From Terracidiphilus sp. (GTDB lineage: Bacteria; Acidobacteriota; Terriglobia; Terriglobales; Acidobacteriaceae): a stretch of 64,000 nt of DNA. The stretch spans positions 11,335-75,334 of the forward strand of contig DATKTQ010000317.1 of the NCBI GenBank assembly GCA_035531055.1, in the 5' to 3' direction. Positions 1 through 64,000 of the stretch are shown piece after piece; positions within the stretch are counted from its first letter, which is position 1, and every line of letters begins with the position of its first letter. The position numbers were made by a program, and so were the translations under genes. Under the pieces are notes generated by a model, which saw only the letters and a list, made by a program, of their open reading frames with translations, was not told the DNA's origin and made no database searches.

Positions 1-91
1 CGAGTTGCGCGTGAAGGTGGGCCAGCGAGTGAAGGGCGGGGCAAGCGTGCTGGCTGCGTTGCCACCCGCGACGGATGGAGCCGGCGGATGA
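1..91 (+). CDS. phosphatidylserine decarboxylase-like protein, C-terminal fragment (gene begins upstream of the window)
   Basis: The frame starting at nt 2 reads ELRVKVGQRVKGGASVLAALPPATDGAGG, then TGA at 89-91. The stop overlaps the next gene's ATG (ATGA junction at 88-91). The VGxxVxxGxxVLA tail and the position directly upstream of pssA fit a Psd proenzyme C-terminus. Only 29 aa are visible, so the family call is weak. Confidence 0.4.
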   Translation, partial: ELRVKVGQRVKGGASVLAALPPATDGAGG

Positions 92-990
92 ACCACCAGG
101 ACCCGGAACTGGCGAAGGCGAGAAACCATGCGCGGGTGCGCCGGGGCATGTATCTGCTGCCGTCTCTGTTTACGGCGTGCAACATCGGAGCAGGATACTT
201 TTCGATCACGCAGACGATGGCGGCGATCGGCAGCAACGGGGATGCGCACTCGCATCTGGACTGGGCGGCGATTGCGATTCTGTTTGCGATTCCGTTTGAC
301 GCGCTGGATGGTCGGATTGCGCGGCTGACGAACACGTGCAGCGACTTTGGCAAGGAACTGGATTCGCTGGCCGACATTATCACGTTCGGCGTGGCGCCGA
401 GCCTGCTGGCGTACATCTGGGGATTTTCGTTTCTTCCGGACTCCGTGGCTCCGCAACTGCGGGAGAACCTGCTGCATGCGGGCGTGTTTGTCTGCTTCCT
501 GTTTCTGATTGGCGGTGCGTCGCGTCTGGCGCGGTTCAACATCAGCCCGGACGCGCAGCCGAGGAACCCGGGACGACCGGGGCGGAAGTATTTTGTGGGG
601 ATGCCGATTCCCGCGGCGGCGGGACTACTGGCCTCGACGGTGCATTTTTTCAATGCGTACCCGGTGGAGGCTTGGTGGGTATCGATTCCGTGGCTCATCC
701 TGGTGGGGCTTTCGGGCTTTTTGATGGTGAGTACGTGGCGGTTCTGGTCAGGCAAGGAGATTAACCTGACGCGGCGGCATCCGTTTCAGGTTCTGCTGCT
801 GCTTGCGATTGTGATGTTTTTGAGTGTGCGTTTTTCGCAGGTGGTGCTGTTTGCAGGCGCGCTGGTGTACACGTTCTCCGGCATCTGGGCGCGCGCGGCG
901 TACTCGTGGTCGCGGCGGCGGAGACGCCCCGCAGCCGCGGAGCAGAGCAGTGCGAGCCATGCGGACCCGGACCCGGCGACGCGCTCCTGA
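88..990 (+). CDS. pssA: CDP-diacylglycerol--serine O-phosphatidyltransferase (CDP-alcohol phosphatidyltransferase family)
   Basis: 300-aa ORF. The CDP-alcohol phosphatidyltransferase signature D-x2-D-G-x2-A-R-x8-G-x3-D-x3-D is readable as DALDGRIARLTNTCSDFGKELDSLAD. Several hydrophobic TM stretches are present. The start overlaps the stop of the upstream psd-like gene. Confidence 0.85.
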   Translation: MNHQDPELAKARNHARVRRGMYLLPSLFTACNIGAGYFSITQTMAAIGSNGDAHSHLDWAAIAILFAIPFDALDGRIARLTNTCSDFGKELDSLADIITFGVAPSLLAYIWGFSFLPDSVAPQLRENLLHAGVFVCFLFLIGGASRLARFNISPDAQPRNPGRPGRKYFVGMPIPAAAGLLASTVHFFNAYPVEAWWVSIPWLILVGLSGFLMVSTWRFWSGKEINLTRRHPFQVLLLLAIVMFLSVRFSQVVLFAGALVYTFSGIWARAAYSWSRRRRRPAAAEQSSASHADPDPATRS

Positions 991-1021
991 TTGATTTTTC
1001 GACCTTCCAGAAAGGATTGCT

Positions 1022-2047
1022 GTGTACAAGATTGCGATTGCCGGAGCGTCGACGCTTTTGGGCAAGGAACTGAAGGATGCACTCACCGAATCGCCGTTTG
1101 CGGCGGCGGACCTGGTGCTGCTGGACGAGGCAGAAGGGCTGGGCCAACTGGACCAGGTGGGCGATGAAGTGACGTTCGTGCAGCCCATTTTGGCGGATAC
1201 CTTTGACCGCATGGACTTCACATTTTTCTGCGGATCCGAGGCGATGACGCTGCGGCACTGGCGTGCGGCGCTGTCGGCCGGGTCGACGGTGCTGGATCTA
1301 TCCGGCGCGCTGGATCAGGAGGCCGGGGTGCTGGTGCGTGCGCCGTGGATTGGGACGGTGGCCGGGGATGCGGATTTGTTTACGCCGGCGGTGGTTCCGG
1401 CGCATCCGGCGGCGCTGGCCCTGGCGATGGTGATGGAGCGGCTGCAGGATGCCGCGCCGGTGCGGCTGGCGGCGGCAACGCTGCTGCTGCCGGCCAGCGA
1501 GTTTGGACGGGCGGCGATGGATGAGCTGCACCAGCAGACGGTGAATCTGCTGAGCTTTCAGGGAGTGCCGCGAGTGGTGTTTGACGCGCAGACTGCCTTT
1601 AACCTGCTGGCGGGGCTGGGAGAGAGCGCGACGGTGGACCTAGGCGCGGTGGATGGCCGGGTTCGGCGGCATTTTGCGGCGCTTGGGGGCAATCGCTGGC
1701 CGGCGCTGGCACTGCAGACGGTGGTGGCGCCGGTGTTCCACGGGCACGCGTTCTCCATGGTGGTGGAACTGGAGCACCCGGTGGAGATTTCCGCGCTGGA
1801 AGAGGCGCTGAGCGGGGACCACGTGGACCTGGTGCTGGAGGATACGGATTCGCCGGCGAACCTGGCGGCGACGGGACAGAACGACGTGCTGGTGCGGCTG
1901 CGGCCGGAGACGGGCGTGCGGAATCCGATGGAGACCCAGCGGCTGTGGGTCTGGGCGGCCTCAGACAATCTGCGGCTTTATGTGCAGAATGCGGTGGAAT
2001 GCGCGATGGACCTGCGCCGGCTGAGGCCACCGGGGACGGTGCAGTAA
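1022..2047 (+). CDS. aspartate-semialdehyde dehydrogenase-like (semialdehyde dehydrogenase family) protein lacking the nucleophile cysteine
   Basis: 341-aa ORF with a GTG start. The N-terminal Rossmann-type IAIAGASTLLGKEL and the C-terminal VAPVFHGHAFSMVVEL resemble Asd/ArgC-family enzymes. The expected NPNCST-type active-site segment reads VVPAHPAAL (see findings). Confidence 0.7.
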   Translation: MYKIAIAGASTLLGKELKDALTESPFAAADLVLLDEAEGLGQLDQVGDEVTFVQPILADTFDRMDFTFFCGSEAMTLRHWRAALSAGSTVLDLSGALDQEAGVLVRAPWIGTVAGDADLFTPAVVPAHPAALALAMVMERLQDAAPVRLAAATLLLPASEFGRAAMDELHQQTVNLLSFQGVPRVVFDAQTAFNLLAGLGESATVDLGAVDGRVRRHFAALGGNRWPALALQTVVAPVFHGHAFSMVVELEHPVEISALEEALSGDHVDLVLEDTDSPANLAATGQNDVLVRLRPETGVRNPMETQRLWVWAASDNLRLYVQNAVECAMDLRRLRPPGTVQ

Positions 2048-2145
2048 GCGGAGGCGCGGGGTGGGGATGTCGCTGCAATGGCAGCGCCGAGCGGGAAAAT
2101 GGACTAAAGTGACTCTCCGAACGGAAAACGTGGCGGAGGGATGCG

Positions 2146-2406
2146 ATGAAACTCAATTCAAGGGCGTTTGGGCTTGCCTGCGGCATTCTGTGGGGCGGGG
2201 CGCTGCTGGTTGTGGGCCTGGTGAATCTGGTCTGGAGCGGCTACGGCCAGCGGTTCCTGGAGGATGTAGCGTCGTTTTATCCGGGGTACGACGCGACGCA
2301 AAGCATTGTGCAGGTGGCGATTGTGACGGTGTACGGCTTTGTGGACGGGCTGGCTGGCGGGATGGTATTCAGCTGGCTGTATAACCGTCTGGCCAAGGCG
2401 TCCTGA
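2146..2406 (+). CDS. small two-TM membrane protein, function unknown
   Basis: 86-aa ORF with GC3-rich codons. It has two hydrophobic segments, GLACGILWGGALLVVGLVNLVW and VAIVTVYGFVDGLAGGMVFSWL. I recognise no catalytic motif. Confidence 0.5.
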   Translation: MKLNSRAFGLACGILWGGALLVVGLVNLVWSGYGQRFLEDVASFYPGYDATQSIVQVAIVTVYGFVDGLAGGMVFSWLYNRLAKAS

Positions 2407-2412
2407 GCGCAG

Positions 2413-3573
2413 CTAGGGCCGGTCGCAGCGGAGCCAGAGCTGCTCAATGTAGTTATCGGTCATGCCGGCGAGGTAGTCGGCGACGGTGCGGGCAAGGCCC
2501 TCGTGGGGAATCTGCGCCTGGTGATCGGGGGGTAGCAGGGCGGGATTGTCGAGCAGCGTGCGGAAGAGGGACTCCACTACATCCGCGGCGTGGGCGTGGA
2601 CCTCCTCCATGCCGGGAGAATTGTAAAAATTGGCGTAGAGAAATTGCTTGGCAGCGGCGCGTTCCGCCTCAACGGAAGGGCTGAGGGTGGCGATGCGGAG
2701 CGGCGCGCGGCGGATGTGCTGGAGCTGGGTGGCGCCGAGAGCGGCGACCTGCGCGCGGGTTTCGGCGACCAGATCTGTGACCAGGGCATTGAGCATGCAC
2801 TTGAGGGTCTCATTGGCGAGGAGCTTGAGGGACGCGGCGGGGTACTGGCGGCGGACCTCGTCGTGAAAGCGGCGGAAGAGGGGAACGCCGTCGCAGATTT
2901 GAGCGAGGGACAAGATGCCGGAGTCGAGTCCGTCGTCGAGGTCGGCGGTGAGGTAGGCGATTTCGTCGGCAAGATCGATGAGTTGTGCTTCGAGGGGCGG
3001 AAACTGGTCGAGGAAGTAGTGGGCCAGCTCGGGGTGGTGGGCGCTCGGGTAGTCGCGGGAGTGCTTGATGATGCCCTCGCGGACGGCGAGGGTGAGGTTG
3101 AGTCCGCGGAAGGCGGCGTAGCGCTCCTCAAACCAGGTGACGATGCGGAGGGCGTGGAGATTGTGATCGAAGGTGAGGCCGTGGGCGCGGAGGGCGCGAT
3201 CGAGGGCCTTTTCTCCGGCGTGGCCGAAGGGCGGGTGGCCGATGTCGTGGGCGAGGGCGAGGGCCTCGGCGAGCTCGGCGTTGAGGCCGAGGGCGTGGGC
3301 GAGGGTGCGGGCGATCTGGGCGACCTCCAGCGTGTGGGTGAGGCGACTGCGGAAGTGGTCGCTGGGAGGGTCACTGGGGAGGCGGGAGAAGACCTGGGTT
3401 TTTCCGGCGAGGCGGCGGAAGGCGCGGGCATGGAGGATGCGCGCAATGTCACGCGCGAAGGGTGTGCGGTAAGGGTGGGGCGGCTCTGGGAAGGCGCGCC
3501 GGGACATCTCGCCGGAGCCGTCGACGGCGATTCCGGGAGGCAGCGAGGCAACCGGGTTGAGGGCCGATGTCAT
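2413..3573 (-). CDS. dGTPase-like deoxynucleoside triphosphate triphosphohydrolase (HD domain)
   Basis: HD-domain motif LAHDIGHPPFGHAGE and FRRLAGKTQVF are typical of dGTP triphosphohydrolase-like proteins. The track ORF extends to a TTG at 3609. Codons between 3573 and 3609 lose the GC3 bias, so I prefer the ATG at 3573. Confidence 0.85.
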   Translation of the reverse strand: MTSALNPVASLPPGIAVDGSGEMSRRAFPEPPHPYRTPFARDIARILHARAFRRLAGKTQVFSRLPSDPPSDHFRSRLTHTLEVAQIARTLAHALGLNAELAEALALAHDIGHPPFGHAGEKALDRALRAHGLTFDHNLHALRIVTWFEERYAAFRGLNLTLAVREGIIKHSRDYPSAHHPELAHYFLDQFPPLEAQLIDLADEIAYLTADLDDGLDSGILSLAQICDGVPLFRRFHDEVRRQYPAASLKLLANETLKCMLNALVTDLVAETRAQVAALGATQLQHIRRAPLRIATLSPSVEAERAAAKQFLYANFYNSPGMEEVHAHAADVVESLFRTLLDNPALLPPDHQAQIPHEGLARTVADYLAGMTDNYIEQLWLRCDRP

Positions 3574-3859
3574 CTGTATACCTAGCCAGGCAGTTCTGCC
3601 TGACTCCAATCTGGTTATATCGTAGATGGACTGCCCAGCGCCTCCGGGGGCCGATGGTGTGTTTTACATCACGGGCGAAGCCAGGGCGGTCGCGGGAGAA
3701 TGTCTCCGACGGCGCGGAGTGCGGCCGGAAGCGGGGAAGACTGGATGTGGACAAGGCCGAAGCATGGGGAGTACCATCCAGCCGAACTTTTTGAAGGTGC
3801 GCAAGATGCCCCGGCGGGCAGGCGCGCAAACTTTTTCACGTCAGGGCCGGGAGGAAACG

Positions 3860-4846
3860 ATGAAGACCATGAGATGGATTGCTGTGGGCGCACTGGCGCT
3901 GGGTGTGGCATTTACTTCCGGGTGCAAGCGGCACTCGCTGAAGGAGGTGTACTACCTGGTTTCTAACAACGTGAATCTGCCCTACTGGCAGACCGCGGAG
4001 AGCGGATTCAACCATGCGGCGGCGGAACTTGGGGTGACGGCCAGGGTGGTGGGTCCGGAGACCTACGATCCGCAGGCCGAGCTGGCTGAGCTGAAGAGTG
4101 CGGTGGCGGCCAAGCCGGCGGGGATCCTGATTTCGGTTTCGGATGTGTCGGTGCTGCAGCCGGAGATTGATGCGGCGATTGCAGCGGGCGTGCCGGTGAT
4201 CACGATGGACTCCGACGCGATGGGCAGCAAGCGGCTGTTCTTTATCGGGACGAACAACCTGGAGGCTGGGCGGCTGGGCGGCCGGCGGCTGATCCAGAGG
4301 CTGGGCGGCCACGGGAATGTGGTGTTCTTTACGATCAGCGGGCAGCCGAACACCGAGGAGCGGCTGAAGGGCTTCAAGGACGTGCTGGATGGGCATCCGG
4401 ACATCCACATCGCGGACGTGGTGGACATCAAGGGCGATGCGCGCGTGGCGTTTGACAAGGCGCAGGAGTACCTTGCGCTGAAGGGTGCGAAGAAGGTGGA
4501 TGCGTTTGTGTGTCTGGAGGCTTCCTCTGGCAAGCAGGTGGCCGAGGTGGTGAAACGGATGAACGTGACCGACCGGACGGTGATTGCGTGGGATGTGGAC
4601 CAGGGCACGCTGGATGCGATCAAGGCGGGCGTGATTGATTCCACGGTGGCGCAGAAGCCGTACACGATGGGCTCCTACGGGCTGAAGGCGCTGGATGCGG
4701 TGTTCCACAACCCGCCGAAGACGCTGGACAAGGACTACGGCGCGGATCCGTTTTCGCCGTATCCTTACTTTGTGGACACGGGCACTTCGCTGGTGGACAA
4801 GGATAACGTGGACCAGTACCTGGCGGCTGCGGCACAGGCTAAGTAG
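3860..4846 (+). CDS. sugar ABC-transporter periplasmic substrate-binding lipoprotein (ribose/xylose-type periplasmic binding fold)
   Basis: The in-frame ATG at 3860 is preceded by GGGAGGA (3849-3855). It opens a signal peptide plus lipobox-like MKTMRWIAVGALALGVAFTSGC. The remainder resembles LacI/RbsB-type periplasmic binding proteins (PAGILISVSD, VITMDSD, GTNNLEAG). The upstream 78 codons of the track ORF look non-coding. Confidence 0.8.
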   Translation: MKTMRWIAVGALALGVAFTSGCKRHSLKEVYYLVSNNVNLPYWQTAESGFNHAAAELGVTARVVGPETYDPQAELAELKSAVAAKPAGILISVSDVSVLQPEIDAAIAAGVPVITMDSDAMGSKRLFFIGTNNLEAGRLGGRRLIQRLGGHGNVVFFTISGQPNTEERLKGFKDVLDGHPDIHIADVVDIKGDARVAFDKAQEYLALKGAKKVDAFVCLEASSGKQVAEVVKRMNVTDRTVIAWDVDQGTLDAIKAGVIDSTVAQKPYTMGSYGLKALDAVFHNPPKTLDKDYGADPFSPYPYFVDTGTSLVDKDNVDQYLAAAAQAK

Positions 4847-4909
4847 GGCCTGAAGGCGGGCAGTAGAAACGCGAAGCGCGGGCGGGGAGCCTGTGCGGCA
4901 GAGACAACG

Positions 4910-4950
4910 ATGGCGGCCCGGCTGAGCGCAGCGGGCCGCCATGATTTTTT
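4910..4950 (+). terminator. rho-independent terminator after the substrate-binding protein gene
   Basis: Perfect 11-bp inverted repeat ATGGCGGCCCG (4910-4920) / CGGGCCGCCAT (4932-4942), followed by GATTTTTT (4943-4950). Confidence 0.6.
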
Positions 4951-4983
4951 GCCGGCACTGTGGATACGTGAAGGGAGAATGCC

Positions 4984-7161
4984 CTAGTTGGCCTTGCCGG
5001 GACCGACGAGGCTTTCTTCCTTGGCCAGCTTGACGTGTGCGCTCTCCAGCTTCTTTTGCAGTTTGGAGACTTCACCGGGGTCAAGGTCGGCGGGCACGGA
5101 CTTGGCGCACTCGGCGAGCGAGAGCTCCCACTGTGCGGCGGCCAGACGGATGCGCCCGGTTTTTTCGTAAAGATCGCCGAGGTGCTCGTGGACGGTTGGG
5201 TCGGTCTGGTCGCGCGCGACGGCTTGGAGAAGATTTTGCTCGGCGAGCTCGTATTGGCCGAGCTTGAAGTAAGCCCAGCCAAGGGAGTCGAGGTAGGCGC
5301 CATTCATGGGCTCCAACTGGACGGCCTTGCGGATGAGCTGGAGTGCCTGTGGCAGCTTGTTGCTCTTGTCGGCAAGCATATAGCCGAGGTAGTTGAGGGT
5401 CATGGCATTGTCGGGGTCCAGGGCCAGCACCTGGCGGAAGTACCGCTCGGCGGGCTCAAGATGCTTTTGCCGCTCAGCGAGTGCGCCGCGGAGGAAGAGG
5501 AGATAGATGCGGTCGTCCTTTTTGGTGCTGAGGGGCTCGGCCTTGTCGAGTGCCTCGCCGGCATCCTTCCAGCGGTGGAGGCGGGTGTACATCTGGGCCA
5601 GGGTGAGCCAGACGGCGCGATTCTTGTTGGCGTTGGCTTCTGAGTTAGCGTCGGTGGTGGTGAGCAGGCCCTTGGCCATGTCGATGCCCTGGTCCACTTT
5701 GCCGTCGTCGGCCAGTTCGCTGGCGAGCAGGAGCTTGAGGTCGGAGTTTTTGGGGTCTGCGGCGACGGCCTTCTCGGTGACGTCGATGGCTTTGCTAAAC
5801 ATTTTGGCGTCGCGGTAGACATCGACCTGGCCCTGGTAGCCATGAATGGCGCTGTCGCCGCCCATATCGACCATCTTCTGGTAGGCAGCGATGGCGTCGT
5901 TGACTTTGTTCTGCTCGTGGTAAACGCCGCCGAGGCGCGCGAGGAAGATGCCGCGGTTGTTCTTTTCCTCCGCGGTGTAGGCGCCATTGGCATGCGAAGT
6001 GAGGTCGACCATGTGCTGGTAGACCTTTGCGGCTTCGTCGTAGCGGCCGAGGACATCGAGAAGGAGGCCTTCGTTGTAGCCGGCCTCAAGAGAATTGGGG
6101 TCAATCTGGGAGGCCTTGCGAACGGCGGTGAGGGCATCCTCATACTTGCCCTGGCGGCGGAGGATTTCTGCGATGCGGACCTGGGCGCCGGCGTTTTCCG
6201 GGTCGGCCTGTGCCAGGTCGCGAAACTGCTTCAGGGCCGCGTCCAACTGATTGTCGGTGAACAGTGCCTGAGCGAGCGCGGCGAGGGTGCGGGGGTCGCC
6301 GGGGGCCAGATCTGCCGCGCGCTGGTAGGCGGCGATGGCGTCCTTGGGGCGCTTGAGCTGGTCATAAGCGGCACCGAGGGCGAACTCGATCTTGGGCGTG
6401 CGGCTGTCCTGTTTTACCCCTTCCAGAACCTTGACGGCCTGATCCATGTTGTTGTTTTCCGCGTAAAGGCGGGCGAGGTTCAGGACCACGACTTCCGAGT
6501 CGGGGTTGATGCCCTCGGCGATCTTGAACTGGTCCTCCGCCTTTTGGGTGTCGTGGCGGACGGTGTAAAGCTGCCCGAGGACCATGTGGTCTTCCACGCT
6601 TTTGGGCTCGAGGGCGAGGATTTTCTCGTACTCGCTGATGGCCTGGTCAAGGGTATTGCCGCTGGGCGATGAGGAAGAAGGTGCGTTCTGTGCCTTGCTG
6701 AGCTGGCGGAGATAAATGCGGCCGAGGAGCTTGTGGGCATCCAGGTTGTCGGGGGCAATCTTGAGCAGGCCGTGCGCGGTGGCCTCGGCTTCACTGATTT
6801 TGCCGGCGCGGAAGTAGAGATCGGCCAGGGCGTTGTTGAGCTCCGGGGAGTTGGGGTCCGCGTTGAGGGCGGTCTTGTACTCCTCAATGGCGTGGCTGAT
6901 GTATTCCATGCTGCCGGATTCGATGGCCCGCTCTTCATCCACGCCGGCCATGGCCGCATGGAAGTAGGCCTTGGCGCGCTCGGGAACGGGAGCGACGTGT
7001 GCGGGGGCGGCCTGGGCAGCGGGCTTGGCTGCCTGGGAGGGCAGGGCGGCGTCCGAGGTGGCAGTGGCAGCGCTTTGCGCTTGGAGGGCCGGCAGAAGCG
7101 CCAGCGACAGGGCTGCCGAGGACAACCAGAGGAGCGGCAAACGGAATTTTGAAGTCATCAT
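4984..7161 (-). CDS. secreted tetratricopeptide-repeat (TPR) protein
   Basis: Long ORF. The plausible start is at the MM pair (7161/7158) or the M at 7176, giving the signal peptide MMTSKFRLPLLWLSSAALSLALLPALQAQ. The body is made of many 34-aa TPR-like units (for example AIEEYKTALNADPNSPELNNALADLYFRAGKISEA). The 150 upstream codons of the track ORF are Pro/Ser-rich shadow sequence. Confidence 0.8.
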   Translation of the reverse strand: MMTSKFRLPLLWLSSAALSLALLPALQAQSAATATSDAALPSQAAKPAAQAAPAHVAPVPERAKAYFHAAMAGVDEERAIESGSMEYISHAIEEYKTALNADPNSPELNNALADLYFRAGKISEAEATAHGLLKIAPDNLDAHKLLGRIYLRQLSKAQNAPSSSSPSGNTLDQAISEYEKILALEPKSVEDHMVLGQLYTVRHDTQKAEDQFKIAEGINPDSEVVVLNLARLYAENNNMDQAVKVLEGVKQDSRTPKIEFALGAAYDQLKRPKDAIAAYQRAADLAPGDPRTLAALAQALFTDNQLDAALKQFRDLAQADPENAGAQVRIAEILRRQGKYEDALTAVRKASQIDPNSLEAGYNEGLLLDVLGRYDEAAKVYQHMVDLTSHANGAYTAEEKNNRGIFLARLGGVYHEQNKVNDAIAAYQKMVDMGGDSAIHGYQGQVDVYRDAKMFSKAIDVTEKAVAADPKNSDLKLLLASELADDGKVDQGIDMAKGLLTTTDANSEANANKNRAVWLTLAQMYTRLHRWKDAGEALDKAEPLSTKKDDRIYLLFLRGALAERQKHLEPAERYFRQVLALDPDNAMTLNYLGYMLADKSNKLPQALQLIRKAVQLEPMNGAYLDSLGWAYFKLGQYELAEQNLLQAVARDQTDPTVHEHLGDLYEKTGRIRLAAAQWELSLAECAKSVPADLDPGEVSKLQKKLESAHVKLAKEESLVGPGKAN

Positions 7162-7399
7162 TGCTGGGGAATCCATGCCTTTTGGTCCGGGTTTTGAGCC
7201 GGGCGAGCCGGCTGTGCTGCTATCCCGGTTGGTTCGAAGGCAAACAGGCGGATGGCCGGGCCGACCCACCTCTTTAAAGACGATTTTACCTTTGATTCGT
7301 CGCATCGGCACGGGGGAAAGCCTGATTTTAGCCCCCGGGCGGTTACCGACGGCGGGACAAAGCGGTTCCCGACGGGTGGAAAAGGACGGAAATTCAGCC

Positions 7400-9028
7400 T
7401 TAATGGCGGAAGTGGCGGATGCCGGTGAAGACCATGGCCAGGCCGAGTTTGTCGGCGGCGGCGATGACGTCCTGGTCCTTGACGGAGCCGCCGGGCTGGA
7501 TGACGGCGGTGGCCCCGGCTGCGGCCACGGTTTCAAGCCCGTCAGGGAAAGGGAAAAAGGCGTCAGAGGCGGCAACGGTGCCCTCCAGGGGCAGGATCGC
7601 TTTTTGCGCGCCGAAGCGGGCGGCATCCACGCGGCTCATCTGGCCGGCGCCGATGCCGATGGTCTGTCCGAGGCGGGCGTAGACGATGGCGTTGGACTTG
7701 ACGTGTTTGCAGACGCGCCAGGCGAAGAGGAGGCTGCGGAGCTCTTCGGCCGTGGGGGGACGCCAGGTGACGACGTCGAGCTCGCCTTCGTTGACGCGGC
7801 CGGTGTCGGCGTCTTGCAGGAGCAGGCCGCCGGAGACGTGCTTGACGACGGGGCGGGGCGGGGCGGAGTGGACTTCGACGAGGCGGAGGTTCTTCTTGGC
7901 GGCGAAGCGCTCGCGGGCCTCAGGTGTGAAGGCGGGGGCGGCGATGGCCTCGACGAAGAGTTTGGCGATTTCGTCGGCGGCTGCAGCGTCGACGGGGCGG
8001 TTGATGCCGATGACAGAGCCGAAGGCGGAGACGGGGTCGCAGGCGAGAGCCTTGGTGTAAGCCTCGGCGACGGAGGAGCCGGTGGCGGCGCCGCAGGGAT
8101 TGGTGTGCTTGATGATGGCGACCATAGGCTCGTCGAATTCCTGGGCGAGCTCCCAGCAGGCTTCGAGGTCGACGAGGTTGTTGAAGCTGAGCTCTTTGCC
8201 CTGCAGTTGGCGGGCGTTGGCGATGCCGAGGCCGGAGCCGTCGGAGTAAAGCGCGGCGCGCTGGTGGGGATTTTCGCCGTAGCGGAGGGACTGCGCGAGC
8301 GGGAAGTTGACGCGAAGTGTGGAAGGCAGGGCGTCGGTGTCGGGGGCGGCGGGGGCGTCGGGCACAGGGGCGGTTGCGATGCGCTCGAGAGTGCCGGCGA
8401 TGGCTGAGTCATAAGCCGCGGTGAGGGCGAAGGCCTGCTTGGCCAGACGCCAGCGGGACTCTCGGCTGAGGGCGCCGCCGGTGGACTGAAGTTCCTGAAT
8501 GAGCGCGGGGTAATCCTGGACGCGGGTGACGATGGCGACGTCCTCGAAGTTTTTGGCGGCGGAACGGACCATGGAGGGGCCGCCGATGTCGATGTTCTCA
8601 ATGAGGTGGCCGAAGGCGACACCGGGCTGCGCGGCGGTTTTCTCAAAGGCGTAGAGGTTGACGACGACCATGTCAATGGGATGGATGCCGTGGGCTGCGA
8701 CGGCGGCTTCGTGCTCGGCGTTGCCGCGGATATAAAGAAGGCCGCCGTGGACGAGGGGATGGAGGGTTTTGACGCGGCCGTCGAGCATCTCAGGAAAGCC
8801 GGTTAGGTCGCTGATGTCCTGGACGGCGAGTCCGGCCTCGCGAAGGGTGCGGGCGGTTCCGCCGGTGGAGACGAGCTCGACGCCAAAGCCGGCGAGGACC
8901 TGCGCCAGTTCGACGAGTCCGATTTTGTCTGTGACGCTGAGAAGCGCGCGGGAAATGCGCCTTTCGTTCTTTCCGCTGGTGTGGCCGGCGCCTGAGTGAC
9001 TCACCCTGATTTGCTCCTTGGCGGCCAT
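7400..9028 (-). CDS. purH: bifunctional AICAR transformylase / IMP cyclohydrolase
   Basis: [30 protein letters not shown] and [10 protein letters not shown] form the MGS-like IMP cyclohydrolase domain. A full AICARFT domain follows. The start is uncertain. It is either ATG 9028, or GTG 9004, which has an AAGGAG 9 nt upstream. Confidence 0.93.
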
Positions 9029-9135
9029 CCTGATTTGCCCGGTGCGGGACTGAGCCCGAAGGGGCAGGAGGACCAAAGAACAGACTACAACCTGCGGGGA
9101 CGGGCAGTCGGTGACGAGGGCGGAGATGCAGTACG

Positions 9136-10032
9136 ATGAAAGCTATGGGAAGTGATTCCGGCGTTCCACGGATGGATGGGCAGAGACCGGTGCGCGTGGA
9201 GCCCGGATGGGAGCCGGAGATTCTGCCGCCGGGCCCCGGCTACGCTGCGAATCCCCAGCCACCGCCGCGACGCAGGAGGCCCCTTTGGGCCACGTCGCCG
9301 GCGACTTACATCCTGGTGGGCATTAACTGCGCGGTGTACCTGGCGATGGTGGCACGCGGGGTAAGCGCAACGGAACCGACGGTCGGCCAACTGATGCAAT
9401 GGGGCGCGGACAACGCCGGCGCGGTGCTGCTGGGCGGGCAGTGGTGGCGCATTGTGACGGCGATGTTTGTGCATGCAGGCATACTGCACATTGCGCTGAA
9501 CATGTGGTGCCTATGGAACCTGGCCCTGCTGGCGGAGCCGCTGATGGGCTCGTTCGGGGTGATGGCGGCGTATCTGCTGACGGGCGCGGCGGGGGACTTG
9601 CTTTCGACGTTTGTGAGCTGGACCTGGCCGATGCACGACGGCGGGTTGGTGTTCTTCCCGGTGGGCGTGGGCGCTTCCGGGGCTGTGTTTGGGATTGCGG
9701 GAGCGCTGATTATTCTGCTGAAATCTCCGCGGCTGCCAGTGCCGCCGGTGGAACTGCGGAAGTTGCGCAAGTCCGTGATTTACTTTGCCGCCATCAACCT
9801 GGTTCTGGGCCTGGGCATCAACGTGGGCGCGTCGGTGATGCAGTCCGGACTGAAGATTGACAACTGGGCGCATCTGGGCGGGTTTGCGAGCGGACTGCTG
9901 TTTGCAATGCCGATGGTGCCGAGGCTGGGTTCGCCGCGGGAGATGTTTCGATCGCGGCTGGGCCGGGCGGTGGCGCTGGTGGCGGGCATCCTGGTGCTGT
10001 TTGCCTATTTTCTTTCGAAGCTGCCGGGCTGA
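9136..10032 (+). CDS. rhomboid-family intramembrane serine protease
   Basis: Multi-TM protein with the rhomboid catalytic GxSG (GASGAVFGIAGA) and the downstream catalytic His in AHLGGFASGLLF. HAGILHIALNM is also typical. Confidence 0.85.
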   Translation: MKAMGSDSGVPRMDGQRPVRVEPGWEPEILPPGPGYAANPQPPPRRRRPLWATSPATYILVGINCAVYLAMVARGVSATEPTVGQLMQWGADNAGAVLLGGQWWRIVTAMFVHAGILHIALNMWCLWNLALLAEPLMGSFGVMAAYLLTGAAGDLLSTFVSWTWPMHDGGLVFFPVGVGASGAVFGIAGALIILLKSPRLPVPPVELRKLRKSVIYFAAINLVLGLGINVGASVMQSGLKIDNWAHLGGFASGLLFAMPMVPRLGSPREMFRSRLGRAVALVAGILVLFAYFLSKLPG

Positions 10033-10131
10033 GAGCTGGGCGGAATTCCGAGCGCGGGCCCCGCGGAGCTGTGAAAGAATGATGGCAGTTGGCAGGCCGC
10101 TGAGCACTTCACCGCAACGGGAGGAAACCGA

Positions 10132-11094
10132 ATGAAACGCCGTGACTTTCTTCAACAGGCCGCACTGACCGCAGCTGCGGTGGCATCCGCAAAACAACTG
10201 AAGGCCACAGCCAAGACTCCGAGCCAGCCGATTGCGAAACGCACTCTGGGCAAAACGGGCGAGCAGCTTTCGATTATCGCCTTTGGCGGCATTGTGGTGA
10301 TGAATGAGTCGGCAGACGAATCCAAAAACATTGTGGCGGAGGCTGTGGACCGGGGCATCAACTACTTTGACGTGGCGCCGAGCTACGGCAACGCGCAGGA
10401 GCGGCTGGGACCGGCGCTGAAGCCCTACCGGAAGGATTGCTTTTTGGCGTGCAAGACGGGAGCGCGCAATAAAGAAGAATCCCGGAAGGCGCTGGAGGAG
10501 AGCCTGCGACTGCTGCAGACGGACCATTTGGACCTGTACCAGTTTCACGCGCTGACGAAGATGAAGGAACTGGACGAAGTGCTGGCACCTGGCGGCGCGA
10601 TGGAGACGATGGAGGCGGCGAAGAAAGAAGGCAAGATTCGTTACATCGGCTTCTCAGTGCACTCGGCGGAGACGGCGGTGGCGGCGATGGAGCGGTACCC
10701 GTTTGACACGATTCTGTTTCCGCTGAACTTTGTTCTGGTGACGCAGGCGGGCTTTGGTCCACAGATTCTGAAGAAGGCGCAGGAGAAGCAGATGGGCATC
10801 CTGTGCCTGAAGAGCATGGCGAAGACGGTTTGGCCGGAGGGTCAGCAGAAAGATCATCCGGAGCCGAAGTGCTGGTATCAGCCGGCGGCGTTTCCGCACG
10901 AGGCGGCGATGGGTCTGCGCTGGACGTTGGGGCACCCGATTACGGCTGCGATTCCTCCGGGAGACGAGCGGTATTTCCGGCTGGCGATGGACGTGGCGCA
11001 GGATTACAGGCCGCTGGAGCCACACGAAGAGCAGGCACTGCTGGCGGGAGCCAAGGGAGCGGAGCCGATCTTCCACCTGGGCAACGACGTGTAA
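10132..11094 (+). CDS. aldo/keto reductase with an N-terminal twin-arginine (Tat) signal
   Basis: The AKR catalytic tetrad context is readable: FDVAPSYGN (Asp, Tyr), FLACKTG (Lys) and LDLYQFHAL (His). The N-terminus MKRRDFLQQAALTAAAVASA matches the Tat consensus (S/T)RRxFLK. A GGAGG-like GGGAGGA lies upstream. Confidence 0.85.
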   Translation: MKRRDFLQQAALTAAAVASAKQLKATAKTPSQPIAKRTLGKTGEQLSIIAFGGIVVMNESADESKNIVAEAVDRGINYFDVAPSYGNAQERLGPALKPYRKDCFLACKTGARNKEESRKALEESLRLLQTDHLDLYQFHALTKMKELDEVLAPGGAMETMEAAKKEGKIRYIGFSVHSAETAVAAMERYPFDTILFPLNFVLVTQAGFGPQILKKAQEKQMGILCLKSMAKTVWPEGQQKDHPEPKCWYQPAAFPHEAAMGLRWTLGHPITAAIPPGDERYFRLAMDVAQDYRPLEPHEEQALLAGAKGAEPIFHLGNDV

Positions 11095-11119
11095 CGGCGG
11101 GAACACGAAAAGGGCAGCA

Positions 11120-11146
11120 GGGCGCGGCCGAGGCTGCGCCCTTTTT
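11120..11146 (+). terminator. rho-independent terminator after the aldo/keto reductase gene
   Basis: Stem GGGCGCGGC / GCTGCGCCC (one G-U pair), loop CGAG, followed by TTTTTGCGTTTGG. Confidence 0.55.
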
Positions 11147-11196
11147 GCGTTTGGAAGACGGAGTGAGGAGCGGCTAATGCATTTTCGAAAAATGCT

Positions 11197-11547
11197 CTAG
11201 CGAACGGCCGTGGCGGCGAACTTTTTGACCATGGCCAGCAGGAGCCTGCGGTCGCTCTCATTCAGATTGGTCGAGTAGCGGCGGATCTGGGTGAGGAATC
11301 GCAACTCCTCGTCGGAGAGGCGCTGGGTGTTGAGCTGGCGGCTGCCCGCCTCCTCGGTGAAGAACTGGGCGATGGGCACATCGAGAGCGGAGGCGATTTT
11401 AGAAAGCGTGTCGAGGGAGGGCACGGTGTGACCGTTCTCCACGCGGGAGAGGTAACAGCGGAGCAGACCGGTCTTTTTTTCGATGTCGCCCTGCGAGAGG
11501 CCCTTCTGGAGCCGGTATGCGCGGATGGTGGTGCCGATTTTCATCAT
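11197..11547 (-). CDS. XRE-family helix-turn-helix transcriptional regulator
   Basis: IRAYRLQKGLSQGDIEKKTGLLRCYLSRVENGHTVPSLDTLSKIASAL is a classic Cro/C1-type HTH. I place the start at the MM pair (11547). The ORF opens at 11604. Confidence 0.75.
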   Translation of the reverse strand: MMKIGTTIRAYRLQKGLSQGDIEKKTGLLRCYLSRVENGHTVPSLDTLSKIASALDVPIAQFFTEEAGSRQLNTQRLSDEELRFLTQIRRYSTNLNESDRRLLLAMVKKFAATAVR

Positions 11548-11701
11548 GGGAGAGGTCCAATCATCGAGGTGCCCGCCGCCGTTTACTGATGCGGTAGCTA
11601 CCATAGAGTTATTGGCTTAATAGTTAACACGTGCTGTGGGGAAATGCAAGGGAAAATGCGAAGCGGATTGAAGGGCCGGCCGGAGGCAGACGGCGGGGCG
11701 C

Positions 11702-12451
11702 CTATTTCAGCTTCTCGGCGAAGAAGCGGTCGATGCGGGCGAGGGCGTCGGCGGCATCCTGGGGGCGGTAGCCCATTTTGTTGCCAGGATTTTCAAAGGC
11801 GTGGCCGGCGTCGGGATAGATTTTGACGTCGACGGATTTGCCGATGGCGTGCATGGAGCCGACGAAGGCGTGGACTGCAGTGGGCGGAATGCCGCGGTCG
11901 AGTCCGCCGAAGTTTCCGAGGAGCGCGGCGTGGATGCGTTCGAGGTCAGCGCTGCTTGTGGCGAGCGCGCCGTAGTTGACGGCGACGGCTTTGAGATTGG
12001 GGTCGGCGATGGCGAGCTGGAGTGCATAGCCGCCGCCGAAGCACCAGCCGACGGCGCCGATGCGATGGGAATCGACGTCCTTGCGTGCCCGGAGGAAGTG
12101 GACGGCGGAGACGAGATCGCGGATGCCCTGGTCCTGAGGAAGACCTCGTGAGAGCTCGTGGGCGACTTCAGGGTCGGAGGTGACCTGGCCGTGATAGAGG
12201 TCGACGGCGAGCGCGACATAGCCATGGGCGGCATAGCCGGCGGCTTGCTGCTTGACCCAGTCGGTGAGGCCCCACCACTCATGAATGACGACGATTGCCG
12301 GATGCGGGCCGGGGGTGTGCGGCAGGTAGAGGACGCCCTCGCCATTGCCGCTGCCGCTGGGGAAGGTGACATGCTGCTGGGCGTGTGCGGGAAGGGTGAA
12401 GACGGCGACGAGAAGCGCGGCGGAGGTGGCAAGCAGTCGGAAGGATTTCAT
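11702..12451 (-). CDS. dienelactone hydrolase family protein (secreted)
   Basis: Signal peptide MKSFRLLATSAALLVAVFTLPAHAQ. DLH-type nucleophile elbow GAVGWCFGGGYAL. C-terminal His context YPDAGHAFENP. Confidence 0.85.
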   Translation of the reverse strand: MKSFRLLATSAALLVAVFTLPAHAQQHVTFPSGSGNGEGVLYLPHTPGPHPAIVVIHEWWGLTDWVKQQAAGYAAHGYVALAVDLYHGQVTSDPEVAHELSRGLPQDQGIRDLVSAVHFLRARKDVDSHRIGAVGWCFGGGYALQLAIADPNLKAVAVNYGALATSSADLERIHAALLGNFGGLDRGIPPTAVHAFVGSMHAIGKSVDVKIYPDAGHAFENPGNKMGYRPQDAADALARIDRFFAEKLK

Positions 12452-12651
12452 GAGTGACCTCAATGCGGGTGATGCACGTGGGAGCATTCCGCGCGGGGAA
12501 GACGGCTCCGGCGGGCCTGCGGAGCATTGTACTCGAAGGCGGTTGTGCGGAGGGAGACGAGGAAGCGGGGAGGGTATGTGCTGAGCAGCCCGGAGTGGAT
12601 GCGGGGATTCGCGAAGGTGTATGAGACGCGGCTGGTGCGGGCGCCAGCGGC

Positions 12652-12852
12652 TCAGGGAGCGGCGTCGCCGGGTGCGCCGGCCGTGGCTTCCGGGGACCGG
12701 TAGGGGCAGTGGCGGCAGCCGGAGTTGCAGCAGGAACCGCGCTTGAGATGGTAAGCCGCCGTGAAGACGAGATACGGACCTTCAAAGTAGTAGTCCTCCG
12801 GCGCGAGTGGGGTATTGGCGTCGGTGGCGCTGGCGGGAGCGTCGCGGTCCAT
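12652..12852 (-). CDS. small Cys-rich protein, DUF5522-like
   Basis: Only the last 66 codons of the 248-aa track ORF look real. MDRDAP...EDYYFEGPYLVFTAAYHLKRGSCCNSGCRHCPYR matches my memory of the DUF5522 motif (YHLxRGxCCxxGCRHCPY). The upstream part of the track ORF is antisense to kdsC. Confidence 0.55.
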   Translation of the reverse strand: MDRDAPASATDANTPLAPEDYYFEGPYLVFTAAYHLKRGSCCNSGCRHCPYRSPEATAGAPGDAAP

Positions 12853-12903
12853 GGAGATATTGTCGCGGATTTGCGGCCGTTGTGCCGCGGGTAGAATGAA
12901 GCC

Positions 12904-13554
12904 ATGACGATTTCCGCAGAAGAGCGCGCGCGGCGCATCAAGATTGTTCTTTTCGACGTGGATGGAGTGCTGACGGACGGCGGCATCTGGCTGGTGCCCG
13001 CGCCTGCGGGCTCGGTGGCCCATCCGGGACTGGCGGAGAAGGACGGCGAGGCCGGATTCGGAATTCAATCGACGACGATGGTGGAGGCCAAGGGCTTCCA
13101 CGCGCACGACGGGACGGCGATCTCCCTGGCGCGGCTGGGTGGGATGAAGTGCGGTTTCATCACCAAGCGGATCAGCGAAACAGTAGCGCTGCGGGCGCGC
13201 GATCTGAAGCTGGAGTTTGTGTACATGGGCCAGTCGTACAAGATGGAAGCGGTGCGCGAGATCATGGAAAAGGAAGGCGTGACGCTCGAAGAGATTGCGT
13301 ATGTGGGCGACGACGTAATTGACCTGCCGGTGATGCGCGAATGCGGCTTTGCAGTGGCGGTGGCGAATGCGCGGGCGCAGGTGAAGGCGGCGGCGCATTA
13401 CGTGACGCCGAATGCGGGCGGACGCGGGGCGGGGCGCGACACGGTGGAGTTCATTCTGGAGGCCAAGGGGATTCTGGGGAAGTGCATCGAGGCGTACATC
13501 GATGAGCGGAATCCTATGGCGCCGTCAATGGACATCGGCAAGGGCGGCGCCTGA
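12904..13554 (+). CDS. kdsC: KDO 8-phosphate phosphatase-like HAD hydrolase
   Basis: HAD motif I is FDVDGVLTDGGIW. YVGDDVIDLPVMRECGFAVAVANA and VTPNAGGRGAGRD are typical of KdsC. It carries an insertion of about 30 aa after motif I relative to what I remember of short KdsC proteins. Confidence 0.75.
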   Translation: MTISAEERARRIKIVLFDVDGVLTDGGIWLVPAPAGSVAHPGLAEKDGEAGFGIQSTTMVEAKGFHAHDGTAISLARLGGMKCGFITKRISETVALRARDLKLEFVYMGQSYKMEAVREIMEKEGVTLEEIAYVGDDVIDLPVMRECGFAVAVANARAQVKAAAHYVTPNAGGRGAGRDTVEFILEAKGILGKCIEAYIDERNPMAPSMDIGKGGA

Positions 13555-13568
13555 CGTAACGCGGCGCG

Positions 13569-13934
13569 TTATGTGGCGTGCATGAGGCTGAACAGAAGTA
13601 CGGCGAGCACGATGAGGCTGACGACGACGTACATGCGGTCGCGCTCCAGCGCGAAGCCGGCGACGGCCATGGCGACGCGGGCAACGGGCGTGGCGATGAG
13701 CAGCAGAAGGCCGAATTGCATGAGGCCCAGGCTGTCTCCATGCATGGCGGAACGGAAGATGCCGGGCAGGGTGCGCACCTCCGCGCCGCCGGGCGCGAAG
13801 ACTCCGTAATGGACCGGCTGCGCATGGAAGCGGAAAAGGTAAAGCACGCCGCCGGAGAAGACGACCGCCGCGGCCAGCAGGACGCCGGCGCGGAGCAGGT
13901 TGCCGATGATGTTCTCAAGATGGCGATCGTCCAT
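13569..13934 (-). CDS. DUF1634 membrane protein
   Basis: 121-aa, 3-4 TM protein directly downstream of a TauE/SafE gene, which is the usual pairing. The LLLIATPVARVAMAVAGFALERD pattern matches my memory of DUF1634. Confidence 0.65.
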   Translation of the reverse strand: MDDRHLENIIGNLLRAGVLLAAAVVFSGGVLYLFRFHAQPVHYGVFAPGGAEVRTLPGIFRSAMHGDSLGLMQFGLLLLIATPVARVAMAVAGFALERDRMYVVVSLIVLAVLLFSLMHAT

Positions 13935-13939
13935 GCTCG

Positions 13940-14779
13940 CTAGACCTTTCCCAGAAATCCATTGACGATCATTTCAATGGCGAGTGCAAAGACCACGACG
14001 CCGAAGACGATGCGCAGGGTGCGAACACGGGCGTGGACGAGGACGCGGGTGCCGAGAAAGGCTCCGGCGAGGACGCCGAGCATGACGGGCATGGCGACGC
14101 GCGGGTCAATGTATCCGCGGCTGAGGTACACGCCGGCGCTGGCCGCGGCGGTTACACCGATCATGAAGTTGCTGGTGGTGGTGGAGACCTTGAAGGGAAT
14201 CTTCATGGCGCGGTCCATGGCGATGACCTTGACGGCGCCGGAGCCGATGCCGAGGAGGCCGGAGAGCGCGCCCGCACCGAACATGAGGCCGAGGCCGGTG
14301 GGAACATTGTGGACGCCGTATTCCTGGCGCTTGTCGAGGAGCGGATAGTCGCCGCCGAGGCGAAAGAAGCGGGCGAGTCGGTCCGACTGGATGGCGGGAC
14401 CGTGATCGGGCTCGGAACTGGCGAGGGACTGCCAGCCGGACTGAAGGAGCACGAGGCCAAAGATGATGGCGAGGATGTGGGTGCTGGTGAAGGCGGCGAG
14501 ATATGCGCCCAAGACCGCGCCGACGGTGGTGGCGATTTCAAGCAGCATGCCGATGCGGATGTTGGAGAAGCCTTCCTTGACGTAGGCGGCGGCTGCGCCA
14601 GAGGAGGTGGCAATGACCGAGACGAGGGAGGCTCCGATGGCGTATTTGATGTCTACGCCAAGCACCAGAGCCAGGACGGGCACGACAACCACGCCGCCGC
14701 CCAAGCCGGTGAGCGCGCCGAGGAAGCCGGCGACGGCGGCGACAACCCAGACAACGAGAGTGAAATCGAGCGCGGACAT
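13940..14779 (-). CDS. sulfite/anion exporter TauE/SafE family membrane protein
   Basis: 279-aa polytopic protein with two Gly-rich repeats (GFLGALTGLGGGVVVVP and GALSGLLGIGSGAV) typical of TauE/SafE permeases. Confidence 0.85.
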   Translation of the reverse strand: MSALDFTLVVWVVAAVAGFLGALTGLGGGVVVVPVLALVLGVDIKYAIGASLVSVIATSSGAAAAYVKEGFSNIRIGMLLEIATTVGAVLGAYLAAFTSTHILAIIFGLVLLQSGWQSLASSEPDHGPAIQSDRLARFFRLGGDYPLLDKRQEYGVHNVPTGLGLMFGAGALSGLLGIGSGAVKVIAMDRAMKIPFKVSTTTSNFMIGVTAAASAGVYLSRGYIDPRVAMPVMLGVLAGAFLGTRVLVHARVRTLRIVFGVVVFALAIEMIVNGFLGKV

Positions 14780-14836
14780 GAGGTCGAAGGTGGAGCTGGA
14801 CCTCTCAAGTATAGCGTGCGGCGGAGAGCAGCGTGA

Positions 14837-16141
14837 TTACCGCGGTGGGGTCACGGGCCGTTGGGCGAAGGCGGGGAAGAGGGTTCGGATGAGGTCGTCG
14901 CGGAGGGTGAGGCGCAGGTCGGAGTTGGGGTCGGGCTCGGTGTTTGACTCCGGATGCAGGGTGGAAGCGGGCGAGGGCGCGCCGGTGTCTGTGGTGTTGA
15001 CGGCGAGGATGGCGGCGGTGTGGCCGGCGGGATCGATCATCAATTCAGAGGAAAAGCCGCCCTGGTCGCCGTCGTGAAAGACGTAGCGATGACCTTGGAG
15101 ATGGAGGACGAAGAAGCCGAGACCCATGAGAGGCTGCGCGCCGCCGGGGCCGGAGGTGTATGGCGTGGGCGGCTGGCCGCGCTGGAGGGCGGGCAGGACG
15201 CCGGTCCAGGCTTCCTGCAGCGAACTGCGTTTGAGGACGATGTTGTCGACGGGGTTGGCTGGGTCGCCGATGAGGAAGCGGGCGTATTTGACCATGTCTG
15301 GGATGGGCGCTTTGAGCCCGCTGTTAGAGGTGGTGATGCCGGTGTCGAAGTTGAACGGCTGGGGGGTGAGGGTGGCGCCGGAGCGGAGGTAACTGGCGGA
15401 GACGTGCGGCTCAAGGTAATAGGGCGAGCGGTCAAAGTAGCTTTCGGTCATGCCGAGGGGCATGAGGATGTTCTTGGTGATGTAGACCTCGAAGTCGTCG
15501 CCGGAGAGGCGCTGGATGATTTGGCCGAGGAAGACGTAGCCGAGGTTGGAGTAGCTCCACTGGGTTCCGGGCTTGAAGGCGATGTGGGTGTAAGGGAGCA
15601 TGGCGGCGACCTGGGACCAGCGGGTGGGCTCGAAGGGCTGCCAGTTGCAGTCTTTGGGGTCGTCGCAGTCCCAGGGCCAGGTGGAGTTGCGGAAACCGGC
15701 GCTGTGGGTGAGCAGGTCGCGGATGGTGATCTGGTCGACGGGACCGAAGGCGTCGTGGATCTGGCGGAGCTCGGGGACATAGCGGACGGCCGGGTCGTTG
15801 AGCGAGAGCAGGCCGCGGTCGCGGAGCTGGAAGATGGCGATGGAGGTGAAGGTCTTGGTGATGGAGGCCCAGTTGTAGGCGGTGTGGTCGTCCACACGGC
15901 GGCTGGGTTGGAGGCGGGCACTGCCGAAGGAGAATTCGGTGGCGGGTTGCCCGGCGTGGACGAAGGCGAATCCGCCGCCGACGATGTGGTGGCGGGAGAG
16001 GACGGCTTCGAAACGGGCGTGGAATGCATCCAATTGGGCAGAGTCGTGCTGGGCAGAAGCTGGCTGGGCAGAGGTGGGAACGGAGACGAGCGCGCAGGCG
16101 AGGACGAGCAGCGTGGGCGCGAGCAGGAGACGGAAGCGCAT
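14837..16141 (-). CDS. beta-lactamase-fold serine hydrolase (secreted)
   Basis: The ATG at 16141 opens the signal peptide MRFRLLLAPTLLVLACALVSVPTSAQP. The SxxK motif reads ASITKTF and the YxN motif reads WSYSNLGY. Confidence 0.85.
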   Translation of the reverse strand: MRFRLLLAPTLLVLACALVSVPTSAQPASAQHDSAQLDAFHARFEAVLSRHHIVGGGFAFVHAGQPATEFSFGSARLQPSRRVDDHTAYNWASITKTFTSIAIFQLRDRGLLSLNDPAVRYVPELRQIHDAFGPVDQITIRDLLTHSAGFRNSTWPWDCDDPKDCNWQPFEPTRWSQVAAMLPYTHIAFKPGTQWSYSNLGYVFLGQIIQRLSGDDFEVYITKNILMPLGMTESYFDRSPYYLEPHVSASYLRSGATLTPQPFNFDTGITTSNSGLKAPIPDMVKYARFLIGDPANPVDNIVLKRSSLQEAWTGVLPALQRGQPPTPYTSGPGGAQPLMGLGFFVLHLQGHRYVFHDGDQGGFSSELMIDPAGHTAAILAVNTTDTGAPSPASTLHPESNTEPDPNSDLRLTLRDDLIRTLFPAFAQRPVTPPR

Positions 16142-16213
16142 GGGGAAATGATACTGAATAGACGGCGATGGCGCCGGTGGTGCTATAGTCTGCGAGTTTC
16201 TTGAGATGCCGGA

Positions 16214-17935
16214 ATGGCGGAGTCTATGAAGCTGGAAAACACGCTGCGATCCGCATGGGATCCGCAATCTGCCAGGGCGAAGGCGAACGGCGAGGCGCTA
16301 CGGGCGCAGCTGGCGGAGTTGCGCGGGACGGAGGAGAGGATTCGGCAGGGCGGCGGCGCAAAGGCCGCGGCGGCGCAGCATGCCAAGCACCGGCTGACGG
16401 TGCGGGAGCGGCTGAAGCTGCTGCTGGACGAAGGTACGGAGCTGATGGAACTGGGGCTTTGGGCGGCGCACGGCATGTATGAGGAATATGGCGGAGCGCC
16501 GGGCGCGGGCGTGGTGACGGGCTTGGGGCGCGTATGCGGACGGCAGTGCATGGTGATTGCGAACGATGCGACGGTGAAAGCCGGCGCGTTTTTTCCCATG
16601 ACGGCGAAGAAGGTGCTGCGGGCGCAGACGATTGCCATGGAGAATCGGCTGCCGACGCTCTACCTGGTGGACTCCTCCGGTGTGTTTCTGCCGTTGCAGG
16701 AGGATGTGTTTCCGGATACGGACGACTTCGGAAGGATTTTTCGCAACAACGCGGTGATGAGCGCGCGAGGGATTCCGCAGATTACGGCGATTCTGGGCAT
16801 GTGTGTGGCGGGCGGCGCGTATTTGCCGGTGATGACCGACACGGTGCTGATGACGGAGGGGTCGGGATTGTTTCTTGCGGGGCCTTCGCTGGTGCAGGCG
16901 GCAATTGGGCAGCGGACGAGCGCGGAGGAGTTGGGCGGCGCGGCGATGCATGCCGAGGTTTCCGGGACGGTGGACTTTAAGGAGCCGGACGACCAGCACT
17001 GCCTCAGGCGGATGCGGTCACTGGTGGACAAGCTGGGCGAGCAGCCGGCGGGCGAGGTGTTTTCGCGAGTTGCCTACGATGCGGCGAAGGATGGGCCGCT
17101 GTATGCGGCGGAGGATCTCTACGGAATGCTGGATCCGGCGCCCGGGGCGACGAATATCTACGACATGCGTGAGGTGATTGCGCGGCTGGTGGACCGCAGC
17201 GAGTGGGATGAGTACAAGGCGGAGTTTGGGCGCACGGTGCTGTGCGGGTATGCGCGGATTGGCGGGCACGCGGTGGGCGTGGTGGCCAACCAGAAGATGA
17301 ACCAGATGCAGACGGTGGCGACGGGGCCAGCCGCGGGCGCCAAGCGGATTGAAGTGGGCGGGGTGATCTATACGGAAGGCGCGCAGAAGGCGGCACGCTT
17401 CATTCTGGACTGCAACCAGAGCCTGGTGCCGCTGGTGTTTCTGCACGACGTGAACGGCTTTATGGTGGGCAAGGACGCGGAGTGGTCGGGGATTATTCGT
17501 GGGGGGGCCAAAATGGTTTCGGCAGTGGCGACGAGCGTGGTGCCGAAGATTACGGTGATTGTGGGCGGGAGCTTTGGCGCGGGGCATTATGCGATGTGCG
17601 GCAAGGCGTATGATCCGCGATTTGTGTTTGCGTGGCCCACGGCGCGCTACGCGGTGATGAGCGGCGCGTCTGCCGCGGCGACGCTGGCCGAGGTGCGTGC
17701 GAGGCAACTGGAGCGCGGAGGCAAAGTACTTTCCGAGGCGGAGAAGACGGCGATGCGCGAGGAGATTGTGGCGACGTATGACGCGCAGGCGGACCCGCGC
17801 TACGGCGCGGCGCGACTGTGGATCGACGCGATCATCGACCCGGCGAAGACGCGGGAGGCGCTGATGACGGCGTTGGAGGCGTGCGCGCGGAATACGGAGA
17901 TTGCGCGCTTCAATCCGGGTGTGATGCAGACCTGA
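16214..17935 (+). CDS. mccB: acyl-CoA carboxylase carboxyltransferase (beta) subunit, most likely methylcrotonyl-CoA carboxylase beta
   Basis: Carboxyl_trans family over the full length (HRLTVRERLKLLLDEGT, MCVAGGAYLPVMTD, VVANQ...GGVIY). Genomic context with acyl-CoA dehydrogenase, HMG-CoA lyase and enoyl-CoA hydratase supports the leucine pathway. Confidence 0.85.
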   Translation: MAESMKLENTLRSAWDPQSARAKANGEALRAQLAELRGTEERIRQGGGAKAAAAQHAKHRLTVRERLKLLLDEGTELMELGLWAAHGMYEEYGGAPGAGVVTGLGRVCGRQCMVIANDATVKAGAFFPMTAKKVLRAQTIAMENRLPTLYLVDSSGVFLPLQEDVFPDTDDFGRIFRNNAVMSARGIPQITAILGMCVAGGAYLPVMTDTVLMTEGSGLFLAGPSLVQAAIGQRTSAEELGGAAMHAEVSGTVDFKEPDDQHCLRRMRSLVDKLGEQPAGEVFSRVAYDAAKDGPLYAAEDLYGMLDPAPGATNIYDMREVIARLVDRSEWDEYKAEFGRTVLCGYARIGGHAVGVVANQKMNQMQTVATGPAAGAKRIEVGGVIYTEGAQKAARFILDCNQSLVPLVFLHDVNGFMVGKDAEWSGIIRGGAKMVSAVATSVVPKITVIVGGSFGAGHYAMCGKAYDPRFVFAWPTARYAVMSGASAAATLAEVRARQLERGGKVLSEAEKTAMREEIVATYDAQADPRYGAARLWIDAIIDPAKTREALMTALEACARNTEIARFNPGVMQT

Positions 17936-18003
17936 GGAAGTTGCGAATTCAAAGAAGCAGAGCGAAAGAGCAAGTAAGCGGAAACAACCGGTGACCAAGG
18001 AGT

Positions 18004-19200
18004 GTGGCGATGGGCGTTGCGTTGGAGACCGTGGAAAGTTTGTATCCCTTTGTGCTGACGGAAGAGCAGGAATTGCTGCGGCGAGAGATTCAGGAGTTTG
18101 CCGCGCGCGAGGTTGCGCCACACGTGATGGCGTGGGACGAAGCCAGCGAATTTCCGCTGGCGACGGTGAAGAAGCTGGGGGAGATGGGCCTGCTGGGCGT
18201 GATTGTTCCGGCGGAGTACGGCGGCGCGGGGCTGACTTATGTGGACTACGTGCTGGCGATTGAAGAGCTGTCGGCGGTGGACGGATCGCTGGGACTGACG
18301 ATGGCGGCGCATAACTCGCTGGGAACGAATCATATTTTTCTGGCGGGGAATGAGGAGCAGCGGCGAAAGTATCTGCCACGGCTGGCCAAGGGAGAGTGGC
18401 TGGCGGCGTGGGGGCTGACGGAGCCGGGTTCCGGCTCTGACGCGAGCAATGCGCGGACAACTGCGGAGCGCAAGGGCGACCGTTACATTTTGAACGGGAA
18501 TAAGACGTTCATCACCAACGGGCACTATGCCGACGTGACGATGGTGATTGCGGTGACAGACCGGAGCAAGGGTACGCATGGACTCTCGGCGTTTGTGGTG
18601 GAGAAGGGGACGAAGGGATTCCGGCCGGGCAAGAAGGAGAACAAACTGGGCCTGCGCGCGAGCGATACGAGCGAACTGATTTTTGAGGACTGCGAGATTC
18701 CGGCGGAGAACCTGCTGGGCGCCGAGGGCGAGGGCTTTGTGGATGCGATGCGGGTGCTGGACGGCGGACGCATCTCGATTGCCGCGCTCTCGCTGGGCAT
18801 TGGGCGCGGAGCGCTGGATGCGGCGCTGAAGTATGTGAAGGAGCGGCGGCAGTTCGGCAAGGCAATTGCGGAGTTTCAGGGGATCCAGTGGAAGTTGGCG
18901 GACATGGCCACGGAACTGGATGCGGCGCGGCTGCTGACGCAGCGGGCGGCGGTGCTGAAGGACGCGGGCCGGAGAGTGACGCGGGAGTCGGCGATGGCAA
19001 AGCTGTTTGCCAGCGAGACGGCGGTGCACATTTGCAACGAAGCAGTGCAACTGTTTGGCGGTTACGGCTTCATCAAGGACTATCCAGCGGAGAAGTTTTA
19101 TCGCGACGTGAAGCTGTGCACGATTGGCGAGGGGACGAGCGAGATTCAGCGGATGGTGATTGCGCGGGAGATTCTGAAGGTGCATCCGTCCCGCGGATGA
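18004..19200 (+). CDS. acyl-CoA dehydrogenase (short/branched-chain type)
   Basis: Full-length ACAD with [32 protein letters not shown] and a C-terminal catalytic-base context [17 protein letters not shown]. Substrate (isovaleryl versus butyryl) cannot be decided from the sequence by eye. Confidence 0.9.
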
Positions 19201-19228
19201 GCGGCGGGATGGCAGAGCGGGAGAGTCG

Positions 19229-20125
19229 ATGGGAGATGCCGTCAAGATTGTGGAGTGTCCGCGGGATGCGTGGCAGGGCCTGCCCGGGCTGATTCCGGCG
19301 GAGCGCAAGGCGGCGTACCTGCGCCGGCTGCTGGATGCGGGGTTTCGGCAGTTGGATTCGGTGAGTTTTGTGTCCCCGGCGGCGGTTCCGCAGATGGCGG
19401 ACTCTGAACGGGTGCTGGAGCTGCTGGAAGCGCCTGCGGACGCGGAGATTCTGGGCATTGTGGTGAATGCGCAGGGGGCCGAGCGCGCAATTCGCACCGG
19501 TAGAGTGCAGACGCTGGGGTTTCCGTATTCCATCTCGACAGAATTTTTGAGGCGCAATCAGCGGCAGACGCAGGCGGAGGCGCTGCAGGTGCTGCAGATG
19601 ATTGTGGAACAGGCAAGTGGAGCGGGGTTGAACGTGGTGGCGTATGTTTCGATGGCCTTCGGCAATCCCTACGGGGAGGCGTGGAGCGCGGAGGCCGCCG
19701 CCGAGGCGTGCGATGCGCTGCTGGACGCGGGTGTGCGGGAGATTTCGCTGGCGGACACGGTGGGCGCAGCGACCGGGGAGCGAGTTGCCGAGACGGTGGC
19801 GACGGTGCGGTCGGCGCATGCGGAAGCAGAGATCGGAGTGCACCTGCATGCGCGGCGAAGCGAGGCGGCTGCACGGATTCTGGCGGCGTATGATGCGGGT
19901 TGCCGCAGATTTGACGCGGCGCTGGGCGGGCTGGGTGGATGTCCGTTCGCGCAGGATGAGATGGTGGGAAATATTCCGACGGAGTTGCTGTTGGCGACGC
20001 TGGCGGAGCGGACGGCGGAGCTACCGGGTGTGCGCGATGTGGACGGACTGTGCCGGGAGAGCGCGGAGATTGCCCGCGAGTTTGGCAAGCGCGAGCCGCT
20101 GCGGGATGCGGAAGGCAAACGCTGA
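19229..20125 (+). CDS. hydroxymethylglutaryl-CoA lyase (DRE-TIM metallolyase family)
   Basis: N-terminal VKIVECPRDAWQG corresponds to the EVGPRDGLQ motif. HLHARRSEAAARILAAYDAGCRRFDAALGGLGGCPFA matches the metal and Cys region of HMG-CoA lyases. Confidence 0.8.
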   Translation: MGDAVKIVECPRDAWQGLPGLIPAERKAAYLRRLLDAGFRQLDSVSFVSPAAVPQMADSERVLELLEAPADAEILGIVVNAQGAERAIRTGRVQTLGFPYSISTEFLRRNQRQTQAEALQVLQMIVEQASGAGLNVVAYVSMAFGNPYGEAWSAEAAAEACDALLDAGVREISLADTVGAATGERVAETVATVRSAHAEAEIGVHLHARRSEAAARILAAYDAGCRRFDAALGGLGGCPFAQDEMVGNIPTELLLATLAERTAELPGVRDVDGLCRESAEIAREFGKREPLRDAEGKR

Positions 20126-20148
20126 ACGACAGCGGGCAGGAGGAACGA

Positions 20149-20931
20149 ATGGACTACTCGACGCTGGTGGTGGAGGACCGCGGGCTGGTGCGCACGATCG
20201 AGCTGCACAGGCCGGAGCGGCGCAACGCCATGAACACGGCCATGCAGGAGGAGCTGATTGCCGCGCTGAAGGAGACGGTGACGAGCTGCGGCAGCCGGGT
20301 ACTGGTGCTGACGGGCGCGGGCGGCGCGTTCTGCTCCGGCATGGATCTTGCTGCGCTTCAGGGGTTGGAGGCGCAGTCTCCCACCGAGCGACGGACGGAT
20401 GCCGAGCGGATTGCGGAGCTGTTCCGCACGCTGTACGAGTTGCCGATTCCGACGATTGCGGCGGTGCAGGGCGCGGCGATGGCGGGGGGCACGGGACTGG
20501 CAATGATTTGCGACTTTACGCTGGCCACGCCGGAGGCTCGGTTTGGATTTACGGAGGCGCGGATCGGGTTTGTACCGGCGCTAGTGTCGGCGTATCTGGC
20601 CCTGCAGATTGGCGACAAGCGGAGCCGCAACCTGCTGCTGACTGCGCGCGTGTTTGACGCCGAGGAGGCGTGCAGGCTGGGGCTGGTGAACGAGGTGGTT
20701 CCGCATGCGGAACTGGCGGGACGGGTGGAGGCATTGACGGATGCGCTATTGGCCAACAGTCCGCAGTCTCTGAGTGCGACCAAGCGGCTGATGGCCGCGC
20801 AGAACCGCGCATGGCTGGATGCGGCGACGGCGCTTGCGGTGGAGGCGAATACGCAGGCGCGCGAGACGGAGGATTTCCACGAAGGAATTGCGGCTTTCCT
20901 GGCCAAGCGCAAGCCCGTGTGGAAGGGTTGA
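20149..20931 (+). CDS. enoyl-CoA hydratase/isomerase (methylglutaconyl-CoA hydratase candidate)
   Basis: The ATG at 20149 is preceded by GGCAGGAGGA. Crotonase motifs VLTGAGGAFCSGMDL and AAVQGAAMAGGTGLAMICDF are present, with a catalytic Glu in FGFTEARIG. The upstream 33 codons of the track ORF overlap the lyase gene. Confidence 0.85.
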   Translation: MDYSTLVVEDRGLVRTIELHRPERRNAMNTAMQEELIAALKETVTSCGSRVLVLTGAGGAFCSGMDLAALQGLEAQSPTERRTDAERIAELFRTLYELPIPTIAAVQGAAMAGGTGLAMICDFTLATPEARFGFTEARIGFVPALVSAYLALQIGDKRSRNLLLTARVFDAEEACRLGLVNEVVPHAELAGRVEALTDALLANSPQSLSATKRLMAAQNRAWLDAATALAVEANTQARETEDFHEGIAAFLAKRKPVWKG

Positions 20932-20937
20932 TGCGGC

Positions 20938-21579
20938 TCAGTCGGTGTCACGAAAGAGCAGCGGGGCTTGCGTCTGATTTTCCAGGTGCGTGCGGGTGAC
21001 TCCTTCGGCGATTTCCATCACGGCAAAGCCTTCGGGAGTTACGTCGAGCACGCAGAGGTCCGTGATGACGCGATGCACCACGGCGGCGCCGGTGAGGGGA
21101 AGGGTACACTCGCGCAGCAGTTTTGGCTGGCCGGCGGGCGTGGTGTGTTCCATGACAACGAGCACGCGACGCACGCCGGAGACGAGATCCATGGCGCCGC
21201 CCATGCCTTTAGCCTTTTTGCCAGGGATCATCCAGTTGGCCAGATCACCGCGCTCGGAGACCTGCATGGCACCGAGGATGGCGAGATCGATGTGGCCGCC
21301 GCGGATCATGGCGAAAGAGTCGGCGCTGGAGAAGACGGAGGCGCCGGGGACTAAGGTGACGGTTTCCTTGCCGGCGTTGATAAGGTCGGCGTCGACTTCT
21401 GAATCCAGCGGAAACGGGCCCATGCCGAGCAGGCCGTTTTCCGACTGCAGGGTGACGGTGATGCCGGGCGGAATGTGGTTGGCGACGAGCGTGGGGATGC
21501 CGATGCCGAGGTTGACATAGAAGCCGCTGCGCAGTTCCTGCGCGGCACGGGCGGCCATTTGCTCTCGAGACCAGGCCAC
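20938..21579 (-). CDS. scoB: 3-oxoacid CoA-transferase subunit B
   Basis: 213-aa protein with the catalytic-Glu motif [12 protein letters not shown]. It lies directly downstream of subunit A with a 3-nt gap. Confidence 0.9.
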
Positions 21580-21582
21580 AAT

Positions 21583-22311
21583 TTACTCCTTGTGCGTGGT
21601 GCGCTTTTCGATTCGTTTTTCCGGATGGGGGTTGTGCACGAGCCGATGCACGAAGATGCCGGGGGTGTGGATTTCGTCGGGGTCGAGCTGTCCGGCTTCG
21701 ACGAGGATTTCGGCTTCCGCGATGGTGACTTTGCCGCAGGAGGCCGCCTGCGGGTTGAAGTTGCGCGCGGTGCGGCGGTAAATGAGATTGCCATGCGTGT
21801 CCGCCTTCCACGCTTTGACGAGCGATACTTCGGCGTGAATGGCGCGCTCGAGAATATAGGGGACTCCGTCGAAGTCCTTGTGCTCCTTGCCTTCCGCCAC
21901 CAGGGTGCCGATGCCGGTGCGCGTGTAAAAGGCTGGAATTCCGGCGCCGCCGGCGCGCATGCGCTCGGCCAGCGTGCCCTGCGGACAGAACTCGACTTCC
22001 AACTCACCGGAGAGAAACTGGCGCTCGAATTCGCCGTTTTCGCCAACGTAGCTGGAGATCATTTTTCGGACCTGGCGCGTCTGAAGCAGCAGGCCGATGC
22101 CCCAGTTGTCGACGCCGGCGTTGTTGCTGGCGATGGTGAGGTTGCGCGCGCCGCTGTTGCGCAAGGCGAGAATGAGCGCCTCTGGAATGCCGCAGAGGCC
22201 AAAGCCGCCGATGGCGAGCAGCATGCCATCCTGCACGATGCCGCGAAGGGCGCTCTCGGCGTCGGGCCAAAGCTTGGTCCAAGCAGGTGCGGGTTGCGGT
22301 GAATTCGGCAT
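21583..22311 (-). CDS. scoA: 3-oxoacid CoA-transferase subunit A
   Basis: Start at ATG 22311 (MPNSPQ...). IGGFGLCGIPEALI, NNAGVDNWGIG and SGELEVEFCPQGTLAERMRAGGAGIPAFYT are typical of subunit A. Confidence 0.9.
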   Translation of the reverse strand: MPNSPQPAPAWTKLWPDAESALRGIVQDGMLLAIGGFGLCGIPEALILALRNSGARNLTIASNNAGVDNWGIGLLLQTRQVRKMISSYVGENGEFERQFLSGELEVEFCPQGTLAERMRAGGAGIPAFYTRTGIGTLVAEGKEHKDFDGVPYILERAIHAEVSLVKAWKADTHGNLIYRRTARNFNPQAASCGKVTIAEAEILVEAGQLDPDEIHTPGIFVHRLVHNPHPEKRIEKRTTHKE

Positions 22312-22606
22312 GGCTGGCCGGGCTCCCCGGCTGACTGTGCGGCCTTTGCGTTCAAGCGCACCGACAATCATTCTAGGCAAATGGAGGAGTTTGGCAAGGC
22401 GAGTGGATTGCATATGCCGGAGATTTCCATTCGTAGCGGAGAGGCCGCTCCTGGATATTTTGGCGATTGGCTGAGCCGGAATGGGGATGTTTACCATCTA
22501 GCTATAATGTGGAGCAGAGGCCGCTCCTACATGCCAGGCGGGGTCACGGGCCTTTGAGTTCGCAGGTTTGCTTCCGCTTGGCTGAGTGGAAGGCGGTGAG
22601 AGGGAT

Positions 22607-23707
22607 ATGAGCAAGACGCGTCAACATCCGCTGGAGAAGATTCTGGAGAGCCGCATCGCCATCCTGGATGGAGCGATGGGCACGACGATCCGCACCTATG
22701 GCATGAAGGAAGCGGATATCCGCGGAGAGCGGTTTCAGGATTCGAAGAAGGACTTGCTGAACAACGGCGACCTGTTTTCGCTGACGCAGCCGGAGATGAT
22801 CTGCGATATTCATCGCCGGTTTCTGGAGGCGGGCGCGGACATTATCGAGACCAACACGTTTGGCGCGACGAGTATTACGCAGAGCGAGTTTTTTGTGGAT
22901 GACCCGAGGGAGCACGGGGCGCGCAAGGACCCGGAGTTTTTCCAAAAGGTGATTGAAAATCCGCTGCTGACCGAACTGGCGTGGGAGATCAACGAGAAAT
23001 CTGCGCAGCAGTGCCGGGAATGGGCGGAGCGCGTGGGCACGGCAACGGGGCGACAGCGGTTTGTGGCGGGGTCGATTGGGCCGTTGACGGTGTCGCTTTC
23101 GAACTCGCCCGATGCGGAGGACGCAGGCTTCCGGATGGTCACATTCGACCAGGTGCGGCTGGCCTACAAGCAGCAGGTGCGGGCACTGATCTCCGGCGGC
23201 GCCGACCTGCTGCTGGTGGAGACGATATTTGATTCGCTGAATGCGAAGGCGGCGCTGGTGGGCATTCGCGAGGTGTTTGACGAGGGCGGCAAAGAACTGC
23301 CGGTGATGATTTCTGCGGCGGTGGGCCGGGGCGGGGAGACGCTGATTTCCGCGCAGACGACGGAGGCCTTTTGGACTGCGGTGCAGCACGTGAAGCCGCT
23401 TTCGGTTGGGCTGAACTGCTCGCTCGGTCCGGACCTGATGTACCCGTTTCTGAGCGAACTCTCAGAGAAAGCGGACGTGGCGATCTCCTGCTATCCGAAT
23501 GCGGGTTTACCGAATCCGCTGTCGGAGACGGGCTTTGACCTGGGGCCGGCGGACATGGCGCGGTTTCTGGGCAACTTTGCGAAGGACGGGCTGATCAACA
23601 TTGCGGGCGGTTGCTGCGGAAATACGCCGGAGCACATTGCGGCGATTGCCAGGGCGCTGGAAGGCAAGGCTCCGCGAAGGCTGGTCCGGAGCGAGGTGGC
23701 GGCATGA
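22607..23707 (+). CDS. metH: methionine synthase, homocysteine-binding (S-methyltransferase) module encoded as a separate polypeptide
   Basis: [16 protein letters not shown] and the zinc-site [11 protein letters not shown] are present. The ATG at 22607 follows GGTGAGAGGGA. The gene ends with a TGA that overlaps the ATG of the next ORF. Confidence 0.85.
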
Positions 23708-26445
23708 GCGCAAACGGGAAGTTGCCGGAGCAGGCGAAGCCGCTGCGTTTGTCGGGCTCGCAGCCATTCACACAGCAGCAGGGCGTCTTCATTCTGATTG
23801 GCGAGCGGACGAACGTTGCCGGTTCGCCGAAGTTTGCGCGGCTGGTGAAGGAAGGCAAATTCGAGGAGGCGGTGAGCATTGCCCGGCAGCAGGTGGAGAA
23901 CGGCGCGAACGTTCTGGACATCTGCATGGACGAGGGCATGATTGACGGCGTTGCCGCGATGAGCCGCTATCTGCAACTGCTGGGCAGCGAGCCGGAGGTT
24001 GCGAAGGTGCCCTTCATGGTGGACTCCTCGAAGTGGGAGGTCATTGAAGCAGGGCTGAAGTGCCTGCAGGGCAAGGGCATCGTGAACTCGATTTCGCTGA
24101 AGGAAGGCGAGGAGAAGTTTCGCGAGCATGCGGCGACGGTGCGGAAGTTTGGCGCGGCGGCGGTGGTGATGGCCTTTGACGAACAGGGGCAGGCTGCGAC
24201 CTACGAGGACAAGATCCGCATCTGCGAGCGCGCTTACCGAATCCTGGTGGGCGAGGTGGGGTTTCCGCCGGAAGACGTCATCTTTGACCCGAACATTTTG
24301 ACCGTTGCAACGGGCATGGAAGAGCACAACAACTACGCGTTGGACTTTCTGCGGGCGACGCGCTGGATCAAGGCGAATCTGCCGCACGCCAAGGTGAGCG
24401 GAGGCGTTTCGAACATCTCCTTCAGCTTCAGAGGTAACAGCAAAGTACGCGAAGCGATGCACTCGGCGTTTCTGTATCATGCCATTGCCGCGGGCATGGA
24501 CATGGGCATTGTGAATGCCGGAATGCTGGAGGTGTATGAGGAGATTGAACCGGCGCTAAAGGAACTGGTGGAAGACGTGCTGCTGAACCGGCGGCCCGAT
24601 GCGACCGAGCGGCTGGTGGAGTACGGCGAAGCGCTGAAGGCCACGGGCACGGACACCGCGGTGAGCGAGAAGAAGGCGGAAGCCTGGCGCAGCGGCACGG
24701 TGGAGGAGCGGCTTTCGCACGCGCTGGTGAAGGGGATTGACACCTATATTGAGAGCGACGCCGAGGAGGCGCGCGTGAAGCTGGGTCGGCCTCTGCAGGT
24801 GATTGAAGGCCCGCTGATGGACGGGATGAGCGTGGTGGGAGACCTGTTTGGCGCGGGCAAGATGTTTCTGCCGCAGGTGGTCAAGTCTGCCCGCGTGATG
24901 AAGAAGGCCGTGGCCCACCTGACGCCCTACATGGAAGCCGAAAAGGCGGAGATGGCCGCGGCAGGCATCGCGGTGAAGGCGCAGGGAAAGATTGTGCTGG
25001 CGACGGTGAAAGGCGACGTGCACGACATTGGCAAGAACATTGTGGGCGTGGTGCTGGCGTGCAACAACTACGAGGTGATTGACCTGGGCGTGATGGTGTC
25101 TTCTGAGAAGATTCTGGAGCGCGCGAAGGCAGAGAACGCGGACCTGATCGGACTGAGCGGATTGATTACGCCTTCGCTGGACGAGATGGTGCACGTGGCC
25201 AGGGAGATGGAGCGGCAGGGATTCAAGCAGCCGCTGCTGATTGGCGGCGCGACCACGAGCCGGGCGCACACTGCCATCAAGATTGCGCCGCACTACAGCG
25301 AGCCGGTGGTGCATGTGTTGGACGCCAGCCGCGCGGTTCCGGTGACTACGAGCCTGCTGAGCGTCGAGGGCAAAGATGAGTTTGTGGCGCAGCATCGAGC
25401 CGCGTATGAGGCGCTTCGCAAGTCGCATGCGGGCCCGAAGCAGAGCGTCGTCTCACTGGAAACGGCGCGGAGCCGGCGGACGCCGATTGCATGGCGCGCG
25501 GAGGACCTGCCGCAGCCGGCATTTACAGGCGTGCGAACGCTGGACAAGTTTCCGCTGGACACGCTGCGGGAGTATATCGACTGGTCGCCCTTCTTCCACA
25601 CGTGGGGACTGAAGGGCGTGTACCCGCGCATTTTTGAGCACAAGGAATATGGCGGCCAGGCTCAGCAGCTGTTTGCCGAGGCGAATGCGTTGCTGGACCG
25701 GATTGTGGACGAGGACCTGATTACTGCACGCGGCGTGTACGGCTTTTTCCCCGCGAATGCCGTGGACGACGACGTGGATCTCTACACCGATGAGACACGC
25801 GAGACGGTGCTGGAGAGGTTCCACTTTCTTCGGCAACAGGCGAACCGCGAAGGCAGCGAGCCGTGCCGGTCTCTGGCGGACTTTGTGGCGCCGAAGGAGA
25901 CAGGACTGCCGGATTACATCGGCGCATTTGCCGTGACCGGAGGCGTGGGACTGAAGGAGCTATGCGACGGGTTCCGGGCCGCGCAGGACGACTATAACGC
26001 GATCATGGCGGAGGCGCTTGGGGATCGGCTGGCGGAAGGGTTTGCCGAGTGCCTGCACAAGCGCGTTCGAGACGAATGGGGCTATGGGCGGGACGAGGGC
26101 CTGAGTCCGGCAGAGCTGATTCAGGAGAAGTATCGCGGAATCCGGCCGGCTGCGGGTTATCCGGCGTGCCCCGATCACACGGAGAAGGGCGCGTTGTGGC
26201 GCCTGCTGGACGTGGAGGCGAGGACGGGCATCCGAATCACGGAGTCGTTTGCCATGTGGCCGGGGGCGAGCGTGAGCGGACTCTATCTTGCGCACCCTGA
26301 GTCGCGCTACTTCAGCCTGGGCAAGATTGACCGCGACCAGGCGGCTGACTACGCCGCGCGCAAGGGGATGAGTTTGGAAGAGGTGGAGCGCTGGCTCGGA
26401 CCGAATTTGAACTATGATCCGGCGGAGCAGGCAGTGGCCCGGTAG
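23704..26445 (+). CDS. metH: methionine synthase, pterin-binding + cobalamin-binding + AdoMet-activation modules
   Basis: The start ATG at 23704 sits in an ATGA overlap. LRLSGSQPF...[21 protein letters not shown]...[18 protein letters not shown] forms the pterin domain. The B12 motif D-x-H-x2-G reads [10 protein letters not shown], followed by GLSGLITPS. The activation domain has [12 protein letters not shown]. Confidence 0.9.
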
Positions 26446-26604
26446 AGGCCTTGCCGGGCTGCGAAAGCGCAGAATTGACGGCGGAGAGCCCGCGCGAAGT
26501 GCAAGTCAGGATTGCCTTGGAACGACAGTGAAACGCGGGTTCAAACAGAGTCGCGGACGCACCTGTCCGATTGGCCGGATCTAGCTGATTTGCTTGGGGT
26601 TGTT

Positions 26605-26680
26605 TGGTGGACCTGATCGGGATCGAACCGATGACCTCTTCCATGCCATGGAAGCGCGCTCCCAGCTGCGCCACAGGCCC
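26605..26680 (-). tRNA. tRNA-Ala (anticodon GGC), CCA encoded
   Basis: The reverse complement folds by eye as acceptor GGGCCTG/CAGGTCC with the G3:U70 alanine identity pair. D arm is GCGCAGCTGGGAGCGC. The anticodon stem CTTCC/GGAAG carries loop ATGGCAT (anticodon GGC). T arm is ATCGG-TTCGATC-CCGAT, and the 3' end is ACCA. Confidence 0.9.
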
Positions 26681-26706
26681 ACTTTCAGGTGGGATGCAAC
26701 TTCTTT

Positions 26707-26735
26707 ATTGTCTCCGGTCGGGGTCAATTCGTCAA
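26707..26735 (-). promoter_or_regulatory. candidate sigma-70 promoter for tRNA-Ala
   Basis: The minus strand reads TTGACG (26735-26730), a 17-nt spacer, then GACAAT (26712-26707). This lies about 25 nt upstream of the mature tRNA 5' end. Confidence 0.35.
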
Positions 26736-27046
26736 CGTGCGGGACGGTTGCACCACGAGGTCAAACGATAAAGTGCTGAGAGTCCGGGAACACTTTGGTT
26801 GGGGTGTGGTGTCTAAGTAGTTAGGGCGAGCACTAACAGGCTTTTGCCGGGGAATTTCCGGCAGGGAACCCGGGTTTGGATTGCGGCTCGCCCTGGCAGC
26901 GACGTGTTCCGGTGGGCACAAGAGGGCCGCCGGAGCGGCAGCAACAGCAAACGGGGCTTTCGGCGACGGAGGCAGGCGGGAAAGGTGCCAACCGTGCGCG
27001 GATTGCGATAAGGTGGGAGGACACTGAATTGCAGGCGGGCCTCACC

Positions 27047-27721
27047 ATGGGTAATCTTGCCAGCGCGTTTACGCTCGAGTCAGAGGAAGCGGCTCTTGTG
27101 GCAGAACTTCGAGCCGGTTCCGAAGAGGCGTTTGCGTGGCTGATCGCGCACTATCACCAGCCCATCTACTCGCTGCTGGCACGCTCTGTGTACGACCGCA
27201 CGGATGCAGCGGATTTAACGCAGGAAGTGTTCGTAAAGGTCTTTCGGGGCCTGGGCAGCTTCCACGGCGAGTCGTCCTTGCGCACCTGGATTTACCGGAT
27301 TGCGCTGCGCGAAGCCTCCAACCAGAGGCGCTGGTGGATGCGGCACACGCACTGGGATGTGCCGATCGATCAGGAGATTCAGGACGAGCAATCCAGCGGT
27401 CCGGTTCGTCTGAAGCAGGTGCTGGTGGACCCAGCCGAGTCGCCGTATGACATGGCAGTGCATGCGGAGAACCGGGCGAGGGTGGAAGCAGCCCTGAGCC
27501 GGGTTCCCGAGCCCTTCCGGACAACCCTGATTTTGCGGGATATTGAAGGATTTGTGTACGAGGAAGTTGCTGAAATGCAGGGCGTGAACCTGGGGACGGT
27601 GAAGTCCAGACTAGTGCGCGGACGTGCCTATCTGAAGGCACAGTTGATGGCGGACCGGGTGGGCGAAACGCAGGAGTCACGCACGGGATTCGAATTGCCC
27701 CTAAGAGAGGAGGCTCGATGA
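27047..27721 (+). CDS. ECF-type RNA polymerase sigma factor
   Basis: Start at ATG 27047 (MGNLASAF...). The sigma-70 region 2 reads HYHQPIYSLLARSV...DLTQEVFVKVFRGL, and region 4 reads LILRDIEGFVYEEVAEMQGVNLGTVKSRLVRGR. Confidence 0.9.
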   Translation: MGNLASAFTLESEEAALVAELRAGSEEAFAWLIAHYHQPIYSLLARSVYDRTDAADLTQEVFVKVFRGLGSFHGESSLRTWIYRIALREASNQRRWWMRHTHWDVPIDQEIQDEQSSGPVRLKQVLVDPAESPYDMAVHAENRARVEAALSRVPEPFRTTLILRDIEGFVYEEVAEMQGVNLGTVKSRLVRGRAYLKAQLMADRVGETQESRTGFELPLREEAR

Positions 27722-28404
27722 ACGGCTGCAACGCCATTCAGACAAGATTTTCGGAGTATCTTGACAGCCGGTTGACGGGAAACGAGATGCAGCAAATGGC
27801 CGCGCATGTGGCAGCGTGCCCGGAGTGCGCGCGGGAGTGGCGCGAACTGCAGGAGATGCAGTCGTCTCTGTCTGCGCTGGGTCCGGCGGCGGAGCCGGAG
27901 GACCTGTTGTTGCGGATTCGCGTGGCGGTAAGCCACGAGCGGGCTCGGCAGCGCCGGGGTCTGTTTGAGGGCTGGGGACTGGCGTGGAAGAACACGGTGG
28001 GTCCGTTTCTGCTGCAGGCCGGAGCGGGCTTTGCCAGCGCGGTACTGCTGCTGGGCACGGTGACGGTGCTGGTGGGCATGTTTGCCCAGCCAGAGGTTGC
28101 GCAGGCCAAGGGCGACACGCCCCTGGGGGATGCGACGGCGCCGCGGCTGCTCTACCTTTCCAGCGGCTCAGGCAGCAGCGATGAAGTGCATGCAATTTCC
28201 GGGCCGGTGGTGGTGGAGGCCTACGTGAACAACGCGGGCGAAGTGTACGACTACCGGATTGTTTCCGGACCGCATGACGCCGCCACGCGGGCCCAGATTG
28301 AGAACATGCTGGTGCTCAGCCGGTTTGCGCCGGCCCGGTTCTTTGGCCAGCCGGTGCGGGGCCTGGCGGTGCTGTCGTTCTCCGGAGTTTCTGTCCGCGG
28401 CTAG
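27718..28404 (+). CDS. membrane anti-sigma factor (zf-HC2 N-terminus) with TonB-C-like periplasmic domain
   Basis: ATGA overlap with the sigma gene. The N-terminal putative zinc-finger reads CNAIQ...HVAACPECAREW. There is a single TM segment VGPFLLQAGAGFASAVLLLGTVTVLVGMF. The C-terminal VVVEAYVNNAGEVYDYRIVSG...FAPARFFGQPVRGLAVLSF resembles the TonB C-terminal fold. Confidence 0.75.
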   Translation: MNGCNAIQTRFSEYLDSRLTGNEMQQMAAHVAACPECAREWRELQEMQSSLSALGPAAEPEDLLLRIRVAVSHERARQRRGLFEGWGLAWKNTVGPFLLQAGAGFASAVLLLGTVTVLVGMFAQPEVAQAKGDTPLGDATAPRLLYLSSGSGSSDEVHAISGPVVVEAYVNNAGEVYDYRIVSGPHDAATRAQIENMLVLSRFAPARFFGQPVRGLAVLSFSGVSVRG

Positions 28405-28476
28405 AAAGTGGAGTGTTTTCGCCTTCCGTTTGACCCTGCCCGTGCGTCTAACTAGACTTGCAGGCAGGGTTTCCTG

Positions 28477-30309
28477 ATGCCGTTCAAAAAACTTCGATCC
28501 TTTGTGGCCGCGGGCGCGGTAAGCGCTGTTGCAGCCGTGTGCCTGCTGACCGGGCTCTGCGCGGTTCCCGTCTCTGGCCAGTCCTCAAGCAGCAGCAAAC
28601 CGGCTGCCGGGCAGAGCTCGTCGTCCTCCTCGACCAATGTGCCTGGCCAGCAGGAGGCGGTGCAGGAGAAGGCGCCTTCGCTGGTAGACCCGGCCGGTCC
28701 CATGATCTCGCTGGTGAGCTCGGAACCGGTGTTTTTCATGGCGTCTGCGTTGAATGCCTGTGGGTACGATGAAGGGCTGGCGCAGAGTTCGCCGGTTCGG
28801 CAGCAGGTGCGCAGTGAGATAAACCAGGCTCTGACCGCGAGCGAAGATGCACGGGCCAAGCGCGACAAGCTGTGTCTTTTTATTGCGCAGCACCGGATGA
28901 CGGGGACCTCCAAGGACATCTCCCAGTACATTTCGCTGGCGCTCTACCTGAGCCAGCCTCCGGACCTGGAGACGACGGCGCAACTGACAGAGATGCCGCC
29001 GGACGCGACCCAGGTGGTGGAGGTTGTGCCGCTGCTCAAGGACTTTGCGGCGGCGGTGGACCTGAACGGCATCTGGCTTACGGTGCACCGCATTTACGAC
29101 GGGCAGATTGATCAGCTGCACGATCCGCTGTCAAAGATGATTGTGAACACCAACCTGTACCTGAAGATGCCGGCTTCGACGTACAACAGCCGGCGGTTCA
29201 TCGTGGTGATTGAGCCGATGCTCTCGCCCTCGCTGGTGAATGCGCGCGTGTACGGGGTGGACTACGTGGTGGTGGTTTCGCCGGTGAACGGGAAGATTCC
29301 GCTGACGGATGTTCGGCACACGTATCTGCATTACATGATTGAGCCGCTGCTGTATGCGCGGACGAATGCGATCAACCGGATTCAGCCGATTTTGAAAGAG
29401 ACGCAGTATTCGCCGCTGGCCTACCGCTACCGGTCAGACCCGGTTTCGTTTGTGGTGGAGTGCCTGATCAAGGCGATTGAGGCCAGGACGCTGGAGACAG
29501 GGGTTCCGGTGTACAAGATTCCGGCGGGGGTGGACCGGTCGGACCTGCCGCGCTATCAGCGACAGCTGCAGCTCTATCAGCAAAAGGTGGAGGGCATCAA
29601 GCTGGATCTGGTGAAGCACGACATGCGGCAGGGCTTTGTGCTGACGCAATACTTCTTTGAGCAGCTGATCCAGTTTGAAAAGGATTCGGTGAGTCTCCCT
29701 GACACGATTGGCGAGCTGGTGTACGGCATGGACGTGAACCAGCAGGTGCATCGCGCGCGCCAGACGGAATTTGATAAAGAAGAAGACGGCGACGTGCTGC
29801 AGCACAACCAGCCGCGCGTGCTGCAGGGGCTGGACCTGGCCGAGGCCCGGCTGGAAGCCGGCGACGTGGCCACGGCAAAGACAATGGCCGACAAGGTGCT
29901 TGCCGCACCGGCAGGCACGCCGGGCGCGAAGGCCGATGCGGCCCGCGCCGACTTTATCCTGGCTCGGGTGGCAATTATGTCCGGGCATCCGGACGAGGCG
30001 ATTGACCGGTTCCAGCAGACACTGGCCACCAGCAAGGAGCCGCGGCTTCTGGCCTGGTCGCACATCTACCTTGGTCGGATGCTTGATCTGGACTGCAAGC
30101 GCGAAGCGGCGATGGCCGAGTACAAGGAGGCGCTGGCGGCGCGGGACGGCGCGCAGGATACCAGGCTGGCCGCCGAGCGGGGCGTGAAGCAGGCCTATGC
30201 GGTGCGCGGACACAGTTGCGACGAAGACGCGGATGACGATTCGACTGGGGCCGGCGCGCCGAAAGCGGCTCCAGGGGATGCACAACCGGTGACCCCGAAG
30301 CCCCAATAA
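28477..30309 (+). CDS. secreted protein of unknown function with Ser-rich linker and C-terminal TPR region
   Basis: The signal peptide reads MPFKKLRSFVAAGAVSAVAAVCLLTGLCAVPVSG. It is followed by GQSSSSSKPAAGQSSSSSS and a domain of about 400 aa that I cannot place. The C-terminus has TPR-like helices (DEAIDRFQQTLATS...WSHIYLGRMLDLDCKREAAMAEYKEALA). GC3 bias is good throughout. Confidence 0.7.
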   Translation: MPFKKLRSFVAAGAVSAVAAVCLLTGLCAVPVSGQSSSSSKPAAGQSSSSSSTNVPGQQEAVQEKAPSLVDPAGPMISLVSSEPVFFMASALNACGYDEGLAQSSPVRQQVRSEINQALTASEDARAKRDKLCLFIAQHRMTGTSKDISQYISLALYLSQPPDLETTAQLTEMPPDATQVVEVVPLLKDFAAAVDLNGIWLTVHRIYDGQIDQLHDPLSKMIVNTNLYLKMPASTYNSRRFIVVIEPMLSPSLVNARVYGVDYVVVVSPVNGKIPLTDVRHTYLHYMIEPLLYARTNAINRIQPILKETQYSPLAYRYRSDPVSFVVECLIKAIEARTLETGVPVYKIPAGVDRSDLPRYQRQLQLYQQKVEGIKLDLVKHDMRQGFVLTQYFFEQLIQFEKDSVSLPDTIGELVYGMDVNQQVHRARQTEFDKEEDGDVLQHNQPRVLQGLDLAEARLEAGDVATAKTMADKVLAAPAGTPGAKADAARADFILARVAIMSGHPDEAIDRFQQTLATSKEPRLLAWSHIYLGRMLDLDCKREAAMAEYKEALAARDGAQDTRLAAERGVKQAYAVRGHSCDEDADDDSTGAGAPKAAPGDAQPVTPKPQ

Positions 30310-30408
30310 GCGGGGAAGGCCCTGCGACGTGGACTGGCGTGACGTCTAATGGTGGAGCGGGCAACGCTGTCGAATTCGGCGGAATGAGGAAAGCCTGTCG
30401 AGGAGTGC

Positions 30409-31209
30409 GTGGAAGCAGACCTGACGAAACTGGAAGCTGCGCTCGGGCATGGCTTTGCCAAGCCGGATCTCCTGTTGCGCGCGCTGACGCATCGCTCGCT
30501 GGCCAACCAGCGGGCCGTGGAAGAACCCGCGCCGGGCGGCGAGGCCGCGGGCGACAATGAGCGGCTGGAATTCCTGGGGGACGCGGTGCTGGGGCTCGCG
30601 GTGGGCGAGGCGCTGTTTCTGCTGCATCCGGAGTGGAGCGAGGGCGAGCTGACGCGCGTACGAGCCCAGCTGGTGAGCCGGCAACATATGGCGGAAGTGG
30701 CCGCGGCCGTCGGGCTGGGCGACCATCTGCGGCTAAGCCGCGGCGAGGACCGGAGCGGCCTGCGGGGCAAGAGTACCGTGCTGTCCAACTCGATGGAGGC
30801 CGTGCTGGGTGCGCTCTATCTGGATGGCGGGCTGGATCCGGTCCGGGCGTTTATTCGCCGTTTTGTCATGGGCGAAGCAGCGGATCTGCTGGCCGAGGAA
30901 CTGCGCTCAGGGGCTGCGCTGGGGAATTACAAGTCGGCACTGCAGGAGCATCTGCAGGCGGCAAAGGCCGGTGCGCCAGTGTACACGGTGAAAAGCGAGA
31001 GCGGGCCGGACCACCGCAAGCGGTTTATGGTGGAAGTGCGTCTGAAGCCGGCACCCGGCGAACCCGGCAAGGCGCTGGCGCGGGGAGCGGGCAGTACCAA
31101 GAAACACGCGGAGCAGGATGCGGCGCGGCGAGCCCTGACGAGGCTGCGCGCTGCGGCGGGGCAGACGGAGCAGAGCAAAGGCAAGGGCAGGGAAGAGGCC
31201 AAGGGATGA
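30409..31209 (+). CDS. rnc: ribonuclease III
   Basis: The RNase III signature reads ERLEFLGDAVLGLAV. The dsRNA-binding domain reads YKSALQEHLQ...GPDHRKRFMVEV...GAGSTKKHAEQDAA. GTG start. Confidence 0.9.
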   Translation: MEADLTKLEAALGHGFAKPDLLLRALTHRSLANQRAVEEPAPGGEAAGDNERLEFLGDAVLGLAVGEALFLLHPEWSEGELTRVRAQLVSRQHMAEVAAAVGLGDHLRLSRGEDRSGLRGKSTVLSNSMEAVLGALYLDGGLDPVRAFIRRFVMGEAADLLAEELRSGAALGNYKSALQEHLQAAKAGAPVYTVKSESGPDHRKRFMVEVRLKPAPGEPGKALARGAGSTKKHAEQDAARRALTRLRAAAGQTEQSKGKGREEAKG

Positions 31210-31988
31210 CGGAGACCGCACAGGTTGCGGGCCCCGTGCGTGGACCACTCTGGCGGCTGTGGACCCAGTTGCCCACCGTGCCGGAGGCGCTGGCCTCGCT
31301 GCTGCGGACCATTGTGGTGGCGCTGTTTCTGCTGACTTTTGTGCTGCAGCCATTTCTCATCCCCTCAGAGAGCATGGAGCGTACGCTTCTTGTGGGTGAT
31401 TTTCTGCTGGTGAACAAGCAGATTTTTGCGCCGGCGGGAAGGCTGAGCCACTGGATTTTGCCCTATCGGAACGTGGAGCGGGACGACATTGTGGTGTTTC
31501 ATCATCCGGATCCCGCGTATCTGATCAAGCGCGTAATTGGGCTGCCGGGCGACCGGTTGCGCATTGTGAACGGGCAGGTGAGCGTAAATGGTGTGGCGCT
31601 GACGGAGCCGTACGTCGTGTACGAGCCGGCGCCTCCGAATTCCTCTCGCGATAACTTTCCTGCGCGCATCTATACTGACCCGAATGTGGACCCGACGTGG
31701 TGGAGGGAGTTGCAGGGATTGACGCACGATGGGGCACTGGTGGTGCCGCCGGGGATGTACTTTGTGATGGGCGACAACCGGAACCACAGCAAGGACTCGC
31801 GCTTTTGGGGATTGGTGCCGCGGGACGCGATTGTGGCGCGTCCGCTGGTGATTTACTTCTCTCTACGCAGGCCTTCTGCCACAGACTTGCGGCCAGCCGC
31901 GAATGATAAACTCGGACACGATATAGGATTCTCAGCGCACGTTGCGAGCTTTGCGCGCTGGAAGCGGATTTTCCGGGTGGTGCATTAG
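31206..31988 (+). CDS. lepB: signal peptidase I (copy 1)
   Basis: The ATG at 31206 overlaps the rnc stop (ATGA). The catalytic Ser is in PSESMERTL and the catalytic Lys in YLIKRVIGLPGD. The GDNRNHSKDSRFWG box is present. The upstream 191 codons of the track ORF are a shadow of rnc. Confidence 0.9.
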   Translation: MTETAQVAGPVRGPLWRLWTQLPTVPEALASLLRTIVVALFLLTFVLQPFLIPSESMERTLLVGDFLLVNKQIFAPAGRLSHWILPYRNVERDDIVVFHHPDPAYLIKRVIGLPGDRLRIVNGQVSVNGVALTEPYVVYEPAPPNSSRDNFPARIYTDPNVDPTWWRELQGLTHDGALVVPPGMYFVMGDNRNHSKDSRFWGLVPRDAIVARPLVIYFSLRRPSATDLRPAANDKLGHDIGFSAHVASFARWKRIFRVVH

Positions 31989-32045
31989 CATTTGACCGGA
32001 GAAGCACCGTAACCCGGCGTCAACCCCGGAGTACAGAGCCACAGG

Positions 32046-32870
32046 ATGACCAAAAAGACGCCGCCGCCTGCCACGACACCCAAAGAGACGCCCGCCGACC
32101 CGGTGGAAGAGCGAGTGGAAGAGACGCCGTTTGAGGCGTTGGCCAGCATCTGCTCGGTGTTGGTGGTGGGCCTGTATATCCTCACATTCCTGGCGCAGAA
32201 CTTTGTGATTCCATCGGGCTCGATGGAGAAGACGCTGCTGGTGGGCGACCACCTGATGGTGGACCGGGTTACGCTGGCGCCGCCGGCTAAGTGGATGCCT
32301 CTGGTGTACTATCGCGAGCCGAAGCGCGGCGACGTGGTGGTGTTCCTCAAGCCGGTTCCGGACTACGACGCGGAGGGGCAGCCGCAGTATTTGTACCTGG
32401 TGAAGCGGCTGGTTGCGGTGCCGGGCGACCACCTCCATCTGCACAACGGGATTGTGAGCATCAACGGCGTGGCGCAGTACCAGCCGCATGCGCAGCCCAC
32501 CACGCCGGAAAACTACTCCGATTATCTGGATGAGTTTCCCTCGGTGCCGGCGGCCACGCAGCCCCTGGCCACAGAGGCCTGGGCAGTGGCCGAGCCGCAG
32601 TACATCCGGGATGGGGACCTGGTGGTTCCGCCGGGAATGTACTTCATGATGGGCGACAACCGGCACAACAGCCTGGACTCGCGCTACTGGGGATTTGTGC
32701 CGCGGGCCAACATTGTGGGCAGGCCGCTGTTCAACTACTGGTCGTTCAAGACGCCGGAGGACGAGTATAACCAGACGGGGATGGGGAACCGGCTGGCCTG
32801 GATGGGCCACGTGGCCCTGCACTTCTTTACGGATACTCGCTGGTCGCGTACGCTGCACATCATCCGCTGA
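32046..32870 (+). CDS. lepB: signal peptidase I (copy 2)
   Basis: The catalytic Ser is in PSGSMEKTL and the catalytic Lys in YLVKRLVAVPGD. The GDNRHNSLDSRYWG box is present. It has its own N-terminal TM anchor. Confidence 0.9.
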   Translation: MTKKTPPPATTPKETPADPVEERVEETPFEALASICSVLVVGLYILTFLAQNFVIPSGSMEKTLLVGDHLMVDRVTLAPPAKWMPLVYYREPKRGDVVVFLKPVPDYDAEGQPQYLYLVKRLVAVPGDHLHLHNGIVSINGVAQYQPHAQPTTPENYSDYLDEFPSVPAATQPLATEAWAVAEPQYIRDGDLVVPPGMYFMMGDNRHNSLDSRYWGFVPRANIVGRPLFNYWSFKTPEDEYNQTGMGNRLAWMGHVALHFFTDTRWSRTLHIIR

Positions 32871-32906
32871 GGCCAGGCGGAGAGACCGAATTGGCATAGA
32901 AGACCC

Positions 32907-35492
32907 ATGATGGACGACGCGCAACGCCGGAGGCGAACGACGAGACGGCTGTGGCTGGCCGCGGTCGTGCTGGCGGTTCTGCTGGCCGGCTTGATTGTGC
33001 CGCCGATGATCAGCATTGGGCGCTACAAGGCGCGGATTACGGAGCTGATGTCGGAGTCGCTGGGGAGGCCGGTGCACTTGTCCTCCGTGGAGCTTCGCCT
33101 GCTTCCGCGGCCGGAGTTTGTGCTGACGAACCTGACGGTGGAGGGTGACCCCGCCTACGGGGCCGAGCCGGTGCTGTATGCGAATACGGTTACCGCCGCC
33201 ATTGAGCTTCTGCCCCTGTGGCAGGGACGGCTTGTCATCAGCAGCATCAGCGTGGATGAGGCGAGCCTGAACCTGGTCCGCACCCAAGAAGGCCGCTGGA
33301 ATCTAGATTCGTTGTTCCGCACGGCTGCCGCGCATTCCAAAATCCAAGGGCAGAATGCGGTGCGTCCGCTGCCCTATCTGGAAGCGACCAATTCGCGCGT
33401 GAACATCATGAACGGGCTGGAGAAGCTGCCGTTCTCGCTTGTGGATGCGGACCTTTCCTTCTGGCAGTCGAATCCCGGCGAATGGCGGGTGAGGCTGCGC
33501 GGTCAACCTGCGCGTACGGACGTGAGTCTGGACCTGGCCGATACAGGGGTGGTGGAGTTGGAAGCCAGCATGCGCCGCGCGCCGGAACTGAGCGAAATGC
33601 CCATCCAGGTGGACATGGAATGGAAAGAGGCGCAGCTGGGACAACTGAGCCGGTTGATCGTGGGGTCGGACCCGGGCTGGCGCGGCGATCTGACGGCAGA
33701 CCTGCATGTGCAGGGTACGGTGAAGGCGGCCAAGGTGACGGCGCGGCTGCGCGCCACTGGCGTGCACAGGGCGGAATTCGCACCGGTTTCGCCGCTGGAT
33801 TTTGATGTCAACTGCAGCCTGGTGTACCACTACGCGGGGCGCACAGTGAACGACCTGGCGTGCGACTCGCCGCTGGGCGACGGCCAGATGCGGCTGGCGG
33901 GCGACTTGCCGGGAGGAGCGCCGCCGCGCCTGACGCTGGCGCTACAGGGAATTCCGGTGCAGGCGGGGCTGGATCTTTTGCGGACGTTGCGCGGCGGAAT
34001 CGATGAAGACCTGGAAGCGCGAGGCACGGTCAGCGGCGAGTTGAAGTACGATGTGGCCGCTGGGACCACGCCGGCTGCGCCGATGGCAGCCAAGGGCAAG
34101 GCCGGGCACGCAGGAAGGCGGAAGCACGCGCAAGCGGTGGAAGACGCAGCGCCGAATCCGCTGTCGGGAAGCCTGGTGGTGCAGCGTTTTGTGCTGCGGG
34201 GCGGAGCGTTGCGCCAGCCGATTCAGATTCCCAGGATTACGCTGGAGCCTGCGGCTGCGACGCCGGGCCTGTCGCAGGCGCTGACCACAGAAGTGGCGCT
34301 GCCCGCGGGCGCGGCTTCTCCCTTGAGCGCCACGCTGCGGCTGGAACTGGCGGGTTATGATGCCGGTTTGCAGGGGCCGGCCGCGCTGGCGCGATTGCGC
34401 GAGTGGGCCAGTGTTGCAGGGCTGGGGAATGCGGCCGCGCTGAGCGGGCTGAGCGGAGATGCGGCGATTCTGAACCTGAACGCACAGGGTCCGTGGCTTC
34501 CGGCGCCGGAGGCGATCTTTCCCATACGAGCAGTTGGCGGCGTGAAGGGAACTGCGCCCGCCCCGCCGGATGCAGCCAGAGACCGGCTGAGCGGAACGAT
34601 GGAGTTCCACGACGTGAAGTGGAGTTCGGGCGTGCTGGCCAGCGATCTAGAGGTATCCCAGGCGACGTTGACGCTGGGCGGCAACATGCTGGTTTGGGAT
34701 CCGGTGGCGTTTACTTATGGTCCAGTGGAGGGGACTGCCAGCCTGCAGGTGCCGATGGGATGCGAAGAAGATGCGCCATGCCCTCCGAGGCTGGAAGTGC
34801 ACTTCGGCGAACTGGACGCAGGCAGGCTGGAGGCGAGCCTGCTGGGCGCGCGCAAGCCGAACACACTGCTGTCCACGCTGCTGGCGCAGCTGACATCCTC
34901 AAAGTCGACGGTGTGGCCGCAGGTGGACGGAGTCGTGAAGGCGGACTCGCTGGCTCTGGGGCCGTTTACGCTGCGGAATGTGACGGCGACTTTGCAGGTC
35001 CAGCCGGCCAAGGCGGACTTGAACGGGTTTGATGCCGAGTGGCTGGGCGGACAACTGGAAGGCAGCGGCACGGTGACCAAGGGCGACAAGCCCGGCTACG
35101 CGCTGCAAGGCAGCTTTGCCAAGCTGAGCCCGCAGGCGGTGTGCAGCGTGCTGGGAGTGCGCTGCAAGGGCGGCGCGGTGAGCGGCGACGGGAAGCTGGA
35201 ATTCTCAGGATTTTCCAGCAAGGATCTGTCGGCAACGGCCAAGGGAACTCTGCACTTTGACTGGCGCCGGGGCAAGGTGGCCTTGTCGGCTGGCGACGGA
35301 ATCCCCGCGGCGCTGGGGCGCTTTGACCGGTGGACCGGCGAAGCCAGCATTGCGAACGGGACGGTGACGCTGCAACAGAACCAGGTGCGACGGGGCTCCC
35401 ATGTCGCGCCGGTGGAGGCGACCATCACTTTTGGCAAGCCGCCAAAGGTGGCTTTTACTCCGGTGCCGCCTGTGAAGACCGCAAAGCGGTAA
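32907..35492 (+). CDS. AsmA-family outer-membrane biogenesis protein
   Basis: 861-aa protein. The N-terminal anchor reads RRLWLAAVVLAVLLAGLIVPP. It is followed by the AsmA-type start RYKARITELMSESLGRPVHLSSVELRLLPRPEFVLTNLTV and a long beta-rich body. Confidence 0.8.
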   Translation: MMDDAQRRRRTTRRLWLAAVVLAVLLAGLIVPPMISIGRYKARITELMSESLGRPVHLSSVELRLLPRPEFVLTNLTVEGDPAYGAEPVLYANTVTAAIELLPLWQGRLVISSISVDEASLNLVRTQEGRWNLDSLFRTAAAHSKIQGQNAVRPLPYLEATNSRVNIMNGLEKLPFSLVDADLSFWQSNPGEWRVRLRGQPARTDVSLDLADTGVVELEASMRRAPELSEMPIQVDMEWKEAQLGQLSRLIVGSDPGWRGDLTADLHVQGTVKAAKVTARLRATGVHRAEFAPVSPLDFDVNCSLVYHYAGRTVNDLACDSPLGDGQMRLAGDLPGGAPPRLTLALQGIPVQAGLDLLRTLRGGIDEDLEARGTVSGELKYDVAAGTTPAAPMAAKGKAGHAGRRKHAQAVEDAAPNPLSGSLVVQRFVLRGGALRQPIQIPRITLEPAAATPGLSQALTTEVALPAGAASPLSATLRLELAGYDAGLQGPAALARLREWASVAGLGNAAALSGLSGDAAILNLNAQGPWLPAPEAIFPIRAVGGVKGTAPAPPDAARDRLSGTMEFHDVKWSSGVLASDLEVSQATLTLGGNMLVWDPVAFTYGPVEGTASLQVPMGCEEDAPCPPRLEVHFGELDAGRLEASLLGARKPNTLLSTLLAQLTSSKSTVWPQVDGVVKADSLALGPFTLRNVTATLQVQPAKADLNGFDAEWLGGQLEGSGTVTKGDKPGYALQGSFAKLSPQAVCSVLGVRCKGGAVSGDGKLEFSGFSSKDLSATAKGTLHFDWRRGKVALSAGDGIPAALGRFDRWTGEASIANGTVTLQQNQVRRGSHVAPVEATITFGKPPKVAFTPVPPVKTAKR

Positions 35493-35522
35493 CGGAGGGT
35501 TTGGCCGCCGCTACAATGAGGC

Positions 35523-36236
35523 ATGACTTCCACCATTCTGGCTTTCCCGGTAACTGTCCGCTGCAAAGGAATTCTGTTCGACATGGACGGAATTCTGATT
35601 TCGTCCCTCGGCTCAGTGGAGCGCAGCTGGACCAAGTGGGCCGAGATGCGCGGGGTGGACCCGGAGCATGCCTGCCGGATTGCGCACGGGTGCCGCGCGA
35701 TTGAGACGGTGGCGAAGCTGCGGCCGGACCTGGACAGCGAGGCCGAGCTCAAGATCATTGAAGATATTGAAGTGGCGGACAACGAAGGGCTGACGGTGCT
35801 GCCGGGCGTGCCGGAACTGCTTTCCCGGCTGCCGGGGGAGCGCTGGACCGTGGTGACCAGCGCCACGGAGCGGCTGGCGCGGGTGCGCATGGCCGTAGGC
35901 GGGCTGGCGGTGCCGCAGCGGCTGGTGACGGCCAACCAGGTGACCCGGGGGAAACCGCATCCGGAGCCGTTTCTAGCCGGGGCAGCGCTGCTGGGCTTTG
36001 CGCCGGAGGAGTGCGTGGTGTTTGAGGACTCGTCCAGCGGCGCAATGGCGGGCCGCGCAGCCGGCTGCACCGTGATTGCCACCACGTTCTCGCATTCGAT
36101 CGAGTCCCTGGAGGCGGCGCAGTACCTGGTGACGGACCTGACCGGAATCCGCGTGAACGCGCTTGCGGAGGGGCTGGAGCTGCGGTTTACGCCGCTGCAG
36201 CTAAGCTATTCGTTGGCCTCAATGCGACGTCCGTGA
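35523..36236 (+). CDS. HAD-IA family hydrolase (sugar-phosphatase / beta-phosphoglucomutase-like)
   Basis: HAD motif I is ILFDMDGILISS, motif II is VVTSATE, and motif III/IV is GKPHPEPFL...VVFEDSSSGAMAG. The 3' end overlaps the convergent carbonic-anhydrase-like gene by 31 nt. Confidence 0.8.
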   Translation: MTSTILAFPVTVRCKGILFDMDGILISSLGSVERSWTKWAEMRGVDPEHACRIAHGCRAIETVAKLRPDLDSEAELKIIEDIEVADNEGLTVLPGVPELLSRLPGERWTVVTSATERLARVRMAVGGLAVPQRLVTANQVTRGKPHPEPFLAGAALLGFAPEECVVFEDSSSGAMAGRAAGCTVIATTFSHSIESLEAAQYLVTDLTGIRVNALAEGLELRFTPLQLSYSLASMRRP

Positions 36237-36952
36237 GAGTCCTGCAGGGGGCGGGAGTTCATGGGATAAAGCGTCGTGAAGGCGCGGTACTGTGCCCGTC
36301 CAATGCTGATCGAGTTTTCCATGACAAACCAGCGCACACCCTCGGTACAGGGCGGAGTGGTGAGAGAGCCGGTATAAGTCCAGTAGCCGCGGTCGGCGGG
36401 CAACAGGCCACCGGCGTTGACCATGGCTGTGACTTGCCCTTTGGCGCCGGGTGTGGTGGGCAACTGCTCCCAGAGCATGGCCAGCGTGGCGTTGGGCGCA
36501 TCCATGTTCTCAACGAGCCGGACGGCGATGATGGCATATTTGCCGTCGGCGCTCTTGTGGATGAGCTGCACGTCCATGTCCGTGAGGCGGCCTTTTACGG
36601 CTTCCTCGCTTGGACTGTGAAAGTCAAATCCGAGCAGGTTATAGCGGACGCCATCGACGAGGATGTAGCTGCCCGGATCTACGTGGACCATGACAGTGCG
36701 CCCGGTGTTTTCGAGCGTAGCCGGCCCGGCCAGGTAGTGGAAGTCGATGGGCTTGAGGGCCTTGTTCAGGTGGGCATGGCGAATGTCGATGGGCGACTGC
36801 TGACGGCCTGCCGAGCATGCCCGGTAGGCGGGGTCCAGCTTGCCCCAATTCATCGGGCCTGTTCTTCCCTTGTAGGCCCAGGGCACGGGAGTTTGAGCGG
36901 CAGCCAGAGAGGTGAGAGCCAGGGCCAGTGCACACAGTACGGGTTTACGCAT
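36206..36952 (-). CDS. alpha-carbonic-anhydrase-family protein, secreted, with non-canonical metal-site residues
   Basis: The signal peptide reads MRKPVLCALALALTSLAAAQ. The alpha-CA hallmarks WGKL...CSAGRQQSPIDI, PSEE and YTGSLTTPPCTEGVRWFV are present. The zinc-ligand positions read D/H/Q instead of H/H/H (see findings). Confidence 0.85.
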   Translation of the reverse strand: MRKPVLCALALALTSLAAAQTPVPWAYKGRTGPMNWGKLDPAYRACSAGRQQSPIDIRHAHLNKALKPIDFHYLAGPATLENTGRTVMVHVDPGSYILVDGVRYNLLGFDFHSPSEEAVKGRLTDMDVQLIHKSADGKYAIIAVRLVENMDAPNATLAMLWEQLPTTPGAKGQVTAMVNAGGLLPADRGYWTYTGSLTTPPCTEGVRWFVMENSISIGRAQYRAFTTLYPMNSRPLQDSHGRRIEANE

Positions 36953-37018
36953 CCGATGCTCCTCGATTGCAGGTCGGGTAGTTGTCCCCGAAATTCTATT
37001 TCATCGACGCCTGAGCGC

Positions 37019-37052
37019 AAAAAAGGATGGGACCCCGTTTTCGGAGTCCCAT
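37019..37052 (-). terminator. rho-independent terminator after metK
   Basis: The minus strand reads ATGGGACTCCG-AAAA-CGGGGTCCCAT (one G-U pair), followed by CCTTTTTTGCG. It lies 26 nt past the metK stop. Confidence 0.6.
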
Positions 37053-37077
37053 GACTTGCAAGTGGGTGAGCCGGGGC

Positions 37078-38259
37078 CTACTTGGCTGCCGTGAGCAGGC
37101 CGGCCTGCTCCGCCAGGGGGGCCGCCTTGTCCGTGGCTTCCCAGGTAAACTCCGCCTCATCGCGGCCGAAGTGGCCGTAGGCGGCGGTCTTCTGGTAGAT
37201 GGGCCGGCGCAGGTTCAGGCTCTCAATGATTCCCTTGGGCGTGAGCGAGAAGTTCTTGCGCACGAGTTGAGCGAGCTGCGTGGAACTGAGCTTGCCGGTG
37301 CCGAAGGTATCAATGAGGACACTGACCGGCTCTGCCACGCCGATGGCGTACGCCAGCTGGACCTCGACCTTGTCTGCCAGGCCCGCGGCGACGAGGTTCT
37401 TGGCGATGTAGCGGGCGACGTAGGCAGCCGAGCGGTCGACCTTTGTCGGGTCCTTGCCGCTGAAGGCGCCGCCGCCGTGACGGCCCGCGCCGCCGTAGGT
37501 GTCCACGATGATCTTGCGCCCGGTGAGGCCGGTATCGCCCATGGGACCGCCGATGACAAAGCGGCCGGTGGGATTGATGTGGTACTTGGTGTGCTCGTCG
37601 AGCCACTCGGCGGGCAGCACGGCCTGGATGACGTGCTTGAGGATGTCGGCGTGCAGATCCTCGTTGCTGACGGTCTCCGCATGCTGGGTGGAGATGACCA
37701 CGGCATCAATGCGTGCGGGCTTGCCGTTTTCGTCGTACTCCACGGTGACCTGGCTCTTGCCGTCGGGACGCAGGTAGGGCAGTTTGCCGTTCTTGCGCAC
37801 AGCGGTGAGCTGGCGGGTGAGCTTGTGGGCCAGGGAGATGGCCGCCGGCATCAGCTCCGGCGTCTCGTTGGTGGCATAACCGAACATCATGCCCTGGTCG
37901 CCGGCGCCGCCTGTGTCCACACCCTGGGCGATATCGCCCGACTGCTTGTTGATGGTGGAGATGACCGCGCAGGTGTTGGAGTCAAAGCCATACAGCGCGT
38001 TGTCGTAACCGATGGAGGCGATGACGCCACGGACCAGGCTCTGGAAATCGACGTAAGCCTTGGTGGTGATTTCGCCGGCGATGACGACCAATCCGGTAGC
38101 CGTGAGGGTTTCCGCGGCAACTCGGCTGTAGGGGTCCTGTTCCAGGCAGGCATCCAGGATCGCATCGGAAACCTGATCGGCAATCTTGTCCGGATGACCT
38201 TCCGTCACGGACTCAGAGGTAAACAAAAAACGGTCGCTCAACTTCACATTCCTCCCCAC
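37078..38259 (-). CDS. metK: S-adenosylmethionine synthetase
   Basis: [31 protein letters not shown] and [19 protein letters not shown] are present. The start is uncertain. The ORF opens at GTG 38259, but GTG 38247 or TTG 38241 downstream of GGGGAGGA would give a more typical N-terminus. Confidence 0.95.
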
Positions 38260-38510
38260 TTAAGGGATTTCGGCTGTTGGCCTGCGCCTGCGGGCCGAAA
38301 CCCTGGGGCGTATCTTCCAATGGTAATTGGGCCGAGGGCATGGGGGCAAAGGCTCATGAGCGAATGGGGTCCTGAGCCGCCCGAGGGGAGCAATGAGCGG
38401 GGTGAACCGCTCATGGGCTGCTGGCGCAGGGCTGCCGGAAGCGCAGCAGAAGCCGGAAACGGGATGGGCGCCAGAGGCGTTTCAGAGGGGATACAAGGAG
38501 AGCCGGCGGC

Positions 38511-39011
38511 CTACTGAAACCAGGAGGCGATGTGCGAGAGCACGGATTGCGCTCTGGCGGTAACGCTGTGGACAGGCATCAAAGAACTCCACCAGCCTGC
38601 GCGCATGCCGAAGAAGCGCACAGTGAAGAATGCCGTAACGCCGACCAACAGGAGAAGCAGGATGGCACCGACCCAGCGGGCACGAAGGGACGCTTCTTCA
38701 CGCTCGCGGATGCGGGTTTTGCCCACATTGGACGCGAAAGCTGTCCAGCCCTGCTCATCGTCTGTGAAGGCTCCTGAGTCACTGGAGGCACGTAGAAAGC
38801 GGTCTGTCCAGTCGTGCTCGTCCAGTCCGACGGCGCCAACATAACCGCGAACAATGCCTTTGCTGAGGATGCCGCCGGGTAACACACGGAACTTGTTCTC
38901 TTCCAGCGCAACCAAATGACGCTGGCAGATCTTTGTCACTTCGGTGATGTCTTCCAACGCGATGCCGCGAGATAGCCGCTCTGCGCGAAGGTCTTCTCCA
39001 AAGTTGCCCAT
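38511..39011 (-). CDS. RodZ-like helix-turn-helix membrane protein
   Basis: The N-terminal HTH reads FGEDLRAERLSRGIALEDITEVTKICQRHLVALEENKF, with LPGGILSKGIVRGY. A single TM segment WVGAILLLLLVGVTAFFTV follows. Confidence 0.7.
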   Translation of the reverse strand: MGNFGEDLRAERLSRGIALEDITEVTKICQRHLVALEENKFRVLPGGILSKGIVRGYVGAVGLDEHDWTDRFLRASSDSGAFTDDEQGWTAFASNVGKTRIREREEASLRARWVGAILLLLLVGVTAFFTVRFFGMRAGWWSSLMPVHSVTARAQSVLSHIASWFQ

Positions 39012-39056
39012 GCGCTACCAAAGACCGGGTGTAAGCCCGAGGAAATTTTCCACTTT

Positions 39057-39085
39057 AAGATAAACCGATTAAAGGCTCCCGTCAA
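39057..39085 (-). promoter_or_regulatory. candidate sigma-70 promoter for the RodZ-like gene
   Basis: The minus strand reads TTGACG (39085-39080), a 17-nt spacer, then TATCTT (39062-39057). This lies about 45 nt upstream of the ATG at 39011. Confidence 0.35.
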
Positions 39086-39311
39086 AGCGATTCTTCGGTT
39101 TTTCCCTTTATTTTCATTCACCTGGATTACCTTAGTCAGACGTGACCCTATTAACCAACTATACACTGCGTGAAAATAAGGCAATAGGAATGAGGAATGC
39201 GAGACGGCGGTTTGGCCGCGTGGCAGACGCCGATTCCGGACGCCGGGGCTGATACCCTTAACCTGGAGAGGCCGCGCACAATGCCGCGCCGCACAGGAGT
39301 ATGTCTGGGGA

Positions 39312-40415
39312 ATGAATAAGCTCGTAGTCGCCAATCTGCTGCACCGCCCATTGCGCTCGCTCATCAGCATTTCTGCCGTGGCCATTGAGGTGGTGATGAT
39401 TCTGTCCATTGTTGCCATTTTCATGGGCATGCTGGATGACCAGAAGGCGCGGACGAACGGTATCGGCGCTGACCTGGTGGTGAGTCCGCCGAATGCGAGC
39501 TTTATGAACGGCGTGAGCGGCGCGCCGATGTCTGCCAAACTGGCGGACGTGCTGCTGCGCCTACCGCACGTGGCGGTGGCCTCGCCGGTGATTTCGGATT
39601 TCTCCATGGCGGGTTCGGTGGAGGTGATCTACGGCATCGATTACAAGAGCTATAACGCGCTGAAGCCGTTTGTGTTTCTCGAGGGCGGTCCGTTCAAGGA
39701 ACCGAATGACGTGATTGTGGACGACGTGTTTGCGCACTCGGGCAAGGGGTATCACACCGGCGATACGATCAAGATTCTGAACCATCCTTTCCGCATCTGC
39801 GGCATTGTGGAGAGCGGAAAAGGCGGGCGCAAGCTGCTGCAGATTTCCACGTTGGGCAGCCTGATGGGTTCTGAAGGCAAGGCGACGGTGATCTACCTGA
39901 AGAGCGACGACCCAGCCAACGTGGGGCTGATTCGCCAGGAAATCCATGGCGCCAAGGGGTTGGGAGACTACCAGGTGCGGACCATGGCGGACCTGATTTC
40001 GCTGTACACGCCGTCGCGTTTTCCGGGGTTTGACATGGCGCTGAACGTGGTGATCTCGATTGCCGTGATTGTGGGCTTTCTGGTGATCTTCCAGTCGATG
40101 TACACGGCGGTCCTGGAGCGGACGCGGGAGATTGGCATATTGAAGTCTCTGGGGTCGTCGAGGGCGACGATTGTGAGTGTGGTACTGCGCGAGACAGCTG
40201 TGCTGGCGGTGATCGGTGTGGTGCTGGGCATTGGCGCCACATTCCTGGTGCGGGCGCTGCTGCACGTGAAGTTTGCCACCTTCAGCTTTGAGCTGACCCT
40301 GGCCTGGATTGGCTGGGGCGCGCTGATCGCTTTTGCCGGGTCCCTGTGCGGCGCGCTGTACCCGGCGTGGATGGCGGCGCGCAAAGACCCGATTGACGCG
40401 CTGGCTTACGAATAG
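39312..40415 (+). CDS. ABC transporter permease, FtsX/MacB-like
   Basis: The architecture is an N-terminal TM, a periplasmic domain of about 200 aa, then three C-terminal TMs. The FtsX-type motif reads VLERTREIGILKSLGSSRATI, and the C-terminus reads YPAWMAARKDPIDALAYE. Confidence 0.85.
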   Translation: MNKLVVANLLHRPLRSLISISAVAIEVVMILSIVAIFMGMLDDQKARTNGIGADLVVSPPNASFMNGVSGAPMSAKLADVLLRLPHVAVASPVISDFSMAGSVEVIYGIDYKSYNALKPFVFLEGGPFKEPNDVIVDDVFAHSGKGYHTGDTIKILNHPFRICGIVESGKGGRKLLQISTLGSLMGSEGKATVIYLKSDDPANVGLIRQEIHGAKGLGDYQVRTMADLISLYTPSRFPGFDMALNVVISIAVIVGFLVIFQSMYTAVLERTREIGILKSLGSSRATIVSVVLRETAVLAVIGVVLGIGATFLVRALLHVKFATFSFELTLAWIGWGALIAFAGSLCGALYPAWMAARKDPIDALAYE

Positions 40416-40644
40416 GCGCGCACTCAGGCAGGGTGAGACGCGGACAAAGAAATATCTCCGGCCATTCTCGTTCTTTTTTTATCGAACCATTTGTCTAGAA
40501 CCTTTGGCGTTTCCGAGGGCCTCCAACGCGCTGGGTATTTTCTTTGGCTGCTCCTGATTCTGGGATTTGCGGCCCGGCATGCCTTGCACCTGAGCGCCGA
40601 TTTTTTGCGCGCCGACCGCGACGATTTCGGACCTGAGAGCCAAA

Positions 40645-40890
40645 TTGGGTGTGTATCGGCCGGGCTGGTACGCCACGTGGAACGACGTGGATCCGGGCAC
40701 GCTGGCGGACCTGAGCACGCACTTCTCTGCGGAGCAGGTGGCGAGCTTTCACGCCTTCGATGATCCGGACCGGGACGTGCTGGTGCTGTTCAAGCTGCAC
40801 CCGCTGCCGAATGGCGAGGTCCGCGACGAGGATGCCGAGGAGCTGGAGATTCCTTTGTCCGGTGACAGAATTGCGATTTCCGTGCAATAG
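40645..40890 (+). CDS. hypothetical small acidic protein
   Basis: 81-codon frame with clear GC3 bias but a TTG start and no obvious SD. I recognise no family. It may be the 3' part of a frameshifted longer gene (see findings). Confidence 0.35.
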   Translation: MGVYRPGWYATWNDVDPGTLADLSTHFSAEQVASFHAFDDPDRDVLVLFKLHPLPNGEVRDEDAEELEIPLSGDRIAISVQ

Positions 40891-40933
40891 TTGCCCTGCG
40901 CGCCGAGGAGAAGCGAGGGCAGCCGGTTCTGAA

Positions 40934-41323
40934 TCAGGGACGGGCGATCATGACCTCAGTGGCTTTGATGAGCGCCATGGCGGAGTCGCCGGGTTGGAGC
41001 GCGAGGTCACGCACGGCGTCTGCGGTGATGATGGCCGTGACCTGCTGGCCGCCCAGGGAAAGTACCACCTTGGCCAGAAGACCTTCCACGGTCACTTCCA
41101 TCACGGTGCCCAGCAGCTGGTTGCGCCCGCTGATGCGCGGGACGCCCTTTTGCGCGGGCGCGGGCAGGAACTCCTCCAGCGACTCCAGTGGAATGCGGTG
41201 ATGGCCACCGGGCGTCTTGACGGTGCGGATGCGGCCGTTCAGGATCCAGTGCTTGAGCGCCGGGTAACTGATGCCGAGTTTCCCGGCCGCCTGGCGGGGT
41301 GTGAGCAAGGTGGATGCATTCAT
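40934..41323 (-). CDS. DNA-binding (MerR/excisionase-type HTH) protein fused to a TOBE/Mop domain
   Basis: The N-terminal HTH reads LTPRQAAGKLGISYPALKHWILNGRIRTVKTPGGHHRI. The C-terminal SGRNQLLGTVMEVTVEGLLAKVVLSLGGQQVTAIITADAVRDLALQPGDSAMALIKATEVMI is a typical molybdate/oxyanion-binding TOBE (Mop) fold sequence. Confidence 0.75.
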   Translation of the reverse strand: MNASTLLTPRQAAGKLGISYPALKHWILNGRIRTVKTPGGHHRIPLESLEEFLPAPAQKGVPRISGRNQLLGTVMEVTVEGLLAKVVLSLGGQQVTAIITADAVRDLALQPGDSAMALIKATEVMIARP

Positions 41324-41422
41324 GAATCGTGACTAACTCCCTGGCCAGTACTGTACATGGTGCCGTGCCAAATTACCCGGGATAAGGAAGCATTTGGGGC
41401 GGTTCCAGAGGGCGCTGAAGCG

Positions 41423-41438
41423 TGTGACTGCAATCACT
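41423..41438. promoter_or_regulatory. CRP/FNR-like palindrome TGTGA-N6-TCACT
   Basis: TGTGACTGCAATCACT matches TGTGA-N6-TCACA at 9 of 10 positions. It lies in the 389-nt divergent region between the HTH-TOBE gene and hppA. Confidence 0.25.
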
Positions 41439-41712
41439 CGACAGGGTCCAAACCGGATGATACGCTTCCGGTGACTTTTTCCCCGTTTTTTGGAGGTCTT
41501 GATTTTCAAGTACTGGCATTTTGAGGGTTAAAAACCTTTCGCTGGGAGGATATGTGACCGTACAAGGCTGGGTGATTTTCTTTTTGGGCGTGAGCGTGCT
41601 TTCGCCCCTTGTGGCATGGCTCTTCGCGCATCGGGTGCAGGGAGCGATCAACGGAACACCGTCAATGCCGCAGTTGGGGGCCCAAAGCCGACGGGCGGGC
41701 ACAGGCGAGTGC

Positions 41713-44148
41713 ATGAGGGGAAATCGGGTTTCGCGGCGCTGGGGGAGATTCGCCAGCGTGCTTGCCGCGCTGATGCTGCTGGGTGAAGTCGCGGCGTTTG
41801 CAGAGCCTGTTGGTCAGGTTGGAGGCGAAGCCAATCTGCAACTCCCGGATTTGAGTCAGGTTCAGTTCTTGGGGATGAACGGACACAGCCTGCTAATGTT
41901 CGGACCCCTGTTTTGCGTCTTGGGAATGGTCTTCGGTTTCTTCATGTACATCCACCTGAAGGGCCTGCCGGTGCATCGATCGATGAAGGAAGTCTCGCAG
42001 TTGATCTGGGAGACTTGCAAAACCTATCTCATCAATCAGGGCAAATTCCTGCTCCTCCTCTGGTGCTTCATTGCGGTCGTCATCCTCGCGTATTTCGCCT
42101 TGTTGCTCCACTTCAGCGCGCTGCGAGTGACCATCATCCTTGCGTTCAGCGTGCTGGGGATGGCCGGCAGCTATTTTGTGGCGTGGTTTGGCATCCGGTT
42201 GAATACGCTGGCTAATTCGCGCGCCGCTTGGGCTTCGCTGGGTGGTAATCCATATCGCGCATTCAGTATCCCGCTGAAGTCGGGCATGAGCATCGGTATG
42301 ATGCTGATCTCGATCGAGCTGCTGATGATGTTCAGCATCATTCTCCTTGTTCCGGGCGACTATGCCGGACCGTGCTTCATCGGCTTTGCCATCGGCGAGT
42401 CGCTCGGCGCCGCTGTGCTCCGACTTGCGGGCGGAATCTTCACCAAGATCGCCGACATCGGCGCCGACCTTATGAAAATCGTCTTCCATGTGAAAGAGGA
42501 CGATGCCCGAAACCCCGGCGTGATTGCCGACTGCACCGGAGACAATGCCGGCGATTCGGTCGGTCCCACGGCCGACGGTTTTGAGACGTACGGGGTGGTC
42601 CAGGTCGCCCTCATCGCCTTCATCATTCTGGGCGCCAAGAGTGCTGTTGTTGGAGTGCAATTGCTTGTCTGGCTGTTTGCAGTTCGCGTGGCCATGCTGG
42701 TGGCCGCGGTCGCGGGCTATTACATCAACGAGTTCATTGCCAGGGCGAAGTACGGCAAAGCGCAAGATTTTAACTTCGAAACGCCGCTCACCTCGCTTGT
42801 GTGGATCACTTCCGCCGTGACCATTGCAGTAACCTATCCGGTCACCTATGCCCTGCTTTCCAATCTGGGTGGAGACCCATCCCTCTGGTGGAAACTCGCG
42901 ACCATTACTTCCTGCGGGACCGTGGCGGGCGCTCTCATTCCCGAGCTTGTCAAGGTGTTTACATCCACCAAGGCCAGCCACGTGAAAGAGGTGGTGGCGT
43001 CGGCAAGGGAGGGTGGAGCTGCTCTCGGTCTCCTGTCCGGGTTTGTCGATGGAAATTTTTCCGCTTACTACCTGGGGTTGGCGGTCACCGCTCTCATGGC
43101 CCTTGGCTACGGGTTCAGTACGCTGGGGTTTGACCCGGTGATTCTGGCGGCGCCGATGTTTGCCTTTGGTCTGGTGGCTTTTGGCTTCCTGGGCATGGGG
43201 CCGGTGACCATCGCAGTCGATTCCTTTGGTCCGGTGACGGACAACGCGCAATCCATCTACGAGCTCTCGCTCATTGAGAGCCAGCCCGGTGTGCGTGAAG
43301 AAGTCAAAAAGCAGTTCGGCGTGGAAGTGGACTTCGAGCGCGCCAAGAGGATGCTGGAGGCGGGCGACGGCGCCGGTAATACCTTCAAAGCCAGCGCCAA
43401 ACCGGTGCTGATTGGCACCGCCGTGGTGGGCGCCACTACCCTGATCTTCGCCACCATTATGGCGCTTACCAACTCGCTTACCGCCAATATGGACAAACTC
43501 TCGATTCTCCACGCCCCCTTCCTGCTCGGACTGGTCACGGGTGGTGCAATCATCTATTGGTTCGTTGGCGCTTCCACCCAGGCGGTGACCACCGGCGCCT
43601 ACCGCGCCGTGGAGTTCATCAAGAGGAACATGCACATTGAAGGAGCCGAGAAAGCATCGACGGAAGACAGCAAGAAGGTGGTGGCCATTTGTACCCGATA
43701 CGCGCAAAGCGGGATGCTGACCATCTTCCTCTCGCTGTTCTTTGCCGCATTGTCTTTTGCCTTCCTGGACCCCTTCTTCTTCATCGGTTATCTGATCTCC
43801 ATTGCCATCTTCGGGCTGTACGAAGCCATCTTTCTGGCGAACGCAGGAGGAGCCTGGGATAACGCCAAGAAGATCGTCGAGGTTGATTTGCATGAAAAAG
43901 GAACGCCTCTGCATGAAGCGACGGTAGTAGGCGACCTGGTGGGCGATCCATTCAAGGACACAGCTGCCGTGGCACTCAATCCGGTCATCAAGTTCACCAC
44001 GCTCTTTGGCCTGCTCGCTGTCGAGTTGGCGGTTCGACTGTCTGCCAGCAACCCGATGTTGACGCACGTGCTTGCGGCGGTCTTCTTCGCGGTATCGTTC
44101 TTCTTCGTGCACCGCTCGTTTTACGGCATGCGCATCGGGAGCAACTAA
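41713..44148 (+). CDS. hppA: membrane-bound proton-translocating pyrophosphatase
   Basis: A polytopic protein of about 810 aa with PGVIADCTGDNAGDSVGPTADGFET, DNAQSIYE and VGDLVGDPFKDTAAVALNPVIKF. GNTFKASAKPVLIG carries Lys at the Ala/Lys switch, which suggests the K+-independent type (inference). I place the start at ATG 41713 (MRGNRVSRRWGRFASVLAALMLL). Confidence 0.9.
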   Translation: MRGNRVSRRWGRFASVLAALMLLGEVAAFAEPVGQVGGEANLQLPDLSQVQFLGMNGHSLLMFGPLFCVLGMVFGFFMYIHLKGLPVHRSMKEVSQLIWETCKTYLINQGKFLLLLWCFIAVVILAYFALLLHFSALRVTIILAFSVLGMAGSYFVAWFGIRLNTLANSRAAWASLGGNPYRAFSIPLKSGMSIGMMLISIELLMMFSIILLVPGDYAGPCFIGFAIGESLGAAVLRLAGGIFTKIADIGADLMKIVFHVKEDDARNPGVIADCTGDNAGDSVGPTADGFETYGVVQVALIAFIILGAKSAVVGVQLLVWLFAVRVAMLVAAVAGYYINEFIARAKYGKAQDFNFETPLTSLVWITSAVTIAVTYPVTYALLSNLGGDPSLWWKLATITSCGTVAGALIPELVKVFTSTKASHVKEVVASAREGGAALGLLSGFVDGNFSAYYLGLAVTALMALGYGFSTLGFDPVILAAPMFAFGLVAFGFLGMGPVTIAVDSFGPVTDNAQSIYELSLIESQPGVREEVKKQFGVEVDFERAKRMLEAGDGAGNTFKASAKPVLIGTAVVGATTLIFATIMALTNSLTANMDKLSILHAPFLLGLVTGGAIIYWFVGASTQAVTTGAYRAVEFIKRNMHIEGAEKASTEDSKKVVAICTRYAQSGMLTIFLSLFFAALSFAFLDPFFFIGYLISIAIFGLYEAIFLANAGGAWDNAKKIVEVDLHEKGTPLHEATVVGDLVGDPFKDTAAVALNPVIKFTTLFGLLAVELAVRLSASNPMLTHVLAAVFFAVSFFFVHRSFYGMRIGSN

Positions 44149-44172
44149 TCCTAATGTGAACCTGTTTTGCAA

Positions 44173-44204
44173 GCCGCCGGTGCAACCAGCGCCGGCGGCG
44201 TTTT
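44173..44204 (+). terminator. rho-independent terminator after hppA
   Basis: GCCGCCGG (44173-44180) / CCGGCGGC (44192-44199), followed by GTTTTG. Confidence 0.5.
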
Positions 44205-44222
44205 GCCGGCGTCGCGTCCCGC

Positions 44223-44909
44223 TCAGCGTTTGCCGGAGGTGAAAGCTGTAAGGCTCGCGCGCTGGCGGCCGTCTGCGTCAAAGTTTTCCGGTCGCAGCCA
44301 GGCCTCGAAGGCGCGCTTGCGGGCGGGCCACTCGTGGTCCAACATGGAGAACCATGCGGTGTCCCGGTTGTGGTCTTTGACGACCATGTGCTGGCGGAAG
44401 ATGCCCTCGAAGGTGAAGCCAAGGCGCAGGGCGGCTTGGCGGCTGGGCTCGTTCAGCGCATTGCACTTCCACTCGTAGCGGCGATATCCGAGATCGTCAA
44501 AGACGTGCCGGGCCAGAAGATACATGGCCTCTGTAGCGGCGGTGGTGCGCTGCAGGGCGGGGCTGAGCAGAATGTTTCCCACCTCCACAACGCCGTTGGC
44601 CGGGTCCATGCGCATCAAGCTCGCGTAGCCGGCGACGATTTGCGTGGCTGCGGGCATCAGGGCAAAGAAGGCGGCGTTGGCGGCAGCCTGTTTGGCGGTG
44701 AGGGCCTGGTGCAGGGCAGCTTCGGTGGGGAAGGGGCCATCGGGCATCCAGGTCCACAGCTCATCGTGACCGCGCATGGCCTGCCAGAGGGGCTGGGCGT
44801 GGCGGCTCGCATCGAGGGGTTCGAGGGTGACGGTGCGGCCTTCCATGTGGACGGGGTGGGGCAGCGCGACGGGCTTCCAATGGAGCGACTGTGTGGATGA
44901 TTCGGTCAC
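44223..44909 (-). CDS. GNAT-family N-acetyltransferase (RimJ/RimL-like)
   Basis: The 228-aa protein has VEVGNILLSPALQRTTAATEAMYLLARHVFDDLGYRRYEWKCNALNEPSRQAALRLGFTFEGIFR. This is the acetyl-CoA-binding core pattern of Acetyltransf_3-type GNATs. Confidence 0.85.
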   Translation of the reverse strand: MTESSTQSLHWKPVALPHPVHMEGRTVTLEPLDASRHAQPLWQAMRGHDELWTWMPDGPFPTEAALHQALTAKQAAANAAFFALMPAATQIVAGYASLMRMDPANGVVEVGNILLSPALQRTTAATEAMYLLARHVFDDLGYRRYEWKCNALNEPSRQAALRLGFTFEGIFRQHMVVKDHNRDTAWFSMLDHEWPARKRAFEAWLRPENFDADGRQRASLTAFTSGKR

Positions 44910-45205
44910 GCAAACAGCCTAACAGCAGGGCTGATGGATGCGATTCGGGCGCGGGATGGGGCCGGCGGGCAGCAATATCCCGGTTTCGCACAATTCAGGG
45001 CCCTTTTGCACCGCTGGTTTGCCTTGAATGGGGCCGGGGCACGGCATAGGCTGAAAGACAGCACGGGAGATGACGGGAAAGTTTCCCTCGCGCACCGGTT
45101 CTGGTGCATTTGAGAGCACAATGAGCCGCGCCTGGCAAGGCCATTTCTGCTTTCCACAGGCAAAACCGCACTGTTTTGGGACTGGGCACCAGGAATGCGA
45201 ACAAA

Positions 45206-45221
45206 ATACAACATGTTGTGG
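45206..45221. promoter_or_regulatory. NrdR-box-like palindrome upstream of nrdJ
   Basis: ATACAACATGTTGTGG contains the perfect 12-nt palindrome ACAACATGTTGT (45208-45219). It matches about 12 of 16 positions of the NrdR consensus acaCwAtATaTwGtgt as I remember it. It abuts the candidate -35 box. Confidence 0.35.
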
Positions 45222-45228
45222 TTTCCTG

Positions 45229-45257
45229 TTGACTTGCACCATAGACAGCGCTATTTT
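45229..45257 (+). promoter_or_regulatory. candidate sigma-70 promoter for nrdJ
   Basis: TTGACT (45229-45234), a 17-nt spacer, then TATTTT (45252-45257). This implies a leader of about 200 nt before the ATG at 45461. Confidence 0.4.
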
Positions 45258-45460
45258 TTCATCTGCGGCTGTTAACAAACCGTAAAGAAACGTAGCTTCC
45301 AAGGTCGCAGTCCAACCGTTGGGCGCCAGCGACTCACGGCACAACTTGAGCCCCAGTTTTTCCAGACGCTGTAAGAGTCCACAGGGCCGAATCTCAGGGT
45401 GATCGCAAGCCCCGGATAGGCAACGGATTCAACCATTTTTTGCCGACCGAGAGGAATCCG

Positions 45461-48400
45461 ATGAGCGAGGCCAATTTTCCCACTACCGCCACTTCCGTCC
45501 AAACCCACTTTAACCAGAGCGGACTTACATTTAGCCGCCGCTTTTCCCGCGAGGGCGTTTCGCCTTACGACGAGGTGCAGTGGGAGCGGCGCACCGCGCT
45601 GATTTCCGACAGCAAGGGCAACACGATTTTTGAGCAGAAGGACGTGGAGGTGCCGCTGGACTGGTCGATGACGGCGACCAACATTGTGGCCTCAAAATAT
45701 CTGCACGGGCAGGTGGGAGCCCCGGAGCGGGAGACCGGCGTTCGGCAGCTGGTGGAGCGCGTGGCGGAGACGGTGCGCGACTGGGGTATTACCGGCGGAT
45801 ATTTTGCTTCGGCGCAGGATGCGGCGGTGTTCTATGACGAGCTGGCATCCATGCTGCTGACGCAGCGGGTGGCCTTCAACTCGCCGGTATGGTTCAACGT
45901 GGGTTGTGACCGGCTGGAGCCGCAATCGGACGGGCAGAACTGGCACTGGAATCCGGAGACGGGCGGGGTGCAGTTCTCGGCTACTGGCTATCGCAATCCG
46001 CAGTGCTCGGCCTGCTTTATCAACGCAGTGGACGACTCGCTGGACTCGATTCTGACGCTGGCTAAGACTGAGGGCATGTTGTTCAAGTGGGGCTCGGGCA
46101 CGGGCACCAATCTTTCTTCGATTCGAGGATCGATGGAGTTGCTTTCCGGCGGCGGCCAGGCCTCCGGCCCGCTGAGCTTCATGCGCGGGTTTGATGCGTT
46201 TGCGGGGGTCATCAAGTCCGGCGGTAAGACGCGCCGCGCGGCCAAGATGGTGATTCTGAACGCGGACCACCCGGACATCATGGACTTTATTGATTGCAAG
46301 GCCAAGGAAGAGGCCAAGGCCTTTACGCTGATCAAGGCCGGGTATGACGGATCGGGTCCGGACTCAGAGGCGTATTCGTCCATTTTCTTCCAGAACGCAA
46401 ACAACTCTGTTCGCGTGAGTGACGAATTCATGCGCGCCTATGAACGCGACGGCGACTTTACCACCCGCACGGTGAAGGGCAGTCAGCCCGTAAAGACCTA
46501 CAAGGCGCGCGAAATCATGCGCAAGATTGCCGAGGCGACGTGGCTCTGCGGCGACCCAGGCATGCAGTTCGACACGACCATCAACAAGTGGCACACGAGC
46601 AAGAACACGGCGCGCATCAACGCGTCGAATCCGTGTTCGGAGTACATGTTCCTCGACAATTCGGCCTGCAACCTGGCCAGTTTTAACCTGCTGAAGTTTG
46701 TGACGCCGGCGGGCACGTTCGACATTGCTGCCTATCGCCACGCAATTTCTGTGGTGATTACGGCGATGGAGATTCTGGTGGATAACTCCGGATATCCGAC
46801 CGAGGCGATTGCCAAGAATTCGCATGACTACCGGCCGCTGGGCCTGGGCTATGCGAACCTGGGCGCGCTGCTGATGGCCTTCGGTCTTCCGTATGACTCG
46901 GTGGCGGGACGCGACCTGGCGGGAGCGCTGACAGCCATCATGTGCGGTCAGGCGTATTTGCAGTCCGCGATTCTGGCGGCAGGCGGCCAGCCCATTGCCT
47001 CGGCGACGGAGCTGACGGCGAGCGTGGAGCGGCAGGGCGGCGCATGCCCGGGCTTCTATGTGAACCGTGAGCCGTTCCTGGACGTGATCCGGATGCATCG
47101 GGCCGAGGTGAACAACATCGGCAAGTCGCGCGTGATCACGGAGCCGTTTGTGGTGCCGCAGCTGGATGCACTGATTGAGGCGAGCCGCGAGTGCTGGGAC
47201 ATGGCTCTGCTTTATGGCGAGCGCTTTGGATATCGCAACTCGCAGACCACGGTGCTGGCGCCGACGGGCACCATCGGCTTCATGATGGATTGCGACACCA
47301 CAGGAATTGAGCCGGATCTTGCGCTGGTGAAGTACAAGAAGCTGGTGGGCGGCGGCATGATCAAGATTGTGAACAATACTGTGCCCGCCGCGCTGTTCAA
47401 GCTGGGCTACAACAACGACCAGGTGAACGCGATTGTGAGCTATATTGATGCGACCGGCACAATCGAAGGCGCGCCGGGCATCAAGCCGGAGCACCTGTCG
47501 GTGTTCGACTGCAGCTTTAAGCCTGCCAAGGGTACGCGCTCCATTCAATACATGGGGCACATCAAGATGATGGCGGCGGCGCAGCCGTTCCTGTCTGGAG
47601 CCATCTCAAAGACGGTGAATCTGCCGCACGAAGCAACGGTGGAAGATGTGGCCGAGGCCTATGCCGAAAGCTGGCGCCAGGGCATCAAGGCGGTGGCCAT
47701 TTACCGTGATGGATCCAAGGGCACGCAGCCGCTGAACACCAGCCTTGACGCCAAGCGGGAGCCTTCCGCGCTGGATGCCGCCGGTAGTCGCATCCTTGCG
47801 CAGTTGGCCGCGGGGTATGCCGCTGCAGATGCGGACCTGAAGACCCTGGAAGCCAAGATTGGCGATAAGCTGGAAGTCTCCTCCAAGCAGATGGTGGCCG
47901 CGGCCGTCGCGTTCCAGGAGAGCCTTGAGGAGATGGCGAAGGCGGCAGCAGCGCCCATTCTTCAGACAACGGCATTCGAGGCTCTCCAAGAGAACGCACA
48001 GGACCTGAACGCGCCTCCACGGGCGGTGCGCCATCGGCTGCAGGAGGAACGCGCCTCAATGACGCACAAGTTCTCCATTGCGGGGCATGAGGGCTATATC
48101 ACCGTAGGCTTGTATCCCAATGGCCAGCCCGGCGAGATTTTCATCCGCATGGCGAAGGAAGGCTCCACGGTATCCGGCTTGATGGATGCCTTTGCCACGT
48201 CGATCTCGTTGGCGCTGCAGCACGGAGTTCCGTTGCGCGTTCTGTGCGAGAAGTTCGCCCATACGCGCTTTGAGCCCTCGGGCTGGACGGGCAATGAGCA
48301 GATTGGCTATGCGAAGAGCCTGATGGACTACCTCTTCCGCTGGCTCAATCTACGTTTCCTTTCCGGCACGCAGTTGACGCTGTTCGCGGGGCTGGCCCCG

Positions 48401-48793
48401 CAGGTGCCACAGCTGCCCGCTGCCCCCACGCTGCTTGCTGAGCAGGATGCGGAAGAAGAGGTGGGCAACATGTCCCAGGGGCAGTTGGCAAAGCTTGCCG
48501 AAGAGGTGGCGCGAAAGCTGAACCAGATGAGCTCGCATGCTCCGAGTATGGGTGGCACGTCGGCGCCGGCCGGAGGCATTGCGCCGGAGATTCAGGCAAG
48601 CGGCACGGCAGCGCCGAGCCCTTCGCACGGTCCTGCGCTGCAGGATCGCGGCCTCTACCACGCGGCCGACGCGATGCGCGACATGTACGAGATGGGCGAC
48701 GCGCCCAGTTGCAGTACGTGCGGCGCCATCATGGTGCGCAACGGCAGCTGCTATCGCTGCATGAGCTGCGGATCCACGAGCGGCTGCAGTTAG
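45461..48793 (+). CDS. nrdJ: adenosylcobalamin-dependent (class II) ribonucleotide reductase
   Basis: FSRRFSREGVSPYDEVQWE is the N-terminus. The active-site loop is NPCSEYMFLDNSACNLAS, with TVLAPTGTIGF. The conserved C-terminal block is THKFSIAGHEGYITVGLYPNGQPGEIFIRMAKEGSTVSGLMD. The terminal Cys-rich zinc-finger tail reads CSTCG...CYRCMSCG. The ATG at 45461 follows GAGAGGAA. Confidence 0.95.
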   Translation: MSEANFPTTATSVQTHFNQSGLTFSRRFSREGVSPYDEVQWERRTALISDSKGNTIFEQKDVEVPLDWSMTATNIVASKYLHGQVGAPERETGVRQLVERVAETVRDWGITGGYFASAQDAAVFYDELASMLLTQRVAFNSPVWFNVGCDRLEPQSDGQNWHWNPETGGVQFSATGYRNPQCSACFINAVDDSLDSILTLAKTEGMLFKWGSGTGTNLSSIRGSMELLSGGGQASGPLSFMRGFDAFAGVIKSGGKTRRAAKMVILNADHPDIMDFIDCKAKEEAKAFTLIKAGYDGSGPDSEAYSSIFFQNANNSVRVSDEFMRAYERDGDFTTRTVKGSQPVKTYKAREIMRKIAEATWLCGDPGMQFDTTINKWHTSKNTARINASNPCSEYMFLDNSACNLASFNLLKFVTPAGTFDIAAYRHAISVVITAMEILVDNSGYPTEAIAKNSHDYRPLGLGYANLGALLMAFGLPYDSVAGRDLAGALTAIMCGQAYLQSAILAAGGQPIASATELTASVERQGGACPGFYVNREPFLDVIRMHRAEVNNIGKSRVITEPFVVPQLDALIEASRECWDMALLYGERFGYRNSQTTVLAPTGTIGFMMDCDTTGIEPDLALVKYKKLVGGGMIKIVNNTVPAALFKLGYNNDQVNAIVSYIDATGTIEGAPGIKPEHLSVFDCSFKPAKGTRSIQYMGHIKMMAAAQPFLSGAISKTVNLPHEATVEDVAEAYAESWRQGIKAVAIYRDGSKGTQPLNTSLDAKREPSALDAAGSRILAQLAAGYAAADADLKTLEAKIGDKLEVSSKQMVAAAVAFQESLEEMAKAAAAPILQTTAFEALQENAQDLNAPPRAVRHRLQEERASMTHKFSIAGHEGYITVGLYPNGQPGEIFIRMAKEGSTVSGLMDAFATSISLALQHGVPLRVLCEKFAHTRFEPSGWTGNEQIGYAKSLMDYLFRWLNLRFLSGTQLTLFAGLAPQVPQLPAAPTLLAEQDAEEEVGNMSQGQLAKLAEEVARKLNQMSSHAPSMGGTSAPAGGIAPEIQASGTAAPSPSHGPALQDRGLYHAADAMRDMYEMGDAPSCSTCGAIMVRNGSCYRCMSCGSTSGCS

Positions 48794-48829
48794 ATGACCG
48801 CAGGCAGCAAAGGACGAGGCCTGTGGGAG

Positions 48830-51142
48830 TTATGGCATTCCTTGCCGGTCTGACATGGACGGTGGCGCATCCTCGGGTGCGCTGCCCCAGTGAACGTTCG
48901 GATGGTCGGCCATTTGCAGAACCAATGTTGCTCCTTGCGCAATATCTGACTGGCGAAACCAGGGCTTGTTAAGCGGAGCGCCGTTCAAAGTTGCGGACTG
49001 AATATACTTGTTCTGCGCGGAGACGTGGTTGGCCACGATGACAAAATCCTTGCCGTTGGCCAGGTGGATTGTGGACCGGGCGAAGATCGGGCTACCGATT
49101 TCGAAGACCGGAGAACCAGGACACACCGGGTAAAAGCCCATGGCGCTAAAGACGTACCACGAGGAAGTCTCGCCGCCATCATCATCGCCGGGAATGCCGA
49201 GCGGGCCGGCGCCGTACCAGACGTCCATCAATTCCCGCACGCGCCGCTGCGTCTTCCATGGCTGGCCGGAGAAGTCATAGAGATACGGGATGTGGAAGCT
49301 GGGTTCATTACCCTGCGCATATTGGCCGACCAGGCCGGTTGCGTCCGGAAACTGATCCAAGAAGTGCCACTTCGATGTGCCGTACTGCTCCACAAACAAT
49401 TGATCCAGGCGCTGGTTGAATGCGTCGCGGCTGCCGAAGAGGTGAATCAATCCGGCCACATCGTGCTGCACGCCGAAGGTGTATAGCCAGGAGTTGACCT
49501 CAGTAAAGTAATCGCGGCCGCCCTGTCCGCCGCCGAGCTTCGGGTCGAAATCCGCAACCCAGTTTCCATCTTCGCTGCGCGGCGCCATGAAGTGAATGGA
49601 AGGATCAAAGACATTTTGGTAGTTATGCGCCAACCGGGTGAAGTATGCGGCATCCTCCGTTTTTCCGAGAGCCCGGGCAAGCTGCGCGACACACCAGTCA
49701 TCATAACTCGTCTCCAGAGTGACAGAAACTGCTTGTCGAAGCTCTCCGGTAACTTCGGGTACGCTTTCCTTCTCGCCTTTGGCAAGCGCCGGGAAGAAGC
49801 CTTTGGCAAAGTAGACGCGATCGAGACTCGTCAAAGGTCCGCGCTGCCAGGGAAGCATGGTGGCCTGCGTGGCATTCTTGCGCATGGCCTCGTAGGCTTC
49901 TTCCACATTGAAGTCCCGATATCCTTTTTCGTAGGTGTCCAGAATGAGCTGAGCGGCATGATGGCCAATCATCACTGCCTGCTCCCCGGCAGCGGAAGGA
50001 AAGGAAGGCAGCCAGCCGCTCTGCTCATACATGCGCAGGTACGAGCGGATGATGTCCTCCTGCCGCGCGGGATTCAGGAGCAGCTGCAGAGGGTGTTCGG
50101 AGCGGAAGGTGTCCCAGAGGCCGTCGTCGACGTAGAAGTCATGGCCATCGGAGGGGTGAACGGCGTGGTCATAGCCGCTGTAATACTTTCCGTCTTCGGT
50201 GATGTCTGTCATGCGGCTGAGTGAGCGGTAGAGTGCGGTGTAAAAAATGGTGCGTTGGCGGTCACTGCCCCCAACGACAGTGATGCGCGCCAGGGCGCGA
50301 TTCCACACGGCGCGCGTGCTCGCCTTGGTCTGTTCGAACGTCCACGCTGGAATCTCGCGCTGCAGATTGCGCCGAGCCTGATCGGTACTGATGAACGAGA
50401 TGCCCACGCGCACGTCGACCTGTTCCCCTGCCGCGCTGGGAAAATCCGAGACGAAACCAAGTTGACCGTCCGACGGGCTGGATTGACGGGGAGCGGATCG
50501 GCTCCAGGTGTCTTGCTGCCAGGTGCGAAAGGAGGCAAAAGGTCTGGAAAACTCGACGTAGAAATACTGCCGTGTCTGATTGCCCCCATCGGCCAGGTGC
50601 GCGATGGGGCCTTCGTAGAGTTGGCTGCCTTCCACGGCGCGGTCGCCGACCACTTGAAGGGACGCATCGGCTCCCATGCTGAGCGCCAGGTGCGCGTGCG
50701 GATTTGCGGGGAACGTGAAGCGATAGTAGCCGGCCTGTTGCGTGGCGGTGAGTTCGGCGCGGATGCCCCAGGTCTGCAGGTCGGCCCCATAGTAGTACGG
50801 AGTGGCGGTTTCAAAGTCGTGATCGAAGTCCGATGCGTAATCCGCTGCTGCGGTGCTTTCCTTCCCGACAGAAGCCATCAGCATCGCGGGTCCAACAGGG
50901 AAGCCGTAGATTTTGTCGGCCAGATAGCGGTCCGTGATGCCGGGGGTGGTGATGGGATAAAGGCGCGCCATGCCGTGGGGACACTGTACGTAGGGAATGG
51001 TCGCCGTGAGCAGCTGACCGATGCCCCCAATATTGGGCGAGACAAAATCGACAGGGGCCTTCTGCGCGCGCGTCTGGGCGCTAAGAGCGGCGCCGCTCAG
51101 CATGAGAGAGAGGGCGGCAACGATTGCAATCCGAATGGTCAT
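48830..51142 (-). CDS. glycoside hydrolase family 92 (alpha-mannosidase-like), secreted
   Basis: The signal peptide reads MTIRIAIVAALSLMLSGAALSAQ. The GH92-like blocks are FVSPNIGGIG...PHGMARLYP, DDGLWDTFRSEHPLQLLLNP and GNEPSFHIPYLYDFSGQPWKTQRRV. Confidence 0.85.
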   Translation of the reverse strand: MTIRIAIVAALSLMLSGAALSAQTRAQKAPVDFVSPNIGGIGQLLTATIPYVQCPHGMARLYPITTPGITDRYLADKIYGFPVGPAMLMASVGKESTAAADYASDFDHDFETATPYYYGADLQTWGIRAELTATQQAGYYRFTFPANPHAHLALSMGADASLQVVGDRAVEGSQLYEGPIAHLADGGNQTRQYFYVEFSRPFASFRTWQQDTWSRSAPRQSSPSDGQLGFVSDFPSAAGEQVDVRVGISFISTDQARRNLQREIPAWTFEQTKASTRAVWNRALARITVVGGSDRQRTIFYTALYRSLSRMTDITEDGKYYSGYDHAVHPSDGHDFYVDDGLWDTFRSEHPLQLLLNPARQEDIIRSYLRMYEQSGWLPSFPSAAGEQAVMIGHHAAQLILDTYEKGYRDFNVEEAYEAMRKNATQATMLPWQRGPLTSLDRVYFAKGFFPALAKGEKESVPEVTGELRQAVSVTLETSYDDWCVAQLARALGKTEDAAYFTRLAHNYQNVFDPSIHFMAPRSEDGNWVADFDPKLGGGQGGRDYFTEVNSWLYTFGVQHDVAGLIHLFGSRDAFNQRLDQLFVEQYGTSKWHFLDQFPDATGLVGQYAQGNEPSFHIPYLYDFSGQPWKTQRRVRELMDVWYGAGPLGIPGDDDGGETSSWYVFSAMGFYPVCPGSPVFEIGSPIFARSTIHLANGKDFVIVANHVSAQNKYIQSATLNGAPLNKPWFRQSDIAQGATLVLQMADHPNVHWGSAPEDAPPSMSDRQGMP

Positions 51143-51324
51143 CTGGGCCTCGTGGACTTTCTGTTCCGTGCTTCGGCCATGTCACGGGTGGAAGGAAGGC
51201 AGCCTTAGATGCACGTGCCATTATTCCTCATGGCGCCCATGCAGGGAAATTGCGCATGTGACACCAGCGCGCCGAGTTGAACGGGCGCGTGGTTTCCAGA
51301 GGCGCGCCCATGCCATTCTTCGAG

Positions 51325-52512
51325 TCAAAAGTCGTGGTGGCGATCCACGATGGAAGCGATGGTCTGCGAAGCATTGGGCCTGGGACCAACCGGTTCGGGC
51401 GCCGCATTTGCTTCTTCTGTCTTTGCGCGCAGCCTGGCCACGGCCTGCCAGTTGTCCTTGCGTGAAGGGTCGGCGATCCAGGGCGGCAGCGGCATGTGGA
51501 GGAAGCGGCTGAGGGCCTCCGCATATCCCTCGTACAGGGCGCGCATGGTCTGGAGCCGCTCCATCGACTGCGCATCGCGGCACATGCTTACGCCGCTCTG
51601 GCAGAGTTCCTCGTAGAGCTGCTGGTAGCGCTCCGGTGGCAGGCGATCCGGCGCATGCCTGACTGGTTCAAGCGAGAGGACCTGAGCCAGATCGACCATG
51701 GCATGGCGCGCAATCGCAAAGGTCAACTGCGCCTGGCGCGCTTCATGCCCTCGTACCCCGGCAATGAGCAGCGACGAGGTGTCCAGAATCGCCGTCAGCG
51801 CGCTGATCCAACTCTGATTGCTGTGTTGCGAGCGAAAGTAGCAGAGCAGAGGGTAGGAAATGTGGCTCTCGAGCAATTCCGCCGACCAGCGTTCCCACTC
51901 CACCAGGAGAATAGTGAGCGCGCTCTCCGCATCGGCGTCTGCATGGCGGCGCAGCAGCTCGGCGACTGTGGGTGGCGAGCCGGCACGGGCATCCAGCAGA
52001 GAGATGCTGACCTCGCGCCGCGAGAAAGCGCTGTACAACACGGGGAAATACCCCATGACAACAGCCAGGAAACCCAGGCCGGTTCCCGCCTCAAGAATGA
52101 TGAGTTCGCGCGCCAGCGCAGTGTGGGGAGTCACGTCCCCCAGCCCCAGCGTAAAGAGCGTGGTGCCGCTGACGTACAAGTCTGTGAAGAATTGAGTCTG
52201 CCCACTCGCGTCATGAAACGGTGTGCCCAGCGCGAAGAAGATAAGCGCAAAGCCTGCCACCATCCCGCCTGCCCAGACAATAAGCAAAAGGATCAAAGAG
52301 AGCGGGCCGTAGTAACTGAAGACGGTCTCGCGCTTGCGCGGATGATGCATGAGACCAGCGAAGAACGCCCAGGGTTTCCAGGTGACGATGTAAAAGATGC
52401 GCGTGATGCGGAATCGCCCGGCGGCGCGGCGTGGCAAGATGATGGTCTGGAAGGCGTCCAGCAGCACACCCACAACGCACAATGTGCCGACGATCAGACT
52501 CAGTGTCCGCAT
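51325..52512 (-). CDS. two-TM-type ion-channel family protein (K+-channel-like pore) with large C-terminal cytoplasmic domain
   Basis: The pore-helix and filter-like segment reads YVSGTTLFTLGLGDVTP and is flanked by TM helices. The C-terminal domain of about 230 aa has no motif I recognise. Confidence 0.75.
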   Translation of the reverse strand: MRTLSLIVGTLCVVGVLLDAFQTIILPRRAAGRFRITRIFYIVTWKPWAFFAGLMHHPRKRETVFSYYGPLSLILLLIVWAGGMVAGFALIFFALGTPFHDASGQTQFFTDLYVSGTTLFTLGLGDVTPHTALARELIILEAGTGLGFLAVVMGYFPVLYSAFSRREVSISLLDARAGSPPTVAELLRRHADADAESALTILLVEWERWSAELLESHISYPLLCYFRSQHSNQSWISALTAILDTSSLLIAGVRGHEARQAQLTFAIARHAMVDLAQVLSLEPVRHAPDRLPPERYQQLYEELCQSGVSMCRDAQSMERLQTMRALYEGYAEALSRFLHMPLPPWIADPSRKDNWQAVARLRAKTEEANAAPEPVGPRPNASQTIASIVDRHHDF

Positions 52513-52602
52513 GGAACCTCAGCCGCGGCAAGCCCTCCGCCTGTGCACGGGCTTCCCCGGTACCCTGTATTCTAGCCTGTACGGGAGCGCACACATTCAA
52601 CC

Positions 52603-52827
52603 ATGCAGGAAATTGGAAAAACGCTGCTCGGGTTTGGGTTGGTGCTGGCACTGGTGGGCGCCGTTTTTTTGCTGGTAGGGCGGTTCGGCGTGCCCCTGGG
52701 CCGGCTGCCAGGCGACTTTACGTACAAGAGCAAGCACCTGTCGGTGTATTTCCCGCTGGGCACGTGCCTGCTGCTCAGTGTGCTGCTGAGCGCGGTGCTG
52801 TATCTTATCTCGCGGTTCCATCGATAG
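52603..52827 (+). CDS. DUF2905 small membrane protein
   Basis: The 74-aa protein has GRLPGDFTYKSKHLSVYFPLGTCLLLSVLLS. This matches my memory of the DUF2905 signature (LPGDI...FPI). Confidence 0.65.
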   Translation: MQEIGKTLLGFGLVLALVGAVFLLVGRFGVPLGRLPGDFTYKSKHLSVYFPLGTCLLLSVLLSAVLYLISRFHR

Positions 52828-52906
52828 GATGCCGGGGCGCGCGGGACTTCATGAACGTATTTTCCTGTGGGCGGTGTGGTAGAGAGGCCAAAAGAGGACG
52901 GATGAG

Positions 52907-54388
52907 ATGTCCAAGAGGATGAAGCTGAACCTGGCAATTTCAATTGCCTTCGTGTTCGCCAGTCGCACGCTGGCTGCGCAGCCAACACCCCTGCAGGCCG
53001 CGAGCCAGTTCACCACCGCGCATCGCGCAGAGCTTGTGCAGGCCTTCCGCCATTTTCTGTCCATGCCCAATGTGGCTGCGGATCCCGAGGGCCTGCAGCG
53101 CAATGCGGCCTTTCTGCTGGGGATGCTGCGGGAGCGCGGAGTGGATGCACAATTGCTGAAGACGGAAGGCGCGCCGCCGGTGGTCTATGGCAAGGTGGAC
53201 GTTCCGGGAGCGCTGCATACCATCGTCTTCTATGCGCATTACGACGGACAGCCGGTGACGCCGTCGGAGTGGGATGGGGGTGAGCCTTTCCAGCCGGTGA
53301 TCCGCACCGTGGATGGCGAGCAGCGCATCTATGCGCGGTCGGCGGGAGACGACAAGGCAGCCATTTTTGCGCAACTCACCGCGCTGGATGCACTACACGC
53401 GGCGAATATTCCTTTGCACGCCAACATTCGGTTTGTGTGGGAAGGGGAAGAGGAAGCTGGCTCGCCGCATCTGGAACAGATTCTGATGGCGCATCGTGAG
53501 CTGGTGCACGGCGACGTGTGGCTGGTGTGCGATGGTCCGGTGGACCAGAGCGGGAAGCAGACCGTGGTGTTTGGAGCGCGCGGGGATGCGCATCTGGAAG
53601 TCACTGTATATGGTCCGCATCACGGGCTGCACAGCGGACACTACGGCAACTGGGCGCCAAACCCTGCCATGATGCTGGCGCAGCTGCTTGCGGGTATGAA
53701 GGATGCGCAGGGGCATGTCCTGATTCCGCACTTTTACGATGGCATCGTTCCGCTGTCGCAGACGGAAAAGGAGGCACTGCAGCGCGCCCCGGTGAATGAT
53801 GCCATGCTGGAGAAGGCCTTCTGGCTTGGGCATGTGGATGGGGGCGGGGCGCATCTGCTGGAACTCCTCAACCTTCCTTCGCTGAACATCAATGGCATGT
53901 CCTCCGGGCAAACCGGGGCGCGTTCCGCCAATGTGATTCCTCCCACGGCCAAGGCCGATTTGGATCTTCGCCTTGTGGTAGGCATTGACTGGCGCGTGCA
54001 GCAGCAGCGCGTGGTGGACTTCATCCATTCCCAGGGCTATTTCGTCGTCGACAAGGATCCCACGCAGGAGATCCTGCTGGCGCATCCGCGGGTCGCCAAG
54101 GTCGTTCGCGATGCTACGAGCTATGACGCAGTGCGGACGCCGATGGATTTGCCCATCGCCCGCGAAGTGATTCGAGCCGTGAAGAGTGCGCGAGGGGATG
54201 TGGTGCTGCTGCCCACCATGGGCGGCAGTGTTCCCCTGGGCGCGATGGAGCGTGCGGCGCAAACGCGAACGGTCACAGTGCCGATTGCGAACTACGATGA
54301 CAACCAGCACGCGGCGAACGAGAATCTGCGGCTCTCTTATTTGTGGAACGGCGTGGAAACCATGGCCGCCTTGCTCGAAATGCGATGA
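52907..54388 (+). CDS. M20/M25/M40-family metallopeptidase (dipeptidase-like), secreted
   Basis: The signal peptide reads MSKRMKLNLAISIAFVFASRTLAAQ. The metal-site contexts are VFYAHYDGQP, ARSAGDDKA and WEGEEEAGSP. A dimerisation domain follows. Confidence 0.85.
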   Translation: MSKRMKLNLAISIAFVFASRTLAAQPTPLQAASQFTTAHRAELVQAFRHFLSMPNVAADPEGLQRNAAFLLGMLRERGVDAQLLKTEGAPPVVYGKVDVPGALHTIVFYAHYDGQPVTPSEWDGGEPFQPVIRTVDGEQRIYARSAGDDKAAIFAQLTALDALHAANIPLHANIRFVWEGEEEAGSPHLEQILMAHRELVHGDVWLVCDGPVDQSGKQTVVFGARGDAHLEVTVYGPHHGLHSGHYGNWAPNPAMMLAQLLAGMKDAQGHVLIPHFYDGIVPLSQTEKEALQRAPVNDAMLEKAFWLGHVDGGGAHLLELLNLPSLNINGMSSGQTGARSANVIPPTAKADLDLRLVVGIDWRVQQQRVVDFIHSQGYFVVDKDPTQEILLAHPRVAKVVRDATSYDAVRTPMDLPIAREVIRAVKSARGDVVLLPTMGGSVPLGAMERAAQTRTVTVPIANYDDNQHAANENLRLSYLWNGVETMAALLEMR

Positions 54389-54622
54389 GGCGAAGCCGGG
54401 GAACTGAGAAGCTGTCGCTTCAGTAGAACACTTGGAGTAAGTCAGACACGGATGGATGGTGGCGGCAAGCCCGCTCCACGTGACCTTGTTGCGAATGGTC
54501 ACTTTAATTTCTGCAATCGCTTCTCCCGGGCACCATGCTTTCACCTGCATCAAAATCCCACATCCCATTGCAGACGGCGAAGCGGCGCAATCGACTGGTA
54601 CAAGGTATATGCTTCATGGAGA

Positions 54623-56212
54623 ATGAGCAACGTGCCAAGGATGAAGGAAAGCGCCGCCCCGTCGGTTTTGCCGCAGCCGCGGGCAAGGAAAGATGCAGAC
54701 TATGTCTTTTACGAGTTGACGCGCAGCATCTGTCCCCGGTGCAGGCGCGTCATGGATGCGAAGATTCTGCTGCGCGAGAACAAGGTCTACATGACAAAGC
54801 GCTGCCCGGCCTGCGGACCAATTGAGGCGCTTATTTACGGGGACGCCGAAGCCTATGTCCGCCTCGGCAAGTTCAACAAGCCGGGAACGATTCCGCTGGC
54901 TTACGGAACCGAGATTGTCGAGGGCTGCCCGCACGATTGTGGTCTCTGCCCTGACCATCAACAGCATGCATGCCTGGGCATCATTGAGGTGAACAGCGCC
55001 TGCAACATGGATTGTCCACTCTGCTTTGCGGATGCAAGGCCGGGCTTCAGCCTGACGCTGGAGGAAGTGGAGGCCATGCTGGAGGACTTTGTGCGCACGG
55101 AGGGCAAGCCGGAAGTGGTGCAGCTTTCCGGCGGAGAGCCCACCATCCATCCGCAAATCATCGAGTTTGTGGAGGCGGCCCGCAGGCGCGGTATTCCCTT
55201 CGTCATGATCAATACGAACGGCAAGCGAATCGCGCACGATGATCGCTTTTTGGAACAGTTGCAGGCCGCAGGGCCTTCCTTCTACTTCCAGTTTGACGGC
55301 TTTGATGCGGAGACCTACCGGGTGATTCGCGGAGACGCGAACCTTCTGGAGGAGAAGCTTCGCGCTCTGGATCGCCTTGCCTCGGCGGGCATGCATGTCA
55401 CGCTGGTACCCGCCATTGAGCGTGGCGTCAACGATCATGAGATTGGCCGCATCCTGGACTTTGCCATTCGGCATCTGGCGGTTCGCGGCGTCAACTTTCA
55501 GCCGGCATTCCACGCGGGCCGACACATGCACCACGACCCCATGCAGCGGATGACGATTCCCGACATCGTGCAATGCATCGAATCGCAAACCGGCGGAAAG
55601 TTCGTGGCCAGCGACTTTATTCCCGTCCCGTGCTGCTTTCCCACGTGCAACTCCGTAACCTATGCCTTCATCGACGGCGAAAAGGTGACTCCGCTCTCGC
55701 GCATCGTCAATGTCTATGACTATCTGGATTACATTACGAATCGCGTGATGCCGGACTTCAGCCTGGAGATCAAGAATGCGCTGGAGGGATTGTGGTCCTC
55801 GTCTTCCGTGTCGGGCTCGCAAAAGTCGGCCGAGCAGCTTCGCGTGTCCTGCCAGGCTTGCGGCCTGCCGGAGAGCCTGACGATCGGCGACATCGCCCAG
55901 AACATGCTGATGGTGATGCTGCAGGACTTTATGGATCCGTGGACCTTCAACCAGAAGAATCTGATGAAGTGTTGCAAGGAGTTTTTGCTCCCCGGGGGCA
56001 AGCAGATCCCGTTTTGCGCGTACAACTCAGTGGGCTACCGGGAGCAGGCGCGCGCCCAGCTGGAGGCGATGGAGCCGGAACGCAGACTGGCCAGGCATGA
56101 GGGAAGGGACTATCAGCCGAGGCCGGTTGTTTTTGACTTTTCCGCAAGCGCGGAAGCTGCGGTGTTGCCCATTGTGCAGGCGCCGGCGTCTGCGACCGGA
56201 GAGCGAGGCTGA
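54623..56212 (+). CDS. multi-cluster radical SAM protein with N-terminal rubredoxin-like Cys4 (tetraether/membrane-spanning-lipid-synthase-like architecture)
   Basis: The motifs in order are CPRC-x20-CPAC, CPHDCGLCPDHQQHAC, then the canonical radical-SAM CNMDCPLC. The C-terminus has Cys clusters PCCFPTC, SCQAC, KCCKEF and FCAYN. Start is uncertain. Candidates are ATG 54623, GTG 54632 (GGAGA 9 nt upstream) and ATG 54641. Confidence 0.85.
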   Translation: MSNVPRMKESAAPSVLPQPRARKDADYVFYELTRSICPRCRRVMDAKILLRENKVYMTKRCPACGPIEALIYGDAEAYVRLGKFNKPGTIPLAYGTEIVEGCPHDCGLCPDHQQHACLGIIEVNSACNMDCPLCFADARPGFSLTLEEVEAMLEDFVRTEGKPEVVQLSGGEPTIHPQIIEFVEAARRRGIPFVMINTNGKRIAHDDRFLEQLQAAGPSFYFQFDGFDAETYRVIRGDANLLEEKLRALDRLASAGMHVTLVPAIERGVNDHEIGRILDFAIRHLAVRGVNFQPAFHAGRHMHHDPMQRMTIPDIVQCIESQTGGKFVASDFIPVPCCFPTCNSVTYAFIDGEKVTPLSRIVNVYDYLDYITNRVMPDFSLEIKNALEGLWSSSSVSGSQKSAEQLRVSCQACGLPESLTIGDIAQNMLMVMLQDFMDPWTFNQKNLMKCCKEFLLPGGKQIPFCAYNSVGYREQARAQLEAMEPERRLARHEGRDYQPRPVVFDFSASAEAAVLPIVQAPASATGERG

Positions 56213-56214
56213 CG

Positions 56215-57000
56215 ATGGAAACGCCCGAAGTGAAGCAGTGCTGTGCGGCTTTTTACGGCAGCGATCTGGCAAAGATGCTGCTCGGGGAGAGCTTTCATCC
56301 CGGCGGCGCGCGGCTGACCGAGCGCCTGGGGCAGCTGCTTCAACTGGACGAGCGGTCGCACGTGCTCGAAGTGGCCTGCGGGCGCGGGACCAGCGCATTG
56401 CATCTTGCAGAGCGCTTTGGTTGCAGTGTTCTCGGGATCGACTTGAGTGCGGAAAATATTGCCGTTGCCGCGGAAGAGGCGGATCGACGCGGTTTGAACG
56501 AATCGGTGCAGTTCCAGCGGGGAGATGCGGAGTTAATTCCCGTGGAGGACACGAGCTTTGATGCGATTGTGTGTGAGTGCGCCTTTTGCACGTTTCCTGG
56601 CAAGCCGGTCGCGGCGCTGGAGTTTCACCGCGTATTGCGCCCGGGCGGGAGAGTGGGCCTGAGCGACCTGACGCGAACGCCTGCGCCCATTCCGGAGCTT
56701 GAGGGACTGCTGGCGTGGGTTGCCTGCATTGCGGATGCGCTGCCTGCCGAGCAGTACGCGGCCGTGCTGCAGGAAGCGAATTTCTTGGTGGAATCCGTCG
56801 AAGACCACAGCGAGGCCTTGGTGGAGATGGTGCGCCAGGTTCAGGGTCGCCTGCTGGGCGCGGAAGTGCTGGCAGGTCTGGAGCAGTTGAGCCTGCCCGG
56901 CGTAGACTTTGAAGCTGCGCGAAAGTTTGCGGAGGCCGCGCTGCGAGCCACGCGAGGGGGGGCGCTCGGGTACCTGGTCCTCATCGCAAGAAAGGCCTGA
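56215..57000 (+). CDS. class I SAM-dependent methyltransferase with conserved Cys pairs
   Basis: It starts 3 nt after the radical-SAM stop, with GAGG 6 nt upstream. SAM motif I is VLEVACGRGTS, with GIDLS, FQRGDAE and RVLRPGGRVGLSD. The N-terminus has KQCCAAFY and the core has IVCECAFCTF. Confidence 0.85.
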   Translation: METPEVKQCCAAFYGSDLAKMLLGESFHPGGARLTERLGQLLQLDERSHVLEVACGRGTSALHLAERFGCSVLGIDLSAENIAVAAEEADRRGLNESVQFQRGDAELIPVEDTSFDAIVCECAFCTFPGKPVAALEFHRVLRPGGRVGLSDLTRTPAPIPELEGLLAWVACIADALPAEQYAAVLQEANFLVESVEDHSEALVEMVRQVQGRLLGAEVLAGLEQLSLPGVDFEAARKFAEAALRATRGGALGYLVLIARKA

Positions 57001-57117
57001 TGCCGTCTCGCGGAGGGCTCCGGCCGGGTCTGGAGGCTTGAGTCGACTAATGGCAGCGGAACTGCGCTATCCTTGACGCGGCGAATCCAAGCCGCCTGAG
57101 TGCACACGGAGCCAGTG

Positions 57118-57597
57118 ATGGGCGAATACGCGCTGAATGTAAACGGAGAGAGCAAACGCGTGATTGCTCCCGCAGATGAGTCGCTGCTCTTTGTCCTGCG
57201 CAACCGGCTGGACCTGACAGGAACCAAGTATGGCTGCGGAGAGGGGCAGTGCGGAGCGTGTACCGTTCTGGTGGATGGAAACCCGGTTCACTCCTGCCTG
57301 ATCCCAGTGAGCTCCGCCACGCAGGGCAAGATTCTCACCATCGAGGGGCTGGAGCAGCATGGCGAGCTGACGCCGGTACAGAGGGCCTTCATGGAGGAAG
57401 GGGCATTCCAGTGCGGCTATTGCACGCCGGGCATGATTCTGCGAGCTACGGCATTATTGCGGGAGACGAAGAATCCGGCGGTCGAGCAGATTACGCATGC
57501 GATGAATGGCAATCTCTGCCGCTGCGGAACCTATCCGCGCATTGTGGCGGCTGTGCGGCTTGCTGCCAAGATTGCTGGTGAGGGAGGCGGCCGATGA
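57118..57597 (+). CDS. (2Fe-2S)-binding small subunit of a molybdopterin hydroxylase (IorA/aldehyde-oxidoreductase type)
   Basis: The plant-type cluster reads [12 protein letters not shown] and the second cluster reads [10 protein letters not shown]...CRCGTY. The ATG at 57118 follows GGAGCC. Confidence 0.9.
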
Positions 57598-59747
57598 AAC
57601 TTGGAATAGATGGAGATTCGCTGTCTTCCGCTCAGAGTGGCGGAATGCCACAATTGGACCGGCGAAGTTTTCTCCAGATGCTCGGCGGTGGTTTGTTCGT
57701 CTGTCTCGTGCCATCTGGCGTGCCGGCGCAGGAATCCGGCCGGAACTTCGGCAGCCATGAACTGCCCAAGGATTTGAGCGCCTGGTTGCATATTGCCGCA
57801 GACGGGCAGGTGACCGTCTTCACCGGTAAGGTGGAAGTGGGCCAGAACATTCGCACCTCGCTGGCGCAACAGGTGGCGGAGGAGCTGCGTGTCCCGTTCG
57901 GCGCGATCAGCATGGTTATGGGAGATACGGATCGTGTGCCCTGGGACATGGGAACTTTCGGCAGTCGCACTACGCCCACCATGGGTCCGGAGCTTCGCAC
58001 CATGGCAGCCGCAGCTCGAGAGTTGCTGCTGCAGATGGCCGCCAAGCGCTGGCATGTGGACAGCGGCAGACTCACCGCGGATGACGGAAAAGTGACGGAA
58101 ACAGGGACGGCACGCTCGATTGGCTACGGCGAGCTGACGCGCGGAGAAAAGCTGGTGAAAGTCGTCTCCGGCGAGGAACGGCTGACGCCGGCTGCGGCGT
58201 GGAGGATTGCCGGCACGCCGGTGGCCAAGGCCGGCGGGCGCGACTTTGTTACGGGAAAGCACAAATTTCCTTCGGACATCGTTCGCCAGGGAATGCAGTT
58301 CGGCGCCGTGCTTCGTCCGAAAGAGTTCCATGCCACGCTCGCGTCTTTGGACACGAGTGCTGCGGAGCGGATCCCGAATGTGCATGTGGTGCGCGACGGT
58401 GAGTTCGTGGGCGTGGTTGCTCCGGATGCTTACACTGCGCAGCAGGCGGTGGCAGCCATCCGGGCCCGTTGGAATGTGCCCAGCCAGCCTTCCAACGAGG
58501 GGATCTTCGCATATCTGAAGAAGAAGGCGGAGGCTGAACCCGGCGGAAGTCCCGAAGTCGAGACCGGGTCTGTTGCGCAAGCTCAGGCAGGCGCGGCGGT
58601 CAAGCTGGAGGAGCACTACACGGTGCAGTACATTGCGCACTCGCCGCTGGAGCCGCGGGCCGCGGTGGCGGAGTGGACCGGCGAAAAGCTGACGGTGTGG
58701 ACGGGAACCCAACGGCCGTTTGGCGTGCGCGACGAGCTGATGGAGGCTTTCCATCTTGCTCCCGGACAGGTTCGCGTGATTCAGCCGGATATGGGCAGCG
58801 GCTACGGCGGCAAGCACACGGGTGAGGCTGCCGTGGAGGCGGCGCGGCTGGCCAGGGCTGCCGGCAAGCCCGTGAAAGTGGTGTGGACCCGCGAGGAGGA
58901 ATTCACCTGGGCATATTTTCGTCCGGCGGGGCTGATGGAACTTCGCGCGGGCGCAGGGCACGATGGGACGCTGATTGCCTGGGAGCACCATAACTACAAC
59001 TCCGGGGCGGCCGCAATTGGCACTCCCTACCAGGTTGAGAATCAGCTCATTCAGTATCATCCGTCCGACTCGCCTTTGCGCCAGGGTTCGTATCGCGCGC
59101 TCGCGGCCACGGCGAATAACTTTGCCCGCGAGTCCCACATGGACGCGATGGCGCACCAGCTCGGAATGGATCCGCTGGAGTTTCGTCTGAAGAATTTGAA
59201 AGATGCGCGCCTGCGAGCCGTGTTTGAAGCGGCGGCGGAGAAGTTCGGCTGGCATCGCGCGAAGTCTGGGCCGCAGCGGGGATATGGCATTGCGGGTGGT
59301 GCGGACAAGGGCGGTTACATGGCTACGTGTGCCGAGATCGCCATTGATCCGACGGCAAAGACAATGCGCATTGTGCGTATGGTGCAGGCCTGGGAGTCCG
59401 GCGCTGTCGTCAACCCGGATGGGCTGCGGAATCAGGTGATGGGGGCGATGGTGCAAGGCATTGGAGGCGCTCTGTTTGAGCAGATTCTCTTTGCCGATGG
59501 GCGCATCCTGAATCCGCATTTTGCGGAGTATCGTCTGCCCCGCTTCCAGGACACTCCTCACATTGAAGTGGTGCTGCTGGACCGCAAAGACCTGCCTTCG
59601 GCCGGCGCGGGAGAGACCGGCCTCATTGGTGTGGCGCCGGCGGTGGGCAACGCCCTCTTTGCGGCGACGGGCTTCCGCGCGTGCCACCTGCCGATGGCGC
59701 CCAAGGCGCCCGCGCCGGGCATGGCGGCCCCGCCCTTCCAAAGTTGA
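57594..59747 (+). CDS. molybdopterin-binding large subunit (isoquinoline 1-oxidoreductase beta / aldehyde oxidoreductase type) with Tat signal
   Basis: ATGA overlap with the small subunit gene. The Tat motif reads [34 protein letters not shown] and [18 protein letters not shown] are typical of the xanthine-dehydrogenase-family Mo subunit. Confidence 0.9.
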
Positions 59748-60055
59748 ACTCTCCAGCCAGGCAAAAGGACTGACCCCTGCCCTGCACAGGAGCCCGTTTT
59801 GGCCAGTGGGATCTCCTGCGCGCTTGCAGGGCGGCTGGGCAGAAATTGGCCTATGGATTCCCCCATGCAAGTGGTATCTTCAAATCAATCCCGGGCGTGC
59901 ATTCAATCCAGGGATTTCTCTTCGACCGAATCAACAGCTTAGGAAGTTGTACTTTCTGGCCTTTGGCGCAGGCGGACTTTTGTATCTATGCACAGGCCTG
60001 CCGAGGCGCTCGAGGGCCCTACACAGATCGGGGACGGAACGCGGAGGAGACGCGC

Positions 60056-62716
60056 ATGAGCCAGGCGGGGGAAGCAGGCCAAGGCAGTCATGTCCTGACG
60101 CTGGAAGAAGTCAAGAATCTGACGCAGGACGGGAGCAAGCCCGCGGACACACTGATGAACGTGGTCGCGCTGATTGCCAACCGCTTCAGAACCGATGTGT
60201 GTTCCGCCTATCTGCTGGAGCCGGACCGGTCGAATCTGGTGCTGGCGGCGACTCTCGGGCTGCACCCCAGTTGCGTGGGGCGTCTACGCATGCCACTCAA
60301 CGAGGGGCTGGCCGGCCTGGTGGCGGAACAGGTGATGCCGGTAGCCGTTGGGGATGCCCGCAATCACCCACGCTTCAAGTTTTTCAAGGAGTCGGGCGAA
60401 GAGGAGTACCACTCGTTCCTCGGCGTCCCGCTCATCCATCGCGGCATTCTGCAGGGCGTATTGATTGTGCAAACCAAGGAGGCCCGCCTGTTTCAGGAGG
60501 AAGAGATACGGATGCTGAGCGAAGCCGCCGCACAGGTGGCGCCGGTGGTGAGTGAAGCACGAACGCTCGATCGTTTTATCGCGCCGGTGCAGGAGCGCCT
60601 GTGGTCGCTGGCGCAGAATCTGTGGTGGAGTTGGGACCAGGATTGCGTCAGCATTTTTCGCGATCTGAACCCGGTGCGCTGGCGGCAGCTGAACCAGAAT
60701 CCCATCTCGCTGCTGAGTGAAATTCCCCTTGGCGAAATTGAGCTGCGCGCCGCGGAACTGGCCCTGCATAGCCGCATCAATTATGTCTACCGCCGCCAGC
60801 AGGAATACCTGCACGAGGACCGCACCTGGGGCGCCGAGCACGCGGGTGTACTGCGACCGCGGCCGGTGGCGTACTTCTCGGCGGAGTTCGGCCTGCACGA
60901 GTCGCTGCCCATCTACTCCGGAGGGCTTGGCGTGCTGGCCGGTGATCACATCAAGAGCGCTTCCGACCTGGACATTCCACTGGTTGGCATTGGGTTGTTT
61001 TACGGCCAGGGATACTTCCTTCAGCGACTGGATGCAAGCGGCTGGCAACGCGAGGAGTACTTGCACACGGATGTGAGCCGCTGTCCCATGCAGCCGGCCA
61101 TTGGAACAAACGGCGAGCCGGTTGCGTTGGAGATTCAGACTCGGAGCGGCTGCATCCGGGCAAAGGTGTGGAGCGTCAAAGTAGGCCGGTGTGACCTGCT
61201 GCTTCTGGACTCGAACGTGGCGGGCAACGCGCCGGAAGACCGCGAACTGACATCGCGCCTTTATGGCGGCGACGGACGCACGCGCATTCGCCAGGAGCTG
61301 TTGTTGGGAGTGGGCGGATTCCGTGCGCTGAGGGCGATGGGGATTTTTCCCGGAGTGCTGCACCTGAATGAGGGGCACAGCGGGTTTGCTGTGCTGGAGG
61401 CCGTTCGCAGCCGCATGCAGGACGAAGGCCTGGACTTTGAAACCGCGGCGGGTCAGGTGCCTCGCGAAGTGATTTTCACCACCCACACGCCGGTGCCGGC
61501 AGGGCACGACCGCTTCAGCGCAGACCTGCTTGAGGAGCATCTGGGACCGCTGCGCGACGAACTCGGAATTTCCCACGAGAACTTGATGGGTTTTGGCCGC
61601 GTGAACTCCACGGATCCGCAAGAGCAGTTCTGCATGACGGTTCTCGGCCTCAAGCTTTCGCGGCGCGCCAACGCGGTTTCGTCGTTGCACGGCGAAGTGT
61701 CGCGGGCCATGTGGTGGGATTTGTATCCGGGCAAGTCGCAGGATGCGGTTCCCATTGGGCACATCACCAATGGGGTGCATGTTCCGTCCTGGCTGGCGCC
61801 GCAGATGGGCCGCCTGTACGACCGTCACCTGGGTGTGGGATGGCAGACAAACAGTGGGGCCGCGCGCACCTGGGAGGGAATTGAGAGCGTGAACGACGGC
61901 GAGCTGTGGGAGACGCACCTGACCCTGAAGGCTCGGCTCATCGAGTTTGCGCGTCGCCGTGCGCGCGAGCAGGCTGAGCGGCGTGGTGAGTCGGAAGAGT
62001 CCCTCGCCAAGCTGAGCCGGATCTTCTCTCCAGACGCATTGACCATCGGCTTTGCGCGCCGATTCGCCACCTATAAGCGCGCCAACCTGGTTCTTGCCGA
62101 TTTGGTCCGGCTGGCCTCCATGGTGAATGATCCCAAGCGGCCGGTGCAGTTTGTCTTTGCCGGCAAGGCGCATCCGCACGATGAACCGGGCAAGCGCGTC
62201 CTCCAGCAAATTGCGGAGATGATGCGCGATGCCGAGTTTGCCGATAAGTTTGTCTTCATTGAGGATTACGACATCAACGTGGGCCGCTTCCTGGTGCAGG
62301 GAGTGGACGTGTGGCTGAACAATCCACGCCGGCCCCTGGAGGCTTCGGGCACCAGCGGGCAAAAGGTGGTGCTCAACGGCGGTCTCAATCTGTCGGTTCT
62401 GGACGGATGGTGGGCGGAGGCCTACGACGGCTTCAACGGCTTTGCCATTGGCAATGGCCGGACCCACTCCAATATGGATGTGCATGACAGCCGGGATGGC
62501 GAGGACCTGTATCGGGTGCTGCAGAATGAATTGATTCCGCTGTACTACAACCGAGACCAGGATGGGCTGCCGCGCGGATGGGTAAAGCGCATGAAGCGCA
62601 CCATCCGCACGCTGGGATGGCGCTTCAACGCGGACCGCATGGTGATGGATTACACGCGGAAGTGCTACATTCCGGCTGCCGGCGGCACATCGAGCGAGAT
62701 TAACCAGCCCTGTTGA
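60056..62716 (+). CDS. alpha-glucan (glycogen/maltodextrin) phosphorylase, GT35, with N-terminal GAF domain
   Basis: The ATG at 60056 follows GGAGGAGA. Residues 20-190 read as a GAF domain (TDVCSAYLLEPD...LGVPLIHRGILQGVLIVQT). The DUF3417-type segment NLWWSWDQD and a GT35 core follow. The PLP-lysine context reads EASGTSGQKVVLNGG. Confidence 0.9.
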   Translation: MSQAGEAGQGSHVLTLEEVKNLTQDGSKPADTLMNVVALIANRFRTDVCSAYLLEPDRSNLVLAATLGLHPSCVGRLRMPLNEGLAGLVAEQVMPVAVGDARNHPRFKFFKESGEEEYHSFLGVPLIHRGILQGVLIVQTKEARLFQEEEIRMLSEAAAQVAPVVSEARTLDRFIAPVQERLWSLAQNLWWSWDQDCVSIFRDLNPVRWRQLNQNPISLLSEIPLGEIELRAAELALHSRINYVYRRQQEYLHEDRTWGAEHAGVLRPRPVAYFSAEFGLHESLPIYSGGLGVLAGDHIKSASDLDIPLVGIGLFYGQGYFLQRLDASGWQREEYLHTDVSRCPMQPAIGTNGEPVALEIQTRSGCIRAKVWSVKVGRCDLLLLDSNVAGNAPEDRELTSRLYGGDGRTRIRQELLLGVGGFRALRAMGIFPGVLHLNEGHSGFAVLEAVRSRMQDEGLDFETAAGQVPREVIFTTHTPVPAGHDRFSADLLEEHLGPLRDELGISHENLMGFGRVNSTDPQEQFCMTVLGLKLSRRANAVSSLHGEVSRAMWWDLYPGKSQDAVPIGHITNGVHVPSWLAPQMGRLYDRHLGVGWQTNSGAARTWEGIESVNDGELWETHLTLKARLIEFARRRAREQAERRGESEESLAKLSRIFSPDALTIGFARRFATYKRANLVLADLVRLASMVNDPKRPVQFVFAGKAHPHDEPGKRVLQQIAEMMRDAEFADKFVFIEDYDINVGRFLVQGVDVWLNNPRRPLEASGTSGQKVVLNGGLNLSVLDGWWAEAYDGFNGFAIGNGRTHSNMDVHDSRDGEDLYRVLQNELIPLYYNRDQDGLPRGWVKRMKRTIRTLGWRFNADRMVMDYTRKCYIPAAGGTSSEINQPC

Positions 62717-62855
62717 GGCAGTTTCCATGGTCGATTCTCACGGGTCCGGACCGCGGATCTGGCCGCGAGACCCGGCCGTCGGAGGGTGTGATCTAAATCA
62801 CTCTTTCCTTGGAGTGAGAAGTGCATACTAGGAACCAAGCTGGTATGGTTTCGCT

Positions 62856-63218
62856 ATGGCCCTGGGGAAAAAAGCCGGATTCCTGCTACTGGTTGCCGTC
62901 GTCCTGTCGGCCACCACTCCGGTCTTTGCCTGCCTGCCGCTTTGCCCACACAGATCCATGCCCGCATGTTGCCGCGGTATGGTCCGCGAGTGCGGTCCTG
63001 CCGGCACGGGAGCAAGTCGCTCCTGCTGTCAGGCGCGTTCCGAAAACGCGCTGCTGGGCACTGTTCCTCCTCGCTTGATGGAGCACAACCAGGCGCTTAT
63101 GATCACGCTGCACGTTGCGGATCTGTTGATCGCGAGCACCTCGGACGAAGTGTTCATTTCCGATCGAGTCCTACCACCCAAGGCCCCACCGGGCACACTT
63201 TCCATCCTTCGCATTTAG
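62856..63218 (+). CDS. small exported/anchored Cys-rich protein upstream of the efflux outer-membrane factor
   Basis: 120 codons with good GC3 bias. The hydrophobic N-terminus reads KKAGFLLLVAVVLSATTPVFA. The Cys-rich segment reads CLPLCPHRSMPACCRGMVRECGPAGTGASRSCC. I see no clear SD and recognise no family. Confidence 0.5.
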   Translation: MALGKKAGFLLLVAVVLSATTPVFACLPLCPHRSMPACCRGMVRECGPAGTGASRSCCQARSENALLGTVPPRLMEHNQALMITLHVADLLIASTSDEVFISDRVLPPKAPPGTLSILRI

Positions 63219-63322
63219 TTTCTCTCCTTCCTTAGCCGCTTTTGGGCCCCGGAGTGTTCGTCTGCGCGTTGCAGCTGCGTGCTCCTTGCCGGGTCTTCCG
63301 TCGGTACTCATTGGAGAGAGGC

Positions 63323-64000
63323 ATGAAATCTGTCATTTTGTTCTTCTTCTGCATTCTTTTGTGTGGAGGCAGCCAGTTGCATGCGCAAAGCCCCGCTGGT
63401 CCGGTGGCCCTGCCAGGCGGCAGGGTACTGCTGCAAATACATGCGCAAGCTGATTCGTTCGTCCCGCCCTTGACGCTGGAGGAAGCGGAGCGGAAGGCCC
63501 TTGCCGCCAATCCAGAGATTGCGGTTTCCGTGCGCCGCGTGGCTGTGGCGCGCGCCCATGTTCCCGCTGCCGGAGCGCTTGAAGATCCCACCGCAATGTA
63601 TCGCGCATGGGGTATTCCTCTGCAGAAGCCGTGGAACCTGAACGACGCGCAGAATATGTTCAGCATTTCCCAGGAACTGCCGGGACCGGGCAAGCGCGGC
63701 CTGCGCACGAATATTGCCGAATCTGATTTGTCCATTGCGCAAGACGATCTGGCCGAAACGCGCCTGCAGGTGCGGGTTGCGGTGCGCAAGGCTTTTGATG
63801 ATCTGCTGCGCGCGCAGGAGGAACTGCGCATTCATGACGAGCACGTAGGAATTGCTCATCAGGCAATTGAGGCGGCGCGCATCAAGTACGCCGTCGGCAA
63901 GGTTCCTCAGCAGGACATTCTCAAAGCTCAGGTTGCCTTAACACGGCTTGAGGAGCACATGATCCGCTTCGATCGGGACGCGGAGGTGGCACAGGCGCGC
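63323..64000 (+). CDS. TolC/CzcC-family outer-membrane efflux protein (5' part, runs off the window)
   Basis: Not in the ORF track because no stop is reached. The ATG at 63323 follows GGAGAGAGG. The translation MKSVILFFFCILLCGGSQLHAQ...LTLEEAERKALAANPEIAVSVRRVAVARAHV...AIEAARIKYAVGKVPQQDILKAQVAL is the typical OEP repeat pattern. Confidence 0.8.
   Translation, partial: MKSVILFFFCILLCGGSQLHAQSPAGPVALPGGRVLLQIHAQADSFVPPLTLEEAERKALAANPEIAVSVRRVAVARAHVPAAGALEDPTAMYRAWGIPLQKPWNLNDAQNMFSISQELPGPGKRGLRTNIAESDLSIAQDDLAETRLQVRVAVRKAFDDLLRAQEELRIHDEHVGIAHQAIEAARIKYAVGKVPQQDILKAQVALTRLEEHMIRFDRDAEVAQAR

Follow-up and report, generated by a model that had tools for sequence, protein, structure and literature searches.

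A radical-SAM enzyme with the GDGT-MAS fold and its adjoining cysteine-lined methyltransferase: a bacterial gene pair that might capture and methylate a heteroatom

The DNA analysed here, a 64,000-nucleotide stretch from Terracidiphilus sp. (the window), raises the question of what a cysteine-rich radical-SAM enzyme and the methyltransferase encoded right behind it do together. A sequence-only reading had compared the former with the archaeal tetraether lipid synthase (Tes, or GDGT-MAS) and had suggested a role in membrane-spanning lipids. The radical-SAM gene has the following features.

54623..56212, + strand: radical-SAM enzyme of the GDGT-MAS/Tes superfamily, 529 aa (Pfam, NCBIfam, match to 7TOL, model)
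54707..54838, + strand: N-terminal rubredoxin-like zinc ribbon CPRC-x20-CPAC (C37, C40, C61, C64; PF23545, residues 29-72)
54926..54973, + strand: N-terminal auxiliary [4Fe-4S] motif CPHDCGLCPDHQQHAC (C102, C106, C109, H112, C117; alignment, conservation)
55001..55024, + strand: canonical radical-SAM cluster motif CNMDCPLC (C127, C131, C134; Pfam, alignment, conservation)
55631..56017, + strand: Cys-rich C-terminal domain (conservation, alignment to the 7TOL chain)

An alternative start, GTG at 54632, corresponds to the database gene call (protein P0001), and a longer open reading frame from 54452 is probably over-extended. Pfam assigned the domains Zn_ribbon_HMPTM and Radical_SAM, and all the cysteine motifs that had been read from the letters were recovered. 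The ribbon aligned to the GDGT-MAS motif C9X2C12X20C33X2H36 (PMC9433317); in contrast to Tes, its fourth ligand is a Cys (C64), and 70 of the 81 orthologues have a His there. The auxiliary motif, 9 residues ahead of CNMDCPLC, aligned to the GDGT-MAS ligands C73, C77 and C80 plus a His (PMC9433317). The C-terminal groups are PCCFPTC (C337, C338, C342), SCQAC (C410, C413), KCCKEF (C450, C451) and FCAYN (C465). With the exception of C64, the listed cysteines, including C102, C106, C109, C117 and all eight of the C-terminal domain, are invariant in the 81 orthologues (six phyla), as is H112.

We observed that the protein can be aligned with GDGT-MAS/Tes (MJ0619; PDB 7TOL/7TOM; NCBIfam NF045702) over ~500 columns at 30% identity, with a phmmer E-value of 4.8e-78 against 7TOL. 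When its AlphaFold model (pLDDT 86.7) was compared with the GDGT-MAS crystal structure by Foldseek, the folds matched with TM-scores of 0.76/0.81 to 7TOM/7TOL, the next fold scoring 0.34. The Tes metal-site motifs are all present (4/4): the two proteins have in common the rubredoxin-like ribbon, the CX3CX2C plus His auxiliary cluster, the radical-SAM cluster and three to four cysteines of the C-terminal cluster, C342, C450, C451 and C465 corresponding to that region of Tes. The idea that the protein is of the Tes type is therefore borne out by its Pfam domains, the phmmer match and the fold, at the level of superfamily membership.

It is not Tes itself, however. The profile search gave an NCBIfam Tes score of 331 bits, below the cut-off of 450, the model covering well only residues 33-340. 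The window clade was separated from Tes and from TrsS, another member of the superfamily, in 98-100 of 100 neighbour-joining bootstraps, and unlike Tes it is bacterial and patchy across phyla. Gln434 and Phe454 stand at the positions of Met439 and Tyr459, which are invariant in archaeal Tes. Compared with true Tes, the clade has five additional invariant cysteines: C117 is missing from the true Tes representatives, and C337, C338, C410 and C413 are clade-specific extras, gapped or missing in true Tes and TrsS representatives. Of the Cys groups, the rubredoxin-like, N-terminal-cluster and radical-SAM motifs aligned with published Tes ligands (PMC9433317). Tes orthology was rejected on the score, the separate clade, the two substitutions and the five cysteines taken together.

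The junction and the second gene have the following features.

56198..56208, + strand: purine-rich SD-like GGAGAGCGAGG within the 3' end of the radical-SAM gene (read from the sequence)
56215..57000, + strand: class I SAM methyltransferase, 261 aa (Pfam Methyltransf_11/25/31)
56239..56244, + strand: vicinal pair C9-C10 at the methyltransferase N-terminus (Cys in 72/74 and 73/74)
56572..56589, + strand: CECAFC segment, methyltransferase residues 120-125 (E121-C122 corresponding to ArsM Cys174)
56716..56736, + strand: WVACIAD loop of the methyltransferase (C171 corresponding to ArsM Cys224; hhalign)

A 2-nt spacer separates the stop codon TGA (56210-56212) from the methyltransferase ATG (56215); at 18 distinct orthologous loci there is a 4-nt overlap between the two reading frames. 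The CC pair, CECAFC and the SD inside the upstream gene were present as first described. Conservation of the two genes as a unit, which the same reading had proposed to check, was found across genomes: at 74 of 81 orthologous loci the radical-SAM gene is immediately followed, on the same strand, by the methyltransferase gene, a companionship that sets the window-type gene apart from Tes. The loci come from Acidobacteriota, Chloroflexota, Actinomycetota, Dormibacterota, Armatimonadota and Verrucomicrobiota. Among the relatives of TrsS there is a natural fusion in the same order, radical-SAM then methyltransferase (P0385). The nearest homologues of the window protein are in Acidobacteriaceae, and orthologues at 50-68% identity were found in Streptomyces, Kitasatospora, Actinomadura, Ktedonobacteria, Dehalococcoidia/SAR202 and Dormibacterota, groups from which, to our knowledge, membrane-spanning lipids have not been reported.

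The methyltransferase family has an invariant HPGG motif, and its pocket is lined by four invariant cysteines, C9, C10, C122 and C171 (conserved in 72-74 of 74 orthologues; C122 in all 74, C171 in 73). The C9-C10 pair is invariant in alignments A2 and A3. The E121-C122 dipeptide is likewise invariant, and when the family profile was compared with CmArsM (PDB 4KW7) by hhalign, C122 and C171 aligned with the As(III)-binding C174 and C224. The resemblance to ArsM/AS3MT, at first described as loose, is accordingly more specific than claimed: the class I SAM fold, two arsenite-binding positions and an N-terminal cysteine pair are in common. By NCBIfam, the protein scored 136 bits for the DVU_1556 family (cut-off 155) and then 94 bits for arsenite methyltransferase, below the cut-off of 263; the latter was the second-best family in 26 of 26 members tested. 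As against ArsM, no equivalents of its C44 and C72 could be aligned, and the C-terminal lid is RebM/PMT-like, unlike ArsM domain III. As whole proteins, RebM/AtmM, MitM, TleD, PMT and prenyl-diphosphate C-methyltransferases are closer, and ArsM was not found among the Foldseek top 50 for the model (pLDDT 85.5).

The recurrent neighbours of the pair are thiol-redox proteins and phospholipid enzymes. A flavoprotein disulfide reductase is encoded at 25 of 81 loci in five phyla; it belongs to class I, has a conserved C-x4-C redox pair (CTWTGC), and its nearest solved relatives are mercuric reductases. At some loci VKOR is encoded upstream and translationally coupled, and MauE, DsbD_TM, PrdB-like and Trx/Prx proteins also recur. 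Phospholipid enzymes adjoin the pair at 26 of 81 loci: Lgt next to the radical-SAM gene at 7 loci (at one, L045, in place of the methyltransferase), PlsY downstream of the pair at 8, and CDP-alcohol phosphatidyltransferases at 11. These adjacencies arose independently in several lineages. Genes of ars or mer type flank ~6 of 81 loci, which is not clearly above chance. Downstream of the pair at L062 and L068 come an 'arsenosugar biosynthesis-associated peroxidase-like' (AhpD-like) domain and then ArsR, ArsI, MIP and ArsC; MerA-type genes lie near L015, L017 and L020, and an HMA-type ATPase near L085. In the window, neither ars/mer genes nor the flavoprotein were found, and the conserved neighbours include neither a cysteine desulfurase nor another sulfur donor.

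The pair encodes a four-metal-centre radical-SAM enzyme, with extra invariant cysteines in its C-terminal, substrate-side domain, and a methyltransferase. We tentatively propose, as one possibility, that the former activates a C-H bond of a lipid-like molecule, that sulfur, arsenic or selenium captures the radical, and that the partner methylates this heteroatom; the analysis itself established the architecture, the fold, the separation of the clade, the invariance of the cysteines, the linkage and fusion of the genes and the neighbour counts, and the substrate, the heteroatom, the order of the steps and the product are what we infer. The radical-SAM cluster would generate a 5'-deoxyadenosyl radical. 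The hydrophobic substrate, most probably the tail of a glycerolipid, would lose a hydrogen to this radical from an unactivated carbon. As happens in the first half-reaction of Tes, the carbon radical would then be caught by a soft heteroatom at the Cys-rich C-terminal site, with cluster sulfide, persulfide or thiolate-bound As or Se as candidates. The intermediate would not be resolved into a C-C bond by a second radical, and the heteroatom would be kept on the product. The coupled methyltransferase would methylate it, or would pre-form a methylated donor, giving a methylthio-type, methyl-arsenic-type or methyl-selenium-type lipid. The cysteines may be re-reduced by accessory thiol-disulfide oxidoreductases that differ between lineages: the MerA-like flavoprotein, VKOR, DsbD or MauE.

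In MiaB/RimO methylthiotransferases, LipA and BioB, a carbon radical is captured by the sulfur of an auxiliary Fe-S cluster, and the methylthiotransferases place a methyl group from SAM on that sulfur. To the proposed reaction these enzymes offer a mechanistic analogy only: unlike MiaB/RimO, the radical-SAM protein has neither a UPF0004 nor a TRAM domain, methyl transfer would fall to a separate class I enzyme, and a lipid would take the place of tRNA or protein as the substrate. We know of no report of methylthio- or arsenic-bearing membrane lipids from these bacteria. GDGT-MAS works through a bond between a substrate carbon and a cluster sulfur, and under limiting SAM it releases a thiolated lipid (PMC9433317). 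For the heteroatom reading we counted the fold and metal sites, the clade cysteines, the linkage, the fusion, the methyltransferase pocket and the thiol-redox, lipid and metalloid neighbours; against it we counted the non-ArsM likeness of the whole methyltransferase, its sub-cut-off ArsM score, the rarity of ars/mer genes and the lack of a sulfur donor.

The main rival, which we regard as unlikely, is that the pair makes membrane-spanning lipids, the radical-SAM enzyme coupling two iso-C15 tails, tail-to-tail, into iso-diabolic acid or brGDGT precursors and the methyltransferase modifying the coupled lipid at a branch or at its head group. This was the view of the sequence-only reading and is also the current hypothesis in the literature, where acidobacterial Tes homologues were proposed as brGDGT synthases (Zeng et al. 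2022, PMC8941075; Halamka et al. 2022, PMC10087280). It agrees with the matched GDGT-MAS fold and cofactor sites, the phospholipid enzymes at 26 loci, the acidobacterial origin of the window and the Acidobacteriaceae homologues. Moreover, the Tes variants M439A and Y459F are still active (PMC9433317), and the loss of Met439 and Tyr459 therefore leaves C-C coupling possible. The position outside the Tes clade and below its cut-off argues against this rival, as do the orthologues from Streptomyces through Dormibacterota; the distribution does not track the known producers. Of 14 acidobacteria producing iso-diabolic acid, only 3 turned out to have Tes homologues (PMC13159169), under search criteria that the window protein should pass, given its 30% identity and E ~1e-78 to M. 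jannaschii GDGT-MAS, the query in that work being a different archaeal Tes. A saturated carbon cannot be methylated by a class I methyltransferase, and no role is left for the four pocket cysteines or the thiol-redox neighbours. No gms/grs genes were found nearby, whereas gms-clustered tes homologues do have such neighbours (PMC11214058). Mss, the membrane-spanning lipid synthase of Thermotoga and Thermoanaerobacter and a radical-SAM enzyme of lipid tails with a postulated Tes-like auxiliary-cluster mechanism (PMC13159169, PMC13459092), was compared with the window protein by description; according to its discoverers it is only remotely related to Tes, was not detected in selected Acidobacteria genomes and is so far confined to anaerobes (PMC13159169).

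The same radical formation of a C-heteroatom bond followed by methylation could act on a soluble small molecule, which we consider quite unlikely; this would yield either an organoarsenical or a new low-molecular-weight thiol or thioether, which the flavoprotein would keep reduced and an MFS transporter would carry across the membrane. Low-molecular-weight thiol systems typically have dedicated disulfide reductases, and the flavoprotein and MFS genes are arranged in operons or divergons that in Acidobacteriota include the pair. The MFS gene is limited, however, to Acidobacteriota and one Armatimonadota locus. The synthesis of arsenosugars (ArsS) and of arsinothricin (ArsL) is characterised by pairs of radical-SAM and ArsM genes (PMC12159101; PMC8552651), the same adjacent gene logic as in the window, and the ars context at L062 and L068 and the JGI label 'arsenite methyltransferase' on some methyltransferase orthologues fit with this. 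Yet most loci lack ars genes, the radical-SAM protein has no ArsS or ArsL family match among the top NCBIfam matches listed, its GDGT-MAS architecture is wholly retained, the C-terminal lipid-side domain included, and the independent adjacency of Lgt, PlsY and CDP-alcohol transferase genes also points away from a soluble substrate.

Extra methyl branches formed through an olefin are improbable. Here the radical-SAM enzyme would desaturate or activate the tail, the methyltransferase would C-methylate the double bond after the manner of CFA synthase, BfaB, TleD or GPP methyltransferase, and the flavoprotein, a common neighbour, would reduce the methylene. TleD, GPP/FPP C-methyltransferases and the CFA-like SpnF and SpnL are among the closest structural neighbours of the methyltransferase, which also has a weak Pfam CMAS match. 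The flavoprotein, however, is a disulfide reductase nearest MerA rather than a reductase of enoates or methylene groups, the work on Tes found no olefin intermediate (PMC9433317), and the four cysteines and their match to ArsM positions would be left without explanation.

Maturation of a metallocofactor after the fashion of the TrsS system, with the pair modifying or installing a ligand for a molybdenum hydroxylase such as the one encoded just downstream, is highly improbable. Haft and Tolstoy reportedly described in 2025 the radical SAM (seleno)protein TrsS together with a DVU_1556-family methyltransferase. TrsS (NF045646, with DVU_1556 as NF045667) belongs to the same superfamily, and the window protein is full-length and colinear on its model; association with a class I methyltransferase, the HPGG...LT and E-C motifs (the latter also in the fusion P0385) and a fusion among its relatives are in common. 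Both window proteins nevertheless fall below the family cut-offs (326 vs 490 bits; 136 vs 155), and the clades are separate. True TrsS clusters encode a xanthine-dehydrogenase-family enzyme, XdhC, a MobA/MocA-like NTP transferase, a NifS-like aminotransferase, a C_GCAxxG_C_C protein and a DVU_1556-type methyltransferase. A two-subunit enzyme of the xanthine-dehydrogenase family ([2Fe-2S] and Mo-binding subunits, 57100-59747) does begin 100 nt past the window methyltransferase, but 0 of the 81 other loci have a homologue of these subunits within 8 kb, and XdhC, MocA, NifS-like and C_GCAxxG_C_C proteins were not seen among the recurrent families and the scanned window genes (no dedicated search); this molybdenum-hydroxylase maturation context (XdhC, NTP transferase, NifS-like, AMP-ligase) is not that of the window loci. 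Two features of the window methyltransferase, its N-terminal CC pair and its WxAC cysteine, are absent from DVU_1556-type methyltransferases, and in L083, the TrsS cluster that was examined, TrsS and the methyltransferase are not adjacent. The chance of a pterin methylase is practically nil: only a legacy name inherited from MJ0619 ('7,8-dihydro-6-hydroxymethylpterin dimethyltransferase', used by JGI for many homologues) and the Pfam domain name speak for it, and these bacteria are not known as methanogens. For MJ0619, with which the family was founded, the idea has in effect been refuted, as Lloyd et al. were unable to reproduce the activity and showed the protein to be GDGT-MAS (PMC9433317).

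The two genes are a self-contained, horizontally spread and so far uncharacterised bacterial module, present in several soil phyla. Since this module probably does not make membrane-spanning lipids, counts of 'Tes homologues' that include such genes may mislead the search for the producers of brGDGTs.

The two genes of the pair lie on the same strand at 54623-57000, as read directly from the sequence.

Coordinates and products of the gene pair and of the adjoining downstream enzyme
54623-56212, plus strand: radical-SAM gene, 529 aa
56215-57000, plus strand: class I methyltransferase gene, 261 aa
57100-59747, plus strand: xanthine-dehydrogenase-family enzyme of two subunits, starting 100 nt past the methyltransferase gene

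The 529-aa radical-SAM protein starts with the ATG at 54623, and its database version (P0001) starts three codons further, with the GTG at 54632. Both the orthologue alignments and the database gene call favour one of these two starts. We also observed that the frame is open for 57 codons upstream (54452-54622), so that a naive longest-ORF call yields 586 aa. The gene stops with the TGA at 56210-56212 and the ATG of the methyltransferase gene follows at 56215, preceded by the purine-rich segment GGAGAGCGAGG at 56198-56208. All the cysteine motifs named in the sequence-only reading were found in the two proteins.

The genes flanking the pair are unrelated to it. Upstream they encode an M20 peptidase and an ion-channel protein, downstream the xanthine-dehydrogenase-family enzyme; a 956-aa ORF, also downstream, is presumably a glucan phosphorylase. 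Elsewhere the window is ordinary chromosomal DNA, with genes for MetH, a carboxyltransferase, an acyl-CoA dehydrogenase, a signal peptidase, AsmA and an H+-pyrophosphatase. A 1117-aa ORF at 45440-48793 (plus strand), which we take to be a class II ribonucleotide reductase, has a Cys-rich C-terminal tail, CSTCGAIMVRNGSCYRCMSCGSTSGCS, preceded by a long low-complexity linker rich in Ala, Pro and Gln. The GC skew, calculated in 2-kb windows, is positive and unusually high over positions 1-20000 (0.18-0.30) and 0.0-0.15 over the remainder. An Rfam scan of the window and of four other loci returned tRNAs only, and scanning for promoters and terminators gave nothing informative.

The sequence-only reading had likened the radical-SAM protein to Tes (GDGT-MAS), the archaeal tetraether synthase MJ0619, and its membership of the Tes superfamily was borne out by four lines of comparison. 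Pfam assigned an HMPTM zinc ribbon and a Radical_SAM domain (E = 9e-25). In a phmmer search of the PDB, the GDGT-MAS structure 7TOL was matched at E = 4.8e-78 in two stretches covering nearly the entire protein. The AlphaFold model (pLDDT 86.7, pTM 0.87) matched 7TOM/7TOL in Foldseek with TM-scores of 0.76/0.81 over ∼500 columns (E = 4.7e-43 to 7TOM), while the next fold reached a TM-score of 0.34. Finally, the metal-site motifs could be aligned with the ligands that Lloyd et al. described for Tes (PMC9433317). An annotation of the protein as a pterin methylase was rejected on published evidence (PMC9433317).

Metal-site motifs of the window radical-SAM protein and their counterparts in Tes
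Radical-SAM CX3CX2C motif: present as CNMDCPLC (C127, C131, C134)
Rubredoxin-like site: CPRC-x20-CPAC, aligned to Tes CX2C-X20-CX2H (C9, C12, C33, H36)
N-terminal auxiliary [4Fe-4S] site: C102, C106, C109 and H112, aligned to Tes C73, C77, C80 and a His; invariant in the orthologues
C-terminal auxiliary cluster region: the Tes cysteines are matched by C342, C450, C451 and C465

The fourth ligand of the rubredoxin-like site is Cys in the window protein and His in 70 of the 81 orthologues.

The protein was set apart from the named families of this superfamily by its profile scores. It scored 331.2 bits against the NCBIfam Tes model (NF045702; cut-off 450), with a good fit only at residues 33-340, and 325.8 bits, over its full length, against the TrsS model (NF045646; equivalog cut-off 490). 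TrsS was reportedly defined in a 2025 paper by Haft and Tolstoy; here we describe it by NCBIfam scores together with the real loci L082 and L083. An exhaustive HMMER search (E < 1e-30) gave 749 clusters at 50% identity, and representatives of these were classified. Seven of them were true Tes (481-638 bits to the Tes model) and one, P0208, was a true TrsS (607 bits to the TrsS model); the nine further nearest representatives tested alongside P0208 fell under both cut-offs. In a neighbour-joining tree of 88 full-length representatives, the core clade containing the window protein excluded the Tes and TrsS anchors in all of the 100 bootstraps, the Tes anchors were split from the window protein and TrsS in 99, and TrsS was separate in 98.

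Individual residues also differed. The position of Tes Met439, the labile ligand of the C-terminal cluster, is taken by Gln434 in the window protein, and that of Tyr459, which lies beside the substrate's terminal carbon, by Phe454. Both residues are strictly conserved in 1000 archaeal homologues (PMC9433317). The true Tes representatives keep the Met, and the position of the Tyr is variable within the window clade. As the M439A and Y459F variants of Tes are still active (PMC9433317), we regard these replacements as diagnostic of lineage and not of chemistry. Moreover, five cysteines, C117, C337, C338, C410 and C413, are invariant in the 81 orthologues and correspond to non-Cys residues or gaps in the true Tes representatives. 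The idea that the protein is a Tes orthologue did not survive the sub-threshold score, the separate clade, the replacement of Met439 and Tyr459 and the five extra invariant cysteines. Judged from these sequence comparisons, the window protein is a member of a clade distinct from both Tes and TrsS. The bacterial membrane-spanning lipid synthase Mss is described as only remotely related to Tes and was not detected in selected Acidobacteria genomes (PMC13159169).

The partner gene encodes a class I SAM-dependent methyltransferase according to Pfam. Its best NCBIfam family was DVU_1556 (NF045667; 136.2 bits, cut-off 155) and its second was arsenite methyltransferase (PRK11873; 94 bits, cut-off 263), and this order was the same in all 26 members tested. 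Residues invariant across 74 orthologues include C9, C10, H28-P-G-G, E121-C122 and C171. The HPGG and E-C motifs are shared with the DVU_1556-family methyltransferases, whereas the cysteines of the CC and WxAC motifs are extra in the window family.

We compared the family profile with CmArsM (a sequence identical to PDB 4KW7) by hhalign and observed that C122 pairs with CmArsM C174 and C171 with C224, which we take to be the As(III)-binding cysteines of ArsM. The N-terminal region is unaligned to ArsM in hhalign. ArsM has in its N-terminal domain C44 and C72, the cysteines of the disulfide cascade, and the window family has an invariant CC at residues 9-10; by visual comparison of this unaligned region the invariant HPGG lies near the expected place of the ArsM GCG motif. 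The nearest solved structures, by sequence and by Foldseek, were RebM/AtmM, MitM, TleD, SpnF, phosphoethanolamine N-methyltransferases (PMT) and prenyl-diphosphate C-methyltransferases. RebM, MitM and PMT ranked above ArsM when the PDB was searched by sequence, and ArsM was missing from the 50 best Foldseek matches of the methyltransferase model; we therefore do not place the protein in the ArsM family. The loose resemblance to ArsM proposed earlier thus stands for the positions of C174 and C224 and fails at the level of family membership, and the predicted pocket is ArsM-like and thiol-lined. JGI pipeline labels of the orthologues are 'arsenite methyltransferase' for some and 'UbiE' for others.

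A genome scan recovered 80 loci at 50-80% identity, from Acidobacteriota, Chloroflexota (including Ktedonobacteria, Dehalococcoidia/SAR202, Anaerolineae and Thermomicrobiales), Actinomycetota (including Streptomyces, Kitasatospora, Actinomadura, Spirillospora, Haloechinothrix and Solirubrobacterales), Dormibacterota, Armatimonadota and Verrucomicrobiota. Cultivable carriers include Streptomyces vastus, Kitasatospora hibisci, Dictyobacter alpinus and Haloechinothrix aidingensis. The identity between phyla, 63-69%, suggests that the pair may have spread horizontally. The acidobacterial form is very common in metagenomes, where the best 120 matches were all 75-83% identical. Gene calls in the fetched loci are our own ORF-based calls, backed in six loci by those of the collection.

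In 74 of 81 distinct loci, and in every sampled phylum, the radical-SAM gene is followed directly by a methyltransferase homologue in the same orientation, so that the two genes are indeed conserved as a unit; in 18 distinct loci their ORFs overlap by 4 nt. Apart from the methyltransferase, no gene family reached a count above 25 loci. Of the seven loci that are exceptions to the pairing, at least five belong to Anaerolineae or Dehalococcoidia and have an Lgt homologue next to the radical-SAM gene; the Lgt gene of L045 takes the methyltransferase's position, 9 nt past the radical-SAM stop. At least one further exception is truncated by the contig end. The methyltransferase is the obligate partner of the radical-SAM gene.

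In one Terriglobia MAG (L019, 9582-10368) two ORFs (118 and 89 bits) stand in place of a single methyltransferase homologue, beside an intact radical-SAM gene; this split is either a frameshift or a pseudogene. A natural fusion was found in P0385, a TrsS relative of 661 aa in which a radical-SAM part is followed by a C-terminal class I methyltransferase. The latter has HVGG...LT and E-C motifs and aligns to the window methyltransferase at E = 4e-17; P0385 serves as a Rosetta-stone link for the pair, and it is the one protein from which fusion evidence was taken. An apparent triple fusion in L062, an uncultured Actinomycetes MAG (ORF 7959-11441), was not counted, as the genes are separate in its sister locus L068; the in-frame read-through is probably a chance or assembly effect in high-GC DNA.

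True TrsS genes were found in a conserved cluster in both of the real loci.

Contents of the conserved TrsS cluster (L082, 1-11335; L083, 1-11339)
Xanthine-dehydrogenase-family enzyme
Fe-S flavoprotein of ∼770 aa
DUF7479
C_GCAxxG_C_C
XdhC
NTP_transf_3-HD protein
NifS-like aminotransferase (Aminotran_5)
ORF of ∼105 aa
TrsS
AMP-binding enzyme
His_Phos_1 phosphatase

This cluster looks like a cofactor-maturation system. It contains a DVU_1556-type methyltransferase in L083, where ArsR-like, ArsD and ArsP genes are also present just downstream. As true TrsS sits in such clusters, we considered a link of the pair to the molybdenum hydroxylase that follows it in the window. The latter consists of a [2Fe-2S] subunit (Fer2 and Fer2_2), whose ORF overlaps by 4 nt (57594-57597) with that of a 717-aa subunit, presumably the Mo-binding one, which carries a twin-arginine-like motif, RRSFLQ, at its N-terminus. 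No homologue of these two genes was present within 8 kb of the pair in any of the 81 other loci, and the link was therefore rejected as a conserved feature. The families of the TrsS context were not among the recurrent neighbours of the 81 orthologous loci, in a survey not dedicated to them, nor were they found among the scanned window genes, save the non-conserved xanthine-dehydrogenase-family pair. A RiPP system was likewise rejected, because no conserved small ORF accompanies the pair in the survey of neighbour families.

A recurrent neighbour was a class I flavoprotein disulfide reductase, found in 25 loci of five phyla (L004, 6516-7940; L009, 4983-6407; L084, 2583-3995; and ∼20 further loci). 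It has the unusual redox motif C-(T/L)-W-T-G-C and is devoid of a C-terminal Cys pair, and its nearest solved relatives in the PDB are mercuric reductases (E = 2e-74), ahead of lipoamide dehydrogenases. It often goes with an MFS transporter, and in Acidobacteriota the flavoprotein, this transporter and the pair form operons or divergons (L004, L009, L084 and L085). In L001/L008 and L086 a VKOR gene lies upstream in translational coupling, and MauE, DsbD_TM, PrdB-like, thioredoxin-like and peroxiredoxin-like genes and DUF3179 were recurrent too. Enzymes of phospholipid metabolism formed another group of neighbours: Lgt in 7 loci of three lineages, PlsY in 8 loci and atypical CDP-alcohol phosphatidyltransferases in 11 loci of three phyla.

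Genes for arsenic or mercury were seen near the pair in few loci. In L062 (7047-14407) and L068 (7047-14460), two uncultured Actinomycetes MAGs, Lgt, the radical-SAM enzyme and the methyltransferase are encoded in this order, ahead of a ∼350-aa protein, whose C-terminus exceeds the NCBIfam threshold of 'arsenosugar biosynthesis-associated peroxidase-like protein' and whose N-terminal ∼240 aa have no known domain; past it follow ArsR, ArsI/CadI, ArsR, an MIP channel and an ArsC-like gene. An MIP channel and ArsR are also near the pair in L009. MerA-type genes with a C-terminal Cys-Cys pair, identified by motifs only, occur in L015, L017 and L020, with HMA-type N-termini visible in L015 and L020, and L085 has an HMA-type P-type ATPase. 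The ars context was seen in 2-3 of 81 loci, and ars and mer genes together in ∼6 of 81, some of them mutually related, which is not clearly above chance. This context of the pair is a lead only.

In Tes, the C-terminal cluster stores the first substrate radical by forming a carbon-sulfur bond with it, and when SAM is limiting the enzyme releases a thiolated lipid (PMC9433317). By analogy, in a variant of the Tes scaffold a carbon-heteroatom bond might be kept and then methylated, instead of being resolved into a C-C bond. We put this forward as a tentative reading of the pair, possible but short of probable. It would fit the Tes-like scaffold with extra invariant cysteines in its C-terminal domain, the obligate methyltransferase with its thiol-lined pocket, and the lineage-variable accessory disulfide reductases together with the recurrent lipid-enzyme neighbours. 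Sulfur would be the most parsimonious choice of heteroatom. Pointers to arsenic or selenium are the ArsM-like cysteine positions, the context in L062 and L068 and the two known pathways that combine a radical-SAM enzyme with ArsM, those of arsenosugars (ArsS/ArsM; PMC12159101) and of arsinothricin (ArsL/ArsM; PMC8552651).

The alternative that the pair makes membrane-spanning lipids, as the sequence-only reading had allowed, draws on the same Tes-like fold, and we consider it unlikely. It seems at odds with the taxonomic spread of the pair (Streptomyces, Ktedonobacteria, Dehalococcoidia and others) and offers no role for the invariant cysteines or the redox partners. In addition, Tes homologues have been detected in only 3 of 14 acidobacteria that produce iso-diabolic acid (PMC13159169). 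The literature up to 2025-2026 contains no experimental test of a bacterial Tes homologue.

A more specific form of the retained-heteroatom reading is a third pathway of a radical-SAM enzyme with an ArsM-type partner, in which the Tes-fold enzyme would join the terminal carbon of a membrane-lipid tail to As, Se or S and the Cys-lined methyltransferase would methylate that atom. We think it rather improbable that this is the function of the pair.

The brGDGT lipids underlie widely used palaeotemperature and pH proxies, and it is not yet settled how Acidobacteria make them. Genomic searches for potential brGDGT producers currently take bacterial 'Tes homologues' as markers (PMC8941075, PMC10087280, PMC11868695). 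At least one large and widespread clade caught by such searches is a distinct enzyme, tied to a Cys-lined methyltransferase and set amid thiol-redox genes. Therefore, tetraethers should not be inferred from these matches unless the clade has been checked. To our knowledge, the taxa carrying the pair include some with no known membrane-spanning lipids. We regard the pair as a candidate for radical-SAM chemistry with a new outcome, built on the Tes scaffold, whereby a carbon-heteroatom intermediate would be kept and methylated; the pair is testable, as it comprises two genes only and has cultivable hosts. If the heteroatom is As or Se, the pair would bear on the question of how these elements become attached to lipid chains in organisms. 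If the third-pathway reading is true, a considerable part of the 'Tes homologues' that are now taken as brGDGT markers in bacteria would be unrelated to tetraethers, and the pair would represent a missing route, in abundant soil bacteria, to lipids ending in a dimethylarsinoyl, methylseleno or methylthio group.
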